From positions 1-55,132 of the forward strand of contig JAZNOL010000115.1 in assembly GCA_045580815.1 (NCBI GenBank): 55,132 nt of DNA, in the 5' to 3' direction. The DNA is from Clostridia bacterium (lineage in GTDB: Bacteria > Bacillota > Clostridia > RUG12999). The position numbers were made by a program, and so were the translations under genes. The notes beneath the pieces were generated by a model. It saw nothing but the letters and a program-made list of their open reading frames with translations, was not told where the DNA came from and did not search any database. This document shows, in pieces, positions 1 to 55,132 of this stretch. The first letter of the stretch is position 1. Each line of letters begins with the position of its first letter.

Positions 1-105
1 TATAATAAAACACGAAGAAGGGACACGTTCAAGCGGTTACCTTCGGTTGTTTAGTTACATATTTACATAATAAACCACCTATGGCAGTAGGTGGTTTATT
101 TCTTT
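1..105 (+). ncRNA. Putative antisense/antitoxin sRNA (~90 nt) of a type I TA-like locus
   Basis: TATAAT at 1-6 (-35 would lie outside the window). No plausible ORF follows. Ends at a perfect 13-bp hairpin (69-100) plus TCTTT. Convergent with and overlapping the 3' end of a small hydrophobic ORF. Confidence 0.55.
69..105. terminator. Shared/bidirectional intrinsic terminator
   Basis: AATAAACCACCTA-tggcag-TAGGTGGTTTATT, perfect 13-bp stem followed by TCTTT on the + strand. Confidence 0.8.
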
Positions 106-164
106 ATTTCAACAATTATTCCATATGTAATCATAAGAATTACACAAAAGATAATAACTTCTAT
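96..164 (-). CDS. Putative type I toxin-like membrane peptide, 22 aa (I/M)EVIIFCVILMITYGIIVEIKK, non-canonical ATA start
   Basis: Strong SD AGGGAGG (174-180) 9 nt before ATA at 164. In-frame TAG immediately upstream (171-173). Single hydrophobic helix with C-terminal KK. Stop codon lies inside the terminator stem. Not in the ORF track. Confidence 0.55.
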   Translation of the reverse strand: MEVIIFCVILMITYGIIVEIKK

Positions 165-314
165 AAATATCTACCTCCCTTGTCTTATGTATTCCGACAA
201 GGTAAGTAAACTCACCTTCCTTTCCACCTTATCGGTAGCGGAAGGCAACCACCTAAACACGCTTATAAGGAGAATAATAGAGCAATTCAGCTATCCCTTC
301 TTCGCTTATGAGAT

Positions 315-343
315 ATTATACCATACTTTGCGAATTTTGTTAA
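315..343 (-). promoter_or_regulatory. Sigma-A promoter for the peptide mRNA (about 145-nt structured 5' UTR)
   Basis: TTAACA (338-343) -17 bp- TATAAT (315-320) with extended TG on the minus strand. Confidence 0.65.
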
Positions 344-383
344 CACAAATGCACCCTGTCCTTACGGAAGGGGTGTTTTTGTG
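344..383. terminator. Imperfect hairpin, probable terminator of the zinc-ribbon gene
   Basis: CACAAATGCACCCT...AGGGGTGTTTTTGTG inverted repeat located just downstream of the 407-955 gene. Confidence 0.45.
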
Positions 384-406
384 TATGTAGAACTATATGT
401 GTACCA

Positions 407-955
407 TTAAAAATCACTCTTACAACTATTACAATGCCATTGCTTTGTGGTTTTGCCTAAAGCAAATATACCCCATAATGCTACACTACCTGCTTTTGAT
501 AATCCTGAGATTTTCTTACAGTCGGTTGATTTGCAATAGGGACAGGTTATTGTGGGGGTTGTGGAAGTTGTTGTAGATGATTGGCTACCTGATGGTTTAC
601 CAAACATTTCGGGATTCCTTGTTTTAAGAAACTCCGAGAATTTTTCATCCTCTCTATCTTCCCATGCTTTAAACTCGTCTAATCTATCAAACAATGCTTG
701 GTCAAACTCAGGAGAGTTTTTAACAAGTTCGTTTTGTATAATGATTTCGAGGGCTCTATACTCTTCATTTGTCATTATTACAAATTTATTTATACCATCT
801 GTCTCTATATATGGTGTAATATATTTTTCTGGTACTATAATTAGATCCGTTCTACAATGGCGACATTTTCGCCAATAAGCAACATTTACCTGTTCAAAGC
901 CTAGGCTGTGCAGTAGTCCGCATTTTGGGCAATAATAATCACGGATAAAGCTCAT
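407..955 (-). CDS. Zinc-ribbon protein, prophage accessory type (182 aa)
   Basis: Four CxxC pairs (CPKC, CRHC, CPYC, CNSC). C-terminal CPYCKSTDCKKIS...hydrophobic GIFALG...WHCNSCKSDF module of the kind found in Firmicutes prophage accessory genes. SD AAGGAG at 967-972. Confidence 0.75.
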   Translation of the reverse strand: MSFIRDYYCPKCGLLHSLGFEQVNVAYWRKCRHCRTDLIIVPEKYITPYIETDGINKFVIMTNEEYRALEIIIQNELVKNSPEFDQALFDRLDEFKAWEDREDEKFSEFLKTRNPEMFGKPSGSQSSTTTSTTPTITCPYCKSTDCKKISGLSKAGSVALWGIFALGKTTKQWHCNSCKSDF

Positions 956-978
956 ACATCAATCATCTCCTTAATATC

Positions 979-1007
979 ATTATATCATAATGTTAGTTTA
1001 AAGTCAA
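979..1007 (-). promoter_or_regulatory. Sigma-A promoter of the zinc-ribbon gene
   Basis: TTGACT (1002-1007) -17 bp- TATAAT (979-984) with extended TG. Confidence 0.7.
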
Positions 1008-1464
1008 TATATATTGCGTTATCCACAAACGCCATATTATTAATAGTACGATATTTAGAACATTTGAAAACGATTTAGATGGCATAGAAAATAAACTTGG
1101 GTTTGGTAAAAGAACATTTGCTGAGTTTGACGCACAGGTAACAAAAGCCTTTGACAATGCAGAAGCAGGGGCAAATAAATTTACTACTTCACTAAAAAAA
1201 ACATGGGCTGCAACAAAAGCAATTTTTCGTGCAGAAAAAACTCCAGTTGAAGAACCTAATTGGAAGAAAACTTTCGATGGGGAAATTGTTTCTAAACAGA
1301 ATATTGATGATCGTAAGTCCATTTTAGGAGGCGGTCATATGGCAAACAGTGAAATTATAAATGATTTAAAACAGGCTATTGCCAAGGAAATAATAAATGA
1401 TGTATTAATTGTTGATAAAAACCACGCTTTGCGTGGCTTTTATTTTGCTGTTGGCAGTTTTTGA
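997..1464 (+). pseudogene. Start-less phage-like coding relic (tape-measure-like segment joined in frame to a short MANSEII... gene start)
   Basis: Stop-free frame 997-1461 with no start codon until ATG 1339 (own SD GGAGG). Reads IFRTFENDLDGIENKLGFGKRTFAEFDAQVTKAFDNAEAGANKFTTSLKKTWAATKAIF..., amphipathic and A/K/E-rich. The track ORF 993-1322(-) looks like its antisense shadow. Confidence 0.4.
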
Positions 1465-1515
1465 CGGTGGCAATTTGTTAGCTGCATTATATGGCAAAAT
1501 AACATATAAAAATAA

Positions 1516-1544
1516 TTGACAACCGGATAAATATATGGTATAAT
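1516..1544 (+). promoter_or_regulatory. Consensus sigma-A promoter
   Basis: TTGACA (1516-1521) -17 bp- TATAAT (1539-1544), extended TG. Confidence 0.85.
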
Positions 1545-1617
1545 TATCCTATGAAATAGGAAGTTTAAAAAGAAGCGTAAAGAATAAATAAAATAAAAAG
1601 AATTGAGGGAAACTATT

Positions 1618-2538
1618 ATGGCAATTACAGTTGAAAAAACCGTATATTCAAAATGGGGAAACTGCATCAGAATTTCAAACGGCGAGGTTGAAATTTTCTG
1701 CACAATAGATATTGGTCCGAATATTATTCGCTGTGCACCAATCGGCAAACCGAACCTGTTTTTTGAAGACCTTGACAACCAGACTTTAAAAGATTTGCCC
1801 GACGGCGTTTTCAGAGGCACACGCTGGCAGAACTATGGCGGTCACCGTTTCTGGGTAAGTCCGGAAGCATATCCATTTACATATTATCCGGCGATTGATA
1901 ATGTTGATTATGAAATTCTTGACAACGGCGTTGTTTTAAAACAGTGCAATCAGGAATTCAATAACATAAAACTTGAAATGACTGTTACCATGACAGAAGA
2001 CGGCGAAATCACTGTTGTTCATAAACTTGAAAACACCGGTGCATGGGAAATAGAGCTTGCACCCTGGGCACTTACCGTGCTTACAAAAGGCGGAGTTGAG
2101 ATTATTCCTCAGCCCAACCGTGAAACAGACCTGCTTGCAAACAGAGTGCTTGCTGTGTGGCCTTATACAAACATGGGCGACGAGCGTGTTACATGGAGCA
2201 AGGATTATATTGCTCTGCGTCAGAATCCGCAAGCAGGCGACAATGCATTTAAAATCGGTATCAACAACGAGCACGGATATGCCGCATATTTTGTAAACGG
2301 AATGCTGTTCCTTAAAAATTATGAGCAGTATATTGACGGTGTTTATCCCGATTACGGTGTTTCTTTTGAGACATATACAAACGGCGATATTATGGAAATG
2401 GAAACTCTTGGTGAACTGGCACTTTTAAAACCGGGTGAAACAACAACTCACACCGAAAAATGGAAGATTTTTGATAATGTTGAGGCACCGGCAATAAACG
2501 ATGCTGACATCAAAGCAAAACTTGATAAATATATATAA
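1618..2538 (+). CDS. DUF4380-like / galactose-mutarotase-like beta-sandwich protein
   Basis: Motifs IGPNII, YGGHRFWVSPE, YPDYGVSFETY, MEMETLG. SD GAGGG before ATG 1618. Confidence 0.7.
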   Translation: MAITVEKTVYSKWGNCIRISNGEVEIFCTIDIGPNIIRCAPIGKPNLFFEDLDNQTLKDLPDGVFRGTRWQNYGGHRFWVSPEAYPFTYYPAIDNVDYEILDNGVVLKQCNQEFNNIKLEMTVTMTEDGEITVVHKLENTGAWEIELAPWALTVLTKGGVEIIPQPNRETDLLANRVLAVWPYTNMGDERVTWSKDYIALRQNPQAGDNAFKIGINNEHGYAAYFVNGMLFLKNYEQYIDGVYPDYGVSFETYTNGDIMEMETLGELALLKPGETTTHTEKWKIFDNVEAPAINDADIKAKLDKYI

Positions 2539-2547
2539 TGCAGATTG

Positions 2548-2573
2548 AAAAGGGTCGTAATCGACCCTTTTTT
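2548..2573 (+). terminator. Intrinsic terminator between DUF4380-like gene and mfd
   Basis: AAAAGGGTCG-taat-CGACCCTTTT followed by a T run. Confidence 0.7.
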
Positions 2574-2598
2574 AAGCGAAGTAGCAGAAGAGGTTTTT

Positions 2599-5500
2599 AT
2601 GAGTTATCTGATAAATGACAGACAAACAGCGGCGATTGCCGAAAATATAAAAAACGGTGTATATCCTTTGTCAGTTTCGGGGCTTTCCGATTCGGCAAGG
2701 GCTGATTTTGTTGCCGCAGTTTGCGAAAAAACATCAAAAAAACCTTTTGTTATAGTAGACAGTGCCCTTGATGCCCGTGTGCTTAAAGAAGACCTTGAAT
2801 TTTATATGCCGCAAAAAAATGTTCTGCTTTATCCGTCAAAAGATTATCTGTTTCACAATATTGAGGCAGCAGGCAAAAACATCACAACAACACGAATAAA
2901 TACGGTTATGAGCATTAAAAACGGCGATGCCGACGGCGTTGTTGCCTGCATTGATGCTGTTATGGAATATACTCTTGACAAAAAGCTTTCCGATAAATAT
3001 GTAATAACCGTAAAACAGGGCGAGCGGTTTGATTTTGAAGATTTAAAATCCCGTCTTGTGATTATGGGATATAAATTCTGCGATTTTGTTGAAGGTGCAG
3101 GACAGGCAAGTTTTCGTGGCGGCATACTTGACGTGTTTTCTCCCTCATCAAAAAAGCCTATACGCATTGAGTTTTTTGACGATGAGGTTGATACCGTGCG
3201 GTTTTTTGACCCGCAAACTCAGCTTTCTGAAAAAACAGCGACGGATTGTGTGATTTATCCTTGCCGTGAGTGTATTATCGAAGACGTAAAACCCATAGTG
3301 AAAAAACTTGAAAAGCACAGCGACATGGCGTGGATTGCAAAAGACGTGGAGCTTTTTGAAAATTCACGGTATTTTCCTGCAATGGACAGATATATTCCTT
3401 TGATTTTTGAAAAAATTCCCACAATTGTTGATTATTTAAACGATGATTATATCATTTTCACCGATTATCCGGCATCTGTTTTTGAACGTGGGGATAATTT
3501 TGCAAACGAAATAAACGAAAATCTTTTGCAGTTTGCACAGGACGGCAATATGCCGTTTTTTGACAAAAATTATCTTGCTATGCCGGATGATATTCTTAAA
3601 AACACAAAGCTGCCGGTGGTGATGACGGGCAGTATTTCCGCTTCCTGCGGTAGTGTTAGTGTGAAACAGCAGTTTGATATGGGCGTGCGTAATGCCCAGT
3701 CTTATCAGGGCAGGCTTGAGCTTGTTATTGACGATATAAAATTCTGGCAGAAAAAAGGTTGCGCAGTCACAATTCTTGCCGGAAGCAACCGCAAACGCGA
3801 GGCGTTTGCACATACTCTTGAAGATAATAATATACCTTATATAATATATGACGGCGACGGATTTGCAAAAAAAGGCGAAACCGTCATAAAATGCGGTTCG
3901 GTAAACCGTGGTTTTGAATGTCCGGCTCTTGCATCGGTGCTTATTGGGTCAAGAGAAATTTTCGGAACAGCAAAACAGAAACGCAAAGAAACCTCAATGC
4001 CCGGTGTCAAGATAAAATCCTTTGCAGATTTGTCCATTGGTGATTATGTTGTGCATCAGATACACGGCATCGGTAAATATCTTGGGCTTGTGCGTATGGA
4101 GGTAGACAAAGCCGAACGTGATTATCTTAAAATCCAGTATCGTGGTACGGATGTGCTGTATGTTCCGGCAACATCCCTTGATGTTGTCAACAAGTATATA
4201 AGCGGAGAGGCAAAGGATTTAAAACTCAACAAAATGGGTGGCAGTGAATTTGCAAAAACAAAGGCAAAGGTCAAAAAAGCCCTTGAAGATATTGCCGGCT
4301 CGCTTATTGCACTGTATGCCGCACGTTCTTCTCAGAAAGGCTTTGCTTTTTCTCCCGACAACGACTGGCAACACAATTTTGAAGAGATGTTTCCCTATGA
4401 AGAAACTCCCGACCAGCTGAAATGTATTGAAGAAGTAAAAAAAGACATGGAATCCGAAAGACCCATGGAACGTCTGCTTTGCGGAGACGTGGGTTTCGGA
4501 AAAACCGAGGTTGCTCTGCGGGCGGCGTTTAAGGCTGTTATGGACAGCAAACAGGTGGCGTATCTTGTGCCAACAACAATTCTGGCACAACAGCATTACA
4601 ACACTTTTGCGTCAAGAATGAGAGATTTCCCGGCAATTAATGTGGAAATGCTCTCACGTTTCCGCACGCCCAAACAGCAGAAAGAAATTGTCAAACGTGT
4701 AAACAGCGGTGAAATTGATATTATAATAGGCACACACCGTATTTTGCAGGAAGATTTGCAGTTTAAAGATTTAGGTCTGCTTATTATTGACGAAGAACAG
4801 CGGTTCGGTGTCAAGCACAAAGAAAAAATCAAAACTCTTAAAAACAGCATAGACGTGCTTACCCTTACGGCAACGCCTATCCCGAGAACTCTGCATATGT
4901 CACTTACGGGAATCCGTGACATGAGCGTTATTGCCATGCCGCCTGAGGACAGATATCCCGTCCAGACCTTTATTGCGGAATATGATAAAGAGCTTATCCG
5001 TGAGGCAATTGCCCGTGAAGTGGGCAGGGGCGGTCAGGTTTATTATGTATATAACCGTGTGGAGAGCATATACAAGGTGGCGCAGGAAATTTCAGACCTG
5101 ATAGACGGCGTGCGTGTGTCGGTTGCTCATGGGCAGATGAGTGAGCGTGAGCTTGAAATTATTATGATGCAGATGCTTGCCGGCGAAATTGATGTGCTTG
5201 TCTGCACAACAATCATTGAAACCGGGCTTGATATACAAAATGCAAACACAATTATTATTGAAAATGCGGACTGTTTCGGGCTGTCACAGCTTTATCAGCT
5301 TCGTGGCAGAGTGGGACGTTCAAACCGTCTTGCGTATGCTTATATGACATACCGTAAAAATAAAATTATTAACGAAACAGCAGAAAAACGTCTGACAGCA
5401 ATCCGTGAATTTACCGAATGGGGCTCCGGTTTTAAAATTGCTATGCGTGACCTTGAAATCAGGGGTGCCGGTAATCTGCTTGGTGCACGTCAGCACGGTG

Positions 5501-6045
5501 AAATGGATGCTGTTGGTTATGATATGTACTGCAAACTGCTGGGCGAAGCTGTTGCCGAAGCGAAAGGCGAGCCTGAAAAAGAAGAAATTATCACAAGTGT
5601 GGATATAAAGGTGGATACTTATATTCCCGAAGAATATATTGCATCACACAACGTGCGTATTGAAATTTATAAGAAAATTGCATCGGTTAAAAGTGAAGAG
5701 GATAAGGAAACAATTATAGATGAGCTTGTGGACCGTTTCGGCACGCCGCCGCAGAGCATTGTCAGTCTGCTTGACGTATCTTTGGTGCGTGAATATGCCG
5801 CACAGGCGGGAATAAGTGATGTTACGGAAACGGGAGAACGCGTTTATATGATGTTCCAGTCACAGCCGGACGAAGAAAAGGTTGCGGCGGTGGTATCGGC
5901 GTTCCGTGGGCAGGTTCTGTATTCTGCCGGCAAAAAACAGAGGCTTGTTTATATAGGAAGATATTCAAACACGCAGACACTTCTTAAACAGCTTAAAACC
6001 GTGCTGATTTATTATAATTCCTATAATGTGGATGATAAAAATTAA
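2599..6045 (+). CDS. mfd: Transcription-repair coupling factor
   Basis: UvrB-like RGGILDVF, CarD-like GDYVVHQIHGIGKY, Walker A GDVGFGKT, DEEQRFG, TATPIPRTL, QLRGRVGRS, RDLEIRGAGNLLG and C-terminal TRCF domain. ATG 2599 follows GAGG. Confidence 0.97.
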   Translation: MSYLINDRQTAAIAENIKNGVYPLSVSGLSDSARADFVAAVCEKTSKKPFVIVDSALDARVLKEDLEFYMPQKNVLLYPSKDYLFHNIEAAGKNITTTRINTVMSIKNGDADGVVACIDAVMEYTLDKKLSDKYVITVKQGERFDFEDLKSRLVIMGYKFCDFVEGAGQASFRGGILDVFSPSSKKPIRIEFFDDEVDTVRFFDPQTQLSEKTATDCVIYPCRECIIEDVKPIVKKLEKHSDMAWIAKDVELFENSRYFPAMDRYIPLIFEKIPTIVDYLNDDYIIFTDYPASVFERGDNFANEINENLLQFAQDGNMPFFDKNYLAMPDDILKNTKLPVVMTGSISASCGSVSVKQQFDMGVRNAQSYQGRLELVIDDIKFWQKKGCAVTILAGSNRKREAFAHTLEDNNIPYIIYDGDGFAKKGETVIKCGSVNRGFECPALASVLIGSREIFGTAKQKRKETSMPGVKIKSFADLSIGDYVVHQIHGIGKYLGLVRMEVDKAERDYLKIQYRGTDVLYVPATSLDVVNKYISGEAKDLKLNKMGGSEFAKTKAKVKKALEDIAGSLIALYAARSSQKGFAFSPDNDWQHNFEEMFPYEETPDQLKCIEEVKKDMESERPMERLLCGDVGFGKTEVALRAAFKAVMDSKQVAYLVPTTILAQQHYNTFASRMRDFPAINVEMLSRFRTPKQQKEIVKRVNSGEIDIIIGTHRILQEDLQFKDLGLLIIDEEQRFGVKHKEKIKTLKNSIDVLTLTATPIPRTLHMSLTGIRDMSVIAMPPEDRYPVQTFIAEYDKELIREAIAREVGRGGQVYYVYNRVESIYKVAQEISDLIDGVRVSVAHGQMSERELEIIMMQMLAGEIDVLVCTTIIETGLDIQNANTIIIENADCFGLSQLYQLRGRVGRSNRLAYAYMTYRKNKIINETAEKRLTAIREFTEWGSGFKIAMRDLEIRGAGNLLGARQHGEMDAVGYDMYCKLLGEAVAEAKGEPEKEEIITSVDIKVDTYIPEEYIASHNVRIEIYKKIASVKSEEDKETIIDELVDRFGTPPQSIVSLLDVSLVREYAAQAGISDVTETGERVYMMFQSQPDEEKVAAVVSAFRGQVLYSAGKKQRLVYIGRYSNTQTLLKQLKTVLIYYNSYNVDDKN

Positions 6046-6071
6046 TTTTTTGTGAATTTTAATAAAAAGTA

Positions 6072-6100
6072 TTTACTTGAAACAACTTTTGTGGTATAAT
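6072..6100 (+). promoter_or_regulatory. Sigma-A promoter (extended -10)
   Basis: TTTACT -17 bp- TATAAT (6095-6100) preceded by TG. Confidence 0.55.
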
Positions 6101-6179
6101 TTATATAATTGCAGAAAAATAATATGCAAAAATCGGTCGTAAAAGATCGAAAAGGGGTTTTATAACGGAGGATAAAATA

Positions 6180-7280
6180 ATGAATGTTTTGTTTTTGTCT
6201 ATTTCGACAGGAAGTGGGCATGCAAGTTGTGCAAGGGCAATGGAAAATACACTTAAAAATATGGGCGCAACAACGTATTCGCTTGATGTTTTCGGATACA
6301 GTAATAAATTTTTGGAAAAAGCAGTTTCGGATATGTATCTTTTTGCACTTAATAAAACGCCGAAACTTTATGGTAAATATTACGATAAGGAAGATTACGG
6401 AAAAGGTAAGTTTGTAAACGTTGTTTCCAAATTCAATATAACGGTAAAAAACAAAATAGAAAAATTTATTATCGACAACAAAATAGATGCGGTTGTTTGT
6501 ACACATCTTTTTGCAGCACAGCTTATGATGCTGATAAAGAAAAAAGTTAAAACACTTAATATAGGCGTTGTAACGGATTATACAATACATCCGAAATGGG
6601 AAACGACCGATATGGATGCTTATGTTATTGCAGACAAATCGCTCATTCCTCTTGCACTTAAAAAAGGATTAAAAGAGGAAAAAATGATGCCCATAGGAAT
6701 ACCGGTTGATGAAAAATTTACTAAAGTCGGTGACAAAGCAGCGGCAAGGAAAAATCTTGGTTTTGATGATAAACCGCTTTTGTTTGTTATGATGGGTTCA
6801 ATGGGTTTTGGAAATATTAAAGAAATAGTTAAAGAGCTTGATGATGCACAGGGAGATTTCAATATAGCTATTGTTTGCGGAAGCAACAAAAAAGCCTTAA
6901 AAACTATTCAAAAAAGTACATATGAACATAATGTGAAAGCATACGGTTTTGTAAATAATGTTGATGAGTTTATGGATGCGGCGGAGTGCATAATCACAAA
7001 ACCGGGCGGTCTTAGTGTAACCGAAAGTCTTGCAAAAAAATTACCGATGATATACATTGACCCAATTCCCGGTCAGGAAGAAAGAAATATCGAGTTTTTG
7101 GTAAACAGCGGTGTTGGACTTATGGTTTCAAATACGTATACGTTGGCAATGGCCGTATCACTCTTTTTCACTGATGAAGCAAGAAGACAAGAAATGCAAA
7201 ATGCTGTTGTGCGACTTGCAAAACCGGATGCCGCTAAAAAAATTGGTGAATATATAATGAGACGAGGAGATATAGAGTGA
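6180..7280 (+). CDS. MGDG synthase/UgtP-like diacylglycerol glycosyltransferase (GT28)
   Basis: GSGH at the N-terminus, VVCTH, VVTDY, IGIPV, MGSMG, ITKPGGLS, PGQEERN. Confidence 0.88.
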   Translation: MNVLFLSISTGSGHASCARAMENTLKNMGATTYSLDVFGYSNKFLEKAVSDMYLFALNKTPKLYGKYYDKEDYGKGKFVNVVSKFNITVKNKIEKFIIDNKIDAVVCTHLFAAQLMMLIKKKVKTLNIGVVTDYTIHPKWETTDMDAYVIADKSLIPLALKKGLKEEKMMPIGIPVDEKFTKVGDKAAARKNLGFDDKPLLFVMMGSMGFGNIKEIVKELDDAQGDFNIAIVCGSNKKALKTIQKSTYEHNVKAYGFVNNVDEFMDAAECIITKPGGLSVTESLAKKLPMIYIDPIPGQEERNIEFLVNSGVGLMVSNTYTLAMAVSLFFTDEARRQEMQNAVVRLAKPDAAKKIGEYIMRRGDIE

Positions 7281-7906
7281 AAAAAGAAAAAGGTAAAAAG
7301 AGGGACAAGAAAAAAGTTCTTCTGACAGTGCTGATTGTAATTTTGTCGTTGGCAGTAATAGGCTTTGTGCTGTTTCAGTATGTGTTTAAACCGATTATTG
7401 TTGATTATGCTTTCGGTGAAATAACAGATATGGTTGTTCAGACTATGGGAAATAAAGCACAAAATGAAGTGCAAAATGTAGGAGAACAGCCTCAACAACC
7501 GGAGAATGCAGAGAATACCGATGGTGAAAATGCAGAAGATAGTGACGTGGAACAATCGGAAGAAGCTGAAATAGAAAAACGCCGTGAAGAAGTTAATAAC
7601 ATGAGCGTGAACGAGGTGGCGTCAATTGTGGCGGCAGATTCGGGACTTATAGCACAGCTTGAAAAAATTGTTTCTCCTGCGGATAAAGAAAAAGTAATCA
7701 GCATTTTGCTTTCAAATTTCACAAAGGAAGAAATTGCCAAATATTCGGCTGAGGTTGCGGCAGGTATTACATCTCAAAGAAAAAGTGAGCTTGCGGCAAT
7801 GGCAAGAAGCCGTCTTACAAGTGCACAATGGTCTCAGTGTATGCAGCTTTTTGCAAAATATGTTGATCAACTTCGTCCCATAATTGCAGAAAAAATAAAA
7901 AACTAA
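7277..7906 (+). CDS. Membrane-anchored hypothetical protein
   Basis: Basic N-terminus, one TM helix, acidic linker, helical C-domain. GTG start overlaps the upstream stop and has SD AGGAG. Confidence 0.75.
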   Translation: MKKEKGKKRDKKKVLLTVLIVILSLAVIGFVLFQYVFKPIIVDYAFGEITDMVVQTMGNKAQNEVQNVGEQPQQPENAENTDGENAEDSDVEQSEEAEIEKRREEVNNMSVNEVASIVAADSGLIAQLEKIVSPADKEKVISILLSNFTKEEIAKYSAEVAAGITSQRKSELAAMARSRLTSAQWSQCMQLFAKYVDQLRPIIAEKIKN

Positions 7907-7924
7907 AAAAAATTTAAAAAACTA

Positions 7925-7953
7925 TTGCAATTTCAAAAAAAATGTGATATAAT
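7925..7953 (+). promoter_or_regulatory. Sigma-A promoter of the SLH protein gene
   Basis: TTGCAA -17 bp- TATAAT with extended TG and an A-rich upstream region. Confidence 0.75.
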
Positions 7954-8005
7954 ACAATTAGGTGTATTGACACGAAAAACCTAAAATTTTAATGAGGTGA
8001 ACACA

Positions 8006-10015
8006 ATGAAAAAATTTACAAGCTTATTAGTTTTGGTGTGCATGCTCGTTATGTGCTTTGCGGTAACAAATGTTTCTGCTGCAACAGACGACAATCTCCA
8101 GTATTTACTTGTTGATGCTCTCAGCTGGAGTGATGCAGCTGAAGGCGCAACAGAACAGTTTAACACAGCAGTACTCAAAAACTGTGCACCGAGTGCAGAT
8201 TTTGATGCGTTGGCAGACACAACTCTTACAATGATTACAGCGAATTCAGATTCTGCAAAAGTTAAAGCTCTTACAAAAGATGATGTAAAAGCTGCTCTTA
8301 CAGCTTTTGGAAACGCTACAACATCATCACTTACATCTGTGGGCAAAACTGTTCAGCAGATTTATACAGAACGTGAATTTGAAAGCAAAACAGCATACAC
8401 AGGTCAGATTGGTGTAGGCGGTTACTTCGGTGACGGTCTTAAAACACTCATTCCTGATACAGGTGCTGTTACAGGCTACGAATTTGAAGATTTGAGAAAA
8501 CAGCTTAATACTGCTCTTACAGGCGAAGAAGATAACAACAACGGTCTTCGTTTTGCTCTTCTTTATCTGCGTGAACAGGTATATATCAACAAAATGATTG
8601 GTATTGCTCCTGCTGAAACACATATCTCAAGCTTCGATACATACACAAATACTTTCGATTTCTATATCAGCAGCAAAGTTACAAGCACTGCAGCAAAAGA
8701 TCAGATTATCGGAACAACAAGCGACCTTATCACAATGCTTCCTGCTCTTAAAGCAGAGGTTGATGCAAAATCAGGTGCAAATCTTACAGAAAAATTCATG
8801 GTTTATATAGAAGAACTTCTTAATGCAGGCGATGCTGCACAGAAAGCAAGCTTCTATGATTTCCTTGATGATAACTACCGTACAGATGAAGGTATTATTA
8901 TAATCTCAACATCTTCAAAACCGTCTTCAGGCGGTGGCGGCGGTGGCGGTGTGACAACATATGTTGTTACATATGCTAACACAGTAGGTGGTTCACTTGA
9001 CGGTGAAACAACAGAAAAAGTAAGATATGGTGCTAAACCGGCAAAAGTTCCTACACCTGTTCCGGCAGAAGGTTATGTATTCAAAGGCTGGAGCGAGGAT
9101 GGTGGCGAAACATATGTTGATCCCACAACAGTTGTAATCAAAAAGAAAACAACTTTCACAGCAGTATTTGCTCCCGAAGGCGAACAGCCCGGAACAGATG
9201 GCCCGTTTGATACCTCAAGCCACTATGCTTACATGAAAGGTTATCCGGACGGTTCATTCAGACCTAATGGTAACATGACACGTGCAGAGGTTGCAGTTAT
9301 GTTCTCACGTCTGCTTGCAGAAAAAATGGATATTAACGAAAATTACGAATGTAACTTTACAGATGTAGATGCTGATGACTGGTTTAAAAACCACATCGGT
9401 TACATGAGCCAGATTGGTGCAATCAAAGGTTATCCGGATGGTTCATTCAAACCTAACGGCAGCATCACACGTGCAGAATTTGCAGCAATGGCTTCACGTT
9501 TTGACAAACTCACAGCAGGTGCAGCTGCAACATTTACAGATATTGATGAAAGCCACTGGGCATATGATTACATCAGCTTTGCGGCAGACCACGGCTGGAT
9601 TGCAGGTTATGAAGATAATACTGTAAGACCTGACAACTACATCACTCGTGCAGAAGTTGTAACAGTTACAAACAGAATGCTTGGTCGCCCTGCAACAGCA
9701 GAACACACATCATACATTGCAATGCCTATCGACTTTAACGATGTTGAATCAACAGATTGGTATTACTTCGATGTTGTTGAATGTTCAAATGACCATGACG
9801 GTTTTGAAGAAACAGCAGTAGAAGAAGAAACAACTGAAGAAGCGGTTGAAGGCGAAGAAGCTGCCGAAGAAGTGGTTGAAGGCGAAGAAACTACAGAAGA
9901 AGCAACTGAAGAATCAGCAGAACCTGTAGAAGGTGAAGAAGCTACAGAAGAGACAACTGAAGTTGCCGAAGACGAAAATACTGTTGAAGAAACAGAAGAA
10001 AAACCTGCTGAATAA
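8006..10015 (+). CDS. Secreted SLH-domain cell-surface protein with InlB B-repeat-like domain and acidic tail
   Basis: Signal peptide (..TNVSA), G8 linker, PTPVPAEGYVFKGW repeat-type domain, three SLH motifs (GYPDGSFRP..TRAE, GYPDGSFKP..TRAE, GYEDNTVRP..TRAE) and an E/T-rich tail. ATG 8006 follows GAGGTG. Confidence 0.9.
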   Translation: MKKFTSLLVLVCMLVMCFAVTNVSAATDDNLQYLLVDALSWSDAAEGATEQFNTAVLKNCAPSADFDALADTTLTMITANSDSAKVKALTKDDVKAALTAFGNATTSSLTSVGKTVQQIYTEREFESKTAYTGQIGVGGYFGDGLKTLIPDTGAVTGYEFEDLRKQLNTALTGEEDNNNGLRFALLYLREQVYINKMIGIAPAETHISSFDTYTNTFDFYISSKVTSTAAKDQIIGTTSDLITMLPALKAEVDAKSGANLTEKFMVYIEELLNAGDAAQKASFYDFLDDNYRTDEGIIIISTSSKPSSGGGGGGGVTTYVVTYANTVGGSLDGETTEKVRYGAKPAKVPTPVPAEGYVFKGWSEDGGETYVDPTTVVIKKKTTFTAVFAPEGEQPGTDGPFDTSSHYAYMKGYPDGSFRPNGNMTRAEVAVMFSRLLAEKMDINENYECNFTDVDADDWFKNHIGYMSQIGAIKGYPDGSFKPNGSITRAEFAAMASRFDKLTAGAAATFTDIDESHWAYDYISFAADHGWIAGYEDNTVRPDNYITRAEVVTVTNRMLGRPATAEHTSYIAMPIDFNDVESTDWYYFDVVECSNDHDGFEETAVEEETTEEAVEGEEAAEEVVEGEETTEEATEESAEPVEGEEATEETTEVAEDENTVEETEEKPAE

Positions 10016-10085
10016 TCAGTCACTTTGGCGGAATTGATTTTCCATATGGGCTTTATTGATTAAAGCAGTAAAAACTTAAAAAAAG

Positions 10086-10111
10086 AAAAGCCCACCTCGT
10101 GTGGGCTTTTT
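10086..10111 (+). terminator. Intrinsic terminator
   Basis: AAAAGCCCAC-ctcgt-GTGGGCTTTTT. Confidence 0.85.
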
Positions 10112-10198
10112 CAATAAAATAAACTATTGTACATAAAAAACACTATTAAGAGGATAATAAAATAAAACATACATATCTACGACACAAAACAACATTAT

Positions 10199-10253
10199 TT
10201 TACATAGATTTAACATTAAGAAGATAGCAGATTTTACATTTGTATTATATAAT
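10199..10253 (+). promoter_or_regulatory. Pho box-like direct repeats and -10 element
   Basis: TTTACA (10199) and TTAACA (10210) are 11 bp apart, with a third TTTACA at 10233 and TATAAT at 10248-10253. Matches the Firmicutes PhoP TT(A/T/C)ACA repeat and precedes a phosphate transporter. Confidence 0.65.
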
Positions 10254-10305
10254 AAAAACGTGTGAAGTTACATAAATACTCAATTAAAAAACGGAGGAGT
10301 TACAA

Positions 10306-12066
10306 ATGACATTTTTTGACGTGTTAAGTCTTGTTGGCGGTCTGGCACTGTTTCTTTACGGAATGGACGTAATGGGCGACGGGCTTAAAAAACTTGCCGG
10401 TGGCAGACTTGAAGTATTTCTTGGTAAAATGACCTCAAACAGAATCAAAGGTTTTTTACTTGGATTTATTGTGACTGCAATTATTCAGTCGTCGTCAGCA
10501 ACAACAGTTATGCTGGTTGGTTTTGTAAACTCGGGCATAATGACACTTGGTCAGTCTATAAGTGTAATTATGGGTGCAAACATCGGTACAACAGTTACTT
10601 CATGGTTGCTCAGCCTTACAGGTATAGGCGAAGGAGCATCAACAATACTTCAATTGTTTAAACCCAGTTCATTCACTCCGATACTTGCTGTTATTGGTGT
10701 AATAATGATAATGGCAGGCAAAACAGACAAGAAAAAAGATATAGGAACAATTTTAATAGGCTTTGCAGTATTGATGTTCGGCATGGACGCAATGAGTGCC
10801 GCAATGGACGGACTTAAAGACAGCGAATCCTTTGCTCAGATTCTTGTAATGTTCTCGAATCCGATTCTTGGTATTCTTACAGGTACACTTCTTACTGCAA
10901 TTATCCAGTCATCTTCGGCATCAGTAGGTATTTTGCAGGCAATGTCGCTGACAGGTGCAATATCATATTCCACAGCAATACCGATTATTCTCGGTCAGAA
11001 CATTGGTACAACTATAACTCCTATTTTGTCTGCAATCAGCGGAAACAGAGAAGCAAAACGTGTGGCGTTGTCTTGTCTGTATATCAAAATGATAGGCGTT
11101 GTTGTTGTTTCTGTAGTATTTTATATTTTACACGGCGTGATTAACTTTGCGTTTATGGATGCTCATGTTGACCCACTTTCAATAGCGGTTGTGCATACGC
11201 TCTTTAATATTTTTTCTACGGTTATACTGTTGCCGTGTTGCTCACTTCTTGAAAAACTTGCTGTTATTACAGTTAAAGGCAAGGGTGATAAAGAAGAGAA
11301 AAAGAGCGATTTTGATACTCTTGACGAACGTTTTTTGGCGGTTCCTTCATTTGCTGTTGAAAAATGTCGTGACCTTGTTAGCAAAATGGCAAAAGAAGCA
11401 AAAAAAGGTATGTTTGATGCGACAACCTTGCTTTCTGAATTTGACACAAATAAGGTTGAAGATATTCTTAAAGCTGAAAAAGATGTGGATAAATATGAAG
11501 ACAAAATCAGCACATATCTTGTTAAACTGGCAGAAATGCAGCTTTCAACAAAAGACAGTAACGAGGTTACAAAACTGCTTCATGTAATCGGTGACGTTGA
11601 AAGAATTTCCGACCATTCGGTAAATATTCTTGAAACGGCACAGGAAATTACAGAGAAAAATATCGAATTTTCAGAACGTGCAAAACACGACATCGGAGTT
11701 ATCACAAATGCTGTTTGTGAGGTTATTACAATTGCAACAGATGCACTTGTTCATGAAGACCTTGAACTGGCAAAACGCGTTGAACCCCTTGAACAGATTA
11801 TTGATAAGCTTAAAAGAAAAATCAAAAACAATCACATTCTCCGTCTTAAAGACGGCGATTGCACCGTTGAACTTGGCTTTATTCTTTCTGACCTGCTCAA
11901 CAACTATGAGCGTGTTGCTGACCATTGTTCCAACATTGCGGTTTGCTTGCTTGAGATGGAAAATAACTCCTTTGAAACTCATGAATACCTCAATCACGTT
12001 AAAAACGACGGTGAAAACAAATTCTTTGAGCAGTACGATATATATAAAAAGAAATACAGCTTATAA
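10306..12066 (+). CDS. Na/Pi cotransporter family protein with C-terminal PhoU domains
   Basis: Duplicated QSSSA...GANIGTT / QSSSA...GQNIGTT repeats. PhoU motifs ERISDH and ERVADH. Confidence 0.93.
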   Translation: MTFFDVLSLVGGLALFLYGMDVMGDGLKKLAGGRLEVFLGKMTSNRIKGFLLGFIVTAIIQSSSATTVMLVGFVNSGIMTLGQSISVIMGANIGTTVTSWLLSLTGIGEGASTILQLFKPSSFTPILAVIGVIMIMAGKTDKKKDIGTILIGFAVLMFGMDAMSAAMDGLKDSESFAQILVMFSNPILGILTGTLLTAIIQSSSASVGILQAMSLTGAISYSTAIPIILGQNIGTTITPILSAISGNREAKRVALSCLYIKMIGVVVVSVVFYILHGVINFAFMDAHVDPLSIAVVHTLFNIFSTVILLPCCSLLEKLAVITVKGKGDKEEKKSDFDTLDERFLAVPSFAVEKCRDLVSKMAKEAKKGMFDATTLLSEFDTNKVEDILKAEKDVDKYEDKISTYLVKLAEMQLSTKDSNEVTKLLHVIGDVERISDHSVNILETAQEITEKNIEFSERAKHDIGVITNAVCEVITIATDALVHEDLELAKRVEPLEQIIDKLKRKIKNNHILRLKDGDCTVELGFILSDLLNNYERVADHCSNIAVCLLEMENNSFETHEYLNHVKNDGENKFFEQYDIYKKKYSL

Positions 12067-12112
12067 TTGCCCTTTTGCGGCATGAGTAAGCTGCAAAAAA
12101 AGAGGCGCTAAA

Positions 12113-12937
12113 ATGAAACGTATTGTAACAGTGCAGGATATTTCCTGTTTTGGCAAATGTTCGTCAACGGTTGCGATGCCGGTGCTGTCGGCGTGCGGCA
12201 TCGAAACCGTGCTGTTGCCTACTGCAATTCTTTCCACACACACAGGTGAATTTAAAGGCTACACTTATCTGCCTTTTGAAGACGAAATGCAAAAAATAAT
12301 AAACCATTGGAAAACTCTTGATTTAGTGTTTGATGCAATTTATGTGGGATATATCGGCAGACCGGGTGAGGTTGATATAACAGAAAAGTTCATTTCTGAT
12401 TTTAGAAAAGACGACACTCTGATTTATATTGACCCGGCAATGGCAGACAACGGAAAGCTCTATTCCGGTATAGACGAAACTTATGTTGAAAAAATAAAAA
12501 ATCTTTGTCGCAGGGCGGATATAATATCACCGAATGTGACAGAAGCGGCAATTTTAGCCGGATGTGAAATACGGCAGAATTATACATATGACAATATGAA
12601 AGAAATTGCGGCAAAGCTGGGCGAAATTACATCAAAAACAGTAATTACCGGTGTGCACCATGACGACGGAATCTGCACATATACAGCCGAGGACGGTAAA
12701 ATAACAGAGAAAATAAAAAAACCGCTGAGGAATGGTATTTTTTATGGTGCCGGAGACCTTTTTTCAAGCGTGTTTGTGGCAGCTTATCTGAACGGAAAAT
12801 CGCTTGAACAGGCGGCTGAAGATGCCAGCGAGTTTGTGAGTATCTGTATAGCGGACATGATGGATGAGCACGAAAAATATTGGTACGGTGTTAATTTTGA
12901 ACGTCATTTGTGGCGACTTACAAAAGACAAAAACTAA
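12113..12937 (+). CDS. pdxK: Pyridoxal/pyridoxamine kinase
   Basis: QDISCFGKCS, PTAILSTHTG, IDPAMADNGKLY, PNVTEA, GAGDLF (PfkB-type). Confidence 0.85.
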   Translation: MKRIVTVQDISCFGKCSSTVAMPVLSACGIETVLLPTAILSTHTGEFKGYTYLPFEDEMQKIINHWKTLDLVFDAIYVGYIGRPGEVDITEKFISDFRKDDTLIYIDPAMADNGKLYSGIDETYVEKIKNLCRRADIISPNVTEAAILAGCEIRQNYTYDNMKEIAAKLGEITSKTVITGVHHDDGICTYTAEDGKITEKIKKPLRNGIFYGAGDLFSSVFVAAYLNGKSLEQAAEDASEFVSICIADMMDEHEKYWYGVNFERHLWRLTKDKN

Positions 12938-12971
12938 TTAAACGGCAGAAATACAAAAGGGAGATTAAGAG

Positions 12972-13643
12972 ATGAAAACTGTTTTCTGTATTGAAGATGA
13001 GGCGAATATACGCGAGCTTATAGAATACACCTTAAAATCGGTTGGTTTTGAAGTTTGCGGCTTTGAAAACGGTCAGTCATTTTTTGACGAGCTTTCTTTT
13101 AAAACTCCCGATATTGTGCTTATTGACCTTATGCTGCCCGATATGGACGGCATGGAGATTTTAAAAAGAATCCGTGAAACAGAAGAAACAAAAAATTTGC
13201 CGGCGATTATACTTACTGCAAAATCGGGCAGAATGGATAAAATCAAAGGTCTTGACAGCGGTGCAGACGATTATATCGTAAAGCCCTTTGATGTGCTTGA
13301 GCTTGTGTCGAGAATAAATGCGGTTTTGCGCAGAAGTGACGTTGCCGGTGGCAGTGATGTTATCAATTATAAAGAAATACATATAGACAACAAAAAACGC
13401 AGTGTAAGTGTGAGCGGTGAAAATGTCACTCTCACATATAAAGAATACAAGCTGCTTTATATGCTTCTTTCAAATGTGGGAACGGTGCTTTCCCGCGAAA
13501 AAATAACGGATTATGTATGGGATACGGATTTTGCCGGCGAATCCAGAACTCTTGATGTGCACATCCGCTCACTTCGTCAGAAGTTGGGCAGTGCCGGAGA
13601 ATATATCGAAACCGTGCGTAATGTCGGTTATAAGGTCGGATGA
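12972..13643 (+). CDS. phoP: OmpR/PhoB-family response regulator (PhoP-like)
   Basis: Receiver IED/DLMLP/LTAK/KPF and winged helix RTLDVHIRSLRQKL...TVRNVGY. Lies next to a Pi transporter with a Pho box. Confidence 0.8.
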   Translation: MKTVFCIEDEANIRELIEYTLKSVGFEVCGFENGQSFFDELSFKTPDIVLIDLMLPDMDGMEILKRIRETEETKNLPAIILTAKSGRMDKIKGLDSGADDYIVKPFDVLELVSRINAVLRRSDVAGGSDVINYKEIHIDNKKRSVSVSGENVTLTYKEYKLLYMLLSNVGTVLSREKITDYVWDTDFAGESRTLDVHIRSLRQKLGSAGEYIETVRNVGYKVG

Positions 13644-15304
13644 TTATGTATAAAAAAATATACCGCAACATGTGCTTTTTGTCGGTGCTGACACTTATTT
13701 TGTCAGCGGCTGTTTCTCTGTCGGTGTTTTATACCTCTTTTGAAAGACGTATGCAGGCAGAAACAGAATACGAAACGCACCTGATTGCGGAATTTTTGAA
13801 TATAAGCGAAGAAAATGAGATTTTTGAAAATATTAATGTGTTATCAAAAACCACGAGGCTGTTTTATATAGGAGAAAACGGAGAAATTATATATGAAACC
13901 GGAGCAAAGCTCCCGGAAAAAACTGATGAGGATATAAAAAAATATATTAAGAAAGCCATTTCGGGCGAAAACGTAAAATTCCGTAAGAACGTTTTTTCAG
14001 CGGGTACTGTTCTTTGCGGACATTTTGAAAAACTTAAAAACGGCAATTATATAGTAGCAATAGCATCCTCGTCACCGGGAAACAGTACGGTGGTAGGCGT
14101 TGTGGGGACGTTTTGCATAGTAGGATTGCTTATTTTCATTCTTTCGGTGATAATTGCCCGCAAGCTTACAGAAAATATTGTAAAACCTATAGGAAACGAA
14201 ACAGAAGAAACTGACAGTACATATAAAGAAATCCGTCCGCTGTTGCAAAGAATACGCAGGCAGGAGGAGGAAATTCTGCGTCAGGTTGAAAAGACGAAAA
14301 CGCAGAAAATAAGACTTCAGGCGATTGCCGATAATATTAATGAGGGGCTGGTTATACTTGACAGCAGTGCAAATGTTATATCCGTCAACAGTTGTGCCCT
14401 TGACATTTTTAAACCCGAAGAGGGTACAGGTATAAAATATAAACATTTTCAGTTTCTGTGCAGAAACTCAAGACTTGAAAAGGCAATTAACAAGGCCGAA
14501 AACGGTGAAAAATGCGACGTTACCATAGAAATTTCATCAAAAATTTATCAAATTTTCTGTAGTCCCGTGTTTGAAAAAGATAAGGTCAGCGGCGTTGTGC
14601 TTTTGCTGTTTGATGTCAGCGAAAGAGAAAAAAGCGAACAAATACGCCGCGAGTTTTCGGCAAATGTGTCGCATGAGCTTAAAACTCCCCTTACCACAAT
14701 TCACGGTTACGCACAGCTTATGTCCAGCGGTATTGCCCGTCCGGAGGATGTAAGCGGATTTTTAAGTAAAATTGAAAAAGAAAGTCTGCGCCTTGTGGCA
14801 CTTATTGACGATATTATAAAACTGTCAAAACTTGACGAAAATATTTCAGCGGACGAAAAAACCGTTGTTGACCTTGAGTCGGTTGTTTGCCAGACAGCGG
14901 AGATTTTAAAAGAGAAAGCTGACAAAAAAGAGGTTGACATTGTTACAAACTGTGACGAAACGAGAATTTTCGCAAATCGGTCACAAATAACAGAGCTTAT
15001 ATATAACCTTTGCGACAATGCAATAAAATACAATAAACAAGGCGGAAAAGTCTTTATGACTGTAGCTGACGGAACTTTGACGGTTGAAGATACAGGTATC
15101 GGAATTGAAGAAAAATATCTTGACAGAATTTTTGAAAGGTTTTTCCGTGCGGATATAAGCCACTCAAACAAAATCAGCGGAACAGGTCTCGGACTTTCTA
15201 TAGTCAAGCATATTGCCCAGGCAAACGGGGCAAAAATAGATGTGAAAAGTGTGCCTGATAAAGGCAGTATATTTACGGTAGAGTTTGAAAAAACAGAGGG
15301 ATGA
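13640..15304 (+). CDS. phoR: Sensor histidine kinase (PhoR-like)
   Basis: Two TM segments, PAS-like region, H-box NVSHELKTPL, NAIKY, DTGIGI, GTGLGL. Overlaps the regulator stop (ATGA). Confidence 0.8.
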   Translation: MIMYKKIYRNMCFLSVLTLILSAAVSLSVFYTSFERRMQAETEYETHLIAEFLNISEENEIFENINVLSKTTRLFYIGENGEIIYETGAKLPEKTDEDIKKYIKKAISGENVKFRKNVFSAGTVLCGHFEKLKNGNYIVAIASSSPGNSTVVGVVGTFCIVGLLIFILSVIIARKLTENIVKPIGNETEETDSTYKEIRPLLQRIRRQEEEILRQVEKTKTQKIRLQAIADNINEGLVILDSSANVISVNSCALDIFKPEEGTGIKYKHFQFLCRNSRLEKAINKAENGEKCDVTIEISSKIYQIFCSPVFEKDKVSGVVLLLFDVSEREKSEQIRREFSANVSHELKTPLTTIHGYAQLMSSGIARPEDVSGFLSKIEKESLRLVALIDDIIKLSKLDENISADEKTVVDLESVVCQTAEILKEKADKKEVDIVTNCDETRIFANRSQITELIYNLCDNAIKYNKQGGKVFMTVADGTLTVEDTGIGIEEKYLDRIFERFFRADISHSNKISGTGLGLSIVKHIAQANGAKIDVKSVPDKGSIFTVEFEKTEG

Positions 15305-15305
15305 T

Positions 15306-15965
15306 ATGGTTACATTTGAAGATATTAAAAATAACGAAGAAATAAAAACATATATAACCCGTGCGGATGAATCGCTGATAGCACTTGGATATACCGAGCA
15401 TAGCTTTGCACACGTGGGCAGAGTAGCGCAGACAGCGAAATATATTCTTGAAACCATGGGTGCAAGCGAGCATGAAACCGAGCTTGCACAGATTGCCGCA
15501 TATATGCATGATATAGGCAATCTTGTAAACCGAATTGAACATTCTCAGAGCAGTGCGGTTATGGCGTTTAGGATTCTGGATAATATGGGTATGGAAGCAA
15601 AGGATATTGCAACAATTGTTACAGCAATCGGCAATCATGACGAGGGCACGGGCGTAGCGGTGAATAATGTTGCGGCTGCACTTATTCTGGCGGATAAAAC
15701 GGACGTACGCCGAAGCAGAGTGAGAAACAGCGATTTTGCGAGCTTTGATATTCACGACAGGGTAAACTATTCAGTGCGTGAATCCAATGTTGAAATAAAC
15801 AGCAGAAAGACTAAAATAACACTTAAGCTGGAGGTTGACACGCAGTTCGGCTCGGTTATGGATTATTTTGAAATTTTTATGGGACGTATGATTATGTGCC
15901 GCAAAGCCGCAGAAAAACTGGGTCTGCAATTTAAACTGATGATAAACGGACAACCGCTTATGTAG
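15306..15965 (+). CDS. HD-domain phosphohydrolase
   Basis: TEHSFAH, HDIGN, GNHDE, ADK metal-binding pattern. Confidence 0.85.
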   Translation: MVTFEDIKNNEEIKTYITRADESLIALGYTEHSFAHVGRVAQTAKYILETMGASEHETELAQIAAYMHDIGNLVNRIEHSQSSAVMAFRILDNMGMEAKDIATIVTAIGNHDEGTGVAVNNVAAALILADKTDVRRSRVRNSDFASFDIHDRVNYSVRESNVEINSRKTKITLKLEVDTQFGSVMDYFEIFMGRMIMCRKAAEKLGLQFKLMINGQPLM

Positions 15966-15973
15966 AAATATGG

Positions 15974-16276
15974 GGCTGTAGCAAAATGCACAGACCGCAT
16001 AAAGCATAAATTATTCTGATACAAAGCAGTTCAGAAACTAAAAACTTTTAGGAAGAAACAGTAAAATATATGTAGAAATTCGCCCTTCGGCGAATTTCTT
16101 AATTTAATATGCTTTATGCTATGAACAAACTTCACCTCTCGGCGTACCTCTGTACGCCGTCGGGCATGGTCGGGCAAGGCTTTTTAAGCCTTGCCCGACT
16201 TCAGTTTGTCCATTCTGCACTATTTTTCTTTCGCCCCCAAAAAGGCTGTAGCAAAAAAATGCATTTTGCTACAGCC
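15974..16276. mobile_element. MITE-like / structured non-autonomous element (303 bp)
   Basis: Perfect 17-bp terminal inverted repeats GGCTGTAGCAAAATGCA (15974-15990, 16260-16276), several internal perfect stems, no transposase ORF and no evident target-site duplication. Confidence 0.55.
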
Positions 16277-16283
16277 TTTTTTT
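16239..16283. terminator. Bidirectional terminator between convergent HD and GH32-like genes
   Basis: AAAAAGGCTGTAGCAAAA-aaatgca-TTTTGCTACAGCCTTTTTTT. Confidence 0.75.
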
Positions 16284-16287
16284 ATAT

Positions 16288-17865
16288 TTAGATTTTAACT
16301 TCGCCGGCGGCTTTATATCCGTAGCTTTCGCCGGTTTCGTCCTTTGAAAACCAGAAAGAATACAGCTTGCCGTTTGTAAGAGTGAATTTTATTCTGAAAG
16401 GCTTGCCGCTTAATCCGGACAAGTCGAAATCACCGAAATCCAGCATTTTGCAGGTGCTGTCTGCGGTGATTTCCACGCTTTTTGCAGAAATACCGTCGTC
16501 AGTTATGATTTCTGCAAAAAGTGTACCCTCAAAATTTGCAAACATATATTTTTTATCGGAAAATTCGAGTTTTCGTGTGGTGAGAGTGCCGGAATTTGAT
16601 GTATTCATCGAAACAAACCCGTCACGCCGCAAGGTTGCTATGCCGAGAGAGCCTCCGCTGTACATTCCGTTTGACCACCACGCATTTGTTATCAGGTCTT
16701 TGTTGCCACCTACTCCGGTGTAATAAATCCAAAGCTCGTCACCGTGAATAACACATATACCGCCCACGGACTGTATGTATCCTAAATCCCATGCATTATA
16801 GTTTTTCTCAGAAAATCCCGATTTTATAATTGACTCTCTGCAAGGACGTGAAAAATGGAATCCGTCACGGCTGTACATGGGGATAAGCTCGGTTATTTTC
16901 GGCGTGCCGCAAGCCTCGCTGTATGCATTTTCGGGGCCGTAATGAACCTGGAACATTCCCAGCATAATGCTTTCGTAAGCAACTGCATCAACGTTGTAAA
17001 CCTGGGGCTTCATGCGGATGCCGGGATGGGGCTTGTCCTTGCTGTCGCCACAAAGCCAGGGCACCTGAGTTTCGGCAAAATCAGCACTTTCAAGAAAATC
17101 ACTGTTTTCGCTGTAATTTCGTGTTCTGCCAATGGTTTCCCAGTTCCAGCTGTCACGAATACTATGCACCCATTTTTTGCGGAATGGGTTGTAAAAAATT
17201 GTTGAACGGTCGCCTTTTGGTGTGGTGAAAGTCTGGTTTTCCCAATGAATTCCGTCGGCAGAGGTCATTAAAAGACCGGGAGCATCACCGCCGGGACCGC
17301 GCATAAACATTTTATATCGCTGTGACTTATCGCCGTCATCGTCAATAAATACCGTTGTTGAATCGGGACGGAAATAGTTTTTGTCGGGGGTTAAGTTTTC
17401 GGCAAGAGTATCGGTTATTTTTTTATAAACAAGAATTTTGTTTGTTCCCGGTTCAACGTCAAGGTCGGGACGGGTCCAGTTTATGCCATCGTCACTTTCG
17501 GCATATGCCATCTGGTTAAGCCAGCCTGCCTCATACCACATTTTAAACTTGTTTTCTTTTCCGTCATACCACACACCGCCGCTTTTCGGTGCGGCACAGG
17601 GGAGAATGTCATCGCCTTTTTCCCAAGGTGCTTGCGGAAAGAAAACAGGGTTACAGTCCATCTTTTTTGCACTGTGATATTCGGGAGAAAGTGTTGTTTC
17701 TTCAATTAAAAAATCGTCAACAAAAAGCTGACGCCCCAATGAAATATTTATAATCTCCGGCGGATTTTCAAGATACGGAACCGGCAGTTGATTTTCTAAA
17801 ACAGAAATATCGTATTTCGGCGGGAAATTGTCGCCTAAAACAATGTTATTATAAAGCTTTTCCAT
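16288..17865 (-). CDS. Five-bladed beta-propeller protein, GH32-like, cytoplasmic, unknown specificity
   Basis: GRQLFVDDFLI, repeated Asp-box-like YAESDDGINW / TSADGIHW / YSRDGFHF, ELWIYY, LRRDGFVSM. No signal peptide. SD AAAGGAGG. Confidence 0.65.
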   Translation of the reverse strand: MEKLYNNIVLGDNFPPKYDISVLENQLPVPYLENPPEIINISLGRQLFVDDFLIEETTLSPEYHSAKKMDCNPVFFPQAPWEKGDDILPCAAPKSGGVWYDGKENKFKMWYEAGWLNQMAYAESDDGINWTRPDLDVEPGTNKILVYKKITDTLAENLTPDKNYFRPDSTTVFIDDDGDKSQRYKMFMRGPGGDAPGLLMTSADGIHWENQTFTTPKGDRSTIFYNPFRKKWVHSIRDSWNWETIGRTRNYSENSDFLESADFAETQVPWLCGDSKDKPHPGIRMKPQVYNVDAVAYESIMLGMFQVHYGPENAYSEACGTPKITELIPMYSRDGFHFSRPCRESIIKSGFSEKNYNAWDLGYIQSVGGICVIHGDELWIYYTGVGGNKDLITNAWWSNGMYSGGSLGIATLRRDGFVSMNTSNSGTLTTRKLEFSDKKYMFANFEGTLFAEIITDDGISAKSVEITADSTCKMLDFGDFDLSGLSGKPFRIKFTLTNGKLYSFWFSKDETGESYGYKAAGEVKI

Positions 17866-17886
17866 AAAATTTCCTCCTTTTTTCGT

Positions 17887-17915
17887 ATTATATCATTGCA
17901 AAAATAAATTGTCAA
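17887..17915 (-). promoter_or_regulatory. Consensus sigma-A promoter of the GH32-like gene
   Basis: TTGACA (17910-17915) -17 bp- TATAAT (17887-17892), extended TG. The -35 overlaps the stop of the GGDEF gene. Confidence 0.8.
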
Positions 17916-19063
17916 TATTTTTTGAAAAAAGTGTGATAAATTTTGCTTGTTTTGCGTTTTACTTCATAAAGCTGTTTGTCGGCAGAATTGATCATCTCTG
18001 CTACGGTAGACTTTCCGTCATACATTGCTATGCCCATGCTCATACGGATATCAAAATCGTCTCTGAAATCTATGCCGGACAGTTCACATTTAAGCTTGCT
18101 GCAAATTTCTTCGGGAAGTTTGCTATCCGATGTGTCAACAATGATAACAAATTCATCTCCGCCAAACCGGAATGCTGATGAATCATACTGTTCAACAACA
18201 CGGTCAAGAACTCCGGATATCAGCTTTAACGCCCTGTCGCCTTCAAGATGTCCCCAGGTGTCGTTAATATGTTTGAAATTGTCCAGGTCGCACACAATCA
18301 CAAAGAATGTGTCGTTTTTGTTTTTTCTGTATTCTTCAAGCTGTTCATAGATAGTGTTGTCCATGCCGTAGCGGTTCGGCAGTTTTGTAAGGTTGTCAAT
18401 AAGTATTCGGTTGTACTGCGAATCAATAAACAAAATGAGCATTGATACGAAAACAGAATACGGTGTTAGGGATAATCCGCCGGAAAGAACGGTTGTATCC
18501 AGAACTCCGGCAATAACAACCGGCAATGTCAGTAATGTATGTATAATGCAGTTTCTGCGTTGACGTGAAGATGATTTTTTTATTATAACAAGTGAAAAAA
18601 TCCATGGGGCAACGGCATATGCAAAGCTCAGGAAAATCAAAGAATACAGTTCTTCGTGGCTGTGTGTGCCGCTGTTGTCGATGGTGTAAATCCAGCCGGT
18701 TTTAACAGAAGCAATGGCGCAAACAGCAACGACAGATGCCGGCAGAATATTTAAAATTTTAAATGCACGGTTTTTTTGAAAAATGTTGAATTTGTCTGTA
18801 TAATAAGACGTCCATAAACATCCGATAAACCCAAAACTGCAAAAATAAAAAATGTTTGCAACGTGGGCGATTGGCAAAAAAACAGTATGTTTGCTTAAAA
18901 GCAATCTGAAAATATCTGCAACAGAGGAGATTATAGTGAGAATATATATTCCTCGGATGCTTTTTTTGCCTGAATGCTCAAATTTAATATTATATGCCAG
19001 TAAAACCCATAAAAAAATAATACAAAGTATATGCGATTCAATGCGAAGAAAAATATCGTTCAT
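17912..19063 (-). CDS. Membrane-bound diguanylate cyclase (GGDEF)
   Basis: About 7 TM helices, then DNLTKLPNR, DLDNFKHINDTWGHLEGD, RFGGDEF, SMG, ADKQLY. Start set at ATG 19063 after AGGTGT. Confidence 0.9.
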   Translation of the reverse strand: MNDIFLRIESHILCIIFLWVLLAYNIKFEHSGKKSIRGIYILTIISSVADIFRLLLSKHTVFLPIAHVANIFYFCSFGFIGCLWTSYYTDKFNIFQKNRAFKILNILPASVVAVCAIASVKTGWIYTIDNSGTHSHEELYSLIFLSFAYAVAPWIFSLVIIKKSSSRQRRNCIIHTLLTLPVVIAGVLDTTVLSGGLSLTPYSVFVSMLILFIDSQYNRILIDNLTKLPNRYGMDNTIYEQLEEYRKNKNDTFFVIVCDLDNFKHINDTWGHLEGDRALKLISGVLDRVVEQYDSSAFRFGGDEFVIIVDTSDSKLPEEICSKLKCELSGIDFRDDFDIRMSMGIAMYDGKSTVAEMINSADKQLYEVKRKTSKIYHTFFKKY

Positions 19064-19094
19064 AATTACACCTATTCGTATAGTGAAAAAATCG

Positions 19095-19772
19095 TCAGTT
19101 TTTGAAAATATCAAAAACTTTTAACGCGTTTAAATCATTGACTAAATCTTTTATATTTGCTGCGTCAAATTTTTTAAGTATTCTGTTTACCTGTGACCGT
19201 ATTGTAGATTCTTCAACAAACCGTTTGGTGGCAATTTTTTTATATGATTCACCGGCACACAGAGATTTTAAAATTTCAAATTCCGAATTAGAAAGCTTTG
19301 ACAGCAGATTTAAGCTGTGAAGCATTGAATTCTGGCGGTTTTTGATTCTTTCGCACTCGGATAAAATAATGTGAGCAAGCTCAGGTCGCAGGGAAGAAGT
19401 GTTATTATAAACCTTTCTCACCGAAGAAATTATTTCTTCGATGGGCTCGGTTTTTGTTAAATAATCGTTTGCACCGTAAGTAAAAGCACGCAGAATATAA
19501 TCATCTTCTTTGTGAATGGAAAGCATGATTATTTTTATGTCGGGATGAATTTCTTTTATTTTAGGAATCATTTCAACACCGGTGTCGTTTTCTTCCATCT
19601 GTATATCCAGAAGCAAAACATCGGGATAAGTTGTTTTGATAAGATTGAGACATTGACGGGTGTTGTTTGCGGTTCCTACAAATTCTATGTCGGGCTCGCC
19701 TTCGAAAACAGACTGAAAATATTCACATAAATAACTGATATCATCGCAGATAGCTAATTTTATTTTTTTCAT
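19095..19772 (-). CDS. NarL/LuxR-family response regulator
   Basis: Receiver ICDD, LLDIQM, YLTK. C-terminal LSNSEFEIL...YKKIA..RFVEESTIRSQVNRILKK helix-turn-helix. Confidence 0.9.
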   Translation of the reverse strand: MKKIKLAICDDISYLCEYFQSVFEGEPDIEFVGTANNTRQCLNLIKTTYPDVLLLDIQMEENDTGVEMIPKIKEIHPDIKIIMLSIHKEDDYILRAFTYGANDYLTKTEPIEEIISSVRKVYNNTSSLRPELAHIILSECERIKNRQNSMLHSLNLLSKLSNSEFEILKSLCAGESYKKIATKRFVEESTIRSQVNRILKKFDAANIKDLVNDLNALKVFDIFKN

Positions 19773-21267
19773 ATTTTCTCATCTTCCTTTCGTTAAGTTT
19801 AGGCAAAAGAATTTCAAATTTTGTGTATTTCCCCGGCTCACTGTCAGCAGAGATATTGCCACTATGAATGCTTATAACATTGTGAACGTAATTTAGCCCG
19901 ATTCCCCAGTTTTTAATGCTTTGCTTGGTAGAAAACAACGGTGAAAAAATGTTTTTAAGATTCTTTTTTTCGATGCCGTTTCCGTTGTCTTCTATTTCGA
20001 TAATCAGCATATCATCCTCGGATGATACCGTGATATTTATATAGGGCGAAAAATCAGCTTCGCTTATTTCTTTTTTGAGAATAATTGCCTCGGCGGAATT
20101 GTTTATTATATTTTTAAAAACTTCCGTAAAATGAAATCGGTCGGCATAAAATTTTTGCAAATCCATGTGATATGCTTTATTAATTGTTATATAATCGGGA
20201 ATGTCTGTGCTTTCTATGGCTTTGTCGATGCATTCTTTTATATCAATTGCTTCAAACTGAAATTTTATATCGTGCATCATATCAAGCATCCGTGAAATAG
20301 TCTGCACCGAATCGCCTGAAATCTCCCTGATTTTTCCGTAGTTTTTCCGGCTCAACTCCGGGTTGGCTTCTATGCTTTTTTCACCTTGCTCGGCAAGCCT
20401 GTCGATGGTAAAAAACAAGTTTTTGTACACATGAAAAAGCATGCGGAAATTTTTGCTCAGCACATTATAATTCTGTTTCATTTTTCTTTGAGAAATTTTG
20501 TTGAAATTGCTGAACGGTTTATAAAAATATACAATAAAAAACAGAAGAATTATTATAAAAATAGTAATCGGTATCAGAATATAATAATTCCACGAAACAA
20601 GAACCTTCGGAAACTTGAACACGGTGAGATTTGACGAGAAAAACATTCCGAAACTTCCCGTAACAAAAACAGAAACAGTGTATATATCAATTATCAGAAG
20701 CCACAGGGCGGTGATGAGCGTAGAGCGTTTTTTTAGTTTGATTTTTGTGCTGGCGTAGTATCTGAAAAGTGAAATAAACGGAATTATCATATACACGGTA
20801 AAAATTGCCGGACTAATGATGTGGTTGTAGTCAAAGAAAAACGACATAAAATTTTTTTCGCCTGTCAAAGCGGTGTCAAGAAAATGATTATATGCCGTTG
20901 TCGGGTCGTTAAACCACATATAGTAAATAATCGGCAGAGAAAACAGGATGTATGAAGATTTGCGCAGTTTGGAAATGTTTGCCGCTATAATAACGGAGGC
21001 AATAAATATCAAAGCTACACCAACGTTATATATCCTTGAAATGTCAGGAATGTTAAGCTTTATATCCATCAGAAAAATATACAGATAGTAGTCTATTTTT
21101 GAGGAAAACGGATAGTTGGAAAGCTTTGCAAAATATAAAAGCGAAGAAAACAGAAGTAGCCCCACACTTGTCAGATAAACAGCAAATGCGCGGGTGATTT
21201 TATTCTTGTAATTATATTTCAGGTATATAACAAAAAAAACAATCAGAACAAGAAAGACCGATGTCAT
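19741..21267 (-). CDS. Multi-TM sensor histidine kinase
   Basis: About 7 TM helices, atypical H-box FHVYKN, N-box NIINNSAEA, DNGNGI, FSTK, WGIGL. Overlaps the regulator start. Confidence 0.85.
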   Translation of the reverse strand: MTSVFLVLIVFFVIYLKYNYKNKITRAFAVYLTSVGLLLFSSLLYFAKLSNYPFSSKIDYYLYIFLMDIKLNIPDISRIYNVGVALIFIASVIIAANISKLRKSSYILFSLPIIYYMWFNDPTTAYNHFLDTALTGEKNFMSFFFDYNHIISPAIFTVYMIIPFISLFRYYASTKIKLKKRSTLITALWLLIIDIYTVSVFVTGSFGMFFSSNLTVFKFPKVLVSWNYYILIPITIFIIILLFFIVYFYKPFSNFNKISQRKMKQNYNVLSKNFRMLFHVYKNLFFTIDRLAEQGEKSIEANPELSRKNYGKIREISGDSVQTISRMLDMMHDIKFQFEAIDIKECIDKAIESTDIPDYITINKAYHMDLQKFYADRFHFTEVFKNIINNSAEAIILKKEISEADFSPYINITVSSEDDMLIIEIEDNGNGIEKKNLKNIFSPLFSTKQSIKNWGIGLNYVHNVISIHSGNISADSEPGKYTKFEILLPKLNERKMRKYEKNKISYLR

Positions 21268-21332
21268 TTGAAATCCTCCGCTTGCTATAAATTATCTTCA
21301 TTATAAAATCAAGTGTGCAATTTAGGTGGCAA

Positions 21333-21394
21333 GAAATTTTGTAAAACAAAATTTCGTATGTGTCAATTATAACATAAATTTTTTGTTATTGCAA
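21333..21394 (-). promoter_or_regulatory. Promoter of the kinase operon with a downstream palindrome
   Basis: TTGCAA (21389-21394) -17 bp- TATAAT (21366-21371). Perfect 10-bp inverted repeat GAAATTTTGT-aaa-ACAAAATTTC at 21333-21355. Confidence 0.6.
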
Positions 21395-21532
21395 GGGGGC
21401 AGAAATGGAATTTGCATAATTTTATAAAGTTATATAAAAAAATTTGCTTTATTTTCGGGCGATTGCGAAAAAATGTTTACAAATTTTCAACGTTTTGTGT
21501 GCATTATTTAATCACAAAAAAAGGTTTATTTA

Positions 21533-21541
21533 TGTTATAAT
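21533..21541 (+). promoter_or_regulatory. Extended -10 of the 22-kb catabolic operon (no recognisable -35)
   Basis: TGTTATAAT about 33 bp upstream of the start codon. The -35 position reads CACAAA, consistent with activator dependence. Confidence 0.5.
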
Positions 21542-21574
21542 ATATGTAACTAAAAAACGAAAGGAAGAAACCCT

Positions 21575-22966
21575 ATGAAAAAAACAACAAAATGTATGGC
21601 AGGCTTGCTTGCCATGGTGCTTGCACTCACATGTCTTTTTGGCTGTGGAAGCAAGAACACAACAACAGGATCAAACAGTGGTGACGGAGTAAGCACAGTT
21701 ACTTTCTGGTCACCCAGCCCTCACAGCAAAACCTTATATGTTAAACTTGCCAATGAGTTTAACGAATCAACAGGCAAAGAAAAAGGCATAAACTTTGTTT
21801 ATGAAATCAAAGAAAGCAACATGACACAGGCAATCGACCTTGCACTTGCTGCCGACCAGGCTCCTGAGCTTTTTGTAGGCGGAAATGTTGAAGCACTTGC
21901 TTCAAAAGGCGATATCATGGCTTTTGATGATGTAAAAGGTGCTGAAAAACTTGTAGCAAGATTTGAAGACCGTCTTGTTCCGTTTACAAATACATACAAC
22001 GGAAAAACATATACTCTTCCCGTATCTTCAACAATCAACGGTCTTATCTACAACAAGGATATGTTCAAAGCGGCTGGTATCGTTGATGAAAACGGCGAAC
22101 CCACACCTCCCGAAACATGGGCACAGCTTAGAGAATATGCAAAACAGCTGACAGATGCATCAAAAAGAGAATTTGGTGTTGTTCTGCCTCTCAAATGGTC
22201 AGGCTGGGTAGGAAGCGATATTCTTGCGGCAGGTATGCCGAGCCTTGGCAGACAGGGTTATGACCCCACTACCGGAAAATTTGACTATACAGCATACAAA
22301 CCGATTATTGAAACTTATCTTGGTATAAGAGATGACGGAAGCATGGTTCCTGGTGCAGAAAATATTGACAACGACCCGGCAAGAGCAAGATTTGCAGAAG
22401 GCGGTATCGGCATGAAAATAAGTGCTTCATACGACGTTGCGGTATTTAATGACCAGTTCCCTGCAAAAATTGATTGGGGCATTGCTCCGCTTCCCGTTCT
22501 TGACAAAGACAATAAATACAAACAGGCAATGAGCCTTGGTTCTTCTGCAAGAATCAACGCAAAAGCTGTTGAAAGAGTTGGCGATGAAAAGCTTCTTGCT
22601 GTTCTTGAATGGATGTATGGCGAAGAGGTTATTTCTCAGGCATTCAAAGAAGGATTAAATATTCCTAACGATGTAAATATTGTAAATTCAACAGATTTAA
22701 GCGGTGCTAAAAAAGGCTGGAAAGAATTTGCAGATATGATAGAAATCAGCACAGCGGCTCCGGTTGAAATTAAAACAGATACAACAGGATTAAAAACCTT
22801 CTCCGATGTTTTCATTAATGAAATCTGGACAGGCGAAAAAACTGTTGACCAGGCTCTTACAGATTATACAAATGATATGAATTCAAGAATTGACAAATAT
22901 AAAGAAATCAATCCTGACTATGATCCGGAGCCGTTTATTATTAAAGACTGGAATATAAAACGCTAA
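21575..22966 (+). CDS. ABC sugar transporter substrate-binding lipoprotein (CUT1)
   Basis: Lipobox LFG-C. YNGKTYTLP, GLIYNKDMFKAAG, PETWAQL, WGIAPLP. Confidence 0.93.
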   Translation: MKKTTKCMAGLLAMVLALTCLFGCGSKNTTTGSNSGDGVSTVTFWSPSPHSKTLYVKLANEFNESTGKEKGINFVYEIKESNMTQAIDLALAADQAPELFVGGNVEALASKGDIMAFDDVKGAEKLVARFEDRLVPFTNTYNGKTYTLPVSSTINGLIYNKDMFKAAGIVDENGEPTPPETWAQLREYAKQLTDASKREFGVVLPLKWSGWVGSDILAAGMPSLGRQGYDPTTGKFDYTAYKPIIETYLGIRDDGSMVPGAENIDNDPARARFAEGGIGMKISASYDVAVFNDQFPAKIDWGIAPLPVLDKDNKYKQAMSLGSSARINAKAVERVGDEKLLAVLEWMYGEEVISQAFKEGLNIPNDVNIVNSTDLSGAKKGWKEFADMIEISTAAPVEIKTDTTGLKTFSDVFINEIWTGEKTVDQALTDYTNDMNSRIDKYKEINPDYDPEPFIIKDWNIKR

Positions 22967-22979
22967 GGGTGGATACAAA

Positions 22980-23906
22980 TTGGTAACAGCAACTAAAAAA
23001 TCAAGACAGCTAAACGCAAAAACCAAAATGACAGCGCAATGTTATCTGATGCTTTCAACTCAGATTATCGGTTTTATTGTGCTTACGGCATATCCGATTT
23101 TCTGGGCGGCAAAATGGGCTTGGTTCTATTATGACACAATTCCGCAGAATACCAGACTTGTCGGATGGGAAAACTTTGTTAACATTTTCAGCGACTCGGC
23201 ATACTGGAACGCATGGGGAACAACATTGAAATTCGCTGCATGTAAAATTGTGATAGAACTTCCGCTTGCGATGTTGCTTGCAGTTCTTCTCAACAGAAAC
23301 ATTAAAGGTAAAGGCTTTTTTAGAGCACTGTTTTATATGCCCAATATTGTCAGCGTGGCAATTGTCGGACTTATTTTCAGTAATATGTTTGACTATTTCG
23401 GCGTTATCAATGGGTTACTCGGTAAATTCGGAATTGCACCCGAGGGCGTAAACTGGTTTGGCAATGCAGGCACCGCACTGATGGTTATCGTAATTGCGTC
23501 AACATGGAGCACCTTCGGTACAAACATGATTTATTTTCTTGGTGCGTTGCAGACAATTCCCGAGGACCTTTATGAAAGTGCGTATCTTGACGGTGCAAAA
23601 CCGTTTACCGTATTTTTCAAAATAACGCTTCCGATGATTGCACCTATTTTGCAGACGGTTCTTTTGCTTGCAATAAACGGTACACTTCACATAAACGACC
23701 TTGTTCTGGTTACAACAAACGGTGCACCGGGCGGAAAAACCTTTACCGTAATGTCTTACATAGTTAAACAGTTCGTTCCCGGTTTTGCGGAAGCAAATGT
23801 AAACATCGGATACGGCAGTGCAATGGCTCTTATAACCTCGGCTATATACTGCATAATCGGCATTACATACTCAAAGCTCAGCAAACGTTTGTCAGAAATT
23901 TATTAA
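22980..23906 (+). CDS. ABC sugar transporter permease (MalF-like)
   Basis: VGWENF, FFRALFYMP, EAA-loop IPEDLYESAYLDGA...FFKITLP. TTG start. Confidence 0.93.
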   Translation: MVTATKKSRQLNAKTKMTAQCYLMLSTQIIGFIVLTAYPIFWAAKWAWFYYDTIPQNTRLVGWENFVNIFSDSAYWNAWGTTLKFAACKIVIELPLAMLLAVLLNRNIKGKGFFRALFYMPNIVSVAIVGLIFSNMFDYFGVINGLLGKFGIAPEGVNWFGNAGTALMVIVIASTWSTFGTNMIYFLGALQTIPEDLYESAYLDGAKPFTVFFKITLPMIAPILQTVLLLAINGTLHINDLVLVTTNGAPGGKTFTVMSYIVKQFVPGFAEANVNIGYGSAMALITSAIYCIIGITYSKLSKRLSEIY

Positions 23907-23920
23907 AAGGAGGTAACATT

Positions 23921-24772
23921 ATGAAAAAACAAACACTTGTGGGAAACATAATCACATATGTAATTGTAATTATTGTTGCTGTAGTTGCGATGTTCCCGCT
24001 TATTTATACTGTTGCCTCGTCCTTTAAAACAAATGCGGAAATTCTTGCGTTTCCGGAACGTATTTTTCCGCAAAAGCCCTCTTTTGAAAACTATATAACA
24101 GCATGGAACTCTGAAGATTTCAATATAAGACAGATGTTCTGGAACAGTACATATTACACTGTTATATGTGTTTTTGTAACACTTGTTACCTCCACAATGG
24201 CAGGTTATGTGTTTGCAAGAGGGGTGTTCCCGGGGAAAAAACTGGTGTTTTCGGTTTTTTCCGCAACAATGTTCATAAGCCTCGGCACAATTACAGTTTA
24301 TCCGCTGTTTGATATTCTTACGGCAATAAACTTAAATAAATCTCTGTGGGGACTTATACTGGTGAAAATTTTCAGTATTTCCATTGTTAATATTTACCTT
24401 GCAAGAAGCTTTATAAAAACAATACCCAACTCTCTTGACGAGGCGGCGATAATTGACGGGTGCAGCTTTATTTCCATATTTTTCAGAATAATTCTGCCCA
24501 TGATTAAGCCCATAACGGCAACAATCGGAATACTGGCGTTCCAGAGCTCGTGGAACGAATATCTGATGCCTTCAATATTTACCATGGCTGTTCCTGCGCA
24601 GAGAACACTTACCGTAGGTGTTGTGGCACTTAAAAATTCGGGCGACGGTGCGGCATCGTGGAACCTGATGCTTGCAGGCTCAACGGTTGCACTCATTCCC
24701 GTTCTTATTGCCTATTCAATAGGCAACAAATATTTTGTTTCCGGTATGACTGCCGGAGCAGTAAAAGGTTAA
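23921..24772 (+). CDS. ABC sugar transporter permease (MalG-like)
   Basis: SFKT, ENY, IPNSLDEAAIIDG, SWNEY, C-terminal GAVKG. Confidence 0.93.
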   Translation: MKKQTLVGNIITYVIVIIVAVVAMFPLIYTVASSFKTNAEILAFPERIFPQKPSFENYITAWNSEDFNIRQMFWNSTYYTVICVFVTLVTSTMAGYVFARGVFPGKKLVFSVFSATMFISLGTITVYPLFDILTAINLNKSLWGLILVKIFSISIVNIYLARSFIKTIPNSLDEAAIIDGCSFISIFFRIILPMIKPITATIGILAFQSSWNEYLMPSIFTMAVPAQRTLTVGVVALKNSGDGAASWNLMLAGSTVALIPVLIAYSIGNKYFVSGMTAGAVKG

Positions 24773-24814
24773 AAAATAAAATTAAATAAAAATTAAAAAA
24801 GCGAGGAATTAAAA

Positions 24815-27328
24815 ATGAAAAAAATTATTTCTTTGATTCTGGCATTTACAATTTTAGCAATGATGGCAAACATCGGTATTGTCAGCGCGGCAATACCCGC
24901 AGGCGACGGAAATGGTGTTAAACTGGCGTTTTCAAATCTTGTAAGAACATCTCCCGGTGGAAGCCCGGCATCTGTTTCATCAATTGAAGCCGACGGATTT
25001 GCAAATGCATGCAAATATGTATACGGCGGTGGCGCTAATAAAACATTTACAAAATTCCGTATGGAATTTACAAATACTGAGAATGTAGCGGCAGATGACT
25101 ATCTGTATATTTCATTTTACTATCGTTGCATAGGCGATGACACATATACTTTGCCGTCTTATATTCAGAGAAGAGCAAAAACAAATGACGATGCCAGCTC
25201 AAAAATAGCTTTGGATCACGGCTTAACAACAACATGGCAGAAAGTTTCTTATGTAACACAGTCAGCAGCGGCTGTTGCAGCAGGCTCAAATGTTACACAG
25301 CTGTTCTTGCTTGGAATCAGCGAAGATAAGGCAACATCGGTAGAATTTGCAAACCCCACTTGTGTTTACTTTGGTGCAGTTACCGGCGACAATCCGGAAG
25401 ACCAGATTATGGACGCAATCGAAAAGGCAGAATCTGCACCTGCAATTTCCGTAAACAACGGAAAAGGCGCATCTCTGGCATTTAAGGAAATAAAAAGAAA
25501 CTCTCCGTCAAGCGGAACAGGCGTGCCGATTTCGACAATTGAAGACAGCGAGTTCGGAACTGTGACCAGATATGAATATACTCTGGGTAAAAGCGGAAAT
25601 GTATCGTTTTCTACTGTATTTACAAATAGTTATGATGTAAAAGCAGGAGATATGTTTAATGTATCTTTCTATTATCGTTTTACAGATGATGAAACATACA
25701 ATCTTCCCACATCATTTACAAAAAGAGACGGCATAAACGAAAACAACAACGGTAAAACTTCGTTTGGAAGTAATTTCACTGCCGGAGAATGGAGAAAAGC
25801 ATCACTTACACTGCCTGCAACCGTTGATGTTGCTTCCGGTACGGATATTTTCTTGAGATATGTAGTTTTCTTAACCTCAGGTGATAAAATTTGTGTAGAT
25901 ATTGCTAAACCCACATGTATATACTTTGGAAACGTAGCAAGTGAAAATGCATCCGAAGTTGATGTACAGCTTAATAAATCTGATTTCACAAGCATTTCAA
26001 TCGGTGATGCTGCAATTGATTTAGCGGCTAATCCCACAAGCTACACAACAACCGAAGTTGTTTCAAAATCGGACATTACAGCCGTAGGTTATTACGACAG
26101 TGCAGTTGTGAAAATCGCATCCGAAGAAACAGATGATGCTGTAGTTTATACAATCACATCTTATGCAGTCGGTCATGACTTAACCAGCACAACCGACACA
26201 AAATACACAACATATACAATTACTGCGGTAAAACCGGCTCCGTCAATTACTCTTAACGGTGGCAAAGGTCAGGCGTTGGAGTTTGCTGAATTTGTTGGTG
26301 TAAGCCCGTCAAATCCCGAAAATTACAGCGTTTCTGAATTAGATGGAACAGATTTTGAAAAAGCATACAGATATGAATATTTCGGCAATGCCGATTTGGG
26401 TATTATCCAGAATATTGCAAGATTTAAACCCGGCACAGAAATCCCGGCAGGAGAATATTTCTATTTCTCATACTATTACCGTTTTGTAAAAGATGATACA
26501 CACGCATTGCCCACAGGTATTGCAAGAAGAGGGTCTGTAAATAACAGCAGCGAAAAACCCGGAATTGAAACAGGTGTTAAAGAAGAATGGACAAAGGCTG
26601 AATTTATTGTAACAAACTATAATGCAATAAGTGCAGATGCTTTTGCTGAAACACGTTTCCTTTTAACTCTTGCAAACAAAACCGACAAAATTTATATGGA
26701 TATTGCGGAACCTACTTGTGTTTACTTCGGTGCGGCTACAGGCGATGTGGAAGAAGCTATCAATGAACAGATTTCAAAATCTGACATTTCGGCTATCACA
26801 ATCAACGGTGCACCTGTCGACCTTGCGGCTAATCCCACAAGCTATACAACAACAGAAAAGGCTGAATTTGACAACATTGCGGTTACAGGCTATCACAATC
26901 CGTCAATAATTAAAAAATCTGTTTCAAAAGCAGACGGAAACGTTACTTACACAATAACAGCATATGCAGTTGACTATGATTTCCTTGATTCTACAGATAC
27001 AAGAAAATCAACATACACACTGACAGTTGCAGCTCCTGATTATGATGTTTACAGCTATGATTATGCTAAAACAGCAACAGGCTACACAGTAAATGCAATG
27101 TTTGACAACGCTACAAATGAAGCAGCAAACTTTGATTACATTGTTGCAGCTTACAACGGAAATGCACTTGTTGGTACAGGAATAGCTTCTTACAGCAACG
27201 TTACAGGCAACGGAAACGAGCTTTCAGCAGACATCGTTACAGAAAGCGGAATTTCATACGTTAAAATATTCCTCTGGAACAGCAAAACAGGTCTGATGCC
27301 TGTTATAAACAGCAGAGTAATTGATTAA
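24815..27328 (+). CDS. Secreted non-catalytic modular protein: three CBM-like modules, two cadherin-like spacers and a C-terminal module
   Basis: Signal peptide (..GIVSA). Three ~180-aa repeats starting near 24890, 25445 and 26246 share GxGxxLxF, S(F/Y)YYR, DDxxxLP, (R/K)R, W and PTC(V/I)YFG. Two DLAANPTSYTTTE spacer domains. C-terminal VAAYNG...VKIFLW...LMPV. Confidence 0.75.
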   Translation: MKKIISLILAFTILAMMANIGIVSAAIPAGDGNGVKLAFSNLVRTSPGGSPASVSSIEADGFANACKYVYGGGANKTFTKFRMEFTNTENVAADDYLYISFYYRCIGDDTYTLPSYIQRRAKTNDDASSKIALDHGLTTTWQKVSYVTQSAAAVAAGSNVTQLFLLGISEDKATSVEFANPTCVYFGAVTGDNPEDQIMDAIEKAESAPAISVNNGKGASLAFKEIKRNSPSSGTGVPISTIEDSEFGTVTRYEYTLGKSGNVSFSTVFTNSYDVKAGDMFNVSFYYRFTDDETYNLPTSFTKRDGINENNNGKTSFGSNFTAGEWRKASLTLPATVDVASGTDIFLRYVVFLTSGDKICVDIAKPTCIYFGNVASENASEVDVQLNKSDFTSISIGDAAIDLAANPTSYTTTEVVSKSDITAVGYYDSAVVKIASEETDDAVVYTITSYAVGHDLTSTTDTKYTTYTITAVKPAPSITLNGGKGQALEFAEFVGVSPSNPENYSVSELDGTDFEKAYRYEYFGNADLGIIQNIARFKPGTEIPAGEYFYFSYYYRFVKDDTHALPTGIARRGSVNNSSEKPGIETGVKEEWTKAEFIVTNYNAISADAFAETRFLLTLANKTDKIYMDIAEPTCVYFGAATGDVEEAINEQISKSDISAITINGAPVDLAANPTSYTTTEKAEFDNIAVTGYHNPSIIKKSVSKADGNVTYTITAYAVDYDFLDSTDTRKSTYTLTVAAPDYDVYSYDYAKTATGYTVNAMFDNATNEAANFDYIVAAYNGNALVGTGIASYSNVTGNGNELSADIVTESGISYVKIFLWNSKTGLMPVINSRVID

Positions 27329-27364
27329 TTAGCAAATTAACAAATTAACAAAAAGGAGTAAATT

Positions 27365-30300
27365 ATGCGCAGAGTAATATCGCTTTTGCTGATATTAATA
27401 TGTTTTGCCATACCGGCAAATGCAGAAACATTGCAGGCGACGGTATGGCTGGACAGTAATCCGTCTTCTGTGAATTTCAATGAAAGCTATTACAGCTATC
27501 AGGCGTTGCAAAACGATATTTTCGGCACGGTTTACTCCTTTGAATCAAAACAGGCGGCAAACAATCAGATGATTGATTTTGCCACCAATTACAAAGTGAA
27601 CAGCACAGAGGGCGGCGGCTATCTCTATTTGAGTTTTTATTACAAAGGCTACGGAAAATTTACAAACTACCTTGGAAACGAGGTTACGGGAAGCTCCTGC
27701 ATGATTTATCCACAGTTCAGATTTGCTCATGCTTTGCAGGATGTGTATATGAACGGAAGCAAAGCATTTAAAACGGATTTAAGCGGTTCATGGATAAAAA
27801 AATCCGTTATAATGAAAATAAGCGCCTCAACCCTGGATAAAGCAACCGTAAATTTAAGATTTAAAATAAATCTTTTGGAAAATTTTAAAGTAGATATAGC
27901 CGCACCCACTCTTATACATTTCCCTGAAACTGCAACAGAAACGCAGATTACGGAATATTTAAAAGAAAACGGATATTATTACAACAAAATTCTTCAAAGT
28001 GAAGAGGAGTACAGCAAATATGGCATAGAGCTAACGGGCGAATATTACAACAATCGCAAAACTCTGTGGAATGCCGGCACAACAGGCGACGGAGTGGTGA
28101 AAGAACACACTCTGCGCAATTGGCTTAACGAAATGCTTCCCGAAATTAGGGTAAGCAGAATTTTAAACGGGAACTATGCTTTTGTTGAGGGCAGCTGCAA
28201 TTATTGGAACAAAACAGAAAGAGCAGTTATGTCTGCCCCGGCAATAAAAAATAAAAACGGCGGCTACTCAATTCCCGGCAGTATTGCAAATTTACTTTTT
28301 AAAACAGAAAATACAGATTCTTATGTTGATATAGATGATATAGAAAACATCAATGTTTTTACCGACCACAGGGGATTTATCCTCCTCAGCCATAATCCGA
28401 CAGAGGATGTGGTTGATACATCAGTAAATGAAAATGGATATTATAACTCCGCATTTGATATATCCGATTGTATCGGAACGGTTACATGGGACGATATTTC
28501 TCCAAAAGACAGCGATTATGAAAGATTTCGTTCTTCTTGGTTTGAGGATTTAACTTATCCGAAAAATTGCGAGACGGAATTTTCAGGTTTTATATCCGAT
28601 GCAATTTTGGCGGCAAACAGCTATCTTGCTCTGTATGCCGATGCAGACGGGGCACTTAGTCCTTTTACGGATATTGAAATTCCCGATGCCGGCAGTACGC
28701 AGGACAATTATATTGCACTTGAAACAGTTTACTCGCGGCTTCGTGCAATGGCAATAGGTTATAAAATAGCAACTGTAACAAATAATACCACGGTTGACAC
28801 GCAAAGGCTTAAAAACGCCGTACTTGGCGGGCTGGAGCTTATGCATACAAAATATTATTCCAACAATGCTTACAGAATTGACGGCAGTCCCAGGTTTACA
28901 AGCTTTAAATTCAAACTGCCCGAGGCAGTGTCGGATATTTTGCTTTGTATGTATGATGATATGGATGAAACAACTCTTAAAAAATATGCTCACGAAGCTA
29001 TGGGAAGAAGCATTTTGCCAACTGTTTCCCAGGGAAAAACGGAATGGACAGACTATACAAACCGTCTTTGGGCAACGGTTCCGTATATAAAACTTGCTGT
29101 TTTGATTAAAGACGAAGCAAGAATAAATCACGGTTACAGATATTTGTCACAAGTTTTTGATGATGCTTCAAGAAGCAGTGCAAATCCTACGGGGTTAAGC
29201 GGATTTTATGAAGACGGTTCATTTGTTTTTCATAACAATTTTGCATATAACTTAGGTTACGGAAAATCTTATATCGCTTCTGTTGCCGAGTTTTCAAATA
29301 CCACGGCAGGAACGGTTTTTGACGTTTCAAAAGTTCACGGCTATGACAGAATGTATGACCGCATTATAAATTCATATCTGCCTTTTATATATGATTTTAA
29401 AAATATGAAGTTTGTAACAGGCAGAGAAAATGCATATTCAAATGCGAGAACAACGGTTGCATCATGTATGCTGATTGCAGAAAATGCTCCCGAAGATAAG
29501 CAAAGAGAAATTGCATCGCTTATAAAAAACTGCATTGAAAGCGGTAATCTGGCAAAAGAATATCTTACCAAAAAAACAAGATTTGATACATTTACATATC
29601 TTGCATATCCGACAATCACAAAGAAAACAACAGAATATATAAACAGTCTTGAAACTGTTGAAAGTAAAACAGAAAATTCATTTAACAAAATATATTACAA
29701 TATGGACAGGGCACTTCACAAAACAGAAAAATTCACTTTTGCACTGGCAATGTCCTCGTCCAGAATCCAGAAATACGAATCATCGTCAACCAAGCCAAAC
29801 AGCCTTACGCAGTGGTATACGGGCGATGGTATGACCTATATTCACAATGACAATACGCAGTATATGTCATCATGGTTTGAAAGTGCCAATCCCTATTATA
29901 TGCCGGGAACAACGGTGGACTCTTCCGTAAGAAGCACAGAGCAGACCTTTAATCTTCCGGCAGACGAGTGGGGACTTCCCGAAAACGATTTTGCAGGCGG
30001 TGTTTCAAACGGGACCGTCGGCGTTGCAGGAATGGAGCTTGGCAACAAGTGGGTTTCCGGGCTTGCAGGAAGAAAATCCTATTTTATGCTGGATGACGAA
30101 ATTGTGTGCATGGGCACAGGTATAACAGGCGGATACGGCAACGTATATACGGTGGTTGACAACAGAAAGCTTGACGGCTCTGAGGATATTTTTGTAAACG
30201 GCACTTTATTTGGCGGCGAAAATACGGAGCTTGAAAATCCGCAGTCTGTATGGCTGGAGGGAAATATTGGCTATGTACTTGACGGCAATGACTGTGTTAT

Positions 30301-31000
30301 AATAAAACGTGAGGAATATAAAACAGGACAACCTCATTTTGTTGTGAGCATCAATCACAAAGCTAATCCGGAAAACGGGGGATATTTATACACACTGCTT
30401 CCCGGTGCAAGCCATGCTGAAACACAAAAATTTGCACAAAATCCGACATTTGAGGTGTTAAGCCGGACAAACTCACTTCATGCAATTTTGAGAAAATCCG
30501 ACGGGTTAATAATGGCAAATGTGTTTGAGCCGTGCGCACTTTACGGCTTTGAGTTTAAATCGCCGTGTTCGGTGCTTATTGACGGAGATATGATGTATAT
30601 TTCCGACCCGACAATGAAACAAAACGAAATAGCTTTGAATTATTCAAAAGAAATTAAAATTGATGTAAGTGCTGTAAAAGGGGCAACTTACACATATAAA
30701 CTGCCACCGGTTAATGTTTACAATTGTGATATTACAAATGACGGAACAAACTATATCGGCAGCTGTAATGCCGATAATAACACAAAATCTTTGCAGAATA
30801 TCAGCGTTTATCTGGCGGCTTATAACGGAGAAAAACTTGTGGAATGTGCCGTGGGCGGCGGCGCACTTGGCAGTTGTGCTTCCGGGGCAGAGCTTTTTGC
30901 AAAGCTACCCTGTCCCAAAGAAGAATTTTCACATATTAAAATGTATATATGGCAGAGCTTATTGCCATTAACAACAGCAAAAGAATATAAAGGAAATTAA
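27365..31000 (+). CDS. Secreted polysaccharide lyase family 8 (hyaluronan/chondroitin/xanthan lyase fold) with N-terminal CBM-like and C-terminal accessory modules
   Basis: Signal peptide. GFYEDGSFVFHNNFAYNLGYG (catalytic H and Y nine residues apart), TNR, GRE, MDRALH, WYTGDGMTY, MPGTT, KSYFMLDDEIVCMG. Confidence 0.88.
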   Translation: MRRVISLLLILICFAIPANAETLQATVWLDSNPSSVNFNESYYSYQALQNDIFGTVYSFESKQAANNQMIDFATNYKVNSTEGGGYLYLSFYYKGYGKFTNYLGNEVTGSSCMIYPQFRFAHALQDVYMNGSKAFKTDLSGSWIKKSVIMKISASTLDKATVNLRFKINLLENFKVDIAAPTLIHFPETATETQITEYLKENGYYYNKILQSEEEYSKYGIELTGEYYNNRKTLWNAGTTGDGVVKEHTLRNWLNEMLPEIRVSRILNGNYAFVEGSCNYWNKTERAVMSAPAIKNKNGGYSIPGSIANLLFKTENTDSYVDIDDIENINVFTDHRGFILLSHNPTEDVVDTSVNENGYYNSAFDISDCIGTVTWDDISPKDSDYERFRSSWFEDLTYPKNCETEFSGFISDAILAANSYLALYADADGALSPFTDIEIPDAGSTQDNYIALETVYSRLRAMAIGYKIATVTNNTTVDTQRLKNAVLGGLELMHTKYYSNNAYRIDGSPRFTSFKFKLPEAVSDILLCMYDDMDETTLKKYAHEAMGRSILPTVSQGKTEWTDYTNRLWATVPYIKLAVLIKDEARINHGYRYLSQVFDDASRSSANPTGLSGFYEDGSFVFHNNFAYNLGYGKSYIASVAEFSNTTAGTVFDVSKVHGYDRMYDRIINSYLPFIYDFKNMKFVTGRENAYSNARTTVASCMLIAENAPEDKQREIASLIKNCIESGNLAKEYLTKKTRFDTFTYLAYPTITKKTTEYINSLETVESKTENSFNKIYYNMDRALHKTEKFTFALAMSSSRIQKYESSSTKPNSLTQWYTGDGMTYIHNDNTQYMSSWFESANPYYMPGTTVDSSVRSTEQTFNLPADEWGLPENDFAGGVSNGTVGVAGMELGNKWVSGLAGRKSYFMLDDEIVCMGTGITGGYGNVYTVVDNRKLDGSEDIFVNGTLFGGENTELENPQSVWLEGNIGYVLDGNDCVIIKREEYKTGQPHFVVSINHKANPENGGYLYTLLPGASHAETQKFAQNPTFEVLSRTNSLHAILRKSDGLIMANVFEPCALYGFEFKSPCSVLIDGDMMYISDPTMKQNEIALNYSKEIKIDVSAVKGATYTYKLPPVNVYNCDITNDGTNYIGSCNADNNTKSLQNISVYLAAYNGEKLVECAVGGGALGSCASGAELFAKLPCPKEEFSHIKMYIWQSLLPLTTAKEYKGN

Positions 31001-31014
31001 AGTGGAGGGTAATC

Positions 31015-32178
31015 ATGAAAAAATTATCAATTTTATTAATGGCGGCAATTTTGTTAAGCACTCTGTGCGGACTGATGACAGTAAGTGCGTCAATTCCCGC
31101 AGGCGGTGGCAAGGGTGAGGCTTTGGCTTTTAGTGCACTTAAAAAAGCAACTCCAAGCTCGAACGTTACTATTTCGGAAGAACAGGACGACACCTTTGGC
31201 AAGGTTTATCAATATGCATATGACGGCTTGCTTACAAACACAAACCTGCAATTTTTGCTGACTTTTAAGGGCACAGAGAAAGCAGAAGCCGGCTCATACT
31301 ATTATTTTTCTTTTTATATCAGATTTATAGATGATGATACCTATGATTTGCCTAATTCTTTTGTCAGACGACCCAATGTAAACAATAACTCGGGTCAGTC
31401 GGGTCTTGGCACTCCGCCTTCCGAGTGGAAAAAATTAAGCTTTGTTACAACCAACACATCAGAGATTGCGGAAAATGCAGAAATCCAGATGCGTCTTATT
31501 CCGTTTATGACGGCAGGAACAAAGGTGTGCGTCCAGATTGCAGAGCCCGGATGTGTATATTACGGCAAAGTTACCGCGGACGGCGAGCTTTCTCCCGAGC
31601 AGGTGATTGAAGCCACACTTGGCAAATCGGAAATTCAGACAATTTATATAGATGGTGAGGCTGTTTCGACGGAAGAATTCCCCGATGAATATTTTGCGGA
31701 AATTCTTTGGGAAACAACCGACCTGCCCGAAATCACAGCAGACACATATATTAAAGGTATGTATGATGTTACATGCGATTCGGATACGCTTCCTGCACAG
31801 TATACAGTAACGTCATATGCTCTTAACTATGACAAACTGACACAAACCGGCGGCAAAACCGAGTATAAGGTTAATGTTGACTATAAAAAAGCATGGGCAC
31901 AAATTGATGTAAGCAGTGCACCAAAACCGTATGATTATACAGTTGCGGCAGGTGACATCATTGATGTAACATACGAGCTTTATAATTATGACGAATCAAC
32001 CGCACCCTGTAAAGTTGTATTGCTGTTTAAAGACGGAAACATGTTTAAAGAAGTAATCACATGGGACACAGCAGCATCCAATGATATCGTATCGTACACC
32101 GTTACTGACGAAAATCTTGTAGGATGTAGCGTTACTGCATATATCATTTCTCCCGATAATATGACAATTATTAACTAA
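31015..32178 (+). CDS. Secreted protein: one CBM-like module, a cadherin-like spacer and a C-terminal module (paralog of the 837-aa protein)
   Basis: Signal peptide (..TVSA). SIPAGGGKGEALAFS, SFYIRFIDDDTYDLP..VRR and EPGCVYYG align by eye with the repeats of 24815-27328. Confidence 0.75.
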   Translation: MKKLSILLMAAILLSTLCGLMTVSASIPAGGGKGEALAFSALKKATPSSNVTISEEQDDTFGKVYQYAYDGLLTNTNLQFLLTFKGTEKAEAGSYYYFSFYIRFIDDDTYDLPNSFVRRPNVNNNSGQSGLGTPPSEWKKLSFVTTNTSEIAENAEIQMRLIPFMTAGTKVCVQIAEPGCVYYGKVTADGELSPEQVIEATLGKSEIQTIYIDGEAVSTEEFPDEYFAEILWETTDLPEITADTYIKGMYDVTCDSDTLPAQYTVTSYALNYDKLTQTGGKTEYKVNVDYKKAWAQIDVSSAPKPYDYTVAAGDIIDVTYELYNYDESTAPCKVVLLFKDGNMFKEVITWDTAASNDIVSYTVTDENLVGCSVTAYIISPDNMTIIN

Positions 32179-32191
32179 GTGAGGTGTTAGT

Positions 32192-35100
32192 GTGGAGAAA
32201 AAATTTTTAAAATTTATTTCACTGATGTTGACGGTCGCAATGCTTGGTACTTACGGTGTGTATGCCGAACAAAGTGTTGATGATACAGAAAACTTAGAAG
32301 AAATAGAAAAAGAAGAATTTGTGATTCCTGAACATTTAAAATTCTGGATAACAGGTGAAACCTATAAAAACGATGCGCGTTTTTATCATTCGGAGCGTAC
32401 AAGCGAGGGTCTTATGACCGCCGAAAAAATGGCTGAGGTGCTTCAGCAGTCTTTGCCGGAAATTAATGTAGAGCGCGTGCTTAAAGACAATTATGCTTTC
32501 GTCAATAACAGTAAAAAATTCTGGAATCTTGACCAGAAAGGCGTTATGAAGCTGCCGGCTCTCATGAACGAAAAAGGCAAATTTTCTATTCCGTCAGAAA
32601 CGGCATCACAGCTTTTCGGAATTAAAACTACCGGTGAATATATATCTGCCGAAACAATTGCAGAAAACACCGAGTATGATATGTTTACAGACATTCGCGG
32701 GTTTGTTCTTTTCAGCAAAAATGTGTCTGCGGCAGTAAAAACAAATCCTATAAGCAAAAACGGTATTACTTATTACAGCGATGCATTTGTAATATCCGAA
32801 TGTATCGGTGCAATAACATGGGACGACATAAATCCCACAAAAGAGGATTATGCAGCATATAAAAAACGCTGGCTTGAAGCCCTTACATATCCTGAGGGAA
32901 CGCAGGAAAAATATCAGGAATATATTGACGGATTAATCAAGCTTGCGGGCGAAACAATGGCTGATATAAACCGTGACAGCGATATTGAACCCTTTTACAG
33001 TATTCCTATCCCGGATTTTACTGCCACTCAGGTAAATCAGGCGGCAGTTGAATCGTGCTACACCAAGGTGTTCAATCTTGCGCAGGGTTATCGCCTTGCA
33101 AAAATGACCGGCGATACTTCTCTTGATTTGGAACAATTAAAAACCGATATTCTAAACATTCTTGAACTGCTTTATGATAAGTATTACACCAACAACTGTT
33201 ACAGAATAAACGGTACACCACGTTTTACAACCTTCCGCTTCCAGACTCCTCCCACATTCGCCAATATAATAATGCTTATGTATGATGAGCTTGGTGAAGA
33301 AAAACGAACAAAATACGCATACGAAATGTTGGGGAAACAGCTTCATTCTCCGTTTATATCACTTGAAGACGGAGGATACGGCTATTACGATATAGCAAAC
33401 CTTATGTGGTCGGCAAATGGATTTTTCAATATTGCAATTATTTTAGAGGACACGGTAAGAGTAAATCATTGTTTAAGATACCTTAACAATGTTTTTGAAT
33501 TTATGAAAAGGGGAGAGAAAAATCCGCTTCCCGGTGACGGCTGGTATGAGGACGGCTCGTTCCCTTATCACGGCGGCGTTCCTTACAATCTGGGCTACGG
33601 ACATTCCTTTGCAATAACGCTTGCCGATATGGCACTTCTTACAAGAGATACAATTTTTGATATAAGAAATATTTACGGATTTGAAAGAACATACACACTT
33701 CAAACTGAGGCGTGGATACCTTTTATACATAACAACACACGTCTGAAACTGATTCAGGGACGTGAATCTCCCGACCTTACCGCAAGATATTTTCTTGTGG
33801 CAATGATGATTCTTGCAGACGGTGCCCCGGAAAGTGAAAAATACGAGGTTACATACAATCTGAAACCTAAGGTTGAGAATTATTATGATGTATTGTTCAA
33901 GAAAGCGCGTCTGCCTATATTCAAACACGCAATGACACCGTATATTCTTGAAAGTCTCGCAGATTACAGGGGATATATTGAAAACATCGAAACAAAAAGT
34001 GAAGGAAACTACAACAAGGTTTATTACAATATTGACCGAGTTATGCACAAAACCGACAACTTTATTATAGGACTTTCCATGTCTTCGGAAAGAATAAGAA
34101 AATACGAGGCTCTTGCCACAAATGCGGCAAGTTTGCAGCAATGGTACATCGGCGACGGAATGGTATATATTCTTGCAGGCGAAGACCAGTATTCCGGCAA
34201 GTGGTGGACAAATGCCGACCCATATTATATGCCCGGCACAACAGTAGACTCAACCGAGCGTGAGCTCATACCCACAAATGATATGCCTATGCCTGAAAAC
34301 ACATGGTCAGGCGGTGTGACAAACGGAAAAGTCGGCGTAGCAGGAATGATTCTGGGTAATGCAGCAGTTTCGGGACTTCAGGGAACAAAATCGTACTTTA
34401 TGCTTGATGATGAGGTTGTTTTTGTCGGCTCCGGAATAGGAGGCGGCTTCGGTAACAGATACACAGTAGTTGACAACTATATGCTCGCTGATGAAAAAAT
34501 TTATGTTGACGGAAACGAAGTAAGCCTTGAAACAAACAAAGAAACCACTTACGAAAACCCGAAATACTGTTTTGTTGAAAACGGAAACGGATATGTATTC
34601 ATCGGCGACAATAATGTTACTTTAAATAAGAAAGAATATATTGAAGACAAGCCTTATCTTATAACCACAACAAATCATAATGAGGGACAAAACCGCGGAT
34701 ATACATACGTTATTCTGCCTGTAACAAATTCAGAAAAAGTAAAAGCATATTCCGAAAATCCTGATGTGGAAATTATTGCAAACGACAGTACAATGCACGC
34801 AATAAAAGATAAAACAACAGGCATTATAATGGCTAATATTTTCCAGCCGTCAGAATTGGAGGGCTTTGTGTTTGAAACCCCGTGCTGTGCAATTATAGAA
34901 CCGAAAGGAACCGGAAAAACACTGTATGTTTCTGATCCTACATTTAAAAAAGAAAAAATCACGGTAACATTGCCGGAGGGTGAAAAGCTTGAAAATAATG
35001 AGTTTTGCACCGCTGACGGAAACAAGGTAACTGTGGATATTACTGCAACAATCGGAAGAACCTATTCCTTTGCAGTATCGGGACAGGGGAGCGGGGAAAC

Positions 35101-35368
35101 CGCCCAATCGGCTGTCAAAACCTATAATTACAACCTGATATGCAGCGGAAAGACAGTGACAACAAAGCTGTATACAGCAAGCGGAAATTCCGGATTTAAC
35201 AGTTACCGGGTTGCCACTGCCCCGAAATACGGACTGGCAAATATAACAGGAGATACCCTGATTTATACCTCACTTTCTCCTGTGGTGACTGAAGATGAAT
35301 TTGAGATTGAAGTCAGCGACGGCACAGGTAATAGTGCAAAATTCAGTGTTAAGGTGAAAGGAAAATAA
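32192..35368 (+). CDS. Second secreted PL8 lyase with C-terminal Ig/cadherin-like domain
   Basis: Signal peptide. GWYEDGSFPYHGGVPYNLGYG, GRE, IDRVMH, WYIGDGM, MPGTTVD, KSYFMLDDEVV. C-terminal PKYG...LIYT...DEFEIEVSDG. Confidence 0.88.
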   Translation: MEKKFLKFISLMLTVAMLGTYGVYAEQSVDDTENLEEIEKEEFVIPEHLKFWITGETYKNDARFYHSERTSEGLMTAEKMAEVLQQSLPEINVERVLKDNYAFVNNSKKFWNLDQKGVMKLPALMNEKGKFSIPSETASQLFGIKTTGEYISAETIAENTEYDMFTDIRGFVLFSKNVSAAVKTNPISKNGITYYSDAFVISECIGAITWDDINPTKEDYAAYKKRWLEALTYPEGTQEKYQEYIDGLIKLAGETMADINRDSDIEPFYSIPIPDFTATQVNQAAVESCYTKVFNLAQGYRLAKMTGDTSLDLEQLKTDILNILELLYDKYYTNNCYRINGTPRFTTFRFQTPPTFANIIMLMYDELGEEKRTKYAYEMLGKQLHSPFISLEDGGYGYYDIANLMWSANGFFNIAIILEDTVRVNHCLRYLNNVFEFMKRGEKNPLPGDGWYEDGSFPYHGGVPYNLGYGHSFAITLADMALLTRDTIFDIRNIYGFERTYTLQTEAWIPFIHNNTRLKLIQGRESPDLTARYFLVAMMILADGAPESEKYEVTYNLKPKVENYYDVLFKKARLPIFKHAMTPYILESLADYRGYIENIETKSEGNYNKVYYNIDRVMHKTDNFIIGLSMSSERIRKYEALATNAASLQQWYIGDGMVYILAGEDQYSGKWWTNADPYYMPGTTVDSTERELIPTNDMPMPENTWSGGVTNGKVGVAGMILGNAAVSGLQGTKSYFMLDDEVVFVGSGIGGGFGNRYTVVDNYMLADEKIYVDGNEVSLETNKETTYENPKYCFVENGNGYVFIGDNNVTLNKKEYIEDKPYLITTTNHNEGQNRGYTYVILPVTNSEKVKAYSENPDVEIIANDSTMHAIKDKTTGIIMANIFQPSELEGFVFETPCCAIIEPKGTGKTLYVSDPTFKKEKITVTLPEGEKLENNEFCTADGNKVTVDITATIGRTYSFAVSGQGSGETAQSAVKTYNYNLICSGKTVTTKLYTASGNSGFNSYRVATAPKYGLANITGDTLIYTSLSPVVTEDEFEIEVSDGTGNSAKFSVKVKGK

Positions 35369-35370
35369 AA

Positions 35371-37023
35371 ATGAAAAAACTTATATCAGTAATGCTTGTT
35401 ACTCTGCTTATATTGTTTTCAATAACAGTTTCGGCAGATTCTGTTGCAGGAAGTACAACAGTAGATGTAAACTATTCTGTAACTGTTGAAAATACGGTAA
35501 CAATAAGCGGAACAGCCGTAAATATACCAAAAAATGCTCAGCTTACAGTTTCTGTGTTCCACAAAGACAAAACAGTAACTGACCTTCCGGGGACAGGTGC
35601 TTCGGCAATTACTGCAATGGCGGCACTTGAAAAAGTTTCTCTTGATGAAAGCTTAAGCTGGTCCTTTGACTGGCAACCGACTGCAAGCGGAGATTATGAT
35701 ATTTATGTATCATCAAAGTTTTTTGAAAAACCGGTAAAAAACACCTGCTATCTTGCAGCAAACCGCAGTACAGTTGTGAATACAATTGTAACCGGTGATG
35801 AAGCTGAACTTTCCGAGCTGTTTTCAGATGATGACAACATAAAGGCGGTTATTATCGACGGTTCTTTATACGAAAATATTGAAGATACATCAAAAATCGG
35901 CATTATTCTTAATACACTCAAACAGGAGTTTGAAACTGAAGCGGAAATTCTCAGCCTGTTGCCTGTTGCGTGCAGCCTTGCTGCTTTAAGTGAGACTCCC
36001 GGACATAAACTTATGGATGAAATTGTATCAGAATTAGAGACACTCGGATGCGGTTTTACAGAATCAGAATTATACGGTGATTCTTCCGAGGCTGTAAAAG
36101 ACGAAGTTGCGGCTAAACTGGCAGACAAGGTAAATAATAAAATTTCAGACCTTGATCCTGTTTTCACCGAAGCTCTTATATTAAGCGGCGTTGAAAAAAG
36201 CACAAACTATGTGACGGTTATTGATTATCTTGAATTGCTCAGCGACAGAACATTTGAAAAGGATAAAACAGCTGCGGCTGAAGCTGTGGTAGGAAACGAA
36301 TATACCATGGAGCAGTTGCTTGATGCTATCAAAGAGGCTGTTGAGCCGGAAGATGATTATTCCGACGGACCGTCCTTCTCCGGCGGAGGCGGCGGTGGTG
36401 GCGGAGGCGGAGGCTTCGTTGCCATGTCGGGAAACATTGTTACTCCTGTTATAAAAGAGGAAGAAGCAAAAAAAGACCTCGTTACCTTTACTGATGTTCC
36501 GGGAACTCACTGGGCGTTTGATGCTATTAACAATCTCAGATGGAAAGATATAGTAAGCGGAAACGAAAAAGGCGAATTTTTGCCCGACAACAATATAACC
36601 AGAGCAGAAATTGTTAAAATGGTTTGCGAGCTGTATGACATTACCGGTTCAGGCAATGCATCATATGATGATGTGAGCGAAAACCATTGGGCGTTCAGAT
36701 ACATTTCTGCGGCAACAGCAAATAATATTGTTATGGGCGACGGGGCATGCTTTAATCCCGATCAGTTTATTTCAAGACAGGATCTTGCAACAATAATTTA
36801 CCGTGTTACACAGAAATACGGCAAGAGCTACGAAGACGGCACGGTTGATTTCGGTGACAGCAATGCTATTGCAGACTATGCCGCCGAAGCAGTGGGCAAG
36901 CTGTATGTGGCAGGAATAATCAAAGGCAAAACAAACGGCTTGTTTGAACCCGCAGCACTTTCCACAAGAGCAGAAGCGGCAACAATCATATACCGGTTGC
37001 AAAGTGAAATGGGGGTAGAATAA
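35371..37023 (+). CDS. Secreted protein with Ig-like N-domain, poly-Gly linker and three C-terminal SLH domains
   Basis: Signal peptide, VTISG, G11 tract, FTDVPGTHWA..TRAE, YDDVSENHWA..SRQD, FGD..IADYA..TRAE. Confidence 0.88.
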   Translation: MKKLISVMLVTLLILFSITVSADSVAGSTTVDVNYSVTVENTVTISGTAVNIPKNAQLTVSVFHKDKTVTDLPGTGASAITAMAALEKVSLDESLSWSFDWQPTASGDYDIYVSSKFFEKPVKNTCYLAANRSTVVNTIVTGDEAELSELFSDDDNIKAVIIDGSLYENIEDTSKIGIILNTLKQEFETEAEILSLLPVACSLAALSETPGHKLMDEIVSELETLGCGFTESELYGDSSEAVKDEVAAKLADKVNNKISDLDPVFTEALILSGVEKSTNYVTVIDYLELLSDRTFEKDKTAAAEAVVGNEYTMEQLLDAIKEAVEPEDDYSDGPSFSGGGGGGGGGGGFVAMSGNIVTPVIKEEEAKKDLVTFTDVPGTHWAFDAINNLRWKDIVSGNEKGEFLPDNNITRAEIVKMVCELYDITGSGNASYDDVSENHWAFRYISAATANNIVMGDGACFNPDQFISRQDLATIIYRVTQKYGKSYEDGTVDFGDSNAIADYAAEAVGKLYVAGIIKGKTNGLFEPAALSTRAEAATIIYRLQSEMGVE

Positions 37024-39635
37024 TGAACAAAACCATTATAAGAATAATTTCCGGCTTTCTTTGTGCATTTATTTTTGCGGCAGTATTGCCGAATATGCCT
37101 GCCTTTGCTGCCGAAAGTGATGTTACAGAAGAAAAAATGCTTCTTGAAGCAATCGGTGTGCTTGATACCGAGGCAGAAGAAAACAGCGTTGTTACAAGAG
37201 CAGAGCTTATTAAGAGTGTGATAAAACTCCGAAAAGCCGACAGCAAAATAACAGCAAGCGCCCCGGCTTTTACTGACCTTTCGGAAAGTCATTGGGCATA
37301 TGATGAAATAATGACAGCCTATCAGCTTGGATATATTGAAGCAGACAAACAGGGTAAAATTTATCCTGACAGTCCTGCAAATGGCTCATTTGCTTTAAAG
37401 GTTCTGGTTGATGCTCTTTGCTACAAAGCAATTGCCACAAACTACGGCGGAAATGACAGTGCTTATTTTAAAGCAGCCGGTGTTATAGGGCTTACAGATA
37501 AAATATCTGTTTCCCTGTCAGCACCCATAGAACGAGATGATTATGTAAGACTTCTTTACAATGCACTTATTGTTCCGCTTTCGGAAAGTGTTGTAGAAAA
37601 CGGAACACCGGGTTTTCAGGCTGAATCAAAAAGAAACCTGCTTAATTCGGTTTATAATATTTATCGTACAACAGGCGTTGTTACGGCAAATAAATACATA
37701 ACCCTGGGCGTTAATCCCTATGATGGAGACAAAGATTTCATTATAATTGATAATGCAAAATATTACACGCAGAGTATTGATACAAATGAACTTCTTGGCT
37801 GTAATGTAAAGCTGTATTACGAAATAGACGATGACGATGTTAAAACCGTGGTTTGTGTGCTGCCGAAAAACAATACTGTGGTTACACTTGGCAACAGCAA
37901 CATCAAATACAGTGATTTTAAAATCACGGCTGTGGAAAGAGGCTTAGAAAAAGAGAAGAAATACTCAATCGACATAAGAACAAGTATTATTTGGAACTAT
38001 AAGCTCATAGGTGAAACTGAATTTGCAGCAAAAGTTCCCGGTTTGAGCGGAGAAATGAAACTTGTTGACAATGATTCCAACGGAATATATGATACTGTGA
38101 TTGTCGAAGAACAGAAGGTTATAGAAGTATACGGTTACAGTGCTGATGCAAAAATCATCAGCGGAGCAAACAAGGGTGAAAAATATGAGCTTGAGAAATA
38201 TACAAACGTTATGTATCAGAGCTTTGACAAAACCTTGTCATCACCGCTTATACTTCAGAATGCGAAATATGTTTCGGTGTTTGCAACAGACGGTGATTAT
38301 CGAAATATAGCCATAAGAGAGTGTAAACCGGATATACAGACAACGGTTAACGGTATTTCTGCCTCTGACGGCACAATAGACCTTGAAAACTACGGTACAT
38401 TATATTTATCAAAGAAAATGATGATGAGTGCGTCGGAAATTGAGGTCGGTCAGGAATATATATTCAGCTTTGACTGCTACGGTGATATAATTTATGCATC
38501 AACACTTAATACAGGCAGCAATAATCTTGTATATCTTATAGACAAAAAACTTGACACCGGTTTTGGCGGCTTTGAAATTCTTGTTATGGATTTGCAGGGT
38601 AAAACTGAGGTATATAAATGTGCTAAAAATGTGAGCGTGCGTGAACGCTCAGGAACGGTAAATCCCTATACTCAAAAAGACTTAAACACCTTGCTTTCCA
38701 CAAGACAGCCGATGATTATCCGTCTTAACAACAACAGGGAAGTAACCAGAATTTTTCAGCTTGCAGACCCTCAAAGAGACGATTTGTTTTTCCACGAAAT
38801 AGATTATTTTGAAGGATTCCCCGAAACTGAAAGAAACAAGCTTGAATATCAGAGAAGTAAATTAGCTTTTTCAAATGCCATAATGCTTCGCAGCAACGCG
38901 GTGAAGATGTTTGCTGTTCCGCATAAAGAGAAAACCGATTGTGCAACAGAAGATTTCAAAGTTATAACGCAAGCAAATTTCAGAAGCGGAAAATCATATG
39001 ATATTGGTCAGACAGCTTTCCGTGCAACTGCTATCTGCATGGAAGCAGACGATTTTATTTGTGATTATATGGTTTGGGAATATGCTGACAGTATGAATAA
39101 GCTTGACAGCATGACTTTAAGCTACGGTGCTGTGGAAAAAGCGGCAAGAGCGGTTAATTCCAAAACAGGAGAAACCGGCTGGCAGATAAAAGTAGGCGAA
39201 AAAGAATACTGGCTCAGAGAACAAACTGATGTCAATGGAAATAAAATCGAAACAGGAAGCGTTATTGCCTTTACCAGCGATTACAGCGGCAGTCCCACAA
39301 ACAGTTCTATAAAGGTGCTGTGCGATTTGAATACCGGCAAAATATACACTCAGGGTTCTATGGGGAATTATACAAAAAATGACAGATTCCGTGTAGGAAA
39401 AGCAGAGCTTATCGGCAAAAGCGGCGGAGTGGGAAGATTCCGCGTTACCCGTGACGGTGCCGGAACTACGATTGTTCAGTGCTATAACATATCGGGCAAA
39501 AATGTTTATGTTTACGATGCAAATACAAAGAAATTCAAACAGGAATCTGCGGTGTCATATCTGCAAAAGGGCAATAATGTTATTCTTGGAATCAGTGCTG
39601 ATTCATTGGCAAACATATATATGATAAAACAGTAA
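37023..39635 (+). CDS. S-layer-like protein with N-terminal SLH domains
   Basis: Signal peptide (..PAFA), VTRAELI, FTDLSESHWAY..GYI, then a long beta-rich region. Start overlaps the upstream stop (TAATG). Confidence 0.8.
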   Translation: MNKTIIRIISGFLCAFIFAAVLPNMPAFAAESDVTEEKMLLEAIGVLDTEAEENSVVTRAELIKSVIKLRKADSKITASAPAFTDLSESHWAYDEIMTAYQLGYIEADKQGKIYPDSPANGSFALKVLVDALCYKAIATNYGGNDSAYFKAAGVIGLTDKISVSLSAPIERDDYVRLLYNALIVPLSESVVENGTPGFQAESKRNLLNSVYNIYRTTGVVTANKYITLGVNPYDGDKDFIIIDNAKYYTQSIDTNELLGCNVKLYYEIDDDDVKTVVCVLPKNNTVVTLGNSNIKYSDFKITAVERGLEKEKKYSIDIRTSIIWNYKLIGETEFAAKVPGLSGEMKLVDNDSNGIYDTVIVEEQKVIEVYGYSADAKIISGANKGEKYELEKYTNVMYQSFDKTLSSPLILQNAKYVSVFATDGDYRNIAIRECKPDIQTTVNGISASDGTIDLENYGTLYLSKKMMMSASEIEVGQEYIFSFDCYGDIIYASTLNTGSNNLVYLIDKKLDTGFGGFEILVMDLQGKTEVYKCAKNVSVRERSGTVNPYTQKDLNTLLSTRQPMIIRLNNNREVTRIFQLADPQRDDLFFHEIDYFEGFPETERNKLEYQRSKLAFSNAIMLRSNAVKMFAVPHKEKTDCATEDFKVITQANFRSGKSYDIGQTAFRATAICMEADDFICDYMVWEYADSMNKLDSMTLSYGAVEKAARAVNSKTGETGWQIKVGEKEYWLREQTDVNGNKIETGSVIAFTSDYSGSPTNSSIKVLCDLNTGKIYTQGSMGNYTKNDRFRVGKAELIGKSGGVGRFRVTRDGAGTTIVQCYNISGKNVYVYDANTKKFKQESAVSYLQKGNNVILGISADSLANIYMIKQ

Positions 39636-39655
39636 AATCAGTATGAGGTGTTATT

Positions 39656-42463
39656 ATGGCAAAGGTATATGATTTGGTGGTTTACGGCGGAAGTATAGCC
39701 GGATGTGTTGCGGCAGCGGCAGCGGCAAAAACGGGCAAAAACGTTGTGTTGATTGAAAGAAAATCCTTTCTTGGCGGCGATGTGACATCGGGGCTTATGA
39801 CAGGCTGCGATGAAGAAAATAATGCTGTTATAAAGGCAAAGCTGTTTACTGCACTGAAAAATCACAATGTTGATGTGCTTTTTATGTCCGATTTAACAGC
39901 AGTTGCTGTTTTTGAAAATAATGTTACCGGAGCGGTTATTTCAAACCGCTTCGGTCAGCAGATTATATACTCAAAAGCAATTATTGATGCATCGGGTTTT
40001 CCACGTCTTACCGAAATTGCCGATAACACCGATATGTGGAAATATAGAGGCAGATGTGGATTCTGCCTTAAATATTCAGGTGAAAACATACCGCAGGACG
40101 GTGTATATAAAGTAAGCCAAAATCTCGGAATATGCAAAAACGAAGTATATCTTAGAAAAAGCTTTGACGGTGAGTTGTTTGTAAAATTTTATTTTGAAGT
40201 GTCTTCCAAAAACGGCAGATACCGTGATTTGGCAGACTGGAACTCAAAAGCAACTTTGCTTGCAGGTGAACTTGCAAAAGAACTGACAATTCTCAAAGAT
40301 TTACGTATAATACAGGCATCCTATGAGGTGGAGCTTGCAGACAGCAAAAAGTTTGTTGCAGAAAGCAAATTGCACAGTAACATTATATCTGTGTCATATC
40401 CCCTTGATATATATGGTGGATTTGGCACAGAAGAGATTGAAGCTTGTGTTTCTTATGTTGAAAATGCACTTGACAAGCTGTGCTTTTTCGAGCATGACGG
40501 AAAAATTGCAGAGATAAAAAGCCGGAATATAAAAATTCCTGCGGATAAACTTACAATTAAAAAATTTGACGATTTTAAAATGAAAACCCAGTTGTTTTCT
40601 TTGGAATTTGATTATGAAAAATTTTTGCCTGTTGCAGACAAGGCATCGGTTCTTGTGTGTGGTGGCGGCACAGGCGGTTTTGCATCGGCTCTTGCGGCAG
40701 CAACAGAAACCGACGGAGTCGTTGTTGTGGATGAAAACACCGGCTTTGGCGGAACGCAGACATATGGCTCTGTTTGCAGATATTATCACGGCTATGTGAA
40801 AGGTGAGGCGTTAAGACAAGAGGAGCTTATCGAAAAAAGCTCACCTGTGTATAAAAGGATTTCTTATCACAAACAGCTGACAGAAAAAAACGTAAAACAG
40901 TACACAGGAATAATCGTTTGCGCAACACTTAATACCGATAAAGAAATCAATGGTGTTGCAATAGCAAATTCAGATTTCTGGGGACTTATAAAAGCCGATA
41001 TAACCGTTGACGGAACAGGCAACGCCGATTTGCTCAGGTTCTGCGGTCTTAAAACGCAGACGGGTGCTGACCGTGACGGAAATCTTCAGGATTTTTCGCA
41101 ATCGGTTATAGAACGGTGCGGACTTGACCTTGACGTAATAAACCACAGCAAATATTCCGAAATTCTGCGTGGCATTGAGCTTGGAACAATGCAATACAAT
41201 CTGGGCGATTTTTCCACACAGATTACTCCGAGAGCAACAAGCTGCTTTGACGGCGATTATAAGATAACGATAAAGGACATTCTGTCCGGATATAAATATG
41301 ATGACTGCATTGCTTATGCATATACAGACAGCGATGCCCACGGTGCGCTCAGTGCAATTGTGCATTATATGGGCTTTGTTCCGTATCATGACAAAATTTT
41401 CAAAATGGAAATACCCTACAGAGCATTTATGCCGAAAAATTTCGGCAGATTGCTTGTGGCAGGGAAAGCTCTTTCGGCAACGCCGGATGCGGTCGGATTT
41501 TTCAGAATGACGGCAGATATACTTAACAGAGGCTACGCAATAGGAATTGCGGCAGCAATGGCATCAAAAACCGGCGATGTGAGAAATATCAATTGCGATG
41601 TGTTAAAAGAAAAACTCATCGGACTTGAAATTATTGAAAAAGATAATAAAGACGGTGAAACTGTCATAAATCCGCTACTTGAATGGATTTGCTCTGATAA
41701 AAACGAGGTTGAAGGCAGTATAAAAAAGGAATTTGATAAGTCGAAATCTTTAGAAAGTGCTGTTGCATTGGCTTGGCACGGATATGATGACGGCGTCGAT
41801 GTACTGAAAAACCAGTTGAAATTGTTACTGGAAAAAGAAAAAACCGAAGTTTATTCGGATGATCATCCGAATAAACCCGGCAATAACAAGGGCGGTATAA
41901 TCGGAGAAACCGAAACATACTGGAAAATCAATCAGATAATTACTGTGCTTGCGTTATTAAAAGAAACAAAATGTTCTGATTTGATAACAAAAGCGGTAAA
42001 TGAATTTGAAGCAGGCGGCTTATCTGTGCGTGACAACAATGAGTATGTTTATGGCAGGATTGATTTGCAGAGAATGCCGCATTTTGACAGGCTGAGAGTT
42101 TTGTGCTTTTATATTGAAAAATGCCCTGATGCAAATTACTGTGAAGCGTTGGAAAACCTGCTTGAAAGATGCGGTTTAACAGGGCTTGTATGCACAGATA
42201 ATATAATAGGAAGAAATTATCAAAGTGCATACACAGCTCTTACGGTAATAAGGGCGCTGGCGCGTTGCGGCTCGCCAAAAGGCGTGCAGATGCTTGTCGA
42301 ATATCTTGATGATATTCATTATATTCTGGCAGAAAATGCACACTTTGAGCTTACTGATATATATGGAATTGATTTGGGATACGATGTAAAAAAATGGACA
42401 GAGTATGCCGAAGCAAATATATGCGGAATAACTCCGTATAAACATGACGACAGTAGATTTTAA
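39656..42463 (+). CDS. FAD-dependent oxidoreductase with two tandem FAD-binding domains and a helical (HEAT-like) C-terminus
   Basis: VVYGGSIAG..ERKSFLGG..IDASG and LVCGGGTGG..FGG..VDGTGNADL, EIPYRAFMP..LLVAGK. No signal peptide. Confidence 0.8.
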   Translation: MAKVYDLVVYGGSIAGCVAAAAAAKTGKNVVLIERKSFLGGDVTSGLMTGCDEENNAVIKAKLFTALKNHNVDVLFMSDLTAVAVFENNVTGAVISNRFGQQIIYSKAIIDASGFPRLTEIADNTDMWKYRGRCGFCLKYSGENIPQDGVYKVSQNLGICKNEVYLRKSFDGELFVKFYFEVSSKNGRYRDLADWNSKATLLAGELAKELTILKDLRIIQASYEVELADSKKFVAESKLHSNIISVSYPLDIYGGFGTEEIEACVSYVENALDKLCFFEHDGKIAEIKSRNIKIPADKLTIKKFDDFKMKTQLFSLEFDYEKFLPVADKASVLVCGGGTGGFASALAAATETDGVVVVDENTGFGGTQTYGSVCRYYHGYVKGEALRQEELIEKSSPVYKRISYHKQLTEKNVKQYTGIIVCATLNTDKEINGVAIANSDFWGLIKADITVDGTGNADLLRFCGLKTQTGADRDGNLQDFSQSVIERCGLDLDVINHSKYSEILRGIELGTMQYNLGDFSTQITPRATSCFDGDYKITIKDILSGYKYDDCIAYAYTDSDAHGALSAIVHYMGFVPYHDKIFKMEIPYRAFMPKNFGRLLVAGKALSATPDAVGFFRMTADILNRGYAIGIAAAMASKTGDVRNINCDVLKEKLIGLEIIEKDNKDGETVINPLLEWICSDKNEVEGSIKKEFDKSKSLESAVALAWHGYDDGVDVLKNQLKLLLEKEKTEVYSDDHPNKPGNNKGGIIGETETYWKINQIITVLALLKETKCSDLITKAVNEFEAGGLSVRDNNEYVYGRIDLQRMPHFDRLRVLCFYIEKCPDANYCEALENLLERCGLTGLVCTDNIIGRNYQSAYTALTVIRALARCGSPKGVQMLVEYLDDIHYILAENAHFELTDIYGIDLGYDVKKWTEYAEANICGITPYKHDDSRF

Positions 42464-42476
42464 GAGGATTAAGGTT

Positions 42477-43619
42477 ATGGATTACGAAAAAATTTTACTT
42501 AAAATAAAAAACAAGGCAGATATGCTTATGGAGCGTGTTGATCCGACTGATCCCATGTACGAGGCGTGTTATACCATCGACGGAAAATACAGCGACAGAC
42601 GGGTGCTTATATACAACCCCGAAAACTGGACACATTCGTTTTTAAACGGCATAATCGCATATCTTTATTTCCATTTCAAAGAAGAAAAATATCTTGATTA
42701 TCTGCTTAAACAAAAAGAGATTTATACAACTCTGCTTTTTGATAACGAAAAAGAAATCTCGCATGATGTGGGATTTATGTATTCCCTTTATGCAGTTGCC
42801 ATGTATAAGCTTACAGGTGACAGCGATTTTAAAAAGCTGGCACTTAAAGCGGCAGACGAGATAGGCAAAAGATATCAGTTTAAAGCAAACGTTGTGCAGG
42901 CGTTTTATGATATGAGAGTAAGAGGAATAACAGACGATATTGCTCTTATTATTGTTGATGATATGATGAATATGCAGTTGCTGATGTGGGCATATGAAGA
43001 AACCGGTCACAGCTTTTACAGAAGTGTGTATACAAACCATATTGAAAATTCAATCAAAACCCTTATCCGTGACGATTATTCCGTAAGACATGCATATCAT
43101 TTTGATGCAAGAAGCGGAAGTCCGCTTACAGAGATGAATTATTGCGGATATTCAATCGGAACACATTGGGCAAGAGGCACGGCGTGGATGATTTACGGGC
43201 TGACAGCGGTGCTGATGCACACAGGTGCAAACGAAAGATATTTCCTGCCGCTTAAAGGCGTTGCAGAAAAATATGTGAGTCTGCTGGGCGAAGATTTTGT
43301 TCCTGTATGGGATTTCAGACTGCCGGAGGGTGCACCGCACATGACGGATACATCAGCCGCAGTAATTTCCGCATCGGCGTTTGTGGAATTTGGCAAATTG
43401 AATATCAAAGATGAAGAAAAAAATAAACACCGCAATGTTGCGGAAAATACGCTGAATTCCATATGTGAAAACTATATGGCAGAAGATAGCGCAGAAAACG
43501 TTATTAACGGCGGACAGTCGGGAAATAATGAATCCGGAACAATCTGGGGCGATTATTTCTTCACTGAACTGCTTATGAAAAAACTGCACGGCGATAACCT
43601 GCCGTCATTCTGGCTGTGA
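42477..43619 (+). CDS. Unsaturated glucuronyl hydrolase, GH88
   Basis: HDVGF and IIVDDMMN (the two catalytic-Asp regions), WARGTAW, PVWDF, DTSAA, WGDYFF. No signal peptide. Confidence 0.9.
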   Translation: MDYEKILLKIKNKADMLMERVDPTDPMYEACYTIDGKYSDRRVLIYNPENWTHSFLNGIIAYLYFHFKEEKYLDYLLKQKEIYTTLLFDNEKEISHDVGFMYSLYAVAMYKLTGDSDFKKLALKAADEIGKRYQFKANVVQAFYDMRVRGITDDIALIIVDDMMNMQLLMWAYEETGHSFYRSVYTNHIENSIKTLIRDDYSVRHAYHFDARSGSPLTEMNYCGYSIGTHWARGTAWMIYGLTAVLMHTGANERYFLPLKGVAEKYVSLLGEDFVPVWDFRLPEGAPHMTDTSAAVISASAFVEFGKLNIKDEEKNKHRNVAENTLNSICENYMAEDSAENVINGGQSGNNESGTIWGDYFFTELLMKKLHGDNLPSFWL

Positions 43620-43669
43620 TTTTGAATTTAATAAATATATTGGATTATACATATTTTAATTTGTAGCAG

Positions 43670-43703
43670 AAAAGGTCTCCCTTGCGAAAAGGGAGACCTT
43701 TTT
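43670..43703. terminator. Intrinsic terminator closing the catabolic operon (bidirectional)
   Basis: AAAAGGTCTCCCTT-gcgaa-AAGGGAGACCTTTTT. Confidence 0.88.
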
Positions 43704-43765
43704 GACGATATTTTTCATTATTTTTCTTATATGCTCATGTTATATAAGGGACTAAATTTTTTAAA

Positions 43766-43813
43766 GGCTTACCCTTGAAGGGAAACTGTCACACGGATGT
43801 GCGACTGATGAGG
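43766..43813. repeat. Single degenerate REP-like extragenic palindrome
   Basis: GGCTTACCCTTGAAGGGAAACTGTCACACGGATGTGCGACTGATGAGG forms two small hairpins and ends in GACTGATGAGG. Resembles dispersed clostridial palindromic repeats. Only one copy in the window. Confidence 0.45.
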
Positions 43814-43902
43814 AGTAGATTGCAAAGCGATCATTACCTCTTAATTTGTTTGTTTTTTATAAAGCAGATTGTGTATCATTAGGATCACCGTTAATTGCAA
43901 GG

Positions 43903-44052
43903 TCATACTCGAGTGACCAGTCGAGACCTCTGTATTCTGCCACGCTTTGCTATCCGGTCAACAACGTTTGAAAGATCTGGATCAATGCATATTTCGGTTA
44001 TTCCGTCATTTAAAATATATCCGCTTTGTCCAATCCACTTTATTGTAAGCAT
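43903..44052 (-). pseudogene. Truncated MBL-fold metallo-hydrolase (UlaG-like) N-terminus, 49 aa
   Basis: MLTIKWIGQSGYILNDGITEICIDPDLSNVV matches the WLGQSG...IDPYLS start of this family. ATG is coupled to the upstream TGA (TGATG). Stops before any HxHxDH motif. Confidence 0.7.
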
Positions 44053-45422
44053 CAGCTCCACTCCCTGTCATTTGCCCATTCTTTGTCCCACTCGGTTGTA
44101 GGCTCCCATATTCCGGGGTATTTTTCATGCATATGCTCTGCTATAAGCTCCTCATTCAGCTCGTCAATACCAAGACCGGGCTTGTCTGGAACATTTACAA
44201 ATCCGTCTTTAAACAGCGGATTATCAATTCCGACAGCAAGGTCATTCCACCAGGGAATGTCAACAGAATGGAACTCAACAGCTAAAATATTCTGAACTGC
44301 TGCTGCCGAATGAATTGCCGCCATGCACGCAATCGGGCTTTCTGCCATATGTATCGCCATTGCCACACCGTATTTATCACACATATTACCAAGCTTTTTC
44401 ATTTCCAAAGCACCGCCGACCGTGAGCATATCGGGATGAACCACAGAAACTCCGCCACTCTTCATAAGCGGCTCAAAATTTTCTGCTAAATATATATCCT
44501 CACCTGTACAAATAGGCACATTACAGCTATTGGCAATTTTTACATAATGATCGGTATAGTGCCAGGGTGCAATATCCTCTATCCAAGCAATATTGTATTT
44601 TTCAAGACGTTTTGCAAACATTATGCAGTCTTCAATACAAATATGCCCGAAATGGTCAATCGCAAGAGGAACCTCATAGCCGATTACATCTCGTACCTGC
44701 TTTACATAATCCTCTAAATAATCCATTCCCTTTTGTGTCAGATGAATGCCTGTTGCATGGTGAGGAATTGTAAATACTTCATAATTTTTACCAAGCATCA
44801 TATCCATATCAATCGACCCTTTTTGGTGATTGATTGCTTTCATAGAATATTTCTTTATATCCTCTAAAAATCCGATGGGTGCGTTCAGACAACCCGGCTC
44901 ATCGAGCATAAGCTCAATACCTAAATCCATTTTAAGGAAGGTAAAACCCTGCTCCATTCTCTTTTTAAGAGCGTGTCCCATATCGGTGCCTGTGTGCTTG
45001 CCGTCAACGTCTGTATCACAGTACATTCTGACCTTGTCACGGAATTTACCTCCAAGCATCTGCCAAAGTGGAACTCTCCATGCTTTACCTGCTAAATCCC
45101 AAAGTGCAATCTCTAAGCCCGACACACCTCCGCCCTGACGGGAATGGCCGCCGAACTGCTTTATTCTTCTGAAAAGTTTATCAACGTTACAGGGGTTTTC
45201 TCCAACAAGTCTTGACTTTAACATAAGTGCATAGGTAGCACTTGATGCATCTCTTACCTCGCCGTAACCAACAATACCCTGATTGGTATAAACCTTAATA
45301 AGTGGGCAATGCTTCGGTGCACCGTTAATGTTTGCAACTCTTATATCCGTTATTTTCAGTTCGGACGGATTGGAGCAAAGATTTACGTTTTCTGAAATTA
45401 TTTCTTTTATTGATTGGTTCAT
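44052..45422 (-). CDS. Mandelate racemase/muconate lactonizing enzyme family protein (probable sugar-acid dehydratase)
   Basis: GIVGYGE, SGLEIALWDLAGK, LGGKFRD, metal ligands AID / WIED / TGED, PDKPGLG. Confidence 0.9.
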   Translation of the reverse strand: MNQSIKEIISENVNLCSNPSELKITDIRVANINGAPKHCPLIKVYTNQGIVGYGEVRDASSATYALMLKSRLVGENPCNVDKLFRRIKQFGGHSRQGGGVSGLEIALWDLAGKAWRVPLWQMLGGKFRDKVRMYCDTDVDGKHTGTDMGHALKKRMEQGFTFLKMDLGIELMLDEPGCLNAPIGFLEDIKKYSMKAINHQKGSIDMDMMLGKNYEVFTIPHHATGIHLTQKGMDYLEDYVKQVRDVIGYEVPLAIDHFGHICIEDCIMFAKRLEKYNIAWIEDIAPWHYTDHYVKIANSCNVPICTGEDIYLAENFEPLMKSGGVSVVHPDMLTVGGALEMKKLGNMCDKYGVAMAIHMAESPIACMAAIHSAAAVQNILAVEFHSVDIPWWNDLAVGIDNPLFKDGFVNVPDKPGLGIDELNEELIAEHMHEKYPGIWEPTTEWDKEWANDREWS

Positions 45423-45781
45423 AATTTACGCCTCCAAAAAATTCTTCTTCGTTTTTAGTTGTTATGTATCTTTTTATTAGAAGTTGCTTTTATTATAGCA
45501 TACATTTTATCAGTATAACACCTAAAATACGAGCAAAAAGGTTAATTTTTCGAAACAAAAAGACAAGCATAGAAAAACCGATGTTGTCTTTTTCTATGAT
45601 ATAGTATGTTCATAGTCTTGTGTCAAAGCACAAAAATATAATTTTGACGAGATAGCCCCTTTATTTTTTATATTGAATTTGGAAATCAGTCCGTGAAGCA
45701 GAAAAAAGCACAAAAAACGTGAGTAAAGGACAAGGTTTTAAGCAAAAATCAACAAAAATTAAAAAAATTAAAAAAAGCATA

Positions 45782-45810
45782 TTGACAAATTGACATTATT
45801 GTTGTAAAAT
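45782..45810 (+). promoter_or_regulatory. str operon promoter
   Basis: TTGACA (45782-45787) -17 bp- TAAAAT (45805-45810) with upstream A-tracts. Confidence 0.75.
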
Positions 45811-45900
45811 GATATTTGTGTATTTATGCTTATGCTTGGGAATTTATGCATAATTCCGGGCATTTGTGATGAATATAGATTATATACAGGAGGTGAAACA

Positions 45901-46317
45901 ATGCCTACATTTAACCAACTGGTGAACAAAGGAAGACAGACAGCTGTTAAAAAATCAACTGCTCCTGCACTTCAGAAGGGTATGAACACTCTTAAAAAGA
46001 AAGCTACAAATGCAAGATCACCCCAGAAGCGCGGCGTTTGTACATCAGTAAAAACAATGACTCCCAAAAAGCCGAACTCAGCTCTTCGTAAAATTGCCAG
46101 AGTTAGACTTACAAACGGTATCGAGGTTACAGCATACGTTCCCGGTATAGGTCACAACCTTCAGGAACATAGCGTGGTTCTCATCCGTGGTGGTAGAGTT
46201 AAGGACCTGCCTGGTGTAAGATATCACATTATCCGTGGTACACTGGATACACAGGGTGTTCAGAACAGAAACCAGTCAAGGTCAAAATACGGTGCTAAAA
46301 AAGCAAAAGCTAAATAA
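45901..46317 (+). CDS. rpsL: 30S ribosomal protein S12
   Basis: [41 protein letters not shown]. Confidence 0.99.
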
Positions 46318-46467
46318 GCCGTAAATGTGTGAAATTAAGTTCGCACCAAATTTAATAGTGAGGCGCGAAATTTTATATATTATAAATTTTGAGTCGCACT
46401 ACACGGGCAGCAGAGGCTGCCAGAGTACCTATGAAATCATAGAAAAATTATGAAGGAGGGAAGTACA

Positions 46468-46938
46468 GTGCCGAGAAGATCGTGTGCAGCAAAACGTGAT
46501 GTTTTGGCTGATCCTATGTACAACAGCAAGCTTGTTACAAAGCTTATCAACAATATTATGTACGACGGTAAAAAAGGCGTTGCACAGAAAATTGTTTACG
46601 ATGCATTTGATATTATCCGTGAAAAAACCGGCAAAGAACCGCTTGATGCTTTCCAGGAAGCTATGGAAAACATTATGCCTTCACTGGAGGTTAAAGCCCG
46701 CAGAGTAGGTGGTTCAACATATCAGGTGCCGATCGAGGTAAGACCCGACAGAAGACAGACTTTAGGTCTCCGTTGGCTTACACTTTATGCGCGCGGACGT
46801 AACGAAAGAACAATGCGCGAAAGACTTGCAGGCGAAATTATGGATGCTATCAACGGCGTTGGCGGTGCAGTTAAAAAACGTGAAGATACTCACAAAATGG
46901 CAGACGCTAACAAAGCATTCGCACATTTCCGCTGGTAA
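46468..46938 (+). CDS. rpsG: 30S ribosomal protein S7
   Basis: GTG start, [29 protein letters not shown]. Confidence 0.99.
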
Positions 46939-47018
46939 TTACTTTAAAAATAACATTTTAAGGCTTTTTATGCAAAAAGCCGTGCGTTTTAATAGAAAAC
47001 GTGAGAAAGGAGGAGCTT

Positions 47019-49127
47019 ATGGGTAGAGAATATTCTTTGGATAATACAAGAAATATTGGTATCATGGCGCATATCGACGCCGGTAAAACCACTACCACAG
47101 AAAGAATTCTGTACTATACCGGTATTAACCACAAAATCGGAGAAACACACGAAGGTACTGCTACAATGGACTGGATGGCTCAGGAGCAGGAACGTGGTAT
47201 AACCATCACATCTGCTGCAACAACATGTTTCTGGCAGAAAAAAGAAGGTTATAAAAAAGGTATAAAACACAGAATCAACATCATAGATACACCCGGACAC
47301 GTGGACTTCACTGTTGAGGTTCAGCGTTCACTTCGTGTGCTTGACGGTTCCGTTACTGTTCTTTGTGCAAAAGGCGGTGTTGAACCCCAGTCAGAAACAG
47401 TTTGGCGTCAGGCAAACGACTATAATGTTCCGCGTATGATTTACGTTAACAAAATGGACATTATGGGTGCAGACTTCTACAACGTTGAAGAGATGGTTCA
47501 TGACCGTCTCCAGGCAAACGGTGTTCCGATTCAGCTTCCTATCGGTGCTGAGGACACATTTAAAGGCATCATTGACCTTATGGAAATGAAAGCAGAGGTT
47601 TATTATGACGATGTAGGTAAAGACTACCGCAAAGAAGATATCCCTGCTGACATGCTTGAAAAAGCAGAAGAATACAGAGCTAAACTGGTTGAAGCAATCG
47701 CTGAAACAGACGAAGAAATCATGGAAAAATACCTCGGAGAAGAGGAAATTTCTGTTGACGAACTCAAAAAAGCTCTCCGTAAAGCAACAATAGCTAACGA
47801 AATCGTTCCGATGCTTTGCGGTACTTCTTACAGAAACAAAGGTGTTCAGCTTCTGCTTGATGCGGTTATCGATTATATGCCCGCTCCGACAGACGTTGAA
47901 GACATCAAGGGTGTAAATCCCGACACAGAAGAACCCGAATCAAGACCTTCATCAGACGAAGCTCCGTTTGCTGCTCTTGCATTCAAAATTGCAACAGACC
48001 CATTCGTTGGTAAAATCTGCTTCTTCCGTGTATATTCAGGAACAATCGGTTCCGGTTCATATGTTCTCAATGCCTGCAAAGGCAATAAAGAACGTCTTGG
48101 ACGTATTCTCCAGATGCACGCAAACCACCGTGAAGATATAGATGTTGTATATTCAGGTGATATTGCAGCGGCAGTTGGTCTTAAAAACACAACAACCGGT
48201 GACACACTCTGTGATCCCGACCACCCGGTTATCCTTGAGTCTATGGACTTCCCGGAACCTGTTATCCGTGTTGCTATAGAACCGAAAACCAAAGCAGGTC
48301 AGGAAAAAATGGGTATCGCTCTTGCAAAACTTGCTGAAGAAGACCCCACTTTCAAAACATATACAGACGAAGAAACCGGTCAGACAATTATTGCAGGTAT
48401 GGGTGAGCTTCACCTTGAAATCATCGTAGACAGACTCTTACGTGAATTTAAAGTTGAAGCAGACGTTGGTAAACCGCAAGTTTCTTATCGAGAAACAATC
48501 CGCAAAACTGTTGAAGTTGATAACAAATATTCAAGACAGTCCGGTGGTCGCGGTCAGTACGGTCACGTTAAAATCAGAGTTGAACCCCTCGAAGCAGGCG
48601 GCGGATACGAATTTGTTAACAACATCGTCGGCGGTGTTATTCCGAAAGAATATATCCCGGCTGTTGACAAAGGTATTCAGGGTGCAATGCTTACAGGTGT
48701 GCTCGCAGGTTACAACGTAGTTGACGTTAAAGTTACACTTTACGACGGTTCATACCACGAAGTTGACTCATCTGAAATGGCATTCCAGATTGCAGGTTCA
48801 ATGGCATTCAAAGAAGCTTGTAGAAAAGCTGATGCAGTGCTCAAAGAGCCTATCATGAAAGTTGCAGTTACTGTTCCTGAAGATTACATGGGTGACGTTA
48901 TGGGCGACCTTAACTCACGTCGTGGTCTTATCCAGGGTATGGAAGCAAGAAAAGGTGCACAGCTTATCAATGCTATGGTTCCGCTTGCTGAAATGTTCGG
49001 TTACGCAACAGACCTTCGTTCAATCACACAGGGTCGTGCACAGTACGTAATGGAACCCAGCCACTATGCTGAAGTTCCGAAAAATATTCAGGAAGATATT
49101 ATCTCAAAAAGAGCAAAATCTGAATAA
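47019..49127 (+). CDS. fusA: Elongation factor G
   Basis: [39 protein letters not shown]. Confidence 0.99.
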
Positions 49128-49151
49128 TATTTTTAAATATTAAAAAAGTAC

Positions 49152-49180
49152 TTGCATTTTATAAAAAAATATGTTAAAAT
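49152..49180 (+). promoter_or_regulatory. Internal tuf promoter
   Basis: TTGCAT -17 bp- TAAAAT with extended TG in the fusA-tuf spacer. Confidence 0.7.
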
Positions 49181-49224
49181 AATATTATTAAAATAATTTT
49201 TAAAAATTAAGGAGGAATTTTCCA

Positions 49225-50424
49225 ATGGCAAAGGCTAAGTTCGAAAGAAACAAACCCCACGTTAATATTGGTACAATCGGTCACGTTGACCACGGTAAAA
49301 CAACTCTTACAGCAGCTATCACAAAAGTGCTCGCACTTAAAGGTGGCGCAGAATTCACAGATTACGCTAACATCGACAAAGCTCCCGAAGAAAGAGAACG
49401 TGGTATCACAATCTCTACATCACACGTTGAGTATGAAACAGAAAAAAGACACTATGCTCACGTTGACTGCCCCGGACATGCTGACTACGTTAAAAACATG
49501 ATCACCGGTGCTGCTCAGATGGACGGTGCTATCCTCGTTGGATCATCTGCTGACGGCCCAATGCCCCACACATGAGAACACATCCTTCTTGCTCGTCAGG
49601 TTGGCGTTCCCTACATTGTTGTATTCATGAACAAAGTTGACCAGGTTGACGACGAAGAACTTCTTGAACTCGTTGAAATGGAAATTCGTGATCTTCTTTC
49701 TGAATACGAATTCCCGGGCGACGATACACCTATCGTTAAAGGTTCAGGTCTCCAGGTTCTCGAATGTGCATCACAGGATCCCAGCGATCCCACATATGCA
49801 TGTATCCTTGAACTCATGGATGCTGTAGACAGCTACATTCCGGATCCCGCTCGTGACACAGACCTTCCCTTCCTTATGCCTGTCGAAGACGTATTCTCAA
49901 TCACAGGTCGTGGTACAGTTGCTACAGGTCGTGTTGAAAGAGGCGTTCTCCACATGTCTGATGAAATCGAACTCGTAGGTCTTGCAGACGAGAAAAGAAA
50001 ACTCGTTGTTACAGGTATCGAAATGTTCCGTAAACTCCTCGACGAAGCTCAGGCTGGTGACAACATCGGCGTACTTCTCCGTGGGATTGATAAAAAAGCA
50101 ATCAGCCGTGGTCAGGTTCTTGCTAAACCCGGTTCAATTGAACCTCACACAAAATTCAAAGGTCAGGTTTATATCCTGAAAAAAGAAGAAGGCGGCCGTC
50201 ATACTCCGTTCTTCAACAACTACAGACCTCAGTTCTATTTCAGAACAACAGACGTTACAGGTGTTGTTAATCTCCCCGCTGGCACAGAAATGTGTATGCC
50301 TGGCGATAACGTTGAAATGTCTGTTGAACTCATCACACCTATCGCTATCGAAGAAGGACTTCGTTTTGCTATTCGTGAAGGTGGTCACACAGTAGGTTCC
50401 GGCGTTGTTATCGGCGTAGAATAA
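49225..50424 (+). CDS. tuf: Elongation factor Tu, interrupted by an in-frame TGA at 49573-49575 (likely sequence error, otherwise pseudogene)
   Basis: [18 protein letters not shown], and after the stop in the same frame [31 protein letters not shown]. The two track ORFs are one gene. Confidence 0.95.
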
Positions 50425-50458
50425 TTTAAATAAACAGAATTTAATATTTGTGTTTATG

Positions 50459-50493
50459 AAAAGTGGCTCAGTGGATTGCACTCGGCCACTTTT
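50459..50493. terminator. Bidirectional terminator after tuf
   Basis: AAAAGTGGC..AGTG-gattg-CACT..GCCACTTTT. Confidence 0.75.
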
Positions 50494-50511
50494 GTAGTTG
50501 GCATAAAAATG

Positions 50512-51375
50512 TCAGATATCAGTATTTTTTGTAAACGGATAAAACGGTTTTGAAATTTTACGGTACTCATAAGGCGTTGTACCAGTGAACTCTTTAAACA
50601 TTTTGCTAAAATAGCTAAAACTGTTAAACCCTACTGTAGCAGCAATTTCTGAAATTGACATTTCTGTTGTTTGAAGCGGATATTTTGATTTTTCTATGCG
50701 ATACATACAAAGATATTTCTGAAAAGGCTGACCGAAATTTTCTTTAAACAAACGGCAGAAATAGCTCTCACTTATAAAAAGCTCTTTTGCCGCATCGGCA
50801 GAAGTAACAGGAAAAACATAGTTTTTGTCAATATACTCTATCATATTCCGGCAGATTTCTTTGCACTGAAAAATGCCGGATTTAATATATTTGTGTTGTT
50901 TAAGCAATGCAAAAATCATGCAAAGGTTGCCGATAACATCAAGCTCCCAGCCGTTTTCCCCGGCAGCATGAGCCACAAAAGCCTTGTCGATAAATGAAAA
51001 AAGAGCAGGGGAGTTTTTATCCTCGCTTTTTATCAGCGGAAAAACCGACACCGAACCCTTTTCAAGCCCGGATTTCAGCTCTTTATCCGGAATGAGCGAC
51101 ATATCAAAGCACAGGCATTTGTGAGAGAAAAAACAGTTTTTCTCTGCCTCAATATGGTGGGACAGATAAGGCGCAATTATTACTACATCGCCTTTTTTGA
51201 TGTTGTATATCTGTGTTTCTGCATGAAGCACCCCACGACCGTCGGTTACTATTAATAATTCAAATTCCCGGTGATTGTGCAAAAACGGCGTGAAATCCTC
51301 TGCGGTCGCATTGTCCCGGGCAAAGGTGGCAAAGGGAATAGTTGTATATCTGCTTTTGAAGCTGTCGTTGAACAT
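50512..51375 (-). CDS. AraC-family transcriptional regulator (cupin sensor domain)
   Basis: LHNHREFE cupin motif. ISESYFCRLFK and IAATVGFNSFSYFSKMFKEFTGTTP HTH pair. SD GAGGTG. Confidence 0.92.
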   Translation of the reverse strand: MFNDSFKSRYTTIPFATFARDNATAEDFTPFLHNHREFELLIVTDGRGVLHAETQIYNIKKGDVVIIAPYLSHHIEAEKNCFFSHKCLCFDMSLIPDKELKSGLEKGSVSVFPLIKSEDKNSPALFSFIDKAFVAHAAGENGWELDVIGNLCMIFALLKQHKYIKSGIFQCKEICRNMIEYIDKNYVFPVTSADAAKELFISESYFCRLFKENFGQPFQKYLCMYRIEKSKYPLQTTEMSISEIAATVGFNSFSYFSKMFKEFTGTTPYEYRKISKPFYPFTKNTDI

Positions 51376-51492
51376 AAAAATGCACCTCATGTCAATACAG
51401 TTATAATTTTTGCAAATTTAACGGTAGATTTCACTAAAATTTTGCAATATAATTATATCATAACGAAAATATGTTGTCAAGGAGTGTGTAAT

Positions 51493-52938
51493 ATGAACAC
51501 GAAGCGAAACTGGAAAATAGTATATTCAAATTACAGCGGAGCCGAGAAAAAGGCGATAGAGTTTTTAACCCGTGAGGTTGGCGGTCTTATTTTGCGTGAC
51601 AGCGGTGTTTATACAATTCATGTACTTGCCTGCGAACACGCAAACTGCACCGAAATCAACAAAAATGCCATTGTTATCGGCACTTACAGCGAAAATGAAA
51701 TTATCCGCAAATATATTAAGAAAGACGAAATTCCCGAAAACGGATACGTTGTAAAGGTTATGGACAACCCCGAAAATCCCGATTTAAAACTGGTGCTGAT
51801 AACAGCCGAAAAATCCCGTGAGGTGTTTTACGGGGCAACAGATTTTGTTGACGGTTATCTTACTTTTGAAGCACCCAAACGCTGCTGGCTGGCATTTCCG
51901 TCAGAGTTTTTTGAAAGAAAAATTCCTGATTATTACAATGCTTCTGCACCTGCAATTAAAACACGCAACGTGTGGACATGGGGACATCCCATTGACGATT
52001 ACCGCGAATATATTGACAACATTGCACGACTGAGGCTTAATCAGGTGACAATCTGGAACGATTTTGCACCCCTTAATGCAAAAGAAATCGTTGACTATGC
52101 CCACGAATACGGTATAGAAGTCATCTGGGGCTATGCCTGGGGCTGGAGCCGCAACTGCACGCAGGTGGATTTTAACAATCTGAGCAAGCTCGGTGACGAA
52201 ATTGTTGAAAAATATGAGAAAGAATACCTGACTACAGGAGCGGACGGCATTTATTTTCAGTCATTTACCGAGCTTCATGAAGAATATATCGGCAACCGTC
52301 TTATTGCCGATGTTGTGACAGAATTTGTCAATCAGACAGCCGATAAACTGCTTGCGAAATATCCTCAGTTGCATATTCAGTTTGGTTTGCACGCAACATC
52401 GGTTAAAGACCGTCTTGAGTATATCGCAAAGGTTGACAGGCGAATAAGCATTGTGTGGGAGGATTGCGGTGCGTTTCCGTATTATTATATTCCGCATGTT
52501 AAAGACGAAAATGAGTACAAAAATACGGTGGAATTTACCGACAAAATTCTTGCACTTCGTGACGGTGTGGGTTTTGGAGCACTGTATAAAGGGCACCTTG
52601 TTCAAGACTGGGAGGGCGACAAATTCTCTCACCAGAGCGGTCCCTTTGTACTTGGAATGACTTCGGAAAAAACAAAGAAAAGCGACGTGGAAATTGCAAA
52701 GCCTGTTTGGAAACGGTTCCAGACCGGCTGGCAGATGTACGGCAGGTATGCCTATGATATGACACGCCATATTGCCGAAAAAACAGGTGGTGATACTCTA
52801 CTTGGCATTGTGGGAAATTTCAATGGCGGCATATGGTTTTCCGAGGCACTTTGTGCACAGATTTTATGGGAATGTGATAAACCGTACAATGAAATTTATG
52901 AAAACGTTGCAAACCGCAAAAATATAATAACGGTGTAG
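51493..52938 (+). CDS. Hypothetical glycoside-hydrolase-like protein (GH20/GH67-type N-domain plus probable TIM barrel)
   Basis: PENGYVVK...VFYGATDF N-domain, PAIKTRNVWTW, ARLRLNQVTIW, VDYAHEYGIEV, DGIYFQ. Divergent from the AraC gene. Confidence 0.5.
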   Translation: MNTKRNWKIVYSNYSGAEKKAIEFLTREVGGLILRDSGVYTIHVLACEHANCTEINKNAIVIGTYSENEIIRKYIKKDEIPENGYVVKVMDNPENPDLKLVLITAEKSREVFYGATDFVDGYLTFEAPKRCWLAFPSEFFERKIPDYYNASAPAIKTRNVWTWGHPIDDYREYIDNIARLRLNQVTIWNDFAPLNAKEIVDYAHEYGIEVIWGYAWGWSRNCTQVDFNNLSKLGDEIVEKYEKEYLTTGADGIYFQSFTELHEEYIGNRLIADVVTEFVNQTADKLLAKYPQLHIQFGLHATSVKDRLEYIAKVDRRISIVWEDCGAFPYYYIPHVKDENEYKNTVEFTDKILALRDGVGFGALYKGHLVQDWEGDKFSHQSGPFVLGMTSEKTKKSDVEIAKPVWKRFQTGWQMYGRYAYDMTRHIAEKTGGDTLLGIVGNFNGGIWFSEALCAQILWECDKPYNEIYENVANRKNIITV

Positions 52939-52958
52939 AAAAAATATAAAATATGGAT

Positions 52959-52988
52959 GTGGCAAGGTGAAAATACCTTGCCACTTTT
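52959..52988 (+). terminator. Intrinsic terminator
   Basis: GTGGCAAGGT-gaaaat-ACCTTGCCAC-TTTT. Confidence 0.85.
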
Positions 52989-53093
52989 GGCAATAAAAAA
53001 ATTTTGAATAAAAGTATATGAAAATATAGGAATTTGTGATATTATTGTTTCTGCTCCCTAAAAATTAAATTATTTTTTGAGAAAGGAAATGTA

Positions 53094-53561
53094 ATGATTA
53101 AAAACAACATCAGAGATTACACAGTATCGGCATTTGAGTTTTACAGTGTTATGGGAAAACCTGAATCAGATGATTTTAAAAATCGTGTTTACGAGTATGC
53201 GCAATCAAAATACGAAAACGATCCGTTTTTAAGCGAGACTCAAAAAGCGATTAATATTCAGAATTTGTTTAAGTCTATGCAACCTGCGATTGCTGACATC
53301 TGTGCGGTAAACGAATTTTTGCAAAAAATAACGCACCGACCAAGCGGTGCGTTTATTAAAAAAGCTGTAGAAACTGTGTATATGACAAATTCAAAAACGG
53401 GATTTTCTCCCGGAGACTACTCTATGCTGGTGCATAAAGCAGAATTTGCTTTGCCTGCTTCTGAAGCAACGGTTTACCGATATCTGGCGGCGGCACGTGA
53501 AGATTTTGCCGCACTGCGCGGATTGCGTACTCCATCAACAATGCCGGCTGATTTCTGTTAG
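53094..53561 (+). CDS. Hypothetical helical protein with C-terminal HTH-like motif
   Basis: SD AAAGGA. ASEATVYRYLAAAR resembles a sigma-region-4/ArpU-like recognition helix. Confidence 0.65.
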   Translation: MIKNNIRDYTVSAFEFYSVMGKPESDDFKNRVYEYAQSKYENDPFLSETQKAINIQNLFKSMQPAIADICAVNEFLQKITHRPSGAFIKKAVETVYMTNSKTGFSPGDYSMLVHKAEFALPASEATVYRYLAAAREDFAALRGLRTPSTMPADFC

Positions 53562-54922
53562 TCCATATAAGAATACGGATCAATCGGAGTGCCGTCACGG
53601 CGCACTTCAAAATGCAGATGCGGACCTGTTGAGATACCGGTTGAACCAACAAGACCGATTGTTTGACCTTTTTCAACAACATCGCCTACGCTCACGTTCA
53701 TTTTGCTTAAATGAGCATAGTATGTTGTAAGTCCGTTGTTATGGTCAACAACAATAATGTTGCCGTAATCGTATCGGTACTCTGCCTGTATTACTTTGCC
53801 ATTGTCAGCGGCAACAACAGGAGAGCCTGATGAGCCTGCAATATCAACACCCTTATGGCTTGTGCGGCGACCGTCTCTTGCACCGAAACGTGAAGAAACA
53901 TTGCCTGAAAACGGAAGCATCATAACGCCTGTTCCCATATCAGAGGGGCGTTTTTTTGTGCCAACAATAACTGTTTCAGTACTTGCAGGGGTTATTACTT
54001 CGGTTGAAATTACATCACGATGGGATTCAACCCCGTTAATGTAGGTTACGTTTGCAACAACAACCTGTTCTCCGAGAATACCAGCTGTAGCAATTTCTTG
54101 CTCGTCCGAATACATCTGGTTGTTTTCAATTGTTGAGGTCCCATAGGGAATGTTTTCGTGATAAGTTACATTTTTTATTGTTTCAACTTTAAGAAGATTG
54201 CGTAATTTAAGATATGCACTGTCATAGGATGTAATGCTGTTTTTTTCAACATATTCATTTGAAAAATCCACAGATGTAAGCAGTTTGGCGTTGTCACAGT
54301 TATAAGAATTTATAACATCATCAACGGCTTTTTTTGCAGTAGCTTCGTTTTCAGCAGTGAATGCTGCTTTGCCATCAATAATAAGTGTTGAACCAAAACG
54401 AATAACGTCCGAACGATCGGCTACATTTTGGCGAAGTGTATCAGCATCGCTTATGTCACTGCGGAGCGAAATTTTCATTACGTATACGGGCTTTTCAAGG
54501 ATTTTGCTGTAGTTTCCGTATGAAATGCCCGAAATGGCATCATTCACTTCGTTAACAATATTTTCGAAATCCTTTTTTTCATTAACAGAGCCTAAGTGTA
54601 CACCATCAATATATACATCATATCCGGCGGTAAAAAATATTGATGATACGCAAATAAGAACACCGGCGCATACGGCAGTAATTGCAGTATTTTTAAATTT
54701 TTTAAGATTTTCGGGTGACTTGGTTTTTGCCTGGTTATATTTAGAAATAATCTGTGCTTTTATGTTTTTGAAAAAAGATTTGCAAGTTTTTATGAAATTT
54801 TTACAAACAGAAATCAATTTATTTATCTTATGATTATTAACTTCCATAGCAACTTTATCTTTCTGTGAAATGCGTTGACCGTTGTCGCAAATAACACGGC
54901 AACACCGCTTTTGCGTATTCAT
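53558..54922 (-). CDS. Membrane-anchored M23 metallopeptidase with G5 domain
   Basis: One TM helix, G5-like IPYGT..GILGE..YINGVE..VGTK, M23 motifs HKGVD, YAHL, STGPHLHFEV. The start is uncertain (54922 or 54937). Confidence 0.9.
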   Translation of the reverse strand: MNTQKRCCRVICDNGQRISQKDKVAMEVNNHKINKLISVCKNFIKTCKSFFKNIKAQIISKYNQAKTKSPENLKKFKNTAITAVCAGVLICVSSIFFTAGYDVYIDGVHLGSVNEKKDFENIVNEVNDAISGISYGNYSKILEKPVYVMKISLRSDISDADTLRQNVADRSDVIRFGSTLIIDGKAAFTAENEATAKKAVDDVINSYNCDNAKLLTSVDFSNEYVEKNSITSYDSAYLKLRNLLKVETIKNVTYHENIPYGTSTIENNQMYSDEQEIATAGILGEQVVVANVTYINGVESHRDVISTEVITPASTETVIVGTKKRPSDMGTGVMMLPFSGNVSSRFGARDGRRTSHKGVDIAGSSGSPVVAADNGKVIQAEYRYDYGNIIVVDHNNGLTTYYAHLSKMNVSVGDVVEKGQTIGLVGSTGISTGPHLHFEVRRDGTPIDPYSYMD

Positions 54923-55132
54923 AGAAAGAACCCACATCCTCCTTTTTGGTGCATTATTTTTGTCAGCACACAGTTACTTATTATACTATATAATTAATAT
55001 GTTTTCAAGTGGAAACAATATATAGTATGCTAAAATTATCTGTTTCTCGATAAAGCAAAATATTAGTTGCTTCTTTGCCGGATTTCTGCAGATTTCATTG
55101 TCCGGCATTCTTTTTTGAATTATAATATCATT

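Follow-up and report, generated by a model that had tools for sequence, protein, structure and literature searches.

Dozens of secreted enzymes in a gut Clostridia bacterium and its relatives bear, in place of the usual cell-wall anchor, a small module that may hold them at the cell surface. The module is a domain of some 100 amino acids that had so far escaped annotation, and it is predicted to have an Ig-like beta-sandwich fold. The family is expanded in SLH-rich Clostridia: a family profile search found it in 43 of the 11,123 open reading frames of this 2.09-Mb genome, and it was present in 70 of the 251 Clostridia genomes sampled.

Two copies of the module in a polysaccharide lyase locus

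The window, meaning the whole 55,132-nucleotide stretch of DNA that was analyzed, contains a series of plus-strand open reading frames, just two of which match the module. The first (24815..27328) encodes an 837-aa secreted, non-catalytic protein with a signal peptide, for which a Pfam search returned no family. Its signal peptide is followed by three repeats of an N-terminal-type module of about 170 aa paired with a domain of about 90 aa, and copy 1 of the C-terminal module (26981..27325; a profile envelope of 115 aa, family profile 1.4e-18) then occupies the extreme C-terminus. The second (27365..31000) encodes PL8-a, a 1211-aa polysaccharide lyase family 8 enzyme with a signal peptide and Pfam matches to Lyase_8 (1.4e-50), Lyase_8_N (2.9e-26) and Lyase_8_C (7.5e-6); copy 2 lies at 30629..30991 (family profile 7e-16), with the stop codon two residues further on.

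Downstream, a 387-aa secreted protein (31015..32178) is collinear with a single repeat unit of the 837-aa protein, matching its repeats at residues 1-206, 210-455 and 477-793 with 33-35% identity (BLAST, E 3e-39 to 5e-30). PL8-b (32192..35368; 1058 aa, Lyase_8 3e-44) is 39% identical to PL8-a across 922 aa, is without the module and has a Big_9-like Ig domain at its end by Pfam. A 550-aa protein (35371..37023) with three C-terminal SLH domains (4.4e-33, three stretches) and no catalytic domain is a candidate surface adaptor. An 870-aa protein (37023..39635; SLH at residues 83-119) belongs to an N-terminal-SLH paralog family (family profile 5.9e-151), which has 18 members in this genome according to BLAST clustering and profile search. 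AlphaFold2 modeled the N-terminal-SLH body at medium confidence (pLDDT 67.8) as a string of small beta barrels, with only low-TM, OB-like matches in Foldseek and no match in a PDB sequence profile search.

A first-pass annotation had proposed that the 837-aa protein, PL8-a and, as a weaker copy, the 387-aa protein share one C-terminal module. Translation of 27038-27328, 30710-31000 and 31890-32178 gave the same tails that it had quoted, and the Lyase_8 matches uphold its naming of both lyases as PL8. For the first two proteins the proposal stands, as sequence comparison indicates that their tails are truly related copies of one domain: they are 28% identical over 102 aa (blastp, E 2.7e-12), and their Smith-Waterman score of 108 compares with 29.3 ± 5.3 for shuffled sequences (z 14.8); none of the 2000 shuffled sequences scored as high. 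For the 387-aa protein it does not, since the last ~95 aa (31890-32175) are no demonstrable copy of the module. The score of this tail was reached by 12 of 2000 shuffles against the 837-aa tail (z 3.3) and by 924 of 2000 against the PL8-a tail (z 0); it scores 6.7 bits to the family profile, is missing from the genome-wide match set, and aligns to the family with an hhalign probability of 3.2%. It is in register only at the first motif (VVLLFKDGNMFKEV), and the K-x-F-x-W...P end motif is absent. A long BLAST alignment between the 387-aa protein and residues 477-793 of the 837-aa protein reaches the module, and was rejected as an extension artifact that is out of register with the profile. The reported absence of the module from PL8-b and the SLH proteins of the window was confirmed, with an hhalign probability of 0.2% for the PL8-b tail.

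A predicted Ig-like fold outside current domain libraries

Copy 1 was modeled by AlphaFold2 as a seven-strand Ig-like beta sandwich (pLDDT 83.9). As the predicted sandwich is complete, there is no sign of the incomplete fold or strand donation that had been raised for the module. The nearest solved fold in VIA-align is domain 2 of GH2 enzymes (6hpd_A 203-322; Z 12.2, rmsd 1.8 Å, 94 residues), and GH2 enzymes take all of the first 16 places (Z 12.2 to 9.9); lower rows include the carbohydrate-binding domains 6o14 (Z 8.5) and 4iyk (Z 8.2), and Foldseek alone returned no match for the model at E<=1e-3. Although the fold is that of the GH2 Ig-like domain 2 (PF00703), there is no sequence relationship between the two: PF00703 matched 1 of 41 module copies (E 0.089), below its curated threshold, and no GH2 catalytic domain was found among 42 scanned module proteins. 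The GH2 Ig-like domain is internal, between a sugar-binding domain and a TIM barrel, whereas the module is mostly terminal on unrelated proteins. The generic nature of this fold, which resembles the GH2 Ig-like domain, speaks against a role in retention.

Numbered along the 115-aa tail of the 837-aa protein, the hallmarks of the module are N43, A56-x-Y58, L63, K95-x-F97-x-W99 and P107. Both faces of strands 53-58 and 94-99 are hydrophobic, a pattern suggestive of a covered surface.

These features bear on a strong rival explanation, possible although we lean against it, in which the module is a passive Ig-like end cap or spacer that stabilizes or spaces the preceding domains in this lineage without a specific ligand. 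Such a cap would fit the structural role of the nearest folds in GH2 (Z 12.2 to 9.9), the very low mean identity among module copies (~17%), and the conserved aromatic Y and W and small A, as Ig-fold cores typically hold such residues; about a quarter of the copies, moreover, are internal with esterase or GH domains after them. Generic Ig spacers, however, are usually found in tandem and anywhere in a protein, whereas this module is single in each protein (43 of 43) and terminal in ~75% of copies. A passive cap also leaves unaccounted for the exclusion from SLH proteins described below, including those with a free C-terminus (0 of 22), and the restriction to SLH-positive genomes, and the two strands with hydrophobic faces on both sides suggest a surface that is covered by something.

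The module lies outside the coverage of Pfam, NCBIfam and PDB sequences, in keeping with the first-pass expectation that it would match no characterized domain. Within 41 copies, Pfam gave no SLH match (PF00395) and no dockerin match (PF00404; 0 of 41 at E<=0.1, and 0 of 40 module-bearing open reading frames at E<=1e-3), and CARDB (PF07705) matched 2 of 41 (best E 0.0039), below the curated cut-off. A single-sequence phmmer search with the 837-aa tail against 1.84 billion representatives yielded just four matches at E<=1e-3, self included; the phmmer matches P0005 and P0006, which are PD40-repeat proteins, were discarded as module carriers when the family profile gave no confirmation. A homologous-protein search with the module alignment gave 13 matches, none with a protein name, and the ESM Atlas returned only unnamed Bacillota clusters, all <0.9. 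A shallow literature search, confined to listings, found no mention of the module, which is weak evidence that it is previously undescribed.

Secretion, cargo and position of the module

A signal-peptide-like start was found in 37 of the 38 module open reading frames with a complete 5' end, as judged by a purpose-made heuristic that also defined the secreted-protein sets used here, and this agrees with the earlier view of these proteins as secreted. The proteins that carry the module include PL8, GH43, GH30-type, arabinofuranosidase-type, CE4 and GDSL enzymes, a papain-like protease (Peptidase_C1), BspA-type LRR_5 proteins, GLUG proteins and CBM11 proteins, with a recognized enzyme-family domain in 9 of 42 (Pfam). 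This diversity supports the claim that the module is independent of its cargo.

This range of cargo bears on the reading of the module as an Ig-like carbohydrate-binding module that would target enzymes to a glycan of the diet or the host and not to the bacterium's own surface, a reading that we consider distinctly improbable. Its size and fold class are those of Ig-like CBMs, single members match CBM_25 (1 of 41, E 0.0054, below the curated threshold) and Mannosidase_ig weakly, the structural rows 6o14 and 4iyk are carbohydrate-binding domains, aromatics and a Lys are conserved, and glycans are the target of most identifiable cargo. The cargo nevertheless ranges from enzymes that act on unrelated glycans to BspA-type LRR proteins, GLUG proteins and a papain-like protease, and such variety makes a single substrate unlikely. 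No CBM family matches the module at curated thresholds, and glycan binding would leave the SLH exclusion unaccounted for, as glycan-binding proteins anchored by SLH would gain from a CBM as well.

The module ends no more than five aa from the stop codon in 33 of the 43 copies in this genome, which favors a retention role, and is internal in the other 10, which counts against it. In five genomes from five other families, 23 of 31 copies are terminal and 8 are internal, and the database proteins that contain the module have it at the terminus in 7 of 7 cases. The statement that it is always at the extreme C-terminus therefore fails for the family. Some internal copies precede folded esterase or GH domains, which makes the secretion or sorting signal that had also been proposed unlikely.

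In that proposal the module would be a C-terminal signal that is read by a machine for export or attachment and may be cleaved off, like the C-terminal domain of the type IX secretion system (T9SS) of Bacteroidota. That domain is likewise an Ig-like beta sandwich of ~100 aa ending many unrelated secreted proteins, and the module is likewise mostly terminal on unrelated secreted proteins, with dozens of these in each genome. The T9SS domain, however, belongs to another phylum and has no sequence match to the module (Por_Secre_tail was absent from the Pfam matches of 41 copies and the NCBIfam matches of 5 module-bearing proteins), and approximately a quarter of module copies (10 of 43 here, 8 of 31 in the other genomes) lie inside the protein with folded catalytic domains after them. 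With Sec-type signal peptides already on the module proteins and no sortase found in the genome, a signal of this kind is very improbable.

Module copies are on average ~17% identical to one another, with a median identity of 18.6% within a locus versus 16.9% between loci (p 0.23), so that locus-specific co-adaptation is unsupported. Because of this low identity and lack of locus likeness, a shared receptor site would rest on few residues, and the few that are conserved could equally belong to the fold core.

The module as a possible alternative to the SLH anchor

The module and SLH are nearly exclusive within a polypeptide, with 1 protein carrying both, 35 the module only, 53 SLH only and 93 neither (OR 0.05, p 2.3e-5), although this and the other module and SLH statistics include paralogs and genomes of related bacteria, so that the counts lack independence. 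The mutual exclusion that had been expected is therefore nearly complete, the sole exception among the 43 module open reading frames being a protein with the module and three SLH domains (C3 31786-34779). Among N-terminal-SLH proteins whose C-terminus is free, none of 22 has the module, compared with 34 of 118 non-SLH secreted-like open reading frames (p 0.002) and 27 of 51 of those of at least 600 aa (p 3e-6). Of 43 module genes, 23 have an SLH gene no more than 3 kb away, compared with 15 of 93 other secreted-like genes. In the N-terminal-SLH paralog family, 13 of 18 genes are no farther than 5 kb from a module gene; conversely, 18 of 43 module genes have such a family member within 5 kb, versus 11 of 176 and 27 of 785 controls, and coordinates in other genomes also show this adjacency. 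In the sample of 251 genomes, 70 of 70 module-positive genomes are SLH-positive, and 0 of 90 SLH-negative genomes have the module.

SLH (PF00395), a non-covalent anchor to a pyruvylated wall polymer, is found in the same genomes and on large secreted proteins of the same class, and near mutual exclusion is what would be expected of two alternatives. In Paenibacillus-type organisms, glycan-degrading enzymes carry SLH themselves. SLH and the module are unrelated in sequence and fold; SLH comes in triplets that may be at either terminus, whereas each protein has just one module. Our tentative reading, which we put a little short of an even chance, is that the module is a non-covalent surface-retention domain that serves as an alternative to the SLH anchor and binds a constant component of the envelope. 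It would hold otherwise free enzymes at the cell surface; its ligand could be an SLH-anchored protein of the same locus (an N-terminal-SLH paralog or a C-terminal-SLH protein) or a wall polymer. In the window, the 837-aa protein and PL8-a would thereby stay close to the ABC importer that the locus also encodes. A division of labor favors this reading, in that a recognized catalytic Pfam domain was found in 0 of 30 C-terminal-SLH proteins and an enzyme-family domain in 9 of 42 module proteins, and so does the scarcity of other anchors, with no sortase match and a single match each for dockerin and cohesin in a genome that is 84.7% complete. Genome G071 has 42 module and 57 SLH matches with no match to the N-terminal-SLH family at E<=1e-3, so this family cannot be an obligatory partner. 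The docking or surface-sorting role suggested by the first-pass annotation draws support from the diverse cargo, the secretion, the single copy per protein, the near exclusion of SLH, the clustering of module genes with SLH genes and the confinement to SLH-positive genomes, but loses the strictly terminal position and the incomplete fold, and one protein combines the module with SLH.

A more specific form of docking, which we regard as unlikely, is that the module acts as a plug on the enzyme side of a second docking system, free of cohesin and dockerin, that builds locus-specific surface assemblies on SLH-anchored racks. Each polysaccharide-utilization locus of uncultured SLH-rich Clostridia would then encode its own non-catalytic rack, made up of N-terminal-SLH paralogs, C-terminal-SLH proteins or both, onto which enzymes of the same locus would dock via their Ig-like end domain. 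The module does resemble the type I dockerin (PF00404): in Clostridia, each is found on dozens of secreted enzymes, one per protein, mostly at the C-terminus and irrespective of the cargo. The arrangement also resembles the dockerin and cohesin-SLH scaffoldin system in having enzymes without SLH and non-catalytic SLH proteins encoded nearby. Unlike the dockerin, a Ca-binding duplicated helix-loop-helix, the module is a seven-strand beta sandwich, and none of its 41 copies matches PF00404. Two database proteins have cohesin and dockerin domains followed by the module in the same chain. This genome, which is 84.7% complete, has one dockerin match and one cohesin match and no sortase match; the cohesin match (27.4 bits) is in a 1416-aa C-terminal-SLH protein whose gene adjoins a module gene, and the dockerin match is elsewhere. 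Complex prediction between the module alignment and the non-SLH part of the N-terminal-SLH protein of the window, run without controls, gave scores of 0.00 and 0.07 against a mark of 0.32, which weighs neither for nor against a pairing.

Implications

Even if the module were a mere structural cap, its profile would annotate hundreds of C-termini that are now "hypothetical". If it does retain or dock its cargo, it would define a family that existing domain libraries have missed and that 70 of the 251 sampled Clostridia genomes contain; it would mark surface-held enzymes in metagenomes, and could serve as a new small display tag. Retention or docking through the module would also explain how glycan-degrading enzymes stay with the cell in a large group of uncultured Clostridia from the gut; these enzymes have no SLH of their own, and the genome studied here has no sortase match and almost no dockerins.

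Related tails in the window and their locus setting

Four consecutive plus-strand open reading frames, laid out as in the first-pass annotation, encode the 837-aa protein (24815..27328), the 1211-aa lyase PL8-a (27365..31000), the 387-aa protein (31015..32178) and the 1058-aa lyase PL8-b (32192..35368), and translating that annotation's coordinates gave the tail strings it had quoted. Its PL8 assignment of both lyases was likewise confirmed (Lyase_8, 1.4e-50 for PL8-a and 3e-44 for PL8-b), the two being 39% identical over 922 aa. A tail common to three proteins had also been proposed, and this stood for the 837-aa protein and PL8-a and was not supported for the 387-aa protein. Judged by sequence, the last ~110 aa of the first two are clearly related, with 28% identity over 102 aa (E 2.7e-12) and a Smith-Waterman score of 108 compared with 29.3 +/- 5.3 in shuffles, none of 2000 of which scored as high. 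The 387-aa tail gave a z of 3.3 against the 837-aa tail (a score equalled in 12 of 2000 shuffles), a z of 0 against the PL8-a tail, 6.7 bits against the family profile and an hhalign probability of 3.2% against the family, and it is missing from the genome-wide match list. Its first motif is in register with the family and the hallmark K-x-F-x-W...P end is absent. Apart from this tail, the 387-aa protein follows a single repeat unit of the 837-aa protein in collinear order, so the tail is possibly a degenerate relic of the module. PL8-b and the SLH proteins of the window lack the module by profile search, and PL8-b also by hhalign, as had been noted.

The module genes reside in a polysaccharide-utilisation-type locus (window 19095-24772 and 39656-43619) that holds a histidine kinase and LuxR-type response regulator, an ABC sugar importer (binding protein and two permeases), the two PL8 lyases, two SLH proteins, a 935-aa FAD_oxidored-type protein and a GH88-like hydrolase, a content that suits uronic-acid polysaccharides such as glycosaminoglycans. 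The 837-aa protein (24815-27328) and the 387-aa protein (31015-32178) also have a second module of ~170 aa in common, recognisable by motifs such as YFYFSFYYRF...DDTxxLP...CVYFG, with three copies in the former and one in the latter; a ~90-aa domain comes after every copy. Within the genome, phmmer matches to the ~170-aa module are limited to these two ORFs, with a weak match at the PL8-a N-terminus (E 3e-5); it matches no Pfam family and is possibly a locus-specific glycan-binding domain. Elsewhere in the window, the EF-Tu gene (49204-50424) is broken by one in-frame TGA at 49573-49575 (...GPMPHT*EHILLAR..., asterisk at the TGA), at a position where EF-Tu usually has Arg. As TGA serves here as a normal stop, ending 173 of 853 long ORFs of the genome, an assembly error or pseudogene copy is more likely than recoding.

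A new sequence family with a known fold

No Pfam family matched the tails or any of 41 aligned module copies (a 66-aa fragment and the weakest match being left out of the alignment) at curated thresholds; the best match, CARDB in 2 of 41 copies at E 0.004, lies below threshold. NCBIfam gave no match to the module in five module proteins, the best E in a PDB sequence profile search was not below 0.04, and a limited literature search found no description of the module. AlphaFold2 run on the alignment confidently predicted a seven-strand sandwich (pLDDT 83.9, pTM 0.73). An incomplete Ig fold or strand donation had been named as features to look for; the predicted sandwich is complete and gives no hint of either. 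Foldseek returned no PDB match to the model at E<=1e-3. In an exhaustive VIA-align search the top 16 matches were GH2 enzymes, all aligned through their Ig-like second domain (best 6hpd_A 203-322, Z 12.2, rmsd 1.8 A, 94 residues). The fold matches GH2 domain 2, but the module belongs there neither by sequence nor by context. Because there is a structural match to GH2 and no library sequence match, the fold is already known and the sequence family is not. The best-conserved positions, numbered on the 115-aa tail of the 837-aa protein, are Y58 (39/41), L63 (36), K95 (36), P107 (34/40), A56 (31) and W99 (30/39). In strands 53-58 and 94-99 both faces are hydrophobic, which could represent a covered surface.

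Position and cargo in the genome

A family profile seeded with the two tails and iterated over 11,123 stop-to-stop ORFs of at least 60 aa from the 2.09 Mb genome (117 contigs, 84.7% complete) converged on 43 module ORFs, each with a single copy; a six-frame profile search yielded 49 matches. The module ends no more than 5 residues from the stop codon in 33 of the 43. It had been described as always at the extreme C-terminus, but 10/43 copies here, and 8/31 in five other genomes, are internal, those here with 82-516 more residues downstream. Where internal copies were scanned, what follows the module is a CE4 deacetylase, a GDSL esterase, GH43 plus GDSL, or three SLH domains. Chiefly because folded enzymes follow internal copies, a sorting signal is a less likely explanation of this largely terminal domain. 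The T9SS C-terminal domain has a similar anatomy, but the module does not match it in sequence and is not strictly terminal. At C95:38246-43072 (loci L009 and L004), a 563-aa ORF with a terminal module precedes by 4 bases a 1045-aa ORF with an internal one. This arrangement and the proteins in which an esterase follows the module suggest that internal copies originated when a gene ending in the module fused with the gene downstream of it.

Of the 38 ORFs with an intact 5' end, 37 begin with a signal-peptide-like segment by a heuristic call, the exception being a 109-aa fragment. Cargo independence was also upheld, as the proteins carrying the module are mutually unrelated (42/43 ORFs scanned). 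Catalytic-type cargo includes PL8, GH43, GH30-type, arabinofuranosidase-type, Glyco_hydro_cc, CE4, GDSL and Peptidase_C1 with a lectin domain; enzyme-family domains were found in 9/42, other cargo includes BspA-type LRR, GLUG, CBM11 and Big_5, and many proteins have no Pfam match. That the module itself is a substrate-directed CBM is less likely.

Relation to SLH proteins

The genome is SLH-rich, with 137 PF00395 matches and 64 SLH ORFs by a profile built from 26 of the PF00395 regions. Mutual exclusion of SLH and module proved nearly complete, with one ORF carrying both: among 182 secreted-like ORFs of at least 300 aa, 1 had both, 35 the module only, 53 SLH only and 93 neither (odds ratio 0.05, p 2.3e-5), statistics that take in non-independent paralogs and, across genomes, relatives, and heuristic secretion calls. 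The module is absent from all 22 proteins that have SLH at the N-terminus and their C-terminus free, whereas it is present in 34/118 non-SLH secreted-like ORFs and 27/51 of those of at least 600 aa, so the exclusion is more than competition for the C-terminus, although the 22 are not independent because most come from one paralog family. An SLH gene lies within 3 kb of 23/43 module genes versus 15/93 other secreted-like genes.

No recognised catalytic Pfam domain was found in 30 C-terminal-SLH proteins (L167-L196); one has a weak arabinofuranosidase-associated match, and other domains are fn3, Big, CBM30-like, cohesin-like, LRR and Flg_new. From their domain content, SLH proteins here look like non-catalytic binders or scaffolds, with the identifiable enzymes lacking SLH. 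No sortase match was found in this 84.7% complete genome. Dockerin-bearing enzymes with SLH-anchored scaffoldins follow a similar logic, but the module does not match dockerins in sequence, and the genome has one dockerin and one cohesin match. The cohesin-like match is in a 1416-aa protein (C57:8420-12667, L185) with fn3, CBM30-like and three C-terminal SLH domains, whose gene directly adjoins genes for a module-bearing GDSL esterase and an N-SLH family member; the dockerin match lies elsewhere, on contig C69.

This N-SLH family (N-terminal SLH and an all-beta body, 800-1350 aa) includes the window's 870-aa protein (37023-39635) and has 17 paralogs (also L121-L136), 18 with one added by profile and 18-19 overall, and at least 35 copies in some relatives; beyond SLH it has no Pfam or PDB sequence match. 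A module gene lies within 5 kb of 13/18 family genes; conversely, 18/43 module genes have a family gene within 5 kb, with controls at 11/176 and 27/785, and 25 have one within 10 kb (24 on the same strand). Match coordinates show this adjacency recurring in other genomes, including other families.

Distribution across Clostridia

By EF-G, with 83% as the best identity, the organism groups with MAGs of uncultured Oscillospiraceae-like Clostridia. Among the genomes of its nearest relatives, the module occurs in 18/18 from the same family and in 4/12 from other families; in the class sample it was found at E<=1e-5 in 70/251 genomes, most often as many copies. All 70 are among the 160/250 SLH-positive genomes, with none among the 90 SLH-negative ones. 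The N-SLH family was found in 82/250 genomes (65 both, 5 module only, 17 N-SLH only, 163 neither). Because G071, one module-only genome, has 42 module and 57 SLH matches and no N-SLH match at E<=1e-3, this family is not an obligatory partner. In five genomes from five other families, 23/31 copies are terminal and 8 internal; five of the latter precede recognised domains (SASA, GH127, CE2/GDSL or GDSL in four, a CARDB-like match in one), three precede sequence without a family, and none of the 8 has SLH within about 500 aa downstream. Seven database proteins, among them a GH123/CBM9 enzyme and two that combine cohesin with dockerin domains, all have the module as their last part (7/7).

In total, this single-copy, mostly terminal domain of diverse Sec-secreted proteins is linked to SLH-type envelopes through the architecture of the proteins, the neighbourhood of their genes and the distribution over genomes. 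It would retain secreted enzymes at the cell surface in place of SLH, and its candidate ligands are a component of the wall or an SLH-anchored protein encoded in its own locus. Counting against retention are low sequence conservation, same-locus modules no more alike than different-locus modules, the internal copies, the protein combining module and SLH, and the generic fold; the main rival is a passive structural cap. The module belongs with cargo-independent terminal modules of secreted proteins, as a real, widespread and previously unannotated Ig-like family, and its significance rests on its putative function in surface retention, which is testable.
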